A stretch of 64,000 nt of DNA from Macrostomum lignano (GCA_002269645.1 NIVC01003894.1:7076-71075); one strand, 5' to 3'; numbered from the stretch's first letter, positions 1 to 64,000 are shown. Made by a program: numbers and translations. Notes: generated from the sequence alone by a model not told the origin.

Positions 1-2
1 AC

Positions 3-2781
3 CTGCATCTACACCCACACTCTGAGCCAGTCACGTCCAGACCCTATCCAATCGCTCATGGACTACAAGAACGGTTTGATGAGCTCATCGAAAACTTCCG
101 TCAAAAAGGAATCATCAGTCCGAGTGAATCGGAATACTCAAGTCCATGTCTTCTCGTGGAAAAGAAGACGCTCGACGCTCAAGGTCGCCGACAACTAAGA
201 CTCGTGACGGATTACCGAAAACTGAACAAGCTAATTCGTGCTCCTAGCATCCGACCTCCTAAGATTCCGGATTTGCTACATCGATTGAAAACGCTAAACT
301 GTACACACTCTGTGACCTAGCAGATGCTTTCTACCAAGTTCGGATCGATCCAGAAAGCACAAAATACACTGCGTTCATTGCACCCAACGGCCTACTTTGG
401 GAATTCAATCGACTACCTCAAGGACTCAAGTCCAGTCCTAGCTTAATGTGCCGTCTTGTAGCATTGTTAACAGCTGACTCTCCAAATCAGATTGCCTACT
501 TGGATGACGTCATGCTCATCGCCGAAGACTTCACCGGCATGCTCAAAGAAATCGAACGCTTCTTCCAAAAGTTACGACATCATGGATTGCGAATTTCACT
601 ACGAAAATGCATCTTTGCCAAAACAGAGGTACAATATCTTGGATTTGTGGTTTCTGCTCAAGGCATTAGACCCGCACCCAGCCTCATCGAGAAAATCAAG
701 ACCTTCCCTGTGCCTCAAACGGTTAAACAACTACAATCTTTCCTTGGACTTGCAAATTTCTACCGAACGCACATTGCTGGCTACTCACGAGTAGTACAAC
801 CACTTCTGAGTATCATCAAAAATACTTCGAAGCCTAACAAATTCGTCTGGACGAACGCCGCCCAAGCAGCCTTTGAAAAGCTGAAACAACTTCTCTCTAC
901 GGATATACTACTGGTTCATCCAAATCCGCGAAAACCGTACTTTCTGCACACTGATGCTTCGGATACCGCCATTGGAGCAGTACTCTCACAGCTAGACGAC
1001 AGCAACCACCAACGCCCGGTTGCCTACATTTCTAAGACGTTAAGTCCAACCGAACAACGCTATCCACCGATTGAACGCGAAGCATACGCCATCTATTGGG
1101 CAATAAAGAAGCTACACGTGTTCCTCTACGCCTCTTACCAACAATTCCACGTCTTCACTGATCACCAGCCACTCAAGAGTCTATTCAGTGACAAGCAACC
1201 TATCTCAAAACGACTTCAGAAGTGGATTCTAGCGCTACAAGATTACAACTTCACTCTCAACTATGTGAAAGGCAAATCAAACGTAGTAGCGGACTGCCTT
1301 TCACGCATCCCCAAAGTCTGTCAGATACAATCGCTGTCAACATTCAACGGACTGCAGGATGCCATTGATCAAGACCCATTACTGTCTACACAATCAAAGC
1401 GCTTCTATCGGAAAAATCACCCACTCACGAGCTGTCCAAGAAAGACCAACAATATGTTCGCCGACAACTGGCACGTTATTTTCTGGATGGAAACACTTTA
1501 TACTTTGAAGATGACGAAGGACGAAGCCGCCTCGTGATACCAACACGCTATCGTGAAGCTCTTTTGACAAGCAACCACTCGACAGCCCTTGGTGGTCATC
1601 TAGGTCACCAAAAGACAGCAGACAAAATCAGTCACTTCTATTACTGGCCTACACTACGACAAGATGTCTACAATTTCGTTAACAACTGCGAAGTCTGCCA
1701 CAAAGCGAAAACAGCACCCGTCTACGACCGCTGCACAAAGCCGTCAAATTCAACGAGGTTTTTTCTCATTTGGCTATCGACCTTGTAGGACCACTGCCAC
1801 CAGCTTCCACGGCCGCGACGTCTACAAGTACATACTCACGGCCCAATGCGGCGTTAGCAAATTCCTGTTCACATCCCGCTAACTGAGACAACTTCTGCAA
1901 CTATCTGCAACAACCTCTTCAACCGTGTGTTCGCTTTCGCAGGACTACCAGCACACATCATCTCAGACAATGGACCCCAATTCATCTCGCAAGAATTTCG
2001 AGAGTTTATGGGTGCCCTTGGAATACACCTGATCTACACCTCGGTGTACCAACCATCCAGCAACTTCGTCGAACGCGCACACAAGACACTGAAGCAAACT
2101 CTTACGGCCTTTGTCCATGACAAACCAGATCTCTGGATTGACTTCCTACCTGCGGTGACACTAGCAATCAATACCGCCACACACTCAACGATGAATGAAT
2201 CACCATTCTACTTGTTCTTCGCTCGAGACTTTCTGCCACCCAACGCACGGATCATGGAACACCAGACAACTGCATACATGGACGTTATTAAACCAGTCAA
2301 TTTGACCTGTTCAGCTATTTTGCTTGCCAGAGAAGTCGCCAAGGAACTTCTGCACAACTCAGCTGAACAGCGCGCTGAAAACTCTGATAAGAAGACCAAC
2401 AGCCGCTACATACGCCCCGGTGCACGATGCTATTTAGATGTCTCAGCGACGAAGGAGACAAAATTCTCCAATCCTTATCGTGGCCCAATGCGTCTACTAG
2501 CATGGCTCTCCGATCAGAACGCACTGATTTCTGATGTCAACCGGCCAAGCGAACGACCAATCGTGGTACATGCCTCCAAGCTCAAACCATGGCCTGGAGA
2601 TGGACTCAGCGCTGGACCTAGTCACCTACCTGAGTTCACAACTGATGACATTCAGGTCCACCACAACCATCGGCCGCCATTGAGCAAGTCCATCGCGCTG
2701 CAAACCACGTCTACTGATGAGCCACCAGTTCAGCCACAGACGCACGGCTACAACCTAAGATCGAAGAACAAGAAGTCGTGA
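3..2781 (+). CDS. pol: Gypsy pol polyprotein (RT, RNase H, integrase), broken by five -1 frameshifts (~291, ~1391, ~1750, ~1800, ~1872)
   Basis: RT motifs DYRKLN, DLADAFYQV, LPQGL, YLDD; RNase H LHTDASDTAIGAVL, EREAYAI, TDHQPL; HHCC zinc finger (HSTALGGH...CEVC); integrase D (IDLVGP), D (ISDNGPQF), E (VERAHKTLK); GPY/F-like segment NPYRGP; C-terminal HGYNLRS. Confidence 0.95.
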
Positions 2782-2951
2782 ATGATAAAAAATCTTCTAA
2801 ATTTCTTTTCTCCTTTCTTTTCCTTGACTGACAATATTGCTTTCTCTTCCTTTCTTTCTCTTCCTTTTTTCTTTCCTTCTTTTCTAGCTTTTGCTCTCTC
2901 TCCCTGCATTGCGACTCTTTACGTGACTACGAGTATTGACGAACTGACACA

Positions 2952-4013
2952 ATGAACTTTTATTTTCCGTTTTATCAACAAAAGCTACAAAAATTTCTCT
3001 CTTTTCCCTCTTTACATTGCAGAGCTCACACGCTAAAACAATATTTTGTGTATCTATTGCTTTTCTCCTTTTTCCTTTCTCTTATGGATCCATTTCCGCA
3101 ACCAGTGGATATTCGACCACAGTTAAATCATGATCTTATTTGCCTCGCAACCGTTGTTGCTTGGTTCACTGAAGCAATATTTTATTCTGAAACTATTGGT
3201 GAACCCCAACGGCTACGCATGGCCTCCGCTTTCTTCTCTCGTTTTTATGTTATCCGCTGCCATCGCTTTTATCCTAAGATGCTCCGCGTTCTACGAATTA
3301 GTCTATTTGGTCTGCTGCGTCGTACTCACTCACGACCACGTATACAGAACTTTTCTCCCACTATGACTGACGTTCTCAACCGCAGCTTCGTACCAATCCT
3401 ACATTTTCTTTTTTCTCCTAATATGTCTATCGACGATTTCTTTCAACTCTCTGCTTCTACTCTCCCTCAACCATGCATGCGCTTTAACCAAGACACTTGG
3501 CCTCTGTTGCTTTCCTCTCTACGCTACCCATGGCAACAATTCCGCCATGATGCTGCTAATCTTTCGGCGCAACAGTTAACTTCTACGCTCCAAAATTATT
3601 TAACCTCCTTCGATTCTCTCGCCCCTTATGTTTATCAAATTTTTCCTCCATTTTCTCCTCGTGCTACTAAGAAAGCTATGATACGCACGCTCAATCGTTT
3701 GTATCCGCACAATTTTTTCTTTACCCACGCTGTTTTCATTCTCTCAACGCGTTCAAGAAGCTTTGCTTTTATAATTATCGATTTTTATTCTCGCTCGGTA
3801 GTTGCCCATACTATTTTTCCTTTCTCTTGTCCTCCCTTCGTCGATATTTATACGATATTCACCGTATACGAAATGCTCTTGTTGGCTATCCTAACACCTT
3901 GCCAGAGTACGCCACTCTTCATACCTTCTCCATCAAGCGTATTCAACATTCTCCGCCTTCTGATCCTAATATTAATTTTGCTCGACTGGCATACGCTCTT
4001 TTTTATGACTTGA
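2952..4013 (+). CDS. Additional ORF downstream of pol (353 aa; 309 aa from the ATG at 3084), hydrophobic C-terminus, function unknown
   Basis: 1062-bp stop-free frame in the env position of the element; no recognisable family motifs; T/C skew of this strand lowers the stop frequency, which weakens the argument. Confidence 0.5.
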   Translation: MNFYFPFYQQKLQKFLSFPSLHCRAHTLKQYFVYLLLFSFFLSLMDPFPQPVDIRPQLNHDLICLATVVAWFTEAIFYSETIGEPQRLRMASAFFSRFYVIRCHRFYPKMLRVLRISLFGLLRRTHSRPRIQNFSPTMTDVLNRSFVPILHFLFSPNMSIDDFFQLSASTLPQPCMRFNQDTWPLLLSSLRYPWQQFRHDAANLSAQQLTSTLQNYLTSFDSLAPYVYQIFPPFSPRATKKAMIRTLNRLYPHNFFFTHAVFILSTRSRSFAFIIIDFYSRSVVAHTIFPFSCPPFVDIYTIFTVYEMLLLAILTPCQSTPLFIPSPSSVFNILRLLILILILLDWHTLFFMT

Positions 4014-4223
4014 TTCACCATCATCGCTCACTATTTTAATCCGCTTTTTCTTCAATATTGAGCGCTGAAACACTACAAAAATTGTTCAAAAATACTAAAA
4101 AAAAAATATTTTCCGTTCTTCTGCCTATTACTCCTCCGCTCTTTTGCGCTCACTTGTGTAAAGCTTACGCTATTTTTCTCTGTTATTCTGTCAACTGCTT
4201 TTTCAAAAGTCATCACGCGCTAG

Positions 4224-4277
4224 CCTGCTCAACCCTGCTCAACCCTGCTCAACCCTGCTCAACCCTGCCCAACCCTG
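4224..4277. repeat. 10-bp tandem repeat (CCTGCTCAAC) x~5
   Basis: Read directly in the sequence. Confidence 0.9.
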
Positions 4278-4484
4278 ACCTACACGACTGCTGCTCTGTG
4301 CCTGGTCACTGCCAATTGCTGTCTCTGGCGCTGCTTCAACCGGATTCAAGCCACAACCTTGATCTACGCAGCCATCGCCCTACACTATGCCTGGTCTCTG
4401 CAAATCGCTCTGTCCCTGGCGCTGCTTTCACCTAAGTCAACCAACTAGCACTAAAGCATACGGCTCAACAACGTTTGTTCCTTC

Positions 4485-4928
4485 ATGACTGCACAGTCTG
4501 CTTATCTGACAACTTCGGCATCACATCAAGTGGTGGCCCTGAAAAGGGCCGTTGTTGCGTTCAGAAGGCCGGACGAACCAGCAAAGCAGCTCGGCTCTTA
4601 CACCACCGACTCCGCTGGCGGCGCCTCCACATCTTCTACCGCAGTCGACGCTCCAGGCGCGCCCGACCTGCAGCAGTTGCGCCGACAACAACGACAGCAA
4701 CGGCAACATTGGCACAGCAGCAGCAGCAGCACCAGCACTCCCAGCACAGCGAGAAGGACGAGCGTGATCGCCCACCGCCTGTCGCCAAGGTCCCAATCAT
4801 CTTGGGACCGCTTTGCTAAGTCGCCTAGCAAAAACCGAAAGTTCTTCCTTGTGCTCATGATGAATCGAATTTACTTGATTATTAACCGTCAGTCAAAAAA
4901 TCGCTTAACTCGCCTTGCTCCATTTTAA
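4485..4928 (+). CDS. Possible second small accessory ORF of the retroelement (147 aa, S/Q/R-rich)
   Basis: GC-rich patch with an ATG-started frame; an overlapping frame (4475-4819) is also open, so the real frame is ambiguous. Confidence 0.25.
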   Translation: MTAQSAYLTTSASHQVVALKRAVVAFRRPDEPAKQLGSYTTDSAGGASTSSTAVDAPGAPDLQQLRRQQRQQRQHWHSSSSSTSTPSTARRTSVIAHRLSPRSQSSWDRFAKSPSKNRKFFLVLMMNRIYLIINRQSKNRLTRLAPF

Positions 4929-5485
4929 AGCCTTGTGTTATATACCCCCTTTGGACTGTACAATTTTTCCTAGAATTTTTATCTTTTTCGTTTCCCCAGT
5001 TAAAATTTTAACCTCTACTTTGTACATGATTTATTAGCTGAGCGGTTCCTCGCTAACCCCCCCCCAACTTTCGATGTACAATGATTTTTATTACCCTCCT
5101 TTTAACTCACCGCGTTTTCACTTTAAGCTTGCGTCGCTAAACCTCCATTTTGCTCTGTACACCCATTTTATCGATTTTTTGGTTACCCTCGCTGCGTTTT
5201 ATTCCATCCTTGCTTAGCTAGTTTAGCTTAGCCTAACTAAAGGCCCTCTGCGCTATCCCTTCTTTCGCTATTTAAACTGATGTTGTACTTTAACCTATGT
5301 TACCTTGCTTAAATTGGTTCCCTTTTACTCAAACATTTTTGCTAACATTATTCACTGCGAACTATTTTTTCTGCGACAACTTTTCTCGTTCACTACAATG
5401 CGTTATCTTTTTCTGCAATTTTATCAATTTTAACCCCCTACTATTCTTTTTCTGTTTTTATGCGCTCGGAGGGCCTCGCTTCCCC

Positions 5486-5500
5486 GAAAAATAGAGCGAA
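5486..5500 (+). other. Polypurine tract of the retrotransposon
   Basis: GAAAAATAGAGCGAA immediately before TG at 5501. Confidence 0.65.
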
Positions 5501-6018
5501 TGAAGTGATACATTTTGGCTCTAGAAAGCTCCCATCCAGATTGAATGTATTTTAACCAATGAATGCGCTCCAAATAGCAAAAGCTGAGGACACGACCCCA
5601 ACCTCAACCAATGAAAAGCAGTTATGTACCATCCAATGCGATCAAGACTGAAAAGTACTATAAAAGCTCATGTTAACCAAGCAAGAAGCTCCCCCTTTTT
5701 TCTGCTCGCTCCGCCTCTCCACGCCCTTGCCTCTCCTTCGCCATTCTCCTAGCTTACCTCGTTTGACTATTTTGATTGACACAGTTAGGGTCTCAACCCA
5801 AACACCAAAACTTATAAGTCGACTTACTAAAGCCAAACCAACACCCAATCCACGTTTCACAATAGACTGAACCTTCGGTTCATCCGAACAACTAGAAACA
5901 CCTTGTGACTTAAATCGAACGAGCTTCTTATTTGGAATTCCACCTTAGACATTATATTTTGTGAGAAAACATCTCGAGATTGTGACCATCAAATACAACG
6001 GTCTGTAAGTTACCATCA
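5501..6018 (+). mobile_element. 3' LTR (~518 bp; right end uncertain)
   Basis: Starts TGAAGTGATAC right after the PPT; candidate end GTTACCATCA at 6018; contains CCAAT and TATA motifs. The 5' LTR is outside the window, so the boundaries cannot be confirmed. Confidence 0.6.
5556..5665 (+). promoter_or_regulatory. LTR promoter: three CCAAT boxes plus TATA box
   Basis: CCAAT at 5556, 5608 and 5633; TATAAAA at 5659-5665. Confidence 0.65.
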
Positions 6019-7597
6019 AGTGTTTGCATCATCAGGAAAAGTCAGTTGAATCCGCCGCCTCAGTTATTTGGCTCTCACATTGATATTTGAAGTAGAACAA
6101 GAGCCATAGAAGTGAGAGACCAGAAGAAGAACAATAACATATATTTTAAAATATTTCAATTGCTTCAGAAAAAAGTCAAAATGAAAAAGGATAAACTTTA
6201 AAGACTATTTAAAATTTAAAATATACTAAAATAGAACTCTTTAAAATCAACTAAAGATTAGTAAAATGTTGTTTTATCAGGTGCTGTTTTGTTACAAGAT
6301 TTCAAAGTACAATTTAGGAACTAGAACTAAAAAACCACATTGTCATCCTTAATCTGTCAATTGCACTGTGCATATACTACAAAACATAGCTACCACACTA
6401 GCTAAGTAGTGGGCCATATTGCGGATTGTGTTATATATATGCCAGAAAGTATCTGGCTATCTAGTAAATTTGTATGCCAATAAAATATGCCAATTAAGCC
6501 CTCTAGTAAATTGTATACCAATAAAAATGCATGATTAATAAGTACAAAAACTATGTAACAAGCAATGCTTAGCATGCCAAAAATAAAATTATTGTAAAAA
6601 ATAAAATAGAAAACGTGTATCATTTAAAAAAACGAGAATAATTAATAAAACAAAATATTTATGTCTTTTACTAATTAAGGCATAGTTCCTTATAGAAAAT
6701 TTAGAATATTGTTTGAAAATTCAATTTAATGTCATAATTTTGCAAATTAGTTGTGCTAGTGTATACTTCTGTTAACTATTCTTTGTGCCTGAAAAAATGC
6801 TTACGATTCATACACATAAAAAAGCCAATTAATAACCATGTTAAATTTGTGCGCAAACTAGAAACTAATTTTAGCCTTGTTTTACTATGCAAAATATTAT
6901 CGATAAATATTTTTTGTTATAAACATAGCCATCTAGACAGTATATATACGAGCCAATTTTTGCCCAAATATACCCTACTTGCTAAACTCACTAACTTGCT
7001 GCTTGCTCTTAGCTCGTTCATTCTATATTCTCAGATAAACTTTGAAACCTTATTGAGTTAGTCATTTTAAGGAAAGAGGGAGTTACAGTGCTCAGAAAAT
7101 TGCTAAGAGAAAGGATTGGGGAAATATACAATTGAAATTCAGAGTAATTGCCGAGACCCTCTAGTCCAGGTAACGCCCAAGAGAGACTGAAGAGACTGAA
7201 GAGAAAGAGAGTAAAAATACATCCATACTAGTGCTAGACTGCTCAGGCCAAATGATATATTAGATGCTACCAGAATTATACATTAAATGCTACCCTAGAA
7301 TATATGGGATTCTAAGAAACAAGTAGGAATTTAAAGGAGAAGAAATACACCCATGACAACTTGTTGGCAATTAGTGGGATAGTTAGAGGACAGAGGTTAG
7401 CCCTAGGACATAATTTTTGTGCACCAAATTGTTTAGCATAATTTATGCAATGATTTCATATATTTCAATGCTTTTGTATGCTGCGCCAAAAGCTTGAACA
7501 AGTATAGCTAAGAATTGTAAACAAATGATTGTGCATGGTGGTTGTATTTCCTACGTTTACACTAGATGTATGCCAGACAAAGCATTTATATGCCATA

Positions 7598-7895
7598 CAT
7601 ACATGCGCAACCTCCAAAATTCGTTCGGCCGTGCGACTTAGTTTTAACAAAAATGCGACGTAGTTTTTGGCCAAAAATGCGACTTACATGTAAAAAAACC
7701 CTAAAGCAAATTTAACGCAACTTTGGGTAAACGGCAGGAGTAACTATGACTGCCTTATTAAGCCAAAATGCCTCGTCAGCTACTTAGTACTACTTCTTGG
7801 TTATTTTTTTGGGATGGCATTTTTGCGACTTTCTTGGTTGGCTGCCAAATTGGTCGGCCGAATCGGCCGACTTGGCCGACTGTTGCGCATGTATG
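7598..7895. mobile_element. MITE family A, copy 1 (hAT- or P-like, 8-bp TSD)
   Basis: Perfect 14-bp TIR CATACATGCGCAAC...GTTGCGCATGTATG; TSD ATGCCATA at 7590-7597 and 7896-7903; second copy at 20733. Confidence 0.9.
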
Positions 7896-8698
7896 ATGCC
7901 ATATATATGCCAGCTAAAGCATTTGTACACTAGATGTACACCAGCTAAAGACTAAGTATTTGTATGCTAGAATTTTTTGGCATATATTACACTTTCTGCA
8001 ATATGGGTTGTGGGTTTAAATATACAAACTGCAAATATATGTATGGTAGTCAATGACAAATTTTTAAAAAGCGACAATTGCCAAAGTGGTGTATTTGCAA
8101 TTATAAATAATAAGTAGCCGATCTTTTTAGCAAACTAGCCAAAAAACATCTATGTAAACTAAAAATTCACTTTCACAGAAGCTTCTTTTTCTAAAACTTC
8201 TTTTAACAAAATGGGCTACATCCTTCTATACATAGCATACATTATTAAGAATTTAATTTAAATCTGAAATTCATTTTTATATACATTATTCTACCTTGAC
8301 TTTTGCCTTTTCATTGCTTGTATATTTTTAATCTTATTATTAAAATAGGATGATATAGGTATAATGATTTTAATTTCTTAATAAAAAAATCCATATGCTA
8401 AAAATGGTCTGTCGGTATATGTGTGAGTAGATATTGATTTTAGAAAAATGGCTCAATCAATTTTCTTTGAACTTGCACCATTTTATCAGAAATTTTTTAC
8501 TTATCTTGCTTATAATTTTATTTGGCTTTGCTTTACCTTGGTATTCGTACAAAAATTATGGAACAAATTTGTCATTAGATGCCAATGGCAATTGGTTGGC
8601 ACAAGAATTGTACCACAAATAATTGTTCGAGTGAGGATGGTAACAAAATACATGTGATTGTAAGCCAAGTCAAGTGTGATGACTTCATCTTCATATTA

Positions 8699-9426
8699 TT
8701 ACAATGTCAGTAATTTACCTTGAAATCCAGCAATGACAGACATGTTCGTAGGTGTAGATAGAAATGGTGAAAATGATTTTGCTCTTTGACGAGTAAGAGC
8801 AACTTGGACACCATAATCCAATTTTACATGCTTGGGTGGAGGCAAAAAAGGAATCGGGCTTTTAGAAAAGGGAGTAGGGATCGAAGCTACCTTTGCCAAT
8901 GAAAAATTAGCTGTTATAGCAGCTCTTCGGCACACACTCATTGCTTTAAACAGAGAAACAGACTTAAAATGCTAATGAATTAGTGTTTCACCGAAATTTG
9001 GGTTTTGCTTTCGCTAAGTGAAATTTAGCTGTAAACAAGTGTATAATTATATATTAGAAGTCTTCTGTAGTTTAAGATTGAAATTAAAACCTTTAGTAAA
9101 TACAATATTATTTGTAATACGAAACGTATAAATAAAACCTTACTCCCATAATCATTTAATAATAAGAAAATATCAACAACTTAGTCTTAGAAAAAAGAAC
9201 TTTGTTTTAAACACTGCATTAATAAACTCGCGTTGATCATGCAGATCATGCCCTGGGGACATACACCTACTCAAGTACAAGGACCATTGTAGTATTAAAA
9301 GTACAGTGGTCCTTGGCAAAAAAACATGTACTAAACAATCCTACCTTTCTTGTAACAGCATGTGCTCAGGAGTCGGCGAAATGGGAATGTTCGCATTAGT
9401 GGGACTGTGTCGTCTAGAGCATTGCT
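8699..9426 (-). other. Two candidate extra exons (9345-9426 and 8699-8943), possibly alternative 3' exons of the shugoshin-like gene
   Basis: Higher-GC islands with ttttag/aag|gtagga and ctgtttaaag boundaries and joinable phases; no clear upstream donor links them to the gene. Confidence 0.25.
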
Positions 9427-10127
9427 CTAAAGTCGCCCACAACCATGCGGTAATTAATATTGTTACCGTTTACTATTGTTTCTTTCATAATTATTATAAC
9501 TTCGTCTCACATGATTTTTTAAGTATACGGACTTCATAAAATTAATGCTTAAATACAACAAGGAACACAAAACAAAAACCAGTACATAAAAAATTATATA
9601 ACGTTATAAAAAGAAATAGATAAAGGAGAATAGCGGTTGGCCAATTGATTATATTTATAATGCAATTAATTGTTAAAGTAAGTAACGTTTTAAATATTAG
9701 TACAAATCATTCAAGTACGCCTTCCCTTACTTTAAAAAAATAGAAAATAAAATTACTATAAAATATGAATGCAGTGCAGAACCATAGCAACGTGAATGTC
9801 AGAGACTAAATAAATGCATATTAATAGTTCAACAGAAGACATGCAGTACATAATTCAGTGCATACCAATAGCATGCAAGACATAAATATTAGTGTGCAGC
9901 GTAAGTACTTTTTGTTGAGCTGTGCCTGAAGTACCAATGTAGCAAGTGAGACAGCACCGCATTATTTACAATCAAGTTACATATTGTTGGATTCACTCGT
10001 AGAAATAAAAAAGTAAATAACCGAGAAGCCATGCAAAACTGCCTACTTATTATCAATACAAGAGACACGGTTTTAGAAAGTTTTTTTAACTAAACCGGAA
10101 ACAGAGCGGGCTGAGCAACTCCCAACA

Positions 10128-11983
10128 TCACTTTGCGGCGGCACGGCGTCCCCTGCGCAGCGGCCTCTGGCGCTGCTGCCCGTCGCGGAAGCCCTGCAGC
10201 GTTGGCGGCAGCCCGGCGCCGTCGACAACGCTGCTGCGCGGCTCAAAGACGTCGTCGCCAGCGGCGCAAGACTCCACCTTGACGTCGACAACAACTTCGC
10301 GTCGGGCGCGGCGCTTTGGCGGAGCCGCCGTTGAAGCAGCCGCCGCAGCCAGCGAAGCGGCTGGTGCAGGCGCCCGTTTGGCGGCACCGCGTTTGGCTCG
10401 GCCAGCCGCAGCGCCTCCAGCAGCGGCGCTCGACGGTCGAGGCGGCGTTCGCGTAAGACGCGGACGACTCGAGAACGGGTCCTCGGCCGGCGGCTCCTTG
10501 GCGGCTTTGGCGGCTGAGTTACGCCGCTTAACGGCGGATTTAGCAGCTTGCGGCTTGGCTTCTGGTTGCGGCTCCTGACAAAAAGGAATTCAAGTATTTA
10601 CAGTAGCTCAATAGCCGCAGGTACTTCAAGATCACTAACATTCAATAACCTTCTGACGATAGGTTACCAGGCTGACAATAAAACCGAAAAAAATTGATGC
10701 GATGGAACTGTTCGACAATCTTCTTTGCTCCATAAGGATCGACAAGGCGCTGCTTTCGACATCAAGCCACAAAAATTTTAAAGAAAATCACTTCTAGAAA
10801 TAACTTTGGGCTACGAATAAATCGCGAATTCAAACAAAATAAAAAACGACCAGCAGCACCTGTCTTCTCTGTTTCGGTGGCCCCGGTTTTGACGGCTTCT
10901 GTTCCGGCAGCTCCGGTTTCGGCAGCTCCGGTTTCGGCAGCTCCGGTTTCGGCAGCTCCGGTTTCGGCAGCTCCGGTTTCGGCGGCTCCGGTTTCGGTAG
11001 CTCCGGTTTCGGCAGCTCCGGTTTCGGCGGCTCCGGTTTCGGTAGCTCCGGTTTCGGCAGCTCCGGTTTCGACGGCTCCGGTTTCGACGCCGGCTGCGCA
11101 GCAAACAGCGACGCCTCGGCTGACGGTCCTGACGACGCCGCAGCCGCAGCTGCCGTCTGCTGGCTGCAGGCCGAGGTAAAGTTGAGCGGCCGCAGGGGGC
11201 TGCGGCGGATCAGGTCTCGCTGTGAGAACGGATCCGTGTAGGCCGTGAGCAACACGCTGAGCTGCTCACCGATGGTGGCCACCGAGGCTTCCAGTGGTCG
11301 TTCGTACTCGGACTCGACAGTGGCCAACAGCTTCTGGCTGGCTGTGACCGACCTGCGCCAGGCGGGTAGTGGGGCAGTGGAACTGGTAAAGATGAAGCTG
11401 TATTAGCAAGGGCATGGGAATCTGGGAGGGTGGCGGTGGCCCAGCAACTGAGGTGACCACGAGAGAAGTAGAAGCAAGATAGTTTGCTTTCACAAGCTAC
11501 AAATTTCACATTGTCGAAAAGTCCGGGCTGGTTACTTTCACTAGAGCGGTTGTGAAACGCCTCAAAGGATGAGGAGCAGCGGGTTGCCCACCTGTACAGG
11601 CAGTCCAGAGCGCGCACATTGTGAGAGTGCAGCTCATAGAGGGAGCCGCCGAGCAGCTGCTGCTGCCCCCCGGCGCCCTCCTTCAGCGCAGTCACTTGCT
11701 GCTGGAGCCGCAGGTTCTCCGCCTGCAGCTGGCGAACCTGCTGGTTGAGCTGCGCGATCTCCGCCAGGTGGCAGCCGCGCTCTTGGGCCAGGGCCCGGTT
11801 GTTCTCCCGCAGGCTGCGCACCACGCACTGGCTCAGGCAGCGGGGCGCCCGCCGGCCAACCGCCGCCAAGGCAGTCAGCGCCGACTTGCGCAGCGCCGGG
11901 CGAAGGGCGTGACGACGAGCCTGCGTTTGCTGCGGCGCTGGCGTGGCCTGGGAAGGCGGCTTTGTCATGGAGATCTGGAGCAT
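10128..11983 (-). CDS. Shugoshin-like protein, ~440 aa; exons 11592-11983, 10860-11352, 10128-10574
   Basis: GT-AG introns with matching phases (2 and 0). The N-terminal coiled coil SLRENNRALAQ...QLQAENLRLQQQVTALK aligns without gaps, as I recall it, to human SGO1 NYQDNNKMLVL...QLRKECYYLTCQLYALK. KRRNSAAKAAKEPPAEDPF resembles a shortened SGO motif. The start may be ATG 11983 or 11968. Confidence 0.68.
10905..11088 (-). repeat. Coding 15-bp repeat (PKPEL/PKPEP x~12) in exon 2 of the shugoshin-like gene
   Basis: CGGCAGCTCCGGTTT units on the plus strand. Confidence 0.9.
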
Positions 11984-11997
11984 GGATTCGGGACTGG

Positions 11998-13984
11998 GAA
12001 TGTAGCAGGCTGGTACTGTGAATGCAGCAGGCTGGTACTGTGAATGCAGCAGGCTGGTACTGTGAATGCAGCAGGCTGGTACTGTGAATGCAGCAGGCTG
12101 GTACTGTGAATGCAGCAGGCTGGTACTGTGAATGCAGCAGGCTGGTACTGTGAATGCAGCAGGCTGGTACTGTGAATGTAGCAGGCTGGTACTGTGAATG
12201 CAGCAGGCTGGTACTGTGAATGCAGCAGGCTGGTACTATGAATGCAGCAGGCTGGTACTGTGAATGCAGCAGGCTGGTACTGTGAATGCAGCAGGCTGGT
12301 ACTGTGAATGTAGCAGGCTGGTACTGTGAATGACTATGAATGCAGCAGGCTGGTACTGTGAATGACTATGAATGCAGCAGGCTGGTACTGTGAATGACTA
12401 TGAATGCAGCAGGCTGGTACTGTGAATGACTATGAATGCAGCAGGCTGGTACTGTGAATGACTATGAATGCAGCAGGCTGGTACTGTGAATGCAGCAGGC
12501 TGGTACTGTGAATGCAGCAGGCTGGTACTGTGAATGTAGCAGGTTGGTACTGTGAATGTAGCAGGCTGGTACTGTGAATGACTATGAATGCAGCAGGCTG
12601 GTACTGTGAATGCAGCAGGCTGGTACTGTGAATGCAGCAGGCTGGTACTGTGAATGCAGCAGGCTGGTACTGTGAATGTAGCAGGCTGGTACTGTGAATG
12701 ACTATGAATGCAGCAGGCTGGTACTGTGAATGACTATGAATGCAGCAGGCTGGTACTGTGAATGACTATGAATGCAGCAGGCTGGTACTGTGAATGCAGC
12801 AGGCTGGTACTGTGAATGCAGCAGGCTGGTACTGTGAATGTAGCAGGTTGGTACTGTGAATGTAGCAGGCTGGTACTGTGAATGACTATGAATGCAGCAG
12901 GCTGGTACTCTGAATGCAGCAGGCTGGTACTGTGAATGCAGCAGGCTGGTACTGTGAATGCAGCAGGCTGGTACTGTGAATGTAGCAGGCTGGTACTGTG
13001 AATGACTATGAATGCAGCAGGCTGGTACTGTGAATGACTATGAATGCAGCAGGCTGGTACTGTGAATGACTATGAATGCAGCAGGCTGGTACTGTGAATG
13101 CAGCAGGCTGGTACTGTGAATGCAGCAGGCTGGTACTGTGAATGTAGCAGGTTGGTACTGTGAATGTAGCAGGCTGGTACTGTGAATGTAGCAGGTTGGT
13201 ACTGCGAATGACTATGAATGCAGCAGGCTGGTACTGTGAATGCAGCAGGCTGGTACTGTGAATGTAGCAGGCTGGTACTGTGAATGTAGCAGGCTGGTAC
13301 TGTGAATGCAGCAGGCTGGTACTGTGAATGCAGCAGGCTGGTACTGTGAATGTAGCAGGCTGGTACTGTGAATGTAGCAGGTTGGTACTGCGAATGACTA
13401 TGAATGCAGCAGGCTGGTACTGTGAATGCAGCAGGCTGGTACTGTGAATGCAGCAGGCTGGTACTGTGAATGCAGCAGGCTGGTACTGTGAATGTAGCAG
13501 GCTGGTACTGTGAATGACTATGAATGCAGCAGGCTGGTACTGTGAATGACTATGAATGCAGCAGGCTGGTACTGTGAATGACTATGAATGCAGCAGGCTG
13601 GTACTGTGAATGCAGCAGGCTGGTACTGTGAATGCAGCAGGCTGGTACTGTGAATGTAGCAGGTTGGTACTGTGAATGTAGCAGGCTGGTACTGTGAATG
13701 TAGCAGGTTGGTACTGCGAATGACTATGAATGCAGCAGGCTGGTACTGTGAATGCAGCAGGCTGGTACTGTGAATGTAGCAGGCTGGTACTGTGAATGTA
13801 GCAGGCTGGTACTGTGAATGCAGCAGGCTGGTACTGTGAATGCAGCAGGCTGGTACTGTGAATGTAGCAGGCTGGTACTGTGAATGTAGCAGGTTGGTAC
13901 TGCGAATGACTATGAATGCAGCAGGCTGGTACTGTGAATGCAGCAGGCTGGTACTGTGAATGCAGCAGGCTGGTTCTCTGAATG
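11998..13984. repeat. 22-bp minisatellite GCAGCAGGCTGGTACTGTGAAT with 10-bp GACTATGAAT inserts and higher-order structure
   Basis: About 2 kb of units; the AGGTTGG variant recurs at 304-bp and 512-bp spacings. Confidence 0.97.
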
Positions 13985-13994
13985 TTGAATGTTA

Positions 13995-14432
13995 GACTAA
14001 GGACTGTGAATTCTGCAGACTAAGGACTGTGAATTCTGCAGACTAAGGACTGTGAATTCTGCAGACTAAGGACTGTGAATTCTGCAGACTAAGGACTGTG
14101 AATTCTGCAGACTAAGGACTGTGAATTCTGCAGACTAAGGACTGTGAATTCTGCAGACTAAGGACTGTGAATTCTGCAGACTAAGGACTGTGAATTCTGC
14201 AGACTAAGGACTGTGAATTCTGCAGACTAAGGACTGTGAATTCTGCAGACTAAGGACTGTGAATTCTGCAGACTAAGGACTATGAATGCTGCAGACTGCC
14301 TATGTGAATGCGGCAGACTAAGGACTATGAATGCTGCAGACTGCCTACGTGAATGCGGCATACTGAGGACAGTGAATGCTTCAGATTGGGGACAGTAAAT
14401 GCAGCAGACTGGTCATGTGAATACTACAGACT
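13995..14432. repeat. 23-bp minisatellite GACTAAGGACTGTGAATTCTGCA (~12 clean copies, then degenerate copies)
   Basis: Read directly; shares ACTGTGAAT with the adjacent 22-mer. Confidence 0.95.
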
Positions 14433-15027
14433 GAGAATGGTTTAGCACTTGTCGATGTAATAAATCTTCGGAACTCCTCCTATACTCTTACTAAAGCAGT
14501 TACAAAATAAGCAACGAAGAAAGGCTGAGGCTGTGCAGGACAGCAGCGCTTGGAAAGCAAAACGCAGCGCGGCAAAAAGCATGTTATTAAGGTTTTCGTA
14601 CATTCGCAGGAGTTCTAATTATTCAGACCACAAATTATTTGAACACCAAAGCATATCAGTAGAAAGGCATAACTAGCAGTATTAATAATGTAGGGCCCAT
14701 GTAGTTGGGGTGAATTAGCTGGAATACAAGCCGCAAAGTGAGTGGTACAGGAAAACCGCATAAGTCTTATTATTCAATTAGGCGCAGTTGGTTCACAGCT
14801 GGGCAAAACTGTCAGAGGACTCCAGGGGGATTAACAGAATCGTGAGAGATTGCGGGCAACTCTACAGCCGAGTCCGTTTGCTGCTCCGAGCCTACGAACC
14901 AGCGCTTGCTATTGCGGTAAACAGAAAATCCACTACTGCAGGATATACATTGTACGAAATAAAGAGACGCTACCCGAACTTTCAACTGGTTGAGTTGGTA
15001 ACCATGGTGACAGAGTACAGCAGTTAT

Positions 15028-17686
15028 CTAGTTGTAAGTCATGTACTTGGGCGTGGCGGAGAACTTGGCGTACGCCTTGATCACTTTGTTGACGGCCTCG
15101 AGGAAGTCCTTCTCAGTGGCCATCTTGCGCCTGGCGCGGATGGCGAACATGCCGGCCTCGGTGCACACGGACCGGATCTCTGCACCGGTGCTGTTGGGCG
15201 TCAGCCGGGCCAGCAGCTCATACCGGATGTCCTTCTCCACGGACATGGCGCGCGCGTGGATGCGGAAGATGTTGGTGCGGCCCTCCATGTCCGGCAGGCT
15301 GAACTCCACCTTCCGGTCCAGCCGGCCTGGCCGGACCAGCGCCGGGTCCAGCGTGTCCGGCCGGTTCGTGGCCATCAGCACCTGCGGGGCGGAGGGTCCA
15401 CAGGTACACCTGCTGCAACATTGGGATCAGACTAGGGCTCACCAGTAGTGGGATCAGACTGGGGCTCACCTTGATGCTGCAACATTGGGATCAGACTGGG
15501 GCTCACCTTGATGCTGCAACATTGGGATCAGACTGGGGCTCACCTTGATGCTGCAGCAGTGGGATCAGACTGGGGCTCACCTTAATGCTGCAGCAGTGGG
15601 ATCAGACTGGGGCTCACCTTGATGCTGCAGCAGTGGGATCAGACTGGGGCTCACCTTGATGCTGCAGCAGTGGGATCAGACTGGGGCTCACCTTGATGCT
15701 GCAGCAGTGGGATCAGACTGGGGCTCACCTTGATGCTGCAGCCGTGGGATCAGACTGGGGCTCACCTTGATGCTGCAGCATTGGGATCAGACTGGGGCTC
15801 ACCTTAATGCTGCAGCAGTGGGATCAGACTGGGGCTCACCTTAATGCTGCAGCAGTGGGATCAGACTGGGGCTCACCTTGATGCTGCAGCAGAGGGATCA
15901 GACTGGGGCTCACCTTGATGCTGCAGCCGTGGGATCAGACTGGGGCTCACCTTGATGCTGCAGCAGTGGGATCAGACTGGGGCTCACCTTAATGCTGCAG
16001 CAGTGGGATCAGACTGGGGCTCACCTTGATGCTGCAGCAGTGGGATCAGACTGGGGCTCACCTTGATGCTGCAGCCGTGGGATCAGACTGGGGCTCACCT
16101 TGATGCTGCAGCATTGGGATCAGACTGGGGCTCACCTTAATGCTGCAGCAGTGGGATCAGACTGGGGCTCACCTTAATGCTGCAGCAGTGGGATCAGACT
16201 GGGGCTCACCTTGATGCTGCAGCCGTGGGATCAGACTGGCTCACCTTGATGCTGCAGCAGAGGGATCAGACTGGGGCTCACCTTGATGCTGCAGCAGTGG
16301 GATCAGACTGGCTCACCTTGATGCTGCAGCAGAGGGATCAGACTGGCTCACCTTGATGTTGCCCCTGGGGTCGAAACCGTCCAGCTGGTTGATGAGCTCC
16401 AGCATGGTCCGCTGCACCTCATTGTCGCCACCGGCGCCATCGTCGAAGCGGGTGCCGCCGATGGCGTCGATCTCGTCGAAAAAGACGATGCAGGCCTTCT
16501 TGGAGCGGGCCAGCTCGAACAGCTCGCGCACCATGCGGGCGCCCTCGCCGACGTACTTCTGCACCAGCTCGGAGCCGATGACGCGAATGAAGCAGGCGTC
16601 AGTGCGGTTGGCCACGGCCCTGGCGCAGAGGGTCTTGCCGGTCCCGGGCGGGCCGTACAGCAGAACGCCTTTAGGAGGCTCAATGCCCAGCTGCACGAAG
16701 CTCTCCGGGTGCAGCAGCGGCTTTTCGACGACCTCGCGCAGCTTCTCGATCTGCTCCTTGCAGCCGCCGACGTCAGAGTAGGTCACGTCCGGCTTTTCTT
16801 CCACCTGAGCGGGCAAGGAAACAGACTGGTGAAGCTGGGGCGCACACGGCAAAGCGTAAGTTTTGAGGCCAATCATAAAGAGGCTGGGGCAGCATTGCAT
16901 GCTGAAGAACTGAGGGCTGGGGCAGCAATGCATGCTGAAGAACTGAGGACTGGGCAGCATTGCATGCTGAAGAACTGAGGGCTGGGGCAGCAATGGATGC
17001 TGAAGAACTGGGGCTGGGGCAGCAATGGATGCTGAAGAACTGAGGGCTGGGGCAGCAATGGATGCTGAAGAACTGAGGGCTGGGGCAGCAATGCATGCAG
17101 AAGAACTGAGGGCTGGGGCAGCAATGGATGCTGGACTAAGGGCAGGATACCTAATACTCGAAACGAAGCACATGGGTTCTAATCGCACCTGCATCATGGT
17201 GACGCTGGGATCAATTTTGGGCGGCAGCGGGATGTGGATCTGAAATTTGTTCCGGTCCACGCCGACCCGCATGCCCTCCTCGATGTCGGTGGGGGCGACG
17301 GTGTCAGCCAGGTTGGAGACAAACTTGGCGTACTGCTTCACGTTGATGATGTACTTCGGGTCGTCTGAATCCGCGTTGATGATCTTTGTGCAGCGGGCCA
17401 CCTGCAGCGGGGTCTCGTTCTGCAGGGCGAGCTTGTCCGCTGCCAGGTCCCAGTGGGCGGGCGGCGCCAGGCCCGTGTCGGACTCCTTGATGCCCGTCAG
17501 CTCGATGACTCGCTTCATGATGGCGTCCATGTCCTCCTGGCACTTCTTGGTCTCCTCGCTGTACGGAGCAGCGCCGTAGGTCTTCATCAGGGCGATGTCG
17601 CCCTCGTCCAGGTCCTTGGCGGGCACGGCGGAGGCTTTGTCGTCCTCCTTCACCTTGCGCTGGTCGGCACCGAGGTAGTCGGGCAT
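15028..17686 (-). CDS. PSMC2: 26S proteasome regulatory ATPase subunit 7 (Rpt1), 434 aa; exons 17189-17686, 16352-16804, 15028-15381
   Basis: N-terminus [23 protein letters not shown], Walker A GPPGTGKT, Walker B IVFFDEID, second region of homology [22 protein letters not shown]-terminus [11 protein letters not shown]; two phase-0 GT-AG introns restore the canonical length. Confidence 0.98.
15420..16358. repeat. 37-bp minisatellite filling PSMC2 intron 2; each unit contains CATCAAG|GTGAG, the real donor sequence
   Basis: Minus-strand unit CATCAAGGTGAGCCCCAGTCTGATCCCACTGCTGCAG; about 24 copies plus the real donor at 16352/16351. Confidence 0.97.
16881..17142. repeat. 33-bp minisatellite (~8 copies) in PSMC2 intron 1
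   Basis: AGGGCTGGGGCAGCAATGGATGCTGAAGAACTG units. Confidence 0.93.
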
Positions 17687-20600
17687 GTTGAGACCGCTAA
17701 GAGCTGAGGAGCAGGAGATAAGCGCGAGTTAGAGAAAGTTGTGCATTGGGGATCTGACAAAACAAGAAAGATTATTGTGTCTCATTTAAATCTGGATAAG
17801 ATTTAGTTGTGCATATTGACTCACTGGCTATGTGAAACAGTCACTACATATAAAAAAGTCATTGCATATAAGTTTAAAACAAGCCACTAGCCAATTATGC
17901 TATAAATTTCTAGTGTAAAATAAAAACTTATGATTTCTTGGGTTGCTGGGAATTCCCGGTGCTGGGAGAGGGTGAGGAGACCAGTTCAAGCTTTGGTGCC
18001 GCTAGAGATTCAGTCTTAAGTCATTTTTTTGTTCGCTGTTCAGCTCGTTTTTTGCATTTGGCTTTGCTACTGAATTTTCAACTTTTGTTGTTATATTGAT
18101 AATCTGTTTGGTTGATTTGGTTTATTATGTTAAATTGCATTGTTTTTTTTCTGCGTTTGCGTTTGGCATTTTTTGAGTTTTTGCAATTCTCATCATTTTT
18201 TTCAGTAATTGGGTTTCATTTTCCATCCCGTTTCGAATTGACATATTATAGTAAAGTCCAATTAGTTTATCCGCTTCTTTCCTAGAGAATTGTTTGTTTT
18301 GGTTATTGTTAAATTTATTTAATTTCACTCAATATATCTCATTTCAATTGAGTTCACCATAGTTACACCAAATATACGAGTATTTTCAAAATTGGTGTTA
18401 ATATTCGAAGGTTAATTTCTGAGAAAAATGCTTCCCATTTTTGGGGGAGTGTCACATTCTTTGGTGCATGCATGCTAGTGGAGTGGTTAACTCTATTTTC
18501 GATTTTTTATTATTAGCCTATAACCACCCCTCTCCATCAGTCTTTTCCTATGTATGCACTTGTGAGGGCGGCAACGTACTTGTAGACTGCCCAGCTAGAC
18601 AGCAAATATATATCAGCCAGGAGGCCACTGGCCTGAGCACCTTGCGCTTTCTTAATTGTTATTTTTACAACATGTGCCTGGGCACATTTAGCCTAAAAGC
18701 CTTGGTTGGTAAGTCACACATTTAAAACCATACTAGTTTACATTGGCCATGCAACTTAATTTTAAAAATACTTCTTTACTCCAATAGCCAGTTGCAACAC
18801 TCAAATGTTTTATTTCTTTTTCCCCATGCATTGGTCATGCATATTGAGAACTTTTTTAATATAAATAGAATCAATTGTACTTGCAAAATTGAAAAAATGT
18901 CCTAGAATAAATTTATTATGATCAAGACTATAAGCCAAAAATGGTAGAATACAAATTGTGGCTAAAATGAGATTATAAATGAAATTAAATATTTTTAGAC
19001 TAGTGCCCAAAGTTAAGATAAATATTATACTTTTCAAATGACAATCTTTCTTAGACAAAAAGACTTACTTAAATAAGAACTCTAGACAAAATATCTTATA
19101 CTCCACTTTAGAATATTTGTCTGAAATTGTTTCTGAAATCTACTGCATACCCAAAAAGAACTCATTTTTAGCATATTGGATTCCATTAGTATTAAAGTTA
19201 ATTAAACCATATACCTTTTCACTTTCAGTTTTGAAATACCAGCAACCAACTTTAATAGGTTTGGAATCTGATTCTGCCCCTTTTTGGCTGTGGCAGCTTT
19301 GGTTTTCAACCAGTTTCAACAAACTACAATACAAATTTAATAGTTTGCATGTACTTCCAACATACAGTGAATCAGTTCTAACAGCTGCCAACCTATTCCA
19401 TTAAGTACAATTTTGTAAAGCATCTTTTTCAGCCAATTGTAACAAATTATAATGGAGGTCTCATATTTACTTTGGTTTAAAAAAAGATGCTAGATTTCAT
19501 TGAAGAAACCATTAAAACAAACTTAAGTGTGACTTTAGCTGAGTTGAAAACTAGATTATATACTCAATGGGCTATATGCAGAAAGCTTAGTCTAGACTAG
19601 CTAGTCCAGACTTGGGTAGTTCAGTCTATGGTCTATGGTCTAGCTACCCTAGTTCTGTATATAGTAGACTAGTCTAACTTTGTGTTTTTGCATACCAAAT
19701 CCAAGTCCAAACTAGCTTTTCAAGACTGGACTACCCTAGACAGAGCTTTCTGCATATGGCCTAATATCTTGACAAGTATGAGGTCTCCATTGCAACAATT
19801 GGTTAGTACCTTGAAAGGCTATTGTATATAACAAAGCTTATAAAAAGTTGTTAATAGAGAGAAATTCATTGGCAAATCTGGAATAGCATTGTGCCTATTA
19901 TGAGTAGTGGTGTAGTCCTACAATAATCATAGTTCAAAGATCCATATAGACAAGTTTGGCTTCAATTGTTAGACACAACACATGTAAAGACACATTTTTT
20001 AAGGCCAAAGGGTATATAGACTTATTACAAGTTTAAACTGTCTTTATTCATTGGTTTTTCTACATTGTATCTCTATGGGTTGGATTAATACACATCTAAA
20101 TTTATTATTAGCATGACAAGAGTGTTTTGGTGAATTTTTCAATATCTTTCTTAGCTAGAGCCTAACAATATCCAATCTGCATTTTTGAATTGTTAGCATT
20201 TATTATTATCTTTTCTATGATAATATGAGTAATTATAGTGATAGTAAAGACCAAGAAGTTGCTAGAGTTGTTTAAATGTTTCAGTCTATCTTAGTCTATT
20301 CTTGATATTAGTTAAGAATACAATTTCTACCTAGAAAGCTATTATCAAAGTCAAGCTTATAGGAAACATGGATATTTGTCATATTCCTAAACTATACCAA
20401 CAACATTGACTAGACAAAATAAGGCTATCTATTGGTAAGACCTTCTAGAAGCTATTACAAATAACACAGAATTAAATGTTATGATGCCTAACAATATATG
20501 GTAGCTCGTATAGCCACTGTTTGACCTATATATATATTACAATTGAATTGCAGTTATATCAAGTAATGACTAATACTTATAAATCATGGCTATAGCTTAT

Positions 20601-20732
20601 AACTATCTAATCATATTGTGTTTATTTTAATACTATTATATTTTTTAATAGGTTTAATTGATTTTTTCAATTTACTTATGATTGTATTGGCCTGTTTATA
20701 TAAATATTACTTATGAGCCCTTTGTATACTAT

Positions 20733-21011
20733 CATACATGCGCAACCTCCAAAATTTGGTCAGCCGTGCAACTTAGTTTTAACAAAAATGCGACATAGTT
20801 TGAGCATGTAAAAAAACTGTAAAGCAAAATAATGCAGCATAGGGTAAACGGAAGGAGTAACTATGACTCTCTTATTAAGCCAAAATGCCTCATCAGCTAC
20901 TTAGTACTACTACTTGGGTGTTTTTTGGGTGGGCATTTTTGCAACTTCCTTGGTTGGTCACCAAATTGGTCGGCCAGATCGGCTGACTTGGCCGACTGTT
21001 GCGCATGTATG
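20733..21011. mobile_element. MITE family A, copy 2
   Basis: Same 14-bp TIR as 7598-7895; TSD TATACTAT at 20725-20732 and 21012-21019; colinear with copy 1 apart from a short internal deletion. Confidence 0.9.
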
Positions 21012-22024
21012 TATACTATTTTAGTTTTAGAGGATGATAAGCATTTAAATACAAAAATTGTCTTAAAATGATTGTGTTCTAGAACTTATATATATTTGTA
21101 TGTGTACTTAAAAGGAAATTAAACCAAATTGCAATAAAAATGCTAAGCACAGCCAGCAACCCCAGACAGCATCATCAGCAGCAGCCTTATTTATAATGTT
21201 TCACTCAAGAGAATATCACAACTAAAAGTGCTAGTGAAGTGAGCACTAGTTTAGTGTTAGGTGCCCCACTTTTGTCAGCAGTTCCCTGCGCCCTTTGAGC
21301 TGTTGACTGCCGCTGGTCGCAGCTCTCCCTCTCCCTTCCCTTTTTTCCTCTCCTGCAGAAAGGAAATGAACTAGAAAATGGGGACAAATGCCCTTTGGCC
21401 CCATTTGTCCTTTTGGCTGCCTGCATTTCTTCTCTTGCCCCCTTTTCTGGTTCCTCCGCCTTCCTAGTGTCTGAGCTTCTCTACTCAGCCTGCTCTTGGT
21501 TCATTGTCTATCTGGCCTCTCTCCCCTTTTCTTGTGTGGCTGCATTTGTTTAGTTTGAGTTCAGTGTTCAGGCTGTACTCTCCTTCTGGCTTGTACGATA
21601 GCAGATCACATGCCCTTAGGTGCTCTGTCCTTTTCTTGTGCTGCCTTGTGCAATCTTGGGTGTCAGTCTCTAAATTAGAAACAGTGTCCTTGCCTCCCCG
21701 GCAAGGCTCCGCGCTTGTTTCTAAAAATAGAACTGAATCATGCCAGGTTGGGGAGGTGCAGTGAGAGCGGCCTTGCGTACTCTGGTGCAATGGGGGATTG
21801 CACTGTATGGTGAAATTAATCTGCTATCCTATAAGTACGGGCCTCTTGTGTCTCAGTTCTAGCAACCTTGGTTCTGTTCTGACCCTTCCTCTCACCTCTC
21901 TCTTGACTCCCCTTTATTTTATAAGTCTGGACTAAGCATTGTCCTAACTTATAAGACTTGCGCATCTCATGCTAGCCTTTGCAAACTCCATTATAACTTT
22001 GGATCCATATTGACTGTGTGACTG

Positions 22025-22554
22025 CCACGGTTCGGATTGTGTAATAGTGTACGCTGGAACAAGAATCCTATCTCAGCTAAATGTATGCCAGTGTACGCCA
22101 AAAACAAAACAATTCCCTAAAATGTACGCCAAAAATTCCTCCTAAAAAAGGTCATTCAGTTTTCACAAGTAGAGTTTTATAGGAATGGCTTTCGTACAAA
22201 ATTTTTTTTAAATATTACGAATATTTTCATTTTAAACAAACTTAAGTTAAACCTACAGAAAAAAGAATGCAAAATTTACATTTTTAGCAATAATTTACAC
22301 AAGTTTTATTCATTGTTAATTTTAAAAAAGCAAAAAGTTTATCACTGACTTTCTAGACTATATAAATTTTCCTTCATTTACATTACAATTTTTAATTTTT
22401 ATACACAGCATGAATTTATGAAGGGTCACCAAAATTGGTATGCCAAAAATTTCTTGAGCTCAAAGTGGTACACCAAAGTGGTATGCCAAAATAGCCAAAC
22501 TTTTCAATGGTATGCCAGAAAATTCCGGCTTACATGTAACCTTCCTGAGTGTGG
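22025..22554 (-). mobile_element. MITE family B, diverged copy in inverted orientation
   Basis: The reverse complement of its right end aligns to the left end of 22912-23500; near-TSD TGTGACTG/TATGACTG; degenerate TIRs starting CCAC. Confidence 0.6.
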
Positions 22555-22911
22555 TATGACTGAGCTTGTGCAGATAATCTCAACCCAGTTAACAAGAACT
22601 AGCACAGTTCCCAATCCCTGCACTTGAGCCTAGCAGGACTGCTAACAAGGTATGCACTGGTGCAAACTGTCAAATCTACATGGCATGCTGATTTCTTGAG
22701 TCTTGTTTATTTCGCTTAGCCTGGAGCCTCTCTCATTGAAGGACAAGATCTGAGTGAGCTGGTGGCAGCATTTACCAATGCTACTAAAAGCAACTAGGTT
22801 TCTTAGGAAAGTTGGCCAATAGTCTAAGTGACTGATTGGGAAGTGAACAACAGTCTGTACTTCGCTGGTGGCAGTGGTAGGATTTCAAGACCTGCCAGGC
22901 TATCACTAGAC

Positions 22912-23500
22912 CTATAGTCAGGATGATGTACATTATGCCAGAAATTTCCGGCGTACAATTGAAAATTTTACTTTTTTTGGCATACAATTGGCATAAAAAA
23001 ATGAGGCAAAATATATTTGGCGTACCTTTTGGCGTGACGCCATGGCGTAAATATGCCAAGCAGCATACGCCAACTCCAATCTTCACGCCAAAGTTAATAT
23101 TAACAAATTGTTGGCATAACGCTGTAACCTCAGAATCTTATTATAAAATCATAAAAACCCTAAAACTCATAAGATGAAAGTTCATAACCATTGGTAATTT
23201 ATAAAAATTTAAAATTCCACGCAAACTAATTGTGTCAATTTTCTAAAAAAACTTAAACAAAAAATTGATTTTTGTTGGCATTATCTGTAAGCCAATTTAC
23301 TTTAAATGAAAACCACACATTTGTTAAATTTTTATTGTTAAAAATGTGTAACACGCAAAAAAGGTCATTTATTGTCGCAAAGCCTAGAAAACCTGGCGTA
23401 AGTTCCTAGGACCTTGGCGTACGTTTCAGTATGAAGTGGCGCAGATTTTTTTAGGGGACTTTTTATTCCGGCATATACCATGACATGATCCTGACTATGG
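22912..23500 (+). mobile_element. MITE family B (hAT-like, 8-bp TSD CACTAGAC)
   Basis: 18-bp TIR C(T/C)ATAGTCAGGAT(G/C)ATGT with 2 mismatches; TSD at 22904-22911 and 23501-23508. Confidence 0.8.
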
Positions 23501-23943
23501 CACTAGACCAACTAGACAAAGTATAAACACTTCACTAAAAAATAAAAATTAGTTGCCAAATGTATTGTTAGATAATTGCTTATTAGTTGTTTATTAGTTA
23601 ATTAATTAATTAGGAAAAAATTAAATAAAAGATCCATTGTTATTCATAAAATTTTATATTATTCACAAAAAATTGATTATTATATAGGTAGGTCTTGGCC
23701 TAATAGATGGGATATTGAATGTAGAATGTAGATTAGTAAAATCATAAAATGCCTTTTTAAAATAACTATATAAAACAAGCTTTTTGTTTACTAGTTAGGC
23801 CTTAGTCTAACTCCAAGTTTGACTTAATTAAGGTCTAATATCATTTATATTAGAATTAATAAATAAATAATCTTTTGATATCTATTTTGGTATAGGTTCA
23901 GATTTTTACTCTAAATTAATTTAACTTTTTTAACTTTTCAGCC

Positions 23944-24093
23944 AATGGCAGGCCAACCTACAGTGCCCATAACCATTGTACAGATACCTTCACTTCAGTC
24001 CAGTGATTGACAGCCAGATTGTATAGGACAAAGCTGTTCTAAAGCTCTGCAGAAGGTACAATGGTTGTGGGCAATGCAGGTTGGCCTGCCATT
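23944..24093. repeat. Foldback element with 38-bp inverted arms, nested in a larger imperfect inverted repeat (~23890-24685)
   Basis: Arms 23944-23981 and 24056-24093 differ at 3 of 38 positions; no convincing TSD. Confidence 0.7.
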
Positions 24094-25325
24094 CCTAAAT
24101 GGAATTCTTGCAGAAAAATCACAACGCATTATGCGATTGCGCGAAAAAAATGCGATTTTGTGTCAAAAAATCCGGAAAAAATGCGTCGCAGAATTTCAGA
24201 CAAAATTGCTAATTCTTAATATATGCAAAAGTGCGCTTGAGATATAGGATTTTGCAAAAGATAATCCTACTAGCTAAGATCACAAAGAAAAAAAGAATAA
24301 AAAGTAGAAACTAAATAAGGCACAAAAGTAAAAATTCAAAAAAATTCTATAAAAAGTAGAAACTCGTAACATTCTTTAACATGCGTATTTGGACAAAAAT
24401 TCAAATCACTACATTTTCTTAGAATGCATTTTTCGTTATTGATATTAATTTTGAAGCTTTTATAGGTTCGGGCAATAGCTAAGCCATTAAAAAACTTGTT
24501 TTAACCATTTTGCAACGTGCTAAGTACCAAAAAAAAAATGCGACCAATAAAAATATTTTGCGCGCCATAAAAAAATCGCATAATTCCATTTGACTTAAGA
24601 AATACAAAAAGTCCATCCTGGCTGCCATTGGCTAAAAAGTCGGAAAAAAGTTACAATAATTTAGAGTGGGAATCCGAAACTATTCCTCTATATCTTGTCT
24701 AGGCCTAATCTTAGGCCTAACTTTAACTTAATAAATAAATAAATAAATAAATCATTTCTTTAGAAGTTTAGGTGGCTATGGGCTTATGACATGGATGAAT
24801 GATTAGGCCTAAAATTTAAATAGAAAATGTCATCTTTTTATTTATAATTTATCACAAAAACACCCAACAAACAGCAAAAACGACAAATCAAGTCAGTAGT
24901 CGTAGACCTTAAGACCTACAATTAGGGCTCACTCATAATAAATTCGAATTTCCTGGATGATAACTTCAATTTCAAAAGATGATGCTTAAAAGAAGCACCC
25001 AATAGGGTTATGCCAACGCTCGACTCTATAACAAGGAAGATTCAACTCAAGTAGTCCTAGTCTACTCCTACAACTTCAAGTAGGACTTGAGTCTTCATTA
25101 GAGGACCAGTTTCGTGGAATAAGAGTGATTAGATGGTTTTTCATTTGTACATAGTCAGCTTGCAAATGATTTTTAAATTAAAAAATAAACAGCTTTTTAA
25201 GCTAGTCACTAAGTAAGAGTAATTTGACATTGAATTTTTATCTTTGGAGCAAAACTACTTTTGACTTTGTTAAAATCATAACTATTTTTGTTCGTTGTAA
25301 TTAAATTATGTCACTGAATACCCGG

Positions 25326-25689
25326 CGCCCCCCACCTCTAAAATTTTCTGGATTCGCGTCTGTCTGTTACCACTATCATGAATCAATGAAATTTATTGAA
25401 AAATTGTTTATTTGACTGGGTGCATGCTGAGTAATTAAATTACTAATTATTTTATTAATCTGAATCGTCTTTCATTGTATTAAAATTTAAAGTTTGTTGT
25501 GTTACTCTGGTCCAGCGAGCCATGGCCCCCTCAACTGGAACCTACAATAATGACACTATATTATTTTCGCAGGTTGCCTCCCGACGCCCCCCGCCTCTAA
25601 AATTTTCTGGATTGGCGTCTGTCTGTTACCACTATCATGAATCAATGAAATTTATTGAAACATTGTTTATTTGACTGGGTGCATGCTGA
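25326..25689. repeat. ~105-bp direct duplication (25326-25430 and 25585-25689), probably transposon-end fragments
   Basis: Near-identical CGCCCCCC(A/G)CCTCTAAAATTTTCTGGATT...TGCATGCTGA blocks. Confidence 0.85.
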
Positions 25690-26492
25690 TTTCAAGACCG
25701 AAAAAAACTTGCCTCTTCGTGGTCCTGGATATTATATATACTTACATTGCAATTGATTTCGGCGATAAGAAAACACAGCAAAGTCACTGCATGTACGACT
25801 ATTTCTCAAGTATCTCTATTTTCGCAACATTTGTTTGCATCTAATTCAAGTCAGTATGTGAATCTAGCTGTATCGTTCGGGGCGAGAAATTTGCGCATAT
25901 CCACTGCAGTGTCATGGAGTTTATTCTCTAGCTGTTATATATAAAAATAAAATAAAGCTAATGGTGTGACGAATTTTAACGAGTGAATACACTGTATGCG
26001 GCTATTCAGTGACATGCTTAAAGCCTTCTCAAACGGCCCCAACTATCTATTGTCATGGCCAAAAAGCCATCTTTCACCGATAACGCGACCGTGCGGTAAA
26101 TTCCAGCCAACCGCAGCAATTTCCCGCACGAATTCAAACTTGATATAATTTATTTCAAACTATACATGCATGTAATATTGTAATTTCAAACAATAAAACA
26201 AGCACAGACATGAAGCCTGATAACAAAACGAAGCAGCTTTTGTGACAAAACCGGTACATCAGGACAAGATGATACATGTACTTAGTGTAACACTACTGTC
26301 AGATGTGGCGTCGTTCAGATCTTGCCAAATGCCTCTTTAACGTCCCGTAGAAATTAGCACAGTATGTTATTCAGATTCTCCTTCGTACAGGAAGTCTCTT
26401 TGAACTTCATCGCCGGCGGATATGCTAAAACAACTTCCGAACGAGGCGAGGCCCTGCAAGTAGATAGCAGTACGTACCGTAATGTACATGCG

Positions 26493-26524
26493 CCTAACCC
26501 TAACCCTAACCCTAACCCTAACCC
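26493..26524. repeat. Interstitial telomere-type repeat (CCCTAA) x~5
   Basis: CCTAACCCTAACCCTAACCCTAACCCTAACCC. Confidence 0.9.
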
Positions 26525-27642
26525 GTGGGCCACCGCGCCCCTTGGCCTATAAAAATACAGAGCGTGGAGGGTTTTGCCTCAATTGAGTTTACTCCAAAAT
26601 AAGCGACTTGACTTCATTTACACTGGCCAGGTCCATCAATCTCCGGTAACAATGAGAAGAATCTTTTGCTTGCTTCGTCTAGATCTTTGTCAAAATTTCC
26701 TGAGATACCCAGTTGCTCATCAACCAGCGCCGTCACTCCATGCCAGTCCAAAGCCTGGTCTACGAGGGTATCTCCGTATCCGTAAGACCCAAAATCATTT
26801 CATTTGGTAATTTAGAGAGGTCAAGTCTAGTGGTTCGAGACATTTTTGGCTCTTGTCTTTCATGTCTCGTCTCATCTTTCTGGCCCCAACCAGACTTTAA
26901 GTCACCGCTCTTGCAATCTCTTATAGTCTTAGTCTATAAAACTCCAGCTTCGTGTAAAAGCAATGTCAGTTTTAGCTGTCTTCCCCCTCCTAGCCGTAAG
27001 GTAAATTCCATTTCATCTGTCCATGGCTAAAATCCGGAGAAGGCTTCGCCAATAAATCAATGAATCTACTACCGCTTAGTTCCTTCGTGCGTAAATAGTC
27101 TATGGCACTCGTGCACGTAGCGATAAATAGATCTACCATTTGCCATAAACTATCAATATATACAACCAACAAAGTTCTCTTTCTCCGCTAGTTTGCGTGC
27201 GTCTGCGAAATCAATCACAAACACATATGTTTGACGGAGTTTAGGCTCGGTCATAATTTAAAAGCAAGCTATAGACAGGGATGGCCTCAACTGCGATTTT
27301 GAATCATTTCCTGACTTTTAGGTGTTTTGACCATAGACAAAACTGAAGAGCTCACTTTGTATCACATTAGTCTATGGTCGATAAAATAAATTTTCATTCA
27401 GTTTCGAACTACAGTGCACTTATAAAGTTTACTTTGGTCAGAAGCCGAAAGCTAAAAAAATCGAACAAGTTTGAGCACTTGTCATGATGTGACATGAAGA
27501 CATCAGCTAAATTTGTTTATGGGCCATGCTTAACTTTCTCAGCAGCTAACAGACACTTGCTAAGCAGCCCATGCTTAACAGCAGGTTATAAGCTATTTAA
27601 TAAATCAGTGGAGAAAAATCGACTTGTCTAAATTAAAGAAGG

Positions 27643-29856
27643 ATGTCTACGTCGACCGTGATCTTCTTCATTATCTCTGTTGGCACCTTCGCCATCTTGC
27701 TGATGCTGGCTGTGGCTCTGTTTCTAAAGAACAGATCTCAGGCCGCCGGATTCGGTGGGATTCAGAGCGACATCACCGCCTCCGCCAGGGCATCCTACAG
27801 CTGTGACGTGGAGCTCGTGGTTCTGGACGATACGATCCAGATTACAAACCTGGAGGACAAGCCAATGCGCCTGGAGGCCACTAGCACCGACAAGGGCTTT
27901 CAGCTCGTCTCCAGCGACCAGTGGCAGCAGAAGTTTGTCCAGGGCACTAATACCTACCGGATTTTCGCATCGTCTGTCAACGCTCATTTTGAGCAGGTGT
28001 CCGTCGAGTTGAAAGTGATGCCGACTGAAGTGTCCATCCGGCCTGTGATGAGGAACGACAGCGCTCAAGTTATGATTTGGAAGATAAAACCCGTGCTGTA
28101 CACCGGAAGCCGCCACCTGATGGAACGGCAGGTATTTTCGGGTCGACTTCAAAAGACGGTAAATTTTGACCGAGCCCCGGGAAAATACTTCAGGTAAGAA
28201 GATACGATTATTCTTGCCTTGATTCCTAAGCAAAACCAGTTCGATTTTAGGCTGAAGTTCCATTCGAATTTATACTCGTGTTAATTAAACTCGTACACAA
28301 CTTGAATGAAGCAAAGAGAGCCCAGAGAGGAACCCAGCTACACTAATACAGTATCAGCTATCAGCGTGCGAAAAATTGTATAAGTACCTGTACACTATCT
28401 AGTTTTGAAAGACTTCCAGAATGACCAATGATAGGTCTGTTACTAAGTACGAGTATTAGAGCCGGTAGTATTGCTGAGGGTTGGGATTTCTCTGGATTGG
28501 CGCCAAGAGTTCGGGAATGCCAGATGCGCTATTGGAGTCTGGAGTCTGTGCCGCATTTGTGCCGGCATCAAAAGCGCATGTACATGTGACTAAGCAGTCG
28601 AAACCAGCCTGGAGCTATGTGTATCTAATCGAGTACTTGACTACAGCTTTCTGACAAAGAATTGTTACGGTGAGTTGAGTAGCTTAAGATAACAAAGGCC
28701 TAAGATAATGGCCTAATGGCCTAAGATAACAAATAGCTTATGCCTATGGTAAATTGCTCTGTTGACTACCAATGCATTTTGACGGATCGCTCATGCATGT
28801 ACATGTGTCGCCAATGCCTCATTAGTTTATTGCAAAACGTTTTTGTTGATAATTTTTGTGTTGGTCGGTCGAGCAGAAGATAGGCTATTTCCTAGTTCGT
28901 GAGCTGCCATGGATCTCGGAGTTTCAAAATCGCCCCACAGAATTCGGGTGGCCACAGGCAACAGCAGGAACTCGAAACTGGGCATTGATAACCGCAGCAA
29001 CCTCGCTGCGGACGGCTTTCAGCTGCTGAGCCTGCGCATCGAAGCCGAGCGCGTTCTCGCCAGCAACCTGTCCGGCCGCTCCATGGAAGCCGCCATCGTC
29101 CAGGATGATTTTCAGACCACTCTGCGTCGTCGGCTCACCGAAGATGTCCAAGCCATGCCGCTGAATGGTGAGAGTGCATTCAGGGAGCCTGGGGCGCGTA
29201 ATATGAAGCTCAAGAAGCAAGGCTAATTAGATTAATTGAGCTTAGTAGCGATTCAGGCGGGAAACCAGAAGAAAGTTTGGAAGGTGTGCCAGGATCGTAG
29301 AGGGCGTTCCAGTTTTTCAAGTTGAATGTTGGACAAATATTGAATGAATACGAACTTCCTGAGCAAGGGAAATGTGAGGCTGATCATTACAAAGAGTCTA
29401 CAGGACCAGCTGCTCAAAACTAGCACTGGCACTTCGAATTGTCATGTGTGCGCCAGTGAGGGGGCTGGAGACAGATGGTGCTAAGCAACCTATTGACTGC
29501 GCGAATTTGGCTCCCAAATCAGCTTGAAATCCCGATCTGATAACACAAAATCCGCAGGCGTTTTCTGCTTCTCTATCCTGCCCGACAAGTCGACTGAGTC
29601 CAAGAACCTGCTGTGCATCCGCATCACCGAGCAGAGCGTCCAGATCGAGCCGTACAGCAAGTTCGGCACCGTGCCGCTCATCTGCGACGTCAGTTGCCCC
29701 GGCCGCTCAGCCGATGAGCCCCTGGCTCAGATCCTCTCCGGGGAGGTCCGGTCCGAGCTGCAGCTGCCGCGCCGCTCCTACCGCTACATCCTGGCCTTCT
29801 ACATGCGATCGGCTTCGAGGTGCACGGAGGCAGAGACCTCCTACACCCTGCAGTGA
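27643..29856 (+). CDS. Uncharacterised 358-aa protein with an N-terminal transmembrane or signal segment; exons 27643-28193, 28941-29167, 29558-29856
   Basis: Three GC-rich ORF blocks join through ttcag|gtaaga ... ccacag (phase 2) and aatg|gtgaga ... ccgcag (phase 1) into one 1077-nt frame; hydrophobic VIFFIISVGTFAILLMLAVALFL near the N-terminus. Confidence 0.8.
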
Positions 29857-32129
29857 CGCCCGAGCGCGACTACCCTGCACGCCCTCGTATTGCCATTGTT
29901 ATGCACGCCATTTCCTTTTGTCCATGCGCATCGAATTCGGAGCGACAACCCATCGCTCTGCACTGCCCTGTTCACTCGTTGCTTCCCGTCCCTACCCTTG
30001 GCCTGCGCCAGTCCTGAACTCCCAGCTGTCTGATGCCAACGTGAGCTGTTTTTCCATGTCGTGAGATCTGCGCCAGAAACTAATTATAAACATGCGAAAT
30101 TAGAACGGAAATTTTTCTGATTACCTTTGCCCTGCTTTTACTAAACTTGTACAAGATTCCTCCTTTGCGCACAATGATTCCTGTCCTATTGCTAAATTGG
30201 CCTTTAAATGATGATCATTCAGTGAGAGCAACCATCAGCAAAAAGTAAAAATTCTGTCACTGACATGGAGCAGCATCTCAGTTCATCGTCCTCAGCTATT
30301 TTGTCCTCTCTGAATTGTAATGTAATTTTGCCGTCATCCCAGCAATGATCCCGATGCCACGACTGCTATTTATATATGGGCTGTAGACTTTTCGCGTAAC
30401 AACGGGTGTGCTTTACTGTACCTACTGTTACTCAGATATGCTTACGCAATTCTAGCGTGGATCCCACCGTAGCCGGCTGGCTGTGGTTCTCATACCTTGC
30501 GCTACTTGAACTACTGGAGCTGTAATACAACTTGGCTCTGACCGTATCCTGCACGCCTCTCTCTTATCTGGCTTTATTTACTCAGATAATATATTATATG
30601 TTACCTGGGCCCGTTTCAATTTGTTCCCTGCGCGCATTAATTAATAGCTTGTACGCTTATTTCACTCTGAATGCTCCTTTGTTCGAGCCTTTGTTTCTGA
30701 CGGGGCGGTCTTGTTGAAATGCAGCCCGAATTCAAATACATTTATTATTGTGAATTGTTGACTTCTTGAGGCTGTGGACTTCTACTACTCGAGTATCGTA
30801 TCATTTTGACTACTTGTAGTAGTGCAGCGCGGTTCCATGCTGAAAAACGCAAAAATTCAGCATAGATGCGCGTTAGGCCCCTAGCTTGAGCAAAAATTCA
30901 TACGAGTTTTATTGCTTAAGTCCCACAGGACTGACTGGCCAGATTTTCTAGGTCCATTCCAGCCAACCTGATTGATAATTAATGAAGACCCCGCCCACAC
31001 AGCGGACATCAAATCGGGCCGCAGGGCTAAGCCGCGCTAAGCCGATTTATGCCGATGGGGCGGTAGGGAGTCTGGATTCAATTTCCCCCCTCGGCAGCTC
31101 AAAATCTCAGAGGGCAGACCGGCGGGATCAGCTCCACTCTTTGAGCTGTGAGCAATTCAGCTCTGAATATCCTTGCGTTTCTGATCTCCGGTTTCATTCC
31201 TCCCGTGCTGCCCCGGTGCAGTAGAAAGTCCCCCGCCTTTTCCGAATTTCCAGCACCAGCAGAAACGCAGGGTGGATCAGCAGGCACCGCGGGAGCTGGA
31301 CGGGGATCGCGAGGCATAAAGGGACAAGCAGGGGGGGGGGGCAGAGCTGCCTCGATTTACAAAGGCGCTCCTCTCGATCTCGCCTCCTCGGTTCGAGCAG
31401 CTTTTGCTCCCCCAAAAGACCCGAGAGTATCAGTCCGCTGCATCTCCGGCCCATCTCGCCCGGCCTCAATTTAGCTGAGGACAAGCAGGCAGGCGAAAGA
31501 AGCTTCCTGTTTCCTGAGGCCCTCAGCGCGCATCCCCCTGCCCCCCTTTTATCTCTTTGCCTTGACTCCTTCGATTCCCTCCTCGCCAATCTTTAGCGCA
31601 GCCGGGCACATCTAGCGGGCAGCAGCAGCCGCTCCAGCTCTCTGTTCCCGCACTGTCCTGAGAGCCACCCTCTCTGCAGTAGTTCTTCCTTCTTCGAGCC
31701 CCTTTTACCTCATCCTCACCCTTACTCAAATTATTGGCGAGGCTATCGAGCTTTTGAATCAATCTAGATTCAGACTCTGTGTCTTCTGGCCTCCTGCCGA
31801 AAACGCCTCAGCCTCAGCAGAGCGTGGCGAAGGGAAGGCGGGTGTGGATCGGGAGAGAGCTGCTGCTGTCCCCCCAGCCTCTCCGCCGCCCCTCTCTCCG
31901 GGTCATTAAATTTGCATTTATACCCGCCACTCACTGCGAAGCTCAGACACAGGCGAGAGAGAAAGGGCGTGGAGAGGCGAATCGGGACTCTGCGGCAGCA
32001 AGAAGGGAGGCAGCGATCGCGAAGAAGCTGAGCCAGCAATTAAAGGCAGCGAGCCACCGCCTGATTAGCATCGCAGGAGGAAGGGCGCTCTACCGCTAGA
32101 ATCCCAGCGAGTGCCTGCCTCATCAGCCG

Positions 32130-32582
32130 ATGCAGTCGACGGCCTGCCCTGCGGGCATCCGCATCGAGGTAGAGGCCGCCGGGCCACCAGACGAGGAGGA
32201 GACCGAAGTGGCGGTGGCGCATCGCAGCAGACAGCAACAGCAGGAGGCGCCACACTCCCAGCATCAGCTGCAACTGTCTCCACCGACTGCTAGGTCCCGG
32301 CGCTCGCGCTCGCTGCCCTCGGTGCACGAGGACCTTCTAGGCGAGGGCGGCCCACAGCAGCAGCAGCAGCAGCAGCAGATTCAGAACCAGCTGCGGGACC
32401 TCAGTCTCCGACATCAGCAGGAGGCAGCGGGCGCTGGCAGCCTTCTTGAGTGCCTGCCGGAGCCGGCGCAAAAGGTGGCCATCGACACGATGCCGCTGCC
32501 CGTGGACAGCAGCCGGCAGCGCAGGCGCTCCTTCGATTTCAGCGTCCTGCAGAACTTGAGCGCCATTCAGGAGCAGGAATAA
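32130..32582 (+). CDS. 150-aa intrinsically disordered protein (or terminal exon) with RSRSLP, RRRSF and C-terminal LSAIQE motifs
   Basis: GC-rich, exon-like composition, polyQ tract, acceptor-like catcag 3 nt before the ATG, sharp drop in GC after the stop. Confidence 0.55.
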   Translation: MQSTACPAGIRIEVEAAGPPDEEETEVAVAHRSRQQQQEAPHSQHQLQLSPPTARSRRSRSLPSVHEDLLGEGGPQQQQQQQQIQNQLRDLSLRHQQEAAGAGSLLECLPEPAQKVAIDTMPLPVDSSRQRRRSFDFSVLQNLSAIQEQE

Positions 32583-32730
32583 ATCATTTCAGCGTCTGGC
32601 AGTTCCTGATTTGGGACTGGACCTTTGATGTTTTACCTTGATGTCAGATGTATAGTTTTAGCCATGTGAGAGCAGCAGGAACGATTCACTAAAGTGTATG
32701 AAAGTATTACAGTTGTCAAGTTTCTCTCTC

Positions 32731-32856
32731 TGCAACCGACTTAGGCGGATAGGAGGAAGCTGCAACCGACTTAGGCGGATGGGAGGAAGCTGCAACCGAC
32801 TTAGGCGGATGGGAGGGAGCTGCAAACACCGACTTAGGCAGATGGGAGGAAACTGA
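32731..32856. repeat. 30-bp tandem repeat x~4 (TGCAACCGACTTAGGCGGATGGGAGGAAGC)
   Basis: Read directly. Confidence 0.9.
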
Positions 32857-34313
32857 AGCAGTGTGGCTGCATACGTGAGATTTTACCAGAGAAATCAGAC
32901 ACGAAAAGATCGAATGGATTTTTCGTTACGTTTTTGCACAACTCTAAATCTGAACATTATTTAGTGTATTGGATAAGTAAAGTACATTTCATCATGCTTA
33001 GCTTAGACACGCAAAATACAGATTAAAACTCACTTGAACAGGTGAGTGAATATGGAAACATGCACTCAGAGCTGCAGTAGACATTCGCTCTGTACCCCCA
33101 CCATGCAAACCCATTGTGTTTTATTTATTTCAAACAAAAAGTCACATCACTCAGATCTGATATAGAGATGTACTTTGATATCAGTCCATGCAAGGTTGCC
33201 GACAGCATGCGGCCAGCAGTGATGAGGCTGATTTATTCACTTAGAGCACCGCGGCTGCATCAATCACGCTCAGCTCACGCTTCATCATTCAAAGTGTGCA
33301 GCATTCTGAGATGAAGTAGGGTAGAGAGGGATACGGGAAGCTGGGAAGCGGAGCAAAGGACTCGCTGCCTCTCTTCTCGAGTTTATTAATTACAGGCCTG
33401 CGAGTGGGGAGCTGGGGACGCCCCGGGGATTCGGGGCAGCTTTGCGGGATTCTTCTCCCCTAACGGAGACTGCAGCGGGGAAATGATGCAGCAGAGGGGC
33501 AGCTGGCTGCCTGTTGAGTAGCTGAGGGGCACTGAAGCCCGTGCAGCGCTGCTGGAAAGCTGGACAAAAAAGATGAAGAACTGACAGACTGAGGGAAGGC
33601 TTTTCATTGAGGAGTAATAATAGGGTCTGGAGGTTAATTCAATGGCAGGCAAGACTCGAATATATTTAAAAAACCTTCAGTTGGTTAGGAAGGAAAATGG
33701 GCCAGACTTTCTCAAAATATTTTCGCTAACGTCTGCAATCGGCCTTCAAGAGCGCCGGCTCCCTCGGGTGTTGGTGGCGCAAATTGTTCATCAGGACTTC
33801 ATTAACCCCCGCCTCGGTCTGGGGAACCTCGGCCTAAAGACCGTCAAGCGTTTCCCGAACTCGAGAAAACTTCATTTCCTAAGAAGCACCTGGGCGCCCC
33901 CGCGGGTCCGTCCAACTTGCTCGGGTTCTCATTCCCGCCTTGGCACTGTGAGTGAGGCGGCGGTCTGAGCAGGCAGGGTCAACTCGCTCTCTGCGCCAGC
34001 GAATTTCCTCGCGGTAGCAGAGTCGATGCAATTCTTGACAAAACACGAGACCGCAGAGTTGGGGACGAGAAGCTGGGCCGGAGCTGCTTCATCGACGGCA
34101 GCTCTCCTTCCGCCTCGTCGCCTCGTGCACTTTTCCAGTGTGAGACATTACGAGATAGCGGCCCTCGCCTTCTACTGACAGTAGCTGCGCAAACATATTA
34201 GCGAAACTTGGTGTAGCGCAATCAGAAAGCCAACACCGACAGGCCGGACCCTCAGGACCTGCAACACGCTGAAGAAAGTTTTTGAGATTTTTTATTCTTA
34301 CAAAAAATGAAAG

Positions 34314-34678
34314 GCTGATCTCTGAGCTGGGGCAGAGTACTGAGCTAGCTAACAGCTGGTCTCTGAGCTGGGGCAGAGTACTGAGCTAGCTAACAGCTGG
34401 TCTCTGAGCTGGGGCAGAGTACTGAGCTAGCTAACAGCTGATCGCCAGAGTACTGAGCTAGCTAACAGCTGGTCTCTGAGCTGGGGCAGAGTACTGAGCT
34501 AGCTAACAGCTGGTCTCTGAGCTGGGGCAGAGTACTGAGCTAGCTAACAGCTGATCGCCAGAGTACTGAGCTAGCTAACAGCTGGTCTCTGAGCTGGGGC
34601 AGAGGACTGAGCTAGCTAACAGCTGATCGCCAGAGGACTGAGCTAGCTAACAGCTGATATCTGAGCTGGGGCAGAGGA
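34314..34678. repeat. 41-bp minisatellite with shorter variant units (GAGCTGGGGCAGAGTACTGAGCTAGCTAACAGCTGGTCTCT)
   Basis: Read directly. Confidence 0.92.
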
Positions 34679-35054
34679 CGAGCAAAGGAACAAAATCATG
34701 AAACAATTAAGCGAAGCAGGAACTAAAAAACAAAAGGTAAAGTCAAAAGACTGAAGAAACGGCAAAAAGAAAGTGGTGAGCAAATTAGGCTTAAAGATAG
34801 CAGAATTGGCTTAGAAGCAACAGCTAGGGAGATGATAGATGGCCCCAATCAGTCGCCAAGGCGGGTGGACGGTCTCCTGGCATTCCTCTCGGCAGCAACA
34901 CTCGCGCGTGCTGAATGCGCCGCCACTGGCACCGCGATAGGCATCGCGATGAGGCCGGGGCAGCCGCCATGACGAATCGCCTGTTGTCGCGCCAATCGGC
35001 CACAGAGGCCGCGGGCGCGGGATGTTTTCATTGCGGGGCGGCCGGTAGGCCGGC

Positions 35055-35064
35055 TCATCCATCA
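35055..35064 (-). promoter_or_regulatory. Candidate Pbx/Exd-Hox1 bipartite site TGATGGATGA, with a TGACAG (Meis/Hth) site at 35194-35199
   Basis: Matches the TGATGGAT(G/T)(G/A) labial/HoxB1 autoregulatory-site type, ~2.5 kb 3' of the Hox1 stop; a short motif, so a chance match is possible. Confidence 0.3.
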
Positions 35065-35397
35065 GCGGCTTGGCTGCAGTGCCGGCCTCCAACCTTTTTA
35101 TACACATTAAATGGCGCTGAACCGGGCAAGAAGGATGGCGGGGGGGGGGGGTAGACAGCTGATCCGGCTTTGCTGGGCGTTGAAAATGCCGACCTGTCAG
35201 CGGGAGCAAAGTGCCGAGATTCAGCTACTAACAGAATCTCTTGCAGAGTCAACGAGCCTTCGAAAACTCTTCATCCACTTTGTTTAGCAGCTGCAAGCTT
35301 AATAAAATAAATGCATCTTTAAGGAGCAAGAGAGGCGGCAAACTAAAAGGCGAAAGTGGCAAACTGAAAGACAGGGAAGAGGGAAACTGGTGGAACC

Positions 35398-35733
35398 GCT
35401 GAGATGTCAAGGCTTGGGGGAATTGCTGAGATGTCAAGGCTTACTGGGGGAATCGCTGAGATGTCAAGGCTATGGGGGGAATCGCTGAGATGTCAAGGCT
35501 TACTGGGGGAATCGCTGAGATGTCAAGGCCATGGGGGGAATCGCTGAGATGTCAAGGCTTGGGGGAATTGCTGAGATGTCAAGGCTTACTGGGGGAATCG
35601 CTGAGATGTCAAGGCTATGGGGGGAATCGCTGAGATGTCAAGGCTTACTGGGGGAATCGCTGAGATGTCAAGGCTATGGGGGGAATCGCTGAGATGTCAA
35701 GGCTTACTGGGGGAATCGCTGAGATGTCAAGGC
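35398..35733. repeat. 27-30-bp minisatellite (GCTGAGATGTCAAGGC...GGGGGAATC) x~12
   Basis: Read directly. Confidence 0.93.
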
Positions 35734-35801
35734 AACGAAATAGGATTCACATCTAAAGGGGGGGCACTACGAGCGTAGATTACTAGTATAAATTAAAACG
35801 C

Positions 35802-37291
35802 TGGGGAACAGGGAAACTAAAAGACAGGGGAAGAGGGAAACTAAAAGACAGGGGAAGAGGGAAACTAAAAGACAGGGGAAGAGGGAAACTAAAAGGCAGG
35901 GGAAGAGGGAAACTAAAAGGCAGGGGAAGAGGGAAACTAAAAGACAGGGGAAGAGGGAAACTAAAAGACAGGGGAAGAGGGAAACTAAAAGACAGGGGAA
36001 GAGGGAAACTAAAAGGCAGGGGAAGAGGGAAACTAAAAGACAGGGGAAGAGGGAAACTAAAAGACAGGGGAAGAGGGAAACTAAAAGACAGGGGAAGAGG
36101 GAAACTAAAAGGCAGGGAAAAAGGGAAACTAAAAGGCAGGGGAAGAGGGAAACTAAAAGACAGGGGAAGAGGGAAACTAAAAGACAGGGGAAGAGGGAAA
36201 CTAAAAGACAGGGGAAGAGGGAAACTAAAAGGCAGGGGAAGAGGGAAACTAAAAGACAGGGGAAGAGGGAAACTAAAAGACAGGGGAAGAGGGAAACTAA
36301 AAGACAGGGGAAGAGGGAAACTAAAAGACAGGGGAAGAGGGAAACTAAAAGGCAAGGGAACAGGGAAACAAAAACGCTGGGGAAGAGGGAAACTAAAAGA
36401 CAGGGGAAGAGGGAAACTAAAAGACAGGGGAAGAGGGAAACGATAAGACAGGGGAAGAGGGAAACTAAAAGGCAGGGGAAGAGGGAAACTAAAAGGCAGG
36501 GGAAGAGGGAAACTAAAAGGCAGGGGAAGAGGGAAACTAAGGCAAACTAAAAGGCAGGGGAAGAGGGAAACTAAAAGGCAGGGGAAGAGGGAAACTAAAA
36601 GGCAGGGGAAGAGGGAAACTAAAAGGCAGGGGAAGAGGGAAACTAAAAGGCAGGGGAAGAGGGAAACTAAGGCAAACTAAAAGGCAGGGGAAGAGGGAAA
36701 CTAAAAGGCAGGGGAAGAGGGAAACTAAAAGGCAGGGGAAGAGGGAAACTAAGGCAAACTAAAAGGCAGGGAAAGAGGGAAACTAAATGGCAGGGGAAGA
36801 GGGAAACAAAAACGCTGGGGAAGAGGAAAACTGAAAGACAGGGAAAGAGGGAAACTAAGGCAAACTAAAAGGCAGGGGAAGAGGGAAACTAAAAGGCAGG
36901 GGAAGAGGGAAACTAAGGCAAACTAAAAGGCAGGGAAAGAGGGAAACTAAATGGCAGGGGAAGAGGGAAACAAAAACGCTGGGGAAGAGGAAAACTGAAA
37001 GACAGGGAAAGAGGGAAACTAAGGCAAACTAAAAGGCAGGGGAAGAGGGAAACTAAAAGGCAGGGGAAGAGGGAAACTAAGGCAAACTAAAAGGCAGGGG
37101 AAGAGGGAAACTAAGGCAAACTAAAAGGCAGGGGAAGAGGGAAACTAAGGCAAACTAAAAGGCAGGGAAAGAGGGAAACTAAATGGCAGGGGAAGAGGGA
37201 AACAAAAACGCTGGGGAAGAGGAAAACTGAAAGACAGGGAAAGAGGGAAACTAAGGCAAACTAAAAGGCAGGGGAAGAGGGAAACTAAAAG
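35802..37291. repeat. 24-bp purine-rich minisatellite (GGGAAACTAAAAG(A/G)CAGGGGAAGA), ~1.5 kb
   Basis: Read directly; the right half carries 10-bp GGCAAACTAA inserts and longer repeated blocks. Confidence 0.97.
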
Positions 37292-37536
37292 AGGGTACCC
37301 ATGTACTCAGACGCCTGTGTGGGTACAACGTCAGCAACAAGAAGACGGCTAGCACTGCATTGGTTATCTGGGCGAATGAAGCTGAAAAACAATGCTTTAG
37401 TATATTTTTGTCGTCACAATTGAAAGAATTTATATTAAAAGAAGAGTGCCGATCAGAGTGCAGGAAACAGAAAAAGGGTTGCAAGTTAAGGGCGCCTGGC
37501 TTTAGCGGGGTGTCAAGCGGGGTGTTAAACGAGGCG

Positions 37537-40196
37537 TCATCGATGCGTCAGCAGCAGCTCCCGCTGACGCCGCTTGTCCTTCATTCGCCGGTTCTGGAAC
37601 CAGATCTTCACCTGCGCCTCGGAGAGGCCCAGCCCGGCTGCGATCTCCAGGCGGCGCGCCCTGGTGAGGTACCGGCTGAAGTGGAACTCCTTCTCCAGCT
37701 CAGTCAGCTGTCTGTTGCTGAAACTCGTCCTGGACTGCTGCTGCTGCTGCTGATGATGATGATGATGCAGTCCCAATGCTTTTTCTTCATGCCGTTTCTC
37801 AACTTCTAAAAATTGTTTTTAAAAAATCTGGCAATTCATGACCAAGACAGCTCACTGTGCATCGCATGACCAACACAGCTCACTGTGCATCGCATGACCA
37901 ACTCAGCTCACTGTGCATCGCATGACCAACTCAGCTCACTGTGCATCGCATGACCAACACAGCTCACTGTGCATCGCATGACCAACACAGCTCACTGTGC
38001 ATCGCATGACCAACACAGCTCACTGTGCATCGCATGACCAACACAGCTCACTGTGCATCGCATGACAACACAGCTCACTGTGCATCGCATGACCAACACA
38101 GCTCACTGTGCATCGCATGACCAACACAGCTCACTGTGCATCGCATGACCAACACAGCTCACTGTGCATCGCATGACCAACTCAGCTCACTGTGCATCGC
38201 ATGACCAACTCAGCTCACTGTGCATCGCATGACCAACACAGCTCACTGTGCATCGCATGACCAACACAGCTCATTGTGCATCGCATGACAACACAGCTCA
38301 CTGTGCATCGCATGACCAACACAGCTCACTGTGCATCGCATGACCAACACAGCTCACTGTGCATCGCATGACCAACTCAGCTCACTGTGCATCGCATGAC
38401 CAACACAGCTCACTGTGCATCGCATGACCAACACAGCTCATTGTGCATCGCATGACAACACAGCTCACTGTGCATCGCATGACCAACTCAGCTCACTGTG
38501 TATCGCATGACAACACAGCTCACTGTGCATCGCATGACAACACAGCTCACTGTGCATCGCATGACCAACACAGCTCACTGTGCATCGCATGACCAACACA
38601 GCTCACTGTGCATCGCATGACCAACTCAGCTCACTGTGCATCGCATGACCAACTCAGCTCACTGTGCATCGCATGACAACACAGCTCACTGTGCATCGCA
38701 TGACCAACACAGCTCACTGTGCATCGCATGACCACATGACCAGGTGAATTCTCTGCATCCGATCGCGAATACTTAAAGCTTAGGCGCCTAAAAATCATAA
38801 CAGAGTAAAGTGCTCAGTGAACTCCCCAAAGTCGAGAGCTCGTTTTGGAGAGGCCAGCACGAAAGTCAGGCAACTGGCAGATGGGGGGACGTCCCGCGAG
38901 TCTTCCTGAACAGGCGCACTACCGCCTGCCCGCTTGAGGCTCGGGGGAAGCTGTGCATGGCTCGGGACCTAATGAGACGCTCCACAGATGTGTGGGCGGC
39001 TGAGCGACTGATGGAGCCAGAGAAGCGGGAGCGAGAGGTGGGAGGCGGACAGGTGGGTGACAAGTAAAGCCCGAGAAGCATAGACGTTGAACAAAGACTC
39101 CCTTAAGTCTCTGTCTCTGGTCTGGTATGAAAAGGTTTTCGATCTCCGTTTTCTTATATCGCTTGAATGAATTTTCCTCTTTGTGTACTTCTTGAGTGGA
39201 TGACTCTTTGAATTTTTCTGTTTAGCTACGGAACGATAAAATCCGGTCATCCTCAATGAAATCCGGTCAAGGAAGCCCCAAGCAAAGCCCCGGATCAAAC
39301 CGACTGAACTCATTAACTGGTCCGTTATGTACAGGCAGGTGCAAAGGTGCACAGCCAGCACATGGGTAAACTTGCTTTAAATTCGAATCAAGCAGGAGCG
39401 AATGGCTTTTTACACAGTTAATCCACAAGTTTCTCAATCTCAATTTGTTTTTCTATTCTTTTGTTTTTTTATTCGTTTGTTTTTCTATTCATTTGTTTTT
39501 CTATTTGTTTGTTTTTCTATTTGTTTGTTTTTCTATTCGTTTGCTTTTCTATTTGTTTGTTTTTCTATTTGTTTGTTTTTCCATTCATTTGTTTTTCTAT
39601 TCGTTTGTTTTTCTATTCATTTGTTTTTCTATTCATTTGTTTTTTTATTCGTTTGTTTTTCTATTCATTTGTTTTTCTATTCGTTTGTTTTTCTATTTGT
39701 TTGTTTTTCTATTCATTTGTTTTTCTATTCGTTTGTTTTTCTATTTGTTTGTTTTTCTATTCATTTGTTTTTCTATTCATTTGTTTTTCTATTCGTTTGT
39801 TTTTCTATTTGTTTGTTTTTCTATTCATTTGTTTTTCTATTCCTCACCATGAGAAGCTGCTGGTCGGCGGACGCTCAGCCACTTGAAGGCCGGCGTGGTG
39901 GCGGCAAATTCCGCAGCTGGCGTTCCCGGAGGTGGCGCATACCGGACAGCCTCGTCGCCAGAGGCGGCCTTCTGGCCGGGTGGCGCAGCTCGGAAGGCGG
40001 CCTGGACCGGCGGTCGCTTGCAGACGGGGCTGCTGGAGCAGCAAGAGCAGCTGGGCCAGATCTGCGGATGAGGCTGCAGGTGCTGCAGATGCTGATGCTG
40101 GTAATAATGCTGGGGAAACTGGAAAACCAGAGGCTGAGCTGGGTGACGGCAATGGCTGTCCACAGAATGCATTCCGCCGCTGCTTGCGTTGGTCAT
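37537..40196 (-). CDS. lab: Labial/Hox1 (paralogue group 1) homeobox protein, ~205 aa; exons 39848-40196 and 37537-37805
   Basis: Homeodomain [51 protein letters not shown] with PG1 signatures ([15 protein letters not shown]); hexapeptide-like AFKWLSVRR at the end of exon 1; phase-1 intron catg|gtgagg ... ttttag|aa. The start codon is less certain. Confidence 0.9.
37837..38735. repeat. 28-bp minisatellite (CAGCTCACTGTGCATCGCATGACCAACA) x~32 in the Hox1 intron
   Basis: Read directly; begins ~30 bp from the acceptor. Confidence 0.97.
39440..39841. repeat. 16-bp T-rich minisatellite (T(C/T)(A/G)TTTGTTTTTCTAT) x~25 abutting the Hox1 donor
   Basis: Read directly; explains the three F-rich spurious ORFs. 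Confidence 0.95.
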
Positions 40197-41052
40197 GAAA
40201 ATGGTTCACTTTGTTGCTGGCTGCAGGAACGCATTTTTGGGCTGGCAAAGTTTCGGAAGTCAGCAGGTGAGGATTGGGCAGCGCAGGGGCTCTCGAGCGC
40301 GGCTCATTGGCTGCGTTGGATCGGCGGCGAGCCCAGCTCCCTACAGGCTTCCCTGTCCCTGACTGACCCCTGCATTGCATAAGCATCGGATGGTTGCCAC
40401 AAGGCCACGTGGATTTCCTCTTGCTCATTCATTTTCCCCTCAAAACTTTTGAAACGAATCGGTATATAAATAACCTTTGAGATGGTCCCATGCTGCTCCT
40501 GTAGTTCCTTTTTACGCTTCTTTAGTATAAAACTGTTGTTTTTCTCCGTCTTTTTCTCATTTCCTCCTTCCTCTTCTGCTATTCCTTCTGTCTTCATCCA
40601 CTGCCCACTCTCCCTATCTTTACTTCCTTTCTGACCCTGCTCTCCTCTTTTGCTTTCCAAGTTCAGCTGCGAATTTTTTTTCCACTGTCGGATGTTAGTG
40701 CGCACGCACTAGTATTCATACTGTATATCCAAAGTTTAGTTAATCGTCTATGGTCTTTATTTTGAGGGCAGCGGCCATTGGAGGAAAGAATAGAGTGGAA
40801 TGCTAATCTGAGCCAGTTATTTTTGCTTTGCTCGATCTTCACTTTTAGCATCCCTTCCCCCCGTTCTTTCCTACTCATGGCTCGTGACTGCCATAGACAA
40901 ACTCGTTTTCGTCTCAGTTTTTGTTTTCTGGCAGCGAGGCGCATGTCAATTTAGTTGAGCTACACAAAAAACTGAAACTCCGAAAAAGCATATTTTGATG
41001 TGAGCTCGTACTATTCTGGGACATACCTTCCATACCTTTCATACATAACTTA

Positions 41053-41331
41053 CCTATGGATTCCCTGCCAAATTGCCTATGGATTCCCAGCCAAATTCCC
41101 TATGGATTCTCTGCCGAATTCCCTATGGATTCCCTGCCAAATTGCCTATGGATTCCCAGCCAAATTCCCTATGGATTCTCTGCCGAATTCCCTATGGATT
41201 CCCTGCCAAATTGCCTATGGATTCCCAGCCAAATTCCCTATAGATTCCCGGACCAAATTCCCTATGGATTCCCTACCAAATTTCCTATGGATTCCCTGGA
41301 AAATTCCCGATGGATTCCCTGCCAAATTCCC
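41053..41331. repeat. 23-bp minisatellite (CCTATGGATTCCCTGCCAAATTG) arranged as 69-bp trimers
   Basis: Three variant monomers recur in order, then degenerate. Confidence 0.92.
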
Positions 41332-42062
41332 AAACACGGTTGAACATTATAAAGTCCCGACAAATTGACTCGAATCAGGCGAATAGGGCGAAAGTTTTCT
41401 TCCATCTTTTGGGCCTCCGGCCATGCAGTTATTTTTTTAGCTCTTCATGCTTGCTCTGCAAAACTTCAAAGCACAGCCGCCTGTCTTTTTATAGCAATCC
41501 ACTGAACCCTTGTAAAGTTTAGCAACAACTCCGTAAGAAGCCAGTTGGCTACTGCTGCAGTCGTTTTCGGAGTGTTTGGCCAATACTATAATAGACAAAT
41601 TGACACAAAGAACCGGCTCTCATTGACTGAAGTCAGTCCTGCAGGAACAGCCGCTCCGTGCAGACACTTCATGCTTGACAGTCCAGATTGTTTACTCGGA
41701 TGCGCCTGAATGGCTAAATGAAGCGGCTGCTGTGCCACCATGTTTACGGAAAATCAAGAGAATGCACCCTCCGCAGCCCCCAAATAACAGTTTAAGAAGC
41801 TGACATCTGATGGTTTTGACATCACAGGAGCCGCATGCTGCATGCGAGGCTTCCCTCGCTTCAACAAATTCCACTTTGAAGTTGCTGCCGGAGGCCACCT
41901 AATTTGAATTAGTGCCGCCCACGCACTGGTGCAAAGCATTATTCCGAGTGATCCGTATACAGCTTATTGTTGGCAGCTCTATTCTACATGTATGCAGCAG
42001 TCAGATGTACATGTAGAGATACATGTGGTTGTGGAAGTTTAGACGACGATCGAATGTCATAT

Positions 42063-42240
42063 CTCGTACAGCAGTCCGGCGTCAGCGACGTCTGGCTGCG
42101 ACGTTCTTGACGTCTATCGACGTCGGATGACAATAAATATGTGCTTATTATGTTACATATCGACGAACGTCAAAATGTATCTGCCATTACGTCGGAAACA
42201 TCGGCAACAAGACGTCGCCGACGTCGGATTTCTGTACGGG
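42063..42240. mobile_element. MITE-like element, 178 bp, 31-bp TIR (C(T/C)CGTACAG...)
   Basis: The arms differ at 5 of 31 positions; TSD unclear. Confidence 0.65.
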
Positions 42241-43361
42241 TATACAAAGGACCATATACAGTGGTCCTTAAAATTAAAACCTCATACAACTTAAAATTGC
42301 TAAAGCGAGGACCCATTGTATCATAATGTTACCTTTTGCTATATTTCATTTGCAAGTCAACAGTTGAGTTAACAGTCTAAAAAACACCGGCTTTAATGCG
42401 TATAAACAAGACAAAAATAAAGGAACATTATGGCTTATTTTTTGGGCTGTCATCTAGTGACTTTATTAAGGAAATTCAATATTTATACTATTGCAAAGAG
42501 AAAAATTTATTGTTAACGAAGAAACATATCTTATTATTTTGACTTCCATTTTCGTAAGCATTTTTTTCATTTTTGCTTTAGTTGTACGTACGGTCCTGTC
42601 CTGCAGCAGCACTGGGCAGTGACAATTATATTAGTATATTGCCTGTAGAACTGTAAAACTTCATATTTAATATGGCTGTTTGAACCGCGTAGCTGCATAG
42701 TTGGGTTACAGTCATTTCGGCGAAAAGACACTTTCGCCAATAATGTAACCGGCACCTGCATTATTATCTGTACTGTTAAGTGTAGTATGGTTGTGACTGT
42801 GAGGGATACCCGTTGTGAGTAGGTTTGAGTATGTTTGAGTATTGGTTAAAGAATTTAGCTATCTCCTTACATTAATCTTATTCTTAGGTTATGTCTTAGG
42901 GTTATGTCTGGCATAAGGCACCCACCTTTAAAAGCTTAAAATTATTCAACTTGTTTAGTATGGCCTTGCATGAGGCATGAGCTATCTTTTTTCTAGTTAG
43001 TCTATATAGACTATATACAGTAAAAGCTTCTGTAGCTTAGCTTAGCTGCTCATAATTGCTGATGCCCAAATAGAAAGTCAATTTTATACATAATTAGGCC
43101 TAGACAGATCCAGCATGCAGCATAGACTTCTTGCATAGAGTTAGAAGAAAAAAACCATGTACTATTATTTAGGTTTATAGTAAATAGGCCTTAGTGTTGC
43201 ATTTAGCACAGGTTTAAAAAGTGTACAAGACAGGTTTTGATGGGCATGATGTCTAGCCTATTTTATTATTAAGTTACAGGCCCTAATACAATATGAAAGA
43301 AGGCACATTAAATTGAACACTTGTTATAATACTTGGGAGCAACCTAAGGATTTTCCCAGCC

Positions 43362-43465
43362 ATTTCTATTGGCAACACACATTTAAGTTGCTATTAGACA
43401 GAATAATAGTCACGTGACTGCTCTTAGCCAATAGCGAATTATATGTGCATGTTGCCAATAGAAAT
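43362..43465. repeat. Short inverted-repeat element (16-bp perfect arms ATTTCTATTGGCAACA; central GTCACGTGAC palindrome)
   Basis: Arms at 43362-43377 and 43450-43465. Confidence 0.7.
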
Positions 43466-46431
43466 TGCCAAGTGATTCCCAAGGTCACGCATGTATATTT
43501 AATTATATATCATTGGTACTGTAAAGTATTATATTCTTTTTTTATGAAATTCCTTTGAAAAGGTTTTTCTAATGCTAAATATTGCATGTGCATAGATATA
43601 TATCATATGTATCCCACCCTTCTATATATATACTCTTATATACATTGTATAAGTTATATCTTTAATGAAAGTTGTATGAATAGGTTCACTTTTTTCTATA
43701 TAGAATATATTTCAATTTTTTTGCATTAATTCTATTTATGTTAAAATAAGAACTAGGAAAAATTTGTTGTTATCTAACTAATTTTATTATTAAATAGAAT
43801 AAATGTTAAATAGATTCTATTTTAGCCTTTTAATTTAAGGTAGCCTATAAAAACAATCTTTATAGATTTGATTATTTTTAGAATCTATAAAAAATAAATA
43901 GCATTTCAGTTTATTAGCCTAACAATATTTAATATGACAATTAATATAATCAGATATAAGATTAGCCTTCCTTTTAAGAACTATAAGGAAAAACTTATTA
44001 AAGTATTATTTGTTATTAAATATTATCTATGCTATATTAGGCTTTTCTTATATAAAAACAATTATCAAATACACCTAAAACTAAAGATATTATGAAATAA
44101 ATTTATTCCAATAATTAAGTCTATAAGTATAGAATATATTACTTAACTTAATAATATGAAATTAAGATACCAAGTCATTTATATGAAAAAGAATTTCTAA
44201 ACATTCTTTGCTTGTAGAAAAAAAACTAAATATTAAAATATTTTAGTTATGTTTAAAACTCAAATAAAGTCCTTCTATATGATCTTTGCCTTGCTCTATG
44301 CATTTCTGATGATAGTAAATCCATGCCTTAAAGGCTACACAATACTCAATAGCTAGCATAGTCTTGAGCTCTAAATTGATACAGCAAACTAGATCTTAAG
44401 GTTGCTAAAAAAATGGTACCCTACCCTGTATTCTATTAGCTTTGAGAAGGCTCAGAAGTTATTTCTTAAAGTAATTAAAAAATAGATCCACAACACCAAT
44501 GCAAAATAAAGTAGTTCAAATGCACAGTAAACAAGACAAAAGTATAAAAAAGTACAATGCAATGCAACATTGTTCCAATGCATAATGCAAAAAATTATAA
44601 TTTGAAAAAGTATGAAGCATGGTAGAAAATAATAGATAGTAACCAATATTTTGAAACATTCTAAACATTCTAAAACTCTATATTCAAAGTCTTAAATGAT
44701 ACTTACATTATTCCTATAGTATTGCACCACATTAATCTGGCCACACTTCTAGCATTGTCACTTATCAATTGCAGCATGCCATAAAATGTGATACTACCCT
44801 CTATTGCAACACAATATTGCTTGCCTTCTTAAATCTGCACAATATGACACTGAAAAATATTTAATAGGTGATAGACAACCATCCACATTGTTTAACTTAT
44901 TCCAATTAAGAAAGTCACAAGGTTCCAAGTTAGGGCTAAGGCTTTAAGGTGGTTGCAGTATAACCTTAAGCTTATTGTCTACCATTTGCCTTATAAGAAC
45001 CAAGGACCAAAGACAATATAATAAAACCATTCTTTATTACCTGTCACAATGTCAATAAGTTGCTTGGTACCACTTTCACCAAAGTAGGATAGAAATTCTT
45101 GGCTATATGAAACTTTCTTTTGCTTCTGCTTCAAGGCTTAATAGTCAGCACATAAGGCAACTAGCCAGCAATGACCTTGCAAAGGCTAAGATGTTCATGC
45201 AATATTTGAATTTAAGTTCATTAGCTCCCGCATTGCTTAGTTATAGATACAATTAGTTTTCCAAAACAAGTATTATTAGTCATAAAGCATAGGCTAGCAC
45301 TAGTTGATTAAATCTAGTAGACAACAGTACAATACAAAAGGGCCTAACCTTCTGTGACTTGAACCAAGTCAAGGTGAATTTTGTGGCATTCTTGCCAAGC
45401 AGTGACCTCATGAAAACAAAATTGCCACTGAGCAATATGTTTTCCATTTTAAGGCTGAAAAAACATACAATATTATAATTAAATAAGTCTAGTAAAATAA
45501 CAAATTCATGTAATAAGCTAAAGATATACAAATAGACTTATTGTGACACTAGTCATCTGATCAAAAATGTTGCAATTAAATTTTAACAAAAAAGTTATAC
45601 GCCAATTGCTGAAACTTTTTGCATTTTAGTATAATAAATAGCTAATATTATATTAGAGATCATATATGATATTCTGACTATGTTTGTTATGAATTTGGGT
45701 TGGCAATTAAAAGTTATTATATAATAATATAATATTTTGATTGGCTTATATTAGTCTTAGGAATTCATTGGTCTAAAAAGCTTAGTATGTATATGAGAAA
45801 TATTTTGTTCTTAAGGCATAATCTTTGCATAATCTCTGTTATTAAGCTAACTTTTGGATAAAGGGCTTTAAAGGTATCTATAATTAACTTGCCATTCTTT
45901 TTTAGGTGTATAAAAATTGTTATTTACATATCATTTTTATAGCCAAGTACTATATGTACTATAATATAAATAACAAAGTCTATATAAATCCTAACTCAAC
46001 TATATGTTAAATATTTTTTACATTAATAAAGATCAGATGAAAAATATCAATAGTTTAAGAAAAAGTTTTAAAAGATAAGTTGTATGCTCATATTTTCTAG
46101 TACTGAAAATATTAATAAAGCTATATTGTTTAATTTGTAAATAATAGCTATGGTATCAGACATTTTTTTACTATACAATAATACCTAATTAGTATACTAT
46201 TATTGGAATGTTTGTTAAAATCTCTTTTAGCAAAGATCTAAAAGTCTTTGCAAAGATACTAGGATGTAAAATTGAAAAAATGATGAATTCTACAAAAGTA
46301 TAGCTTCTTATAATAATCATACACTTTTATTTTTATTCTATTCTTTGAATACCTTGTCATAATCAAATAAAAGTGCACATGCCCATTATTATCAATAGTT
46401 TTGTTTTTCATTTGCATGCAAGCCATGACTG

Positions 46432-49400
46432 ATGTCTGAAGTTGACACACCAGTCCTCCTTGAAAATATCTCTGAGCTTGCAAAACTTTTGTCTGAGGTG
46501 AGCTTTAGTGTTTATACAATATATTTGCAAATAGATTCAGGTTTTCTAACAAGCTATGCTATATGAGAGAGGAAAATTGAGCTTTCAAAAGCTTTCTGGC
46601 AGGTGAATGCTCGGTCACAATGATTGACTGGCGCAGAATTAATTTTCCATTTCCCTCTCTCGCCCCTCAAGTCTAACCGAGTAGACGGCTATGTGATCAG
46701 CCAGTACCACAAGCTCAGGGAGCTGTTTGGCCGCTATGAGACGGCCCATTCGGTGGAAAGCCAGTTTCGCGTTGTGAGTTTTTTGAACTATAAAAGCCAT
46801 TTAATTGAAGAAAAACCAAACTAGCTCTGAATGAAGAATTGAGTTTCAGCCATGACTTGTGCCCCTTCCCTCGTGCAGGCCTCGCCAGACACAGCCATCT
46901 GCTCCGAGCATAGCGAAGATGAGCTGGCCGCGGATGCCAACACTGTGAGTGGAGTGCAGCTCGTTTCTGCTATCGTTTTTTTGCTCATTTTTATATCAAA
47001 ATAATAGATTTTTATATGGATATTTTGTAAGAAAATTGTCATTTGGGAGCTGGTGAATTCTACAGTGGTTGGCATCCGGCTGAGTCGTACTAAAACTGCC
47101 GCTCAAACCCCCCTCCCCCCAACTAAACAGTTGCGCATCCTCAACTCTGAGCTGGAGCAGCGCGACCTGGCAATTCAGAAGCTCACGGCGCAGGTCAAGT
47201 CGCTATCGGCTGTCAACGAAAAACTGAACATCGACCTGGAGATGCAGCGGACTGTCGTGTTCGAGGAGATGAAGAACCTATTCGACAAAATTTCCAAGGT
47301 TCTCTAACACTGTTCTGACCGTTGGGATTTCATTTTTTTGTTTTACTGTTGATAGCAAAAAATATATTCTAAATTGGCTTCAGATTCACAGCGAGCTCGA
47401 GGAAGACTCGTGCATCCGCAACGCCACAGCCGCCATGCTGCTCGGACAGGAGACCATCGAGCGCCTCGTGCGGGTTGTCTGCGACCTCAACGGCGGCGGC
47501 GACAGCAGCGCCATCAGACGGCAGGAGGATCCCGATGCCAGCCTGTCCAGCTTTCTCGCTATGGTCAAGTCAGATCGGCTTGAATACTGTGCATGCCTGC
47601 GCCAACGCTGTAGCCTTTCCTCCGGGCTCTCCGATACCGAGGCGAAAGTTCAGTCGCTTGTTTCAGACATCCAAGCCTTTGAATTGCATGATTCGCAGCT
47701 GGACCATCTGAAGCGATACTTGGAGCTCGACTCAGAGATTCTCAGTCTCAGTCGAAACTGCCTGCGCGGGGACAGCCGCAACATAGATTGGCGGCCCGGT
47801 GGGAAGCTGCATCCGAGCCGTTCCTACCCGGGGATCGGAGATCAGCTGCCGGGCGTGATCTCCCTCGCTTGCATTGAGCAGTCAGCAGCATTTGCATCTG
47901 CCGCTTCTAGCCAGTCAAGTTTGAACAAATCTGCTGCGTCTGAGGTCGCTGAGTTCCAGCAGAAAGTAGCCTCACTTTCTCGGTCACTGTCAAAGTCGCT
48001 CGATGTATTCCTAGAAAGCCAGCGAAGGGTTTCTATTTCTGCCGCTGGTCCAACACAGCCTCTTCGACCTAGCAAGAGTGCCGATTGTATTGAAGATTCC
48101 GCTGCAGAAGAATTCATAGCCGAAATAAATAGTCGTGGGCAAAAACGTGGCATGTGTGACCAGGGCACCCAGTGGGAAGCCCCCATGTTCACATACATGG
48201 CAAGCTCTCGCGACTACCTTGATAAGGACAGCAGTGTTTCCGGTATTCGAGTCAAAAATCTTACTCAAGGTGAAGTCAAAATTCAAGAAAATGTAACAAA
48301 TTTGGATTCTGAAGAGATGTGTATGCATACAGTTGTTTCCGAGTCTGCAGTACCGTCAGTCGTTTTTAATGTTTCATCAGATCGGCCCCATAAGCTTGAA
48401 AAGGGTACAGAATACATGAAAACTACCACAGCTGCAGTTGGTACTTTGACGGACGAGACTGGTCCACTGCTTACTACTGACATTGCTACAGGACGCGAGC
48501 GGACATGTAACGCCGCAGTTGAATTTGTCCCATGTTTTAACAGCGTTGATGTAGCTACTCTAACCTCTTTAGAACTTTGTGATGCATCTATAGAATGCCA
48601 ACAAGTCTTTAAACAGGATGCCTCTGTGGACAACATCAGACAGTTTAGCAGCCGCTACACGTCAACAGACGTTTCTGATACTTCTGATGCATCTACTGAG
48701 TTTAACGAAGTTTCAAGTGTCGAAGCATCTGTAACATGTTCTAATCTGCTCATCAGTGTTGCCGTTTCCACAGAGCATCCGCTAGTATCTGACGCAATTG
48801 TTGGAAGCGATATAGAGTTCTCTTGCTGCGAAAAAGCTGTCCAGTCTGTAAAAAATGCAAAAGAAGCGAGCATTTCGACGGATGTCCTTCTGATGTCTGA
48901 CGCAAGTACAGACTGTGAATGCCCTTCTAGAAGAGAAGCTGCTTCTGAATGTACTATTCAAGTTAAAAACGCTAGCTGCGGTGCTGAGCGTATTGAAGAA
49001 GCTACCAACTGCGATGAAATTGTTGTTCACGATGCAGCCATTGAATGTACGGTCGTATTGTCAAGTTCATATGTATCCACAGAGACCATTGAGATATCCG
49101 ATGCTGGTACAAATTGTGAGCCAAAGATTGTGAAAGATGCAGCTATTGACTGTTTATTGACAGTAAGAAATGCAGATTTATCCACAGAAGTAATTCGCAT
49201 GACGGAGACAAGCACCAACACGCCAAATCGTACTTCAACAGGAACTATTACTGATTCTTGTTTTAGTGGCTCCATGGACGTAGGCACGGATACACCTTTT
49301 GATAATTTCGCTGAAGCCACTCAGTGCGCGGGCGGTGAAGGAGTTAAAGGAAAAGATGTAAAAGTATGCACGCCACAATTGGAAAGATTTGAAGCAAGTA

Positions 49401-52400
49401 CAGATGGCACTGAGATGGCAGCTGATCAAGAAAGCCTAGCACAAGTCTTTGAGAGCTCTGATTTACGACAACCTGCTGATATAGCTACACATTATCAAAG
49501 TACCTCCAAAGTTAGCGATGCTATTAAAGGCAATGAAGCTACTACTACATCGACTGCACTCCTTGATAGTGGCTTTGTATGCAGAGAAATAAAAGCAACT
49601 AGCGATGCAAGTACGACCGCGAAAATGGAAGCCGACACGCGTGTGTTGGTTGATGCAAGCACCGAGAGTTTTAATCAAGCGCTAGTCAATGCAGAAGTGG
49701 ATTGTTCAATCAGAGTTACTAGTGTATGTGTATCAACTGATGCTTTTCAAAGTCGTGATGCATACACGATTGTTTCTAGCAGCGATGCAAGCATGGACTC
49801 AGAGCTGGGAATTTCCAAAGCTAAAGTGTTAATGGACAGCCAAAAAAACACTGATGCTTCATCAGCACCGAAACATTCTTTTGATCTAGTTGATCATACT
49901 GTAGTACATCCGCTTTTTTGCGATGCGTATTCGGCCACAGACAAAGCTATTCTAATTGATGCGAGTACCGATACAGAATTGGACTCTGGTTTCCCTGGAT
50001 TCCCAGTAGCTGCAGAAATGCTTGATGCTAGCGTTCAATGTGCTTTTGCATATAGTTCAGATAGTGTTCGCGAATTTTTTGGCGCTCAAAACAGTAAGTT
50101 CAAAATTGAAGCCGACAATGAGTCTACGGTCCATATAATGCATATAAAGGAGCGAAAGATGCAACAAAAAAATAGTTCTGATTCCGCTCAAGCAGCTGAT
50201 CAAGGTGCCTTAGGCGCAGCTAATACATTCATTGTGTCAGATGCTAGTACTCAAAGTGCAATGAGAAAAACTCGCAGTTGCAAAGAATTGTTTACAAGTG
50301 CTTTTAATTCTTCAGGTGCTCAGCCAATATTTCCAAGTTCAAACGTTAGTGATTTGCAAGAAGGAAGCGGTGCTCCATCAGATGCTAGTTTAGAATTTCG
50401 CAAGCCTCTGCTATCCGATTCTTCAGTTGATTGTACAATCATGACCGTTGATGCTCACACAACCACAGAATACTTTACTGCACCGGATATCCAGTATGCA
50501 GAAAATATGACTTCAGGCACTGATCCATCCAGTACTTGTGTTCCTTCTCGGACTGAAAATACTCGCGGTTTTTTTCACGACCAGGCATCTGTTTCTGATA
50601 ATAATGACCCGGCAAGAGAAAGCGCTTCCATTGCGGAGAGCAAAGTGGATTTTCCAACAGTTAAGAGCCTCTCAGAAAGCGGTTTTGTAACATCAGATCC
50701 TGCATGTGCCGAGACAGTTTTCAGACAATTTGATGCAGCCTTAATGACACAACCGAGATTCGGAGCAGCTAATGAATCAGTTCTTGAAGTACCAACATAT
50801 TTCCAATCCGACGAGGCAAAGAATCATGCTGTCTCTGCACCAAGCTCACTTCAAATGGAAGTCATGCATGATTATGTTCAAGGTGACGCAACATTTGAGT
50901 TGGACACCACCCAACAGCCTTTAATGTGACCGCTCGCAATTCTATGTCTGTTGAAACACAGACAGAAGTTCTAAGCCACCAAACCTTCGTGGAACGATAC
51001 AACGAAGAGATGAAAGTTGTCCTTCGTGACCTAAATATGCAAGTGTTCACTCTGTCTAACCAGAATATCAGTCTATCTGATGAGAACAGAGGTCTCAAAG
51101 AAGCGCTTGATTTTACACGATCCCTTATTGATGAATTTGAGTTGGAAGTATGTCGACTCTCTGATGAGCGGCAAGCCTTACGAGCTGAGTCAGAAACTAA
51201 GGACGTAAATCTTTCTCAGGCTAGTAATCACATCAAACAGCTCGTTGATCGATTGACCTGTTTGCAGACCGAAATTGATAAAGTGGGCGAAAAAGTATCA
51301 AAGGACTTCAATCAGCAAATTGGACTGCTGCCATCTGTAAACGGAGACTTATTGGCTAGACTTGATCGCTTATCGTTGGACGTTCTTGAGAAAAAATGTA
51401 TTCTTGAAACTATTTCGAGGCAACTCAAAAATCGCACATTTTTGAGAGCACCATTTAAAAGAGGGCAGCAAAAATCCGAATTCAATATACTAGATGAGCT
51501 TGATCACCTTATTTCTAGCCACGACCGAGCGTTGCAATCAGAATCCGAAATCCGTCGCCAGAATACATACCTTGAGGAGCTTTTGCGCATTAAGGACTCA
51601 AAATTAGTACAACTGGTAGAATTAAATCAAAGTCTGGAACAAAATATGGAGATACTTCGAGAAAAGTTACAGAGTTTCTTAGTAGATACGAGTTCTCAGC
51701 ATCATGTTAGTACTACAGCCCTCGCTCAATGTGAGGAATTTTTCGAAGAAAACGAGTTCTCGCATGATTTAGAGTATACATGCACATCGGAAACTGTTGG
51801 CCTTATAGATAGTAGTGGCTATACACTTCACGAAACAAGCGATCTTGGTGTTGCACATCAAATAGACGAATACACACAGCGCAAAAGTAGTGCGCTATTT
51901 GGACTTCAAACGGAAACCAACGAAATTATCAGGCTCTCGTCCAAAACATTTCGAATCAGAAGATGTGAGAGCTTACCCAATATTCTAATTTCAGCAAGCA
52001 TGCCACCTGTTCTAAGTATAGATCATACGATTCGAAAGATAATTGGACAAAAAGAGGAAAATTTAGCTCAAAATGCAGGCACAGGACATGCCAGCACCAG
52101 CGCAGAACTCGAGTTTGCTGATGCATCCAGTGGACTAAGCGAAGAGAGAGCTGATGCCAGCACAGACGTAAAGCTGGAATTTGCAGATGCATCGAGCAGA
52201 CTAAGCGACGAGAGAGTTGATGCCAGCACAAGCGCAAAACTCGAAGTTGCTGATGCGTCGAGTAGTGCAACTAAAGAAAGTATCGACGCAAGCACAAGCG
52301 CAAAAGTCAACATTGCTGATGCATCCAGTGGACTAAGCAAAGAGAGAGCTGATGCCAGCACCAGCGCAAAGCTCGAATGTGCTGATGCATCGAGCGGACT

Positions 52401-55400
52401 AAGCAAAGAGAGAGCTGATGCCAGCACCAGCGCAAAGCTCGAATTTGCTGATGCATCGAGCGGACTAAGCAAAGAGAGAGTGATGCCAGCACCAGCGCAA
52501 AACTCGAATTTGCTGATGCATCGAGCGGACTAAGCAGAGAGAGAGCTGATGCCAGCACCAGCCCAAAGGTCGAATTTGCTGATGCATCGAGCGGACTAAG
52601 CAAAGAGAGAGCTGATGCCAGCACCAGCGCAAAGCTCGAGTTTGCTGATGCATCGAGCGGACTAAGCAAAGAGACAGTTGATGCCAGCACAGACGCAAAA
52701 CTCGAGTATGCTGATGCATCGAGCGGACTAAGCGAAGAGAGAGTCGATGCCAGCACCAACGCGAAACTCGAAGTTGCTGATGCTTCGAGTAGTCCAACTA
52801 AAGAATGTATCGACCCAAGCACAAGCGCAAAACTCGAAATTGCTGATGCATCCAGTGAACTAAGTGAAGAGAGAGCTGATGCCAGCACAAGCGCCAATAT
52901 CGAAGTTGCTGAAGCATCGAGTGGACTAAGTGAAGAGAGAGCTGATGCCAGCACAAGCGCAAAGCTCGAATTTGCTGATGCATCCAGTGGACTAAGTGAA
53001 GAGAGAGCTGATGCCAGCACAGACGCAAAACTCGAGTATGCTGATGCATCGAGCGGACTAAGCGAAGAGGGAGTTGATGCCAGCACCAACGCGAAACTCG
53101 AAGTTGCTGATGCTTCGAGTCGTCCAACTAAAGAAAGTATCGACGCAAGCACAAGCGCAAAACTCGAAATTGCTGATGCATCCAGTGGACTAAGCGACGA
53201 GAGAGTTGATGCCAGCACAAGCGCTAAACTCGAATTTGCTGATGCATCCAGTGGACTAAGCAAAGAGAGAGTTGATGCCAGCACAGACGCAAAACTCGAG
53301 TATGCTGATGCATCGAGCGGACTAAGCGAAGAGAGAGCTGATGCCAGCACAAGCGCAAAACTCGAAATTGCTGATGCATCCAGTGGACTAAGCGAAGAGA
53401 GAGTTGATGCCAGCACAAGCGCAAAACTCGAAGTTGCTGATGCGTCGAGTAGTTCAACTAAAGAAAGTATCGACACAAGCGCAAAACTCGAAATTGCTGA
53501 TGCATCAAGTGGTTTTACTCAAGAAGGTGTTGACGCAAGCACAAGCGCAAAAGTCAACATTGCTGATGCATCCAGTGGACTAAGCAAAGAGAGAGCTAAT
53601 GCCAGCACCAGCGCAAAACTCGAATTTGCTGATGCATCGAGTGGACTAAGTGAAGAGAGAGCTGATGCCAGCACAAGCGCAAAGCTCGAATTTGCTGATG
53701 CATCGAGCGGACTAAGCAAAGAGAGAGCTGATGCCAGCACAGACGCAAAACTCGAGTATGCTGATGCATCGAGCGGACTAAGCGAAGAGAGAGTTGATGC
53801 CAGCACAAGCGCAAAACTCGAAGTTGCTGATGCATCCAGTGGACTAAGCGAAGAGAGAGTTGATGCCAGCACAAGCGCAAAACTCGAAGTTGCTGATGCG
53901 TCGAGTAGTGCAACTAAAGAAAGTATCGACGCAAGCACAAGCGCAAAACTCGAAATTGCTGATGCATCCAGTGGACTAAGCGAAGAGAGAGTTGATGCCA
54001 GCACAAGCGCAAAACTCGAATTTGCTGATGCATCCAGTGGACTAAGCAAAGAGAGAGCTGATGCCAGCACAAGCGCAAAACTCGAATTTGCTGATGCATC
54101 GAGCGGACTAAGCAAAGAGAGAGTTGATGCCAGCACAAGCGCAAAACTCGAAGTTGCTGATGCATCGAGTAGTGCAACTAAAGAAAGTATCGACGCAAGC
54201 ACAAGCGCAAAAATCAAAATTGCTGATGCATCCAGTGGACTAAGCGAAGAGAGAGTTGATGCCAGCACAGACGCAAAACTCGAAGTTGCTGATGCGTCCA
54301 GTGGACTAAGCAAAGAGAGAGCTGATGCCAGCACAAGCGCAAAACTCGAATTTGCTGATGCATCCAGTGGTTTTACTCAAGAAGGTGTTGACGCAAGCAC
54401 AAGCGCAAAAGTCAACATTGCTGATGCATCCAGTGGACTAAGCGAAGAGAGAGATGATGCCAGCACAGACGCAAAACTCGAAGTTGCTGATGCGTCCAGT
54501 GGACTAAGCAAAGAGAGAGCTGATGCCAGCACAAGCGCAAAACTCGAAGTTGCTGATGCGTCCAGTGGACTAAGCAAAGAGAGAGCTGATGCCAGCACCA
54601 GCGCAAAACTCGAAGTTGCTGATGCGTCGAGTAGTGCAACTAAAGAAAGTATCGACGCAAGCACAAGCGCAAAACTCGAATTTGCTGATGCATCCAGTGG
54701 TTTTACTCAAGAAGGTGTTGACGCAAGCACAAGCGCAAAAGTCAACATTGCTGATGCATCCAGTGGACTAAGCAAAGAGAGAGCTGATGCCAGCACAAGC
54801 GCAAAACTCGAATTTGCTGATGCATCGAGCGGACTAAGCGAAGAGAGAGTTGATGCCAGCACAAGCGCAAAACTCGAATTTGCAGATGCATCGAGCGGAT
54901 TAAGCGAAAAGAGAGCTGATGCCAGCACAAGCGCTAAAGTCGAAATTGCAGATGCATCGAGTGGTCCAACTAAAGAAAGTATCGACGCCAGCACAAGCAC
55001 AAAGATCGAATTTTCTGATGCTTCCAGTGGATTCACTGACGAGAGAATTGAGACAAGCGCGAGCACAAAACTTGAATTGCCTGTTGCCTCGATTGGCCAA
55101 ACTGAAAAACCAGATTTAACAGATACTCTTGTCACAAGTTCATATATTTTCGCTAAAGATAAGTTGAAGGCGTCCCTAAGCATGAGTGATCTTCATTTGC
55201 TACGTCAGGAATCAGAGAATCAACCCTTCGAGTCGTCTACTAAGGCATCTGCTTCACTCAAGAAACCAGTTATTCATGAGGATTTAACTAATACAGCTAA
55301 TTGGAGTGGTTCAAAGAGGCAATCTGGTTTAGACTTTTTGTTATCCTCTTTTATCGGCCCTAGATGTAATAGTCGCTGTTTAGACAAGGTGGCTCTAAAC

Positions 55401-58400
55401 ACACGATTAATTTCTCAGTCTGAAAGTTGCCTCGCAGTTGTTTCCTTGTCCTGTGATGCCTTCTGTCAAACGGATTCACCAGTCATGCCAGCTACATCAG
55501 CTTCATCAGAAGATTCCCATCAAAGAGTTGTTGAGCTCGGGCAAATTGCCTGGAACTCCGTCGCAGCAAACACGTTGAATTTGCACTCCGATGTCGATGA
55601 ATCTGAAGACGATTTTTATTCTGTTTCATCTGATATTCAACACATTGGACCAGATTATTCGTTTTTAGAGAGCCCTAACTCTAAATTTGAATTTCGCCAA
55701 CTTCAAGACTTGTATGAAAATGCGCTCAAAGAGAAAGAGACAATGCACAAGAAGCTTGAAGCTCTTGTAAACCGATCGGCCGAACTTGAGCAGACAATTG
55801 ACTTAGTTGCCGAGCGTGAGCGCATTCTTAGTGCGACAAATCGATCGTTAATGGAAGAAAAGGAAGTTCTAGAAGCGCGGTTAGAAATTTTGAGACACGA
55901 AAGGTCATCAATAGCCATTAATAATTCTAAATTGCAGGAATCACTTAGTTCGACTGAGCGGTTAAATAGCCAATTAAAGGCCGAAAGTGATGCCCTTCTA
56001 GCTGCAAAAAAGAATGCTGTGGCGGAGCAGGACCAATTGAGGGCTCATATAGATTCCATGAAATCAGAATTGTCCACACTGCACCAACTAATAGCCGAGG
56101 TAAAATCAGCAGAGGCTATCCTGCAGGAAAATAAGGAGCACCAGGCGCAGCAAATTCTTGCGGCAAATGATACGATCAAAGAAATGTCAATTGAAAAAGC
56201 TGCTCTTCAAGAAGAACAGCGTAAAATTGAGCAAAAGAATAAGAAGTTAGAAACTACGCTGAGAGCAACCGAATCAAAGTTCCAAGAGCTTTTGGACTCT
56301 CGAACTAAAGTCTATGAAGAAAAGCTGCAAATTGAAGAGAAACTCGCAGATGCTGAAAATCGAGCTTTTAACTTTCAACAACAGCTAGAGACTCGCTCAT
56401 TGTCTAATCCATCCGGTTTAGATCCTAACTGGGGAGATTCTCTATCCTGCAAGCCCTTTGATGACGAGACTGAAGCAAGTCCCACATATTTGAAAAATGC
56501 GTTGATTGAAGTTGCCGCTGAACGCGACGTTCTCGCACAAGATCTTGCAGAAATTCGTAGAGAGGCAAATGAACTGGAGTCTAAAAATGTTCTGTTGTCT
56601 GAGCAGATAAGACAACAAGACGAGTTGATTTTAAGTTTAAATTCGGAAGTAGATAACAGAGATGTCGAATTGAAGAGCAACGCTCTGAGTTAGAAAGTAA
56701 TAATGCTCGGATTGAGTCTCTTTTGTCTGAGACAAAAGATTTAAAGGCAATTGTTGCCAGACTAGAGACGGATTCATCCTTTTTCCGTGAATCTTTTTCA
56801 GAGGAGCTTAAAAATCTGACGAATGCTTATTATACTGGTTCAGATACCACTGTCATTACGGCAAATGCTTCTTCGCAAACGGATAATCAAGAATCTAACG
56901 AAGGCACTACTTTGTATAGTCAATGCGTAGAAGGTATTCAAAGCCTCAGCTACTATAAAAATGCCTTAAAAGAGTTGTTAAAAACAGTAAGAAGTCAGAG
57001 TCTTAGATTAGATCAACTCGCATCAGAGAAATCATCACTTCAGTCTGCTTTGCTAGTATCGACCGACCTAGTCGACATCGCAAATGCACCACAAGAAGTT
57101 TTGCACGAATGCAAAGGCACAAGCACTGCACTTAAGCTGATTGATTCTGCAGCACAAACTTCTGTATATTTGAATGATTCAGAAGTCCCTACTTACTCTA
57201 CTCCTAATACGATCTCACAGCGGCGCTTATTTAATGCTCTTAATTCCCCTCACTTGAAAGATTCTGGATTTAGTGCACCATCCGCGCTTGTTTTTTCCTG
57301 TGACGAGGAGACGCCAACACAAGACTCGAATGTAATTTCAAAAAAAGACTTCTGGTGCTATGCATTACCTACAACTACTGAAGCCAGTAGTCAAATTCCT
57401 GAGAAATTGGATGTGCCCAACAATGCTCTTAGCCTAAATTCAGATAGGACAGTTTCCTCCATCACTGGAGCTGATATCGAGCACAGTGGGTTCGGTTCTG
57501 GATCAGACAGACCTGACAGACAGGCCACTGCGGGCTTAAGTACAGAGCTTCTCCATAGTGATGCAAGCTCAGGTTCAACGGAAGCTGAAGCTCAACATAG
57601 TAAGCTTGATTCTAGTTTAAATGCTGAGGGTCTCCACATGGATGTAAGTATAGACTCATCAAACAGCAGCGTTGATACCAGCACTGGTGCTGCAGTCAAT
57701 TACATGCATAGTAAAATTAGTTGTAAATCTACTGACGGAAAAGTCGATTCGAGCTCAAGTGCAGTGCTTTTCGAGTCTGATGCAGATCCGGATTCATCTG
57801 AAAGGATAGTAGACGCCAATACTAACACTAAATTCCAGCACGGTGAGGTCGGTTATGGATCATCTGACAGTAAAATTGATGCCAGCACAAGCACAGAGTG
57901 TCTCCAAGAAAATGTATTATCGCGTGCATCAGAACAGAATCTGGATGCTGACACTAGTGCTGAGGTCGAGAATCGTGCTGCCGACGCCAGCACAGTTGCT
58001 GCAGTCAGTTATAGTGAAATCGGTCCTGGATCTACTGACAGAAAAGTCGATTCTAGCTCAAGTGCAGTGCTTTTCAAAGCTGACGCAGGTTCAGGATCAT
58101 CTGAAAGGATAGTAGATGCCAGCACTAGCGCTGAAGTTGAGCATAGTGAAATCGGCTCAGGATCATGTGCTGAAAAAGTCGATGCTAGCTCGAGTGCGGA
58201 GTGTATTCTAATCGACGCCAGTGTAGGCTCAACGGATGACAACGTCGATGCCAGCACAGTTGCTGCAGTCAGTTATAGCGAAATCAGTTCTGGAACTACT
58301 GACGGAAAAGTCGATTCTAGCTCAAGTGCTGTGATTTTCGAAGCTGACGCAGGTCCAGGTTCATCTGAAAGGATAGTAGACGCCAGTACTAACACTGAAT

Positions 58401-61400
58401 TCCAGCACGGTGAGGTCGGTTATGGATCGTCTGACGGTAAAATTGATGCCAGCACAAGCACAGAGTGTCTCCAAGAAAATGTATTATCGCGTGCATCAGA
58501 ACAGAATCTGGATGCTGACACTAGTGCTGAGGTCGAGAATCGTGCTGCCGACGCCAGCACAGTTGCTGCAGTCAGTTATAGTGAAATCGGTCCTGGATCT
58601 ACTGACAGAAAAGTCGATTCTAGCTCAAGTGCAGTGCTTTTCAAAGCTGACGCAGGTTCAGGATCATCTGAAAGGATAGTAGATGCCAGCACTAGCGCTG
58701 AAGTTGAGCATAGTGAAATCGGCTCAGGATCATGTGCTGAAAAAGTCGATGCTAGCTCGAGTGCGGAGTGTATTCTAATCGACGCCAGTGTAGGCTCAAC
58801 GGATGACAACGTCGATGCCAGCACAGTTGCTGCAGTCAGTTATAGCGAAATCAGTTCTGGAACTACTGACGGAAAAGTCGATTCTAGCTCAAGTGCTGTG
58901 CTTTTCGAAGCTGACGCAGGTCCAGGTTCATCTGAAAGGATAGTAGACGCCAGTACTAACACTGAATTCCAGCACGGTGAGGTCGGTTATGGTTCATCTG
59001 ACAGTAAAATTGATGCCAGCACAAGCACAGAGTGTCTCCAAGAAAATGTATTATCGCGTGCATCAGAACAGAATCTGGATGCTGACACTAGTGCTGAGGT
59101 CGAGAATCGTGCTGCCGACGCCAGCACAGTTGCTGCAGTCAGTTATAGTGAAATCGGTCCTGGATCTACTGACAGAAAAGTCGATTCTAGCTCAAGTGCA
59201 GTGCTTTTCAAAGCTGACGCAGGTTCAGGATCATCTGAAAGGAAAGTAGATGCCAGCACTAGCGCTGAAGTTGAGCATAGTGAAATCGGCTCAGGATCAT
59301 GTGCTGAAAAAGTCGATGCTAGCTCGAGTGCGGAGTGTATTCTAATCGACGCCAGTGTAGGCTCAACGGATGACAACGTCGATGCCAGCACAGTTACTGC
59401 AGTCAGTTATAGCGAAATCAGTTCTGGAACTACTGACGGAAAAGTCGATTCTAGCTCAAGTGCTGTGATTTTCGAAGCTGACGCAGGTCCAGGTTCATCT
59501 GAAAGGATAGTAGACGCCAGTACTAACACTGAATTCCAGCACGGTGAGGTCGGTTATGGATCGTCTGACGGTAAAATTGATGCCAGCACAAGCACAGAGT
59601 GTCTCCAAGAAAATGTATTATCGCGTGCATCAGAACAGAATCTGGATGCTGACACTAGTGCTGAGGTCGAGAATCGTGCTGCCGACGCCAGCACAGTTGC
59701 TGCAGTCAGTTATAGTGAAATCGGTCCTGGATCTACTGACAGAAAAGTCGATTCTAGCTCAAGTGCAGTGCTTTTCAAAGCTGACGCAGGTTCAGGATCA
59801 TCTGAAAGGATAGTAGATGCCAGCACTAGCGCTGAAGTTGAGCATAGTAAAATCGGCTCAGGATCATGTGCTGAAAAAGTCGATGCTAGCTCGAGTGCGG
59901 AGTGTATTCTAATCGACGCCAGTGTAGGCTCAACGGATGACAACGTCGATGCCAGCACAGTTGCTGCAGTCAGTTATAGCGAAATCAGTTCTGGAACTAC
60001 TGACGGAAAAGTCGATTCTAGCTCAAGTGCTGTGATTTTCGAAGCTGACGCAGGTCCAGGTTCATCTGAAAGGATAGTAGACGCCAGTACTAACACTGAA
60101 TTCCAGCACGGTGAGGTCGGTTATGGATCGTCTGACGGTAAAATTGATGCCAGCACAAGCACAGAGTGTCTCCAAGATAATGTATTGTCGCGTACATCAG
60201 AACGGAATATGGATGCTGACACTAGTGCTGAGGTCGAGAATCGTGCAGCCGAAAAGATTGATAAGAGTTCAAGTGTCGAAATCGGTGTATCTGTGTGCCG
60301 AAAGTGCCTAATGAGTATCCAAGAAGACGATGCCATTTTAGTCTCAGCGGAGGGTAACGTCGATGCCAGCACATCTGCTGCAGTCAGTTATAGCGAAATC
60401 GGTCCTGGATCTACTGACAGAAAAGTCGATTCTAGCTCAAGTGCTGTGCTTTTCGAAGCTGACGCAGGTCCAGTTTCATCTGAAAGGAAAGTAGACGCCA
60501 GTACTAACACTGAATTCCAGCACGGTGAGGTCGGTTATGGATCGTCTGACGGTAAAATTGATGCCAGCACAGGCACAGAGTGTCTCCAAGATAATGTATT
60601 GTCGCGTACATCAGAACGGAATCTGGATGCTGACACTAGTGCTGAGGTCGAGAATCGTGCAGCCGAAAAGATTGATAAGAATTCAGGTGTCGAAATCGGT
60701 GTATCTGTGTGCCGAAAGTGCCGAGTGAATATCCAAGAAGACGACGCCATTGTAGTCTCAACAGAGGTAACGTCGATGCCAGCACATCTGCTGCAGTCAG
60801 TTATAGTGAAATCGGTCCTGGATCTACTGACGGAAAAGTCGATTCTAGCTTAAGTGCAGTGCTTTTCCAGGCTGATTCAGGTTCAGGTTCATCTGAAAGG
60901 AAAGTAGATGCCAGCACTAGCGCTGAAGTTGAGCATAGTGAGATCGGCTCAGGATCATGTGCTGAAAAAGTCGATGCTAGCTCGAGTGCGAAGTGTATTC
61001 TAATCGACGCCAGTGTAGGCTCAACGGATGACAACGTCGATGCCAGCACAGTTGCTGCAGTCAGTTATAGCGAAATCGGTTGTGGAAATACTGACGGAAA
61101 AGTCGATTCTAGCTCAAGTGCAGTGCTTTTCAAAGCTGACGCAGGTTCAGGATCATCTGAAAGGATAGTAGATGCCAGCACTAGCGCTGAAGTTGAGCAT
61201 AGTGAAATCGGCTCAGGATCATGTGCTGAAAAAGTCGATGCTAGCTCGAGTGCGGAGTGTATTCTAATCGACGCCAGTGTAGGCTCAACGGATGACAACG
61301 TCGATGCCAGCACAGTTACTGCAGTCAGTTATAGCGAAATCAGTTCTGGAACTACTGACGGAAAAGTCGATTCTAGCTCAAGTGCTGTGATTTTCGAAGC

Positions 61401-64000
61401 TGACGCAGGTCCAGGTTCATCTGAAAGGATAGTAGACGCCAGTACTAACACTGAATTCCAGCACGGTGAGGTCGGTTATGGATCGTCTGACGGTAAAATT
61501 GATGCCAGCACAGGCACAGAGTGTCTCCAAGATAAGGTATTGTCGCGTACATCAGAACGGAATATGGATGCTGACACTAGTGCTGAGGTCGAGAATCGTG
61601 CAGCCGAAAAGATTGATAAGAGTTCAAGTGTCGAAATCGGTGTATCTGTGTGCCGAAAGTGCCTAATGAGTATCCAAGAAGACGATGCCATTTTAGTCTC
61701 AGCGGAGGGTAACGTCGATGCCAGCACATCTGCTGCAGTCAGTTATAGCGAAATCGGTCCTGGAACTACTGACGGAAAAGTCGATTCTAGCTCAAGTGCT
61801 GTGATTTTCGAAGCTGACGCAGGTCCAGGTTCATCTGAAAGGAAAGTAGACGCCAGTACTAACACTGAATTCCAGCACGGTGAGGTCGGTTATGGATCGT
61901 CTGACGGTAAAATTGATGCCAGCACAGGCACAGAGTGTCTCCAAGATAATGTATTGTCGCGTGCATCAGAACGGAATCTGGATGCTGACACTAGTGCTGA
62001 GGTCGAGAATCGTGCTGCCGACGCCAGCACAGTTGCTGCAGTCAGTTATAGTGAAATCGGTCCTGGATCTACTGACAGAAAAGTCGATTCTAGCTCAAGT
62101 GCAGTGCTTTTCGAAGCTGACGCAGGTCCAGGTTCATCTGAAAGGAAAGTAGATGCCAGCACTAGCGCTGAAGTTGAGCATAGTGAAATCGGCTCAGGAT
62201 CATGTGCTGGAAAAGTCGATGCGAGCTCGAGTGCGGAGTGTATTCTAATCGACGCCAGTGTAGGCTCAACGGATGACAACGTCGATGCCAGCACAGTTGC
62301 TGCAGTCAGTTATAGCGAAATCAGTTCTGGAACTACTGACGGAAAAGTCGATTCTAGCTCAAGTGCTGTGATTTTCGAAGCTGACGCAGGTCCAGGTTCA
62401 TCTGAAAGGATAGTAGACGCCAGTACTAACACTGAATTCCAGCACGGTGAGGTCGGTTATGGATCGTCTGACGGTAAAATTGATGCCAGCACAAGCACAG
62501 AGTGTCTCCAAGATAATGTATTGTCGCGTACATCAGAACGGAATATGGATGCTGACACTAGTGCTGAGGTCGAGAATCGTGCAGCCGAAAAGATTGATAA
62601 GAGTTCAAGTGTCGAAATCGGTGTATCTGTGTGCCGAAAGTGCCTAATGAGTATCCAAGAAGACGATGCCATTTTAGTCTCAGCGGAGGGTAACGTCGAT
62701 GCCAGCACATCTGCTGCAGTCAGTTATAGCGAAATCGGTCCTGGATCTACTGACAGAAAAGTCGATTCTAGCTCAAGTGCTGTGCTTTTCGAAGCTGACG
62801 CAGGTCCAGTTTCATCTGAAAGGAAAGTAGACGCCAGTACTAACACTGAATTCCAGCACGGTGAGGTCGGTTATGGATCGTCTGACCGTAAAATTGATGC
62901 CAGCACAGGCACAGAGTGTCTCCAAGATAATGTATTGTCGCGTACATCAGAACGGAATCTGGATGCTGACACTAGTGCTGAGGTCGAGAATCGTGCAGCC
63001 GAAAAGATTGATAAGAATTCAGGTGTCGAAATCGTGTATCTGTGTGCCGAAAGTGCCGAGTGAATATCCAAGAAGACGACGCCATTGTAGTCTCAACGGA
63101 TGACAACGTCGATGCCAGCACAGTTACTGCAGTCAGTTATAGCGAAATCAGTTCTGGAACTACTGACGGAAAAGTCGATTCTAGCTCAAGTGCTGTGATT
63201 TTCGAAGCTGACGCAGGTCCAGGTTCATCTGAAAGGATAGTAGACGCCAGTACTAACACTGAATTCCAGCACGGTGAGGTCGGTTATGGATCGTCTGACG
63301 GTAAAATTGATGCCAGCACAGGCACAGAGTGTCTCCAAGATAAGGTATTGTCGCGTACATCAGAACGGAATATGGATGCTGACACTAGTGCTGAGGTCGA
63401 GAATCGTGCAGCCGAAAAGATTGATAAGAGTTCAAGTGTCGAAATCGGTGTATCTGTGTGCCGAAAGTGCCTAATGAGTATCCAAGAAGACGATGCCATT
63501 TTAGTCTCAGCGGAGGGTAACGTCGATGCCAGCACATCTGCTGCAGTCAGTTATAGCGAAATCGGTCCTGGAACTACTGACGGAAAAGTCGATTCTAGCT
63601 CAAGTGCTGTGATTTTCGAAGCTGACGCAGGTCCAGGTTCATCTGAAAGGAAAGTAGACGCCAGTACTAACACTGAATTCCAGCACGGTGAGGTCGGTTT
63701 ATGGATCGTCTGACGGTAAAATTGATGCCAGCACAGGCACAGAGTGTCTCCAAGATAATGTATTGTCGCGTGCATCAGAACGGAATCTGGATGCTGACAC
63801 TAGTGCTGAGGTCGAGAATCGTGCTGCCGACGCCAGCACAGGTTGCTGCAGTCAGTTATAGTGTGAAATCGGTCCTGGATCTACTGACAGAAAGTCGATT
63901 CTAGCTCAAGTGCAGTGCTTTTCGAAGCTGACGCAGGTCCAGGTTCATCTGAAAGGAAAGTAGATGCCAGCACTAGCGCTGAAGTTGAGCATAGTGAAAT
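46432..64000 (+). CDS. Giant coiled-coil and DAST-repeat protein (>5,600 aa, 3'-open); exons 46432-46497, 46672-46773, 46879-46944, 47131-47298, 47384->64000
   Basis: Four small phase-0 exons with GT-AG boundaries join in frame to the 47435 ORF. ORFs at 47435, 50926, (52482)-55077, 56723, 60709 and 63042 are successive -1 frames of one protein. Coiled coils lie at ~47131-47300, ~50990-51660 and ~55700-57050; acidic S/T/A/D-rich repeats lie between them. Confidence 0.85.
52087..55075 (+). repeat. Coding 66-bp (22-aa) repeat DASTSAKLEFADASSGLSKERA x~45
   Basis: The frame is continuous from ~52482 to 56693 at every point checked; the ORF track misses it only because there is no start codon; indels are in frame apart from 52481. 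Confidence 0.95.
57670..64000 (+). repeat. Coding higher-order repeat: 567-bp (189-aa) unit of eight diverged 22-aa monomers plus a 13-aa linker, with rearranged 414-bp variants
   Basis: Shadow ORFs recur at 57843, 58410, 58977, 59544 and 60111 (567-bp period); monomers start DAST/DSSS/DADT; a CRKC-containing insert occurs six times. Confidence 0.95.

Follow-up and report, generated by a model that had tools for sequence, protein, structure and literature searches.

LC8 (dynein light chain) clients such as ASCIZ/ATMIN, Nup159 and CHICA carry tandem 8-aa strand motifs beside dimerising segments and, like KIBRA/WWC, conserve a T-Q-T (or TNT) anchor. According to a preprint, KANK1 L2 holds at least 15 weak, mostly Q-less LC8-type sites (TST, TNT and other anchors), spaced about every 12 aa over some 250 aa with short uniform linkers of 3-4 aa, and cooperative binding of LC8 makes it a rod (bioRxiv 2026, PMC12803091). 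The absence of Q thus does not exclude an LC8 site, because Q-less KANK1 sites do bind in this multivalent setting (PMC12803091). Another class of repeat proteins, the beta-solenoids with coils of about 18-23 residues (CsgA, FapC, RTX beta-roll, pectate-lyase-type), comprises secreted bacterial proteins with conserved small or polar turn residues. The flatworm Macrostomum lignano itself uses giant repeat proteins, Mlig-ap1 and Mlig-ap2 (5,407 and 14,794 aa), for adhesion; these are lineage-restricted, highly repetitive and difficult to assemble (PMC6410801).

We analysed a window of 64,000 nucleotides of M. lignano DNA (GCA_002269645.1, NIVC01003894.1:7076-71075). The 5' portion of the gene BOX15_Mlig029816g2, at least 17.6 kb long, occupies positions 46432-64000 of its plus strand. 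Our tentative reading, to which we give somewhat less than an even chance, is that the gene encodes an orphan coiled-coil giant whose arrays act as spacers or rods of strand modules and which uses LC8 at a minority of sites.

Gene structure and coding status

The gene starts with four small exons, followed by a fifth of more than 16.6 kb that reaches past the contig end. An in-frame stop lies directly 5' of the start M at 46432. The exons and the 1-nt shifts that interrupt the reading frame, all on the plus strand, are as follows.

46432-46497, + strand: exon 1, with the start codon and first residues MSEVDTPVLLENISELAKLLSE; agrees with the RNA-based model P0002; GT donor
46672-46773, + strand: exon 2, AG/GT borders; agrees with models P0001 and P0002
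46879-46944, + strand: exon 3, AG/GT borders; agrees with P0001 and P0002
47131-47298, + strand: exon 4, AG/GT borders; encodes the greater part of the heptad segment at the N-terminus (residues 69-148)
47384-64000, + strand: giant exon 5, overlapping open frames joined by 1-nt shifts; the window ends at the contig end
50909-50911, + strand: frameshift 1, C run short by one C; the sister-copy protein P0002 is continuous (...ELDTTPTAFNVTARNSMSVETQTE)
52481, + strand: frameshift 2, C missing; the extra base is present in sister copy L003
56666, + strand: frameshift 3, C missing; the extra base is present in L003
60766, + strand: frameshift 4, G missing; the extra base is present in L003
63034, + strand: frameshift 5, GG apparently read as G, judging by the sister repeat at 60694
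63699, + strand: frameshift 6, TT apparently read as TTT, judging by sister repeats in the window

Two further shifts fall within the final 170 nt. After splicing and repair of the six shifts, the product has at least 5,674 aa (about 591 kDa, pI 4.4, net charge about -500), a lower bound given that the model lacks the C-terminus at the contig end. The predicted length of more than 5,600 aa is thus borne out, on a frame that is not literally open. In Mlig_3_7, the gene is broken into short "partial" or "hypothetical" models over three contigs because of assembly indels and repeat-induced contig breaks, and its true size is therefore hidden in the current annotation.

Frameshifts 1 to 4 are attributed to PacBio indel errors, since the frame is intact in sister assembly copies, and frameshifts 5 and 6 are probably errors as well, judged from sister repeats inside the window. 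Taken at face value, the six or more frameshifts of this copy could instead mark a decaying pseudogene, and the richness of the window in minisatellites, together with stop-free minus-strand ORFs in array 1 (described below), would fit expansions that are open by chance. We regard a non-functional locus as the most improbable of the readings considered. The shifts are copy-specific 1-nt indels with hardly any substitutions (6 mismatches against 18 indels, copy versus copy, over 15 kb), stretches of 1,200-1,400 codons run without an in-frame stop, and the gene models are transcript based, the annotation having been built from RNA-seq. Array 1 has a dN/dS of 0.30, and its DAS motif is invariant across synonymous and codon-family changes, the serine being encoded by AGC in one half-unit and by TCG/TCC in the other. 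The periods of the coding arrays (66, 132 and 414 nt) are all divisible by 3, and those of non-coding minisatellites nearby are 16, 22, 23, 28 and 37 nt.

Architecture and relatives of the protein

Heptad coiled coils alternate with three DAS-[ST] regions, one degenerate and two in tandem arrays, in line with the predicted alternation of coiled coils and acidic repeat tracts. Coiled coils were called where the heptad score exceeded the 99.9th percentile of the shuffled protein; the segments above this threshold are residues 69-148, 308-351, 1372-1567 and 2859-3359, in agreement with the long heptad segments lacking Pro and Gly that a coiled-coil dimer scaffold should have.

48299-50970, + strand: degenerate DAS region, residues ~440-1330, irregular spacing
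51094-51682, + strand: coiled coil 1, residues 1372-1567, called by heptad score
52081-55115, + strand: array 1, the 22-aa (66-nt) unit DASTSAKLEFADASSGLSKERA repeated about 45 times, with two 11-aa half-units per copy
55554-57056, + strand: coiled coil 2, residues 2859-3359, called by heptad score, with lag-14 (z = 5.4) and lag-42 autocorrelation
57743-64000, + strand: array 2, built from at least 86 units, each about 22 aa long, [VI]DASTxxxVxxxEIGxGSxDxK

Tandem Repeats Finder (TRF) gave array 1 a period of 66 and 44.7 copies. Array 2 units are grouped into super-repeats of 189 aa and 138 aa, six of which carry a CRKC insert. Minisatellites are abundant throughout the window, and stop-free ORFs are also present on the minus strand within array 1.

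The whole model contains 162 DAS, 149 DAS[ST] and 96 DAST motifs, and D[AS]S motifs follow each other at 11 aa 95 times and at 22 aa 58 times. The original prediction of more than a hundred such motifs therefore holds, and the six near-canonical strings that it quoted are all present in the protein; the regular 11/22-aa spacing is confined to the two tandem arrays, and in the degenerate region (residues 440-1330) an 11-aa period is absent, the best lags being 35 and 12.

Neither a homologue in any other species nor a Pfam or PDB match was found. UniRef fragment names pointing to HAP1_N, Dynactin or NAB were rejected, as these families are absent from Pfam scans of P0002-P0005 at E <= 10; the best score in these scans was CC4_CEP85 at 17 bits, versus a cut-off of 27.3.

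As predicted, the N-terminus has no hydrophobic core that could form a signal peptide, and hydropathy over 19-residue windows peaks at 1.45, short of the transmembrane level. The giant protein is very acidic and, judged from its sequence, would be cytoplasmic. It could also be secreted, as an extracellular acidic matrix protein, for instance a phosphoprotein, or a polyanion that partners or releases the cationic Mlig-ap1: acidity is extreme, Ser and Thr make up 24-31% of the repeat regions, and in the adhesion of this animal, which relies on giant lineage-specific repeat proteins, release is modelled as negative charges competing with Mlig-ap1 (PMC6410801). This is highly improbable, as the N-terminus that lacks a signal peptide is RNA-supported, no membrane segment is found and long heptad coiled coils are usual in cytoplasmic proteins. 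Unlike Mlig-ap1 and Mlig-ap2, which are secreted and combine cationic KR regions or 221/255-aa repeats with vWD, EGF, TSP1 and lectin domains, the protein has a pI of 4.4 and none of these domains in Pfam scans.

Candidate LC8 sites

The ELM LC8 pattern, proposed earlier as a check, has zero matches in the protein. Sites were ranked with a log-odds matrix rebuilt from the 79 validated binding 8-mers of Jespersen et al. 2019 (Table S4), which is distinct from LC8Pred. Fourteen sites scored 12 or more, versus 0.5 expected from shuffles, and 32 scored 8 or more, versus 3.0 expected; the lowest leave-one-out score among known binders is -1.1. Outside the arrays, three Q-anchored sites reached a score of at least 10 (0.59 expected; 1 of 200 shuffles reached three), all located at coiled-coil borders or within about 45 residues of them.

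48155-48178, + strand: candidate CDQGTQWE, Q-anchored, score 11.1, about 40 aa past the N-terminal coil
50944-50967, + strand: candidate MSVETQTE, Q-anchored, score 12.3, the sole TQT, just 5' of coiled coil 1
56861-56884, + strand: candidate ANASSQTD, Q-anchored, score 12.4, where coiled coil 2 is interrupted close to its end

MSVETQTE shares 6 of its 8 residues with SSVETQTS, a validated site of ATMIN; a single TQT compares with 0.79 expected in 5,674 aa. In array 2, VDASTNTE occurs 11 times (58376, 58943, 59510, 60077, 60491, 61432, 61846, 62413, 62827, 63240 and 63654). Its score of 14.6 equals the known-binder median and leans on three paralogous WWC sites, falling to 12.7 if these are collapsed and to 8.7 if they are removed; the validated KIBRA/WWC site VDKETNTE shares 6/8 residues with it. 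The 12 copies of IDAST[SG]TE, each 66 nt 3' of either VDASTNTE or its diverged form VDANTNTK (57809), score 8.6 and match CHICA IDAATQTE at 6/8 positions. The tandem copies of both motifs are non-independent observations. Together, about 23 units of array 2 (T-N-T-E or T-[SG]-T-E) and the three Q-anchored sites are credible candidates, and LC8 is a credible partner for this minority of about 25-30 sites rather than for more than 100.

The original prediction went further, proposing a candidate hyper-multivalent LC8 scaffold or sink; essentially every DAST module, about 150 per chain, would then be a weak site, and LC8 could zip the chains pairwise into a rod of great length. The 11-aa pitch would accommodate an 8-residue motif and a 3-residue linker, as in KANK1 with its linkers of 3-4 aa, and the residues at -4 (D), -2 (small) and -1 (T) suit binder preferences; Q-less anchors have the KANK1 precedent (PMC12803091), and putatively dimerising coiled coils flank the arrays. 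We nevertheless consider this scaffold very unlikely. Apart from the 25-30 candidates, which fall in the binder range, the remaining ~125 modules score from -8.4 to 0.0, at or below the weakest of the 79 validated binders (the common modules lie far below every known binder: ADASTSAK -8.2, ADASSGLS -6.3, VDSSSSAV -8.4, ADASTVAA -4.5, LDADTSAE -3.7), and anchors such as T-S-A-K and S-G-L-S are without precedent in Table S4. The invariant core of the module, D-A-S-[ST], would occupy LC8 positions -4 to -1, whereas the would-be anchor at 0 and +1 is its variable and least conserved part; ASCIZ/ATMIN, Nup159, CHICA and KIBRA/WWC conserve the anchor instead. Almost all 22 positions of array 1 are conserved, including the "linker" residues L8, E9 and E20, unlike a short linear motif with a free linker.

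The resemblance to KANK1 L2, with its many weak, mostly Q-less motifs, lies in the T-N-T-E and T-S-T-E units of array 2, which have D at -4. In the flatworm protein, however, these LC8-like units, candidates by sequence and without homology to KANK1, form pairs 22 aa apart with more than 100 aa from pair to pair among about 125 non-scoring modules, and do not follow the 11-aa pitch.

Fold of the arrays and possible mode of action

AlphaFold2 models of array fragments as monomers are all-beta, with strands every 11 residues (pTM 0.60-0.64), at low to moderate confidence (pLDDT 65.9 and 63.6). Model agreement was 3/5 and 1/5, and for array 2 a single model of five exceeded a pLDDT of 50. Foldseek neighbours were exclusively beta-solenoids (such as pectate lyase, LpxD, CsgA and FapC), with best E-values of 0.088 and 0.34, all above 0.08. 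In both arrays, the hydrophobic moment has 3-4.5 times as much power at 160-165 degrees as at 100 degrees. Based on sequence and models, the modules of both tandem arrays appear to be 11-residue amphipathic units of the beta-strand type. The tracts had been described as disordered; they lie on the order/disorder boundary in the charge-hydropathy test and may for this reason simply be disordered, and AlphaFold2 places them in beta structure at the confidence given above.

Autonomous folding into a beta-solenoid was named earlier as an outcome that would contradict the LC8 scaffold. Without any role of LC8, the arrays would fold by themselves into rods resembling a beta-solenoid or beta-roll, with one 22-aa coil per unit and a rise of about 0.48 nm; stacked Asp/Ser/Thr turns might hold cations, and the LC8-like strings would arise incidentally from a strand-turn repeat rich in Asp, Ser and Thr. 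The strand periodicity, the Foldseek neighbours, the beta-type moment and the whole-unit conservation of array 1 all agree with such rods, and the 22-aa unit with its two strand halves and conserved small or polar turn residues recalls known solenoids. Against them stand a pLDDT below 70 and disagreement among the five array 2 models, the known tendency of AlphaFold2 to predict spurious beta-solenoids when given repeats (PMC11795689), and a hydrophobic content of only 13-21% combined with a high net charge. Known solenoids share no sequence similarity with the arrays and are secreted and bacterial, unlike a eukaryotic cytoplasmic coiled-coil protein, and model confidence is too low for a claim of fold. 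A protein free of LC8 also leaves the enrichment of Q-anchored sites outside the arrays unexplained. We consider this reading unlikely, yet a serious possibility.

For the preferred coiled-coil giant with a minority of LC8 sites, we propose the following mode of action. The coiled coils would hold two chains paired in register, and the arrays would form long spacer or rod segments of strand-forming modules. The conserved DAST may act as a turn or cap in the structure and not as an LC8 anchor. LC8 at the three Q-anchored coil-border sites could clamp the dimer.

Binding of LC8 to some of the repeats would make the protein the largest LC8 client in nature and an independent invertebrate case of the principle by which weak motifs with short linkers yield rods. 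In the milder version, with about 25-30 sites, canonical clamps would sit at the coil borders and be joined by the TNT/TST units of array 2. Should all ~150 or more modules bind, it would be by far the longest LC8-zippered rod known, a lineage-specific cytoskeletal filament on the KANK1 principle. If LC8 does not bind, the protein would still be an orphan of about 600 kDa whose invariant DAST module is under purifying selection and has neither a known structure nor a known partner, and it might represent a new strand-repeat architecture. In M. lignano, RNAi, in situ hybridisation and transgenesis can be done routinely. Of note, the sister copy L003 encodes an additional coiled coil after array 2.

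Gene model and frame of the giant gene

The 5' part of the gene BOX15_Mlig029816g2 (46432-64000, plus strand) is composed of four small exons with AG/GT borders that agree with P0002, the annotators' RNA-based protein model, followed by a fifth exon of overlapping open frames:

Exon 1: 46432-46497, plus strand
Exon 2: 46672-46773, plus strand
Exon 3: 46879-46944, plus strand
Exon 4: 47131-47298, plus strand
Exon 5: from 47384, still open at 64000, plus strand

The frame of exon 5 passes through all three phases, each open stretch of 540-1,400 codons overlapping the next at its end. The assembly (Mlig_3_7, GCA_002269645.1) was built from PacBio reads with Canu, contains large redundant blocks and carries an RNA-seq-derived annotation. 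Indel errors and duplicate copies are therefore expected and, since the annotation rests on RNA-seq, the locus is transcribed. It is present three times in the assembly, at ~99.8% identity: in the window, on NIVC01004169.1 (L002) and at positions 1-15275 of NIVC01000652.1 (L003, the start of a 403-kb contig). All three contigs begin or stop within the giant gene. Aligned to window positions 47913-62884, L003 shows 99.84% identity and differs by 6 mismatches and 18 single-base gaps.

At each frame junction the sequence departs by 1 nt from a sister repeat unit, in many cases within a short homopolymer. The bases missing in the window at 52481, 56666 and 60766 are all present in L003, P0002 reads across the frameshift at 50911 without a break, and L002 and L003 each have indels of their own at other positions. 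Introns were ruled out as the source of the frame changes, as these sit within repeat units, 1 nt off sister units or copies. Because sister copies and units differ by single bases and the copies have their own indels, the frameshifts are assembly errors rather than pseudogene decay, with those at 63034 and 63699 inferred from sister repeats alone. Two more frame breaks in the last ~170 nt (63840-64000) are expected given the low quality of a contig end; contig NIVC01003894.1 ends at window position 64000. In the annotation the gene is broken up over Mlig029816g2, Mlig029816g6 and Mlig001161g3, entries labelled "partial" or "hypothetical".

Layout, coding constraint and relatives of the protein

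The repaired protein model has 5,674 residues (at least 591 kDa), a pI of 4.36 and a net charge of about -507, and comprises 17% Ser, 12% Ala and 18% Asp+Glu. Heptad-type segments are found at residues 69-148, 308-351, 1372-1567 (coiled coil 1) and 2859-3359 (coiled coil 2, which shows autocorrelation at multiples of 7). Three repeat regions sit between the coiled coils, and one of them carries a recurrent insert:

Degenerate region: residues ~440-1330, DAS-type motifs irregularly spaced, without 11-aa period
Array 1: 52081-55115, ~45 copies of DASTSAKLEFADASSGLSKERA
Array 2: 57743 to past 64000, at least 86 units of ~22 aa, consensus [VI]DASTxxxVxxxEIGxGSxDxK
Insert of array 2: 60296-60307, 60710, 61651, 62632, 63045 and 63459, 37 aa, AEKIDKSSSVEIGVSVCRKC[LR][MV][SN]IQEDDAI[LV]VS...

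DAS occurs 162 times and DAS[ST] 149 times in the protein; motifs lie 11 aa apart in 95 cases and 22 aa apart in 58. The length of the repaired model, the DAS count and the alternation of coils and repeat regions confirm the original prediction of a giant coiled-coil/DAST-repeat protein. Array 2 units build 189-aa and 138-aa super-repeats, with a CRKC insert in six. The 37-aa insert, limited to the 138-aa super-repeats, holds a CxxC pair and gave a weak, sub-threshold match to a RING-type zinc finger (E = 8e-4; 19.8 bits, where the cut-off is 30).

The gene extends past the window end, since L003 goes on from array 2 into a coiled coil. Array 2 stops there ~1.1 kb earlier (the window copy is at least 1.1 kb longer) and enters a new, third coiled coil within NIVC01000652.1 1-15275 (...GYGSS directly followed by GSEFESSQTLLAEANDSIIALKHELAVAQ...). 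With the two other contigs breaking off inside the gene, the model is C-terminally incomplete and its sizes are minima.

Neither a signal peptide, whose absence had been predicted, nor a membrane segment was found in the repaired 5,674-residue model. A secreted acidic matrix protein would share the low pI of this model, and its lack of a signal peptide makes that reading quite improbable.

Among 37 in-register units of array 1, dN/dS is 0.30, with no change at D, A, S and T/S although synonymous sites vary. The DAS serines are encoded by AGC in one half and by TCG/TCC in the other, which are separate codon families. The coding arrays repeat every 66, 132 and 414 nt, against 16, 22, 23, 28 and 37 nt for the many non-coding minisatellites elsewhere in the window. 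Minus-strand ORFs within array 1 (52068-55183; 100-389 aa; LDASA.../LVLAS...) were dismissed as artefacts of the stop-free 66-nt repeat, because plus-strand frames alone run on into unique coding sequence.

Searches with ORF1 (an open frame of the gene), with coiled coil 2 and with the N-terminal 471 aa, the latter against 1.84 billion representative proteins, retrieved copies of the same gene only. The sole match of array 2, P0006, is the third copy of this gene. Pfam and PDB sequence and profile searches gave no match above threshold and failed to reproduce the names attached to UniRef fragments (HAP1 N-terminal, Dynactin, NAB). Identity with Mlig-ap1 or Mlig-ap2, the adhesive giants of the same species, was ruled out. 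The gene identifiers are absent from the full text and supplements of the M. lignano literature searched for expression or localisation. The gene is confirmed as a real one that is transcribed and under constraint, and no relatives were detected; that it is non-functional sequence, as its broken frame might suggest, is highly improbable.

LC8-like sites and fold of the arrays

The original prediction proposed more than 100 sites for LC8 (dynein light chain, DYNLL). Every validated LC8 binder has TQT or a variant of it, Q being the most conserved position (Jespersen et al. 2019). An ELM pattern scan spoke against the proposal, with 0 matches in the giant protein; TQT occurs once (0.79 expected from shuffles) and [TVI]Q[TV] four times (3.9 expected), and DAST is followed by S, G, N, V or D rather than by Q. 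With counts at chance level, LC8 would have been dismissed on patterns alone. Matrix scoring replaced them because the validated-site table (Jespersen et al. 2019) includes the TNT-anchored KIBRA/WWC sites VDKETNT[ED] and CHICA IDAATQTE, and because a 2026 preprint on KANK1 describes at least 15 weak LC8 sites with TST, TNT, VNT, VMA and IGC anchors and 3-4 aa linkers, which form rods (PMC12803091).

Our log-odds matrix, distinct from LC8Pred, was derived from 79 validated LC8 8-mers. Scored leave-one-out, binders started at -1.1, with the 10th percentile at 7.6 and the median at 14.6; the median of 32 anchor-bearing non-binders was 7.6. In the giant protein, 14 sites reach 12 or more, where shuffles predict 0.5, and 32 reach 8 or more, where they predict 3.0, tandem copies being non-independent events.

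Matrix scores of sites in the giant protein and of a KANK1 reference
VDASTNTE: 11 copies, 14.6 (12.7 when the WWC paralogues are collapsed, 8.7 when TNT sites are left out)
IDAST[SG]TE: 12 copies, 8.6
ANASSQTD: 1 copy, 12.4, inside the break of coiled coil 2
MSVETQTE: 1 copy, 12.3, immediately preceding coiled coil 1
CDQGTQWE: 1 copy, 11.1, ~40 aa past the N-terminal coil
KANK1 ASRGVNTE, its best-predicted site (LC8Pred): 9.4
Common units: VDASTSAE, 0.0; LDADTSAE, -3.7; VDASSSAE, -4.2; ADASTVAA, -4.5; ADASSGLS, -6.3; ADASTSAK, -8.2; VDSSSSAV, -8.4

In the non-array parts, the matrix without TNT sites gave 7 sites of at least 8 (1.46 expected; reached in 0 of 200 shuffles) and 3 Q-anchored sites of at least 10 (0.59 expected; 1 of 200 shuffles). 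The multivalent LC8 reading is supported in part: the three Q-anchored sites, VDASTNTE and IDAST[SG]TE are in the binder range, whereas no known LC8 binder scores nearly as low as the whole of array 1 and the greater part of array 2. The invariant D-A-S-[ST] would occupy LC8 positions -4 to -1 and the anchor positions 0 and +1 vary, the reverse of the pattern expected from selection for LC8 binding. Conservation in array 1 extends to nearly all 22 positions, would-be linker residues included. The LC8-like units of array 2 form pairs 22 aa apart, separated by 116-167 aa, without a tight 11-aa ladder, in contrast to the short KANK1 linkers. Low array scores, variable anchor, conserved linkers and wide pair spacing limit the LC8 reading, and a client with more than 100 sites, for which KANK1 offers the nearest parallel, is improbable.

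Hydrophobic-moment power in both arrays is maximal at 160-165 degrees, the angle of beta-strand alternation, reaching 3-4.5 times the value at 100 degrees. AlphaFold2 predicted all-beta folds with one strand per 11 residues for fragments of array 1 (pLDDT 65.9, pTM 0.64; 3 of 5 models agree) and array 2 (pLDDT 63.6, pTM 0.60; 1 of 5). A pseudo-alignment of shifted repeat windows added little diversity, as MAFFT put them on their true offsets. Foldseek neighbours were all beta-solenoids (pectate lyase, SufD, LpxD, CsgA, FapC, ice-binding proteins), none significant (best E-values 0.088 for array 1 and 0.34 for array 2). AlphaFold2 is documented to invent beta-solenoids from repeat sequences (PMC11795689). 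The charge-hydropathy test placed the arrays exactly at the order/disorder boundary, where classification is uninformative. As modelled, the arrays are strand-prone, with autonomous folding as a candidate property. Arrays folding on their own as an LC8-free beta-solenoid would agree with these predictions and leave the sites in the binder range aside; we consider this unlikely, and rank it ahead of the client with more than 100 sites, followed by the secreted matrix protein and non-functional sequence.

We tentatively favor, at somewhat less than even chances, a cytoplasmic dimeric coiled-coil scaffold with strand-forming DAST arrays, in which LC8 is plausible at ~25-30 candidate sites. The DAST modules would serve as rod or spacer segments, and LC8 might engage three canonical clamps at coil borders as well as TNT/TST units.

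Other features of the window

A Ty3/gypsy-type LTR retrotransposon pol fragment lies at 446-2781 (plus strand), spread over two ORFs with reverse transcriptase and RNase H (446-1537) and integrase core (1927-2781) domains. The gene for 26S proteasome regulatory subunit 7 (PSMC2/Rpt1; PRS7_OB and AAA domains) is found at 16313-17686 (minus strand); its long ORF crosses a 33-nt tandem repeat (16882-17133) that resembles an intron in which the repeat has preserved an open frame. At 10830-11983 (minus strand), a GC-rich stretch (60%) contains ORFs without Pfam match, with a proline-rich PKPEL repeat of 15-nt period and a Gln/Leu-rich coiled-coil-like stretch. Dense non-coding minisatellites occupy 11993-14432, 15443-16362, 35386-37292, 37837-38734, 39444-39842 and 41053-41331, with periods of 22/44, 23, 37, 24/48, 28, 16 and 23 nt. 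They give rise to spurious long ORFs on both strands, and some are strongly strand-skewed (AT skew 0.55 at 36-38 kb). A 184-aa ORF at 27643-28197 (plus strand), without match in a Pfam search, has a hydrophobic N-terminal segment (MSTSTVIFFIISVGTFAILLMLAVALFL) and could belong to a membrane-protein gene as one of its exons.
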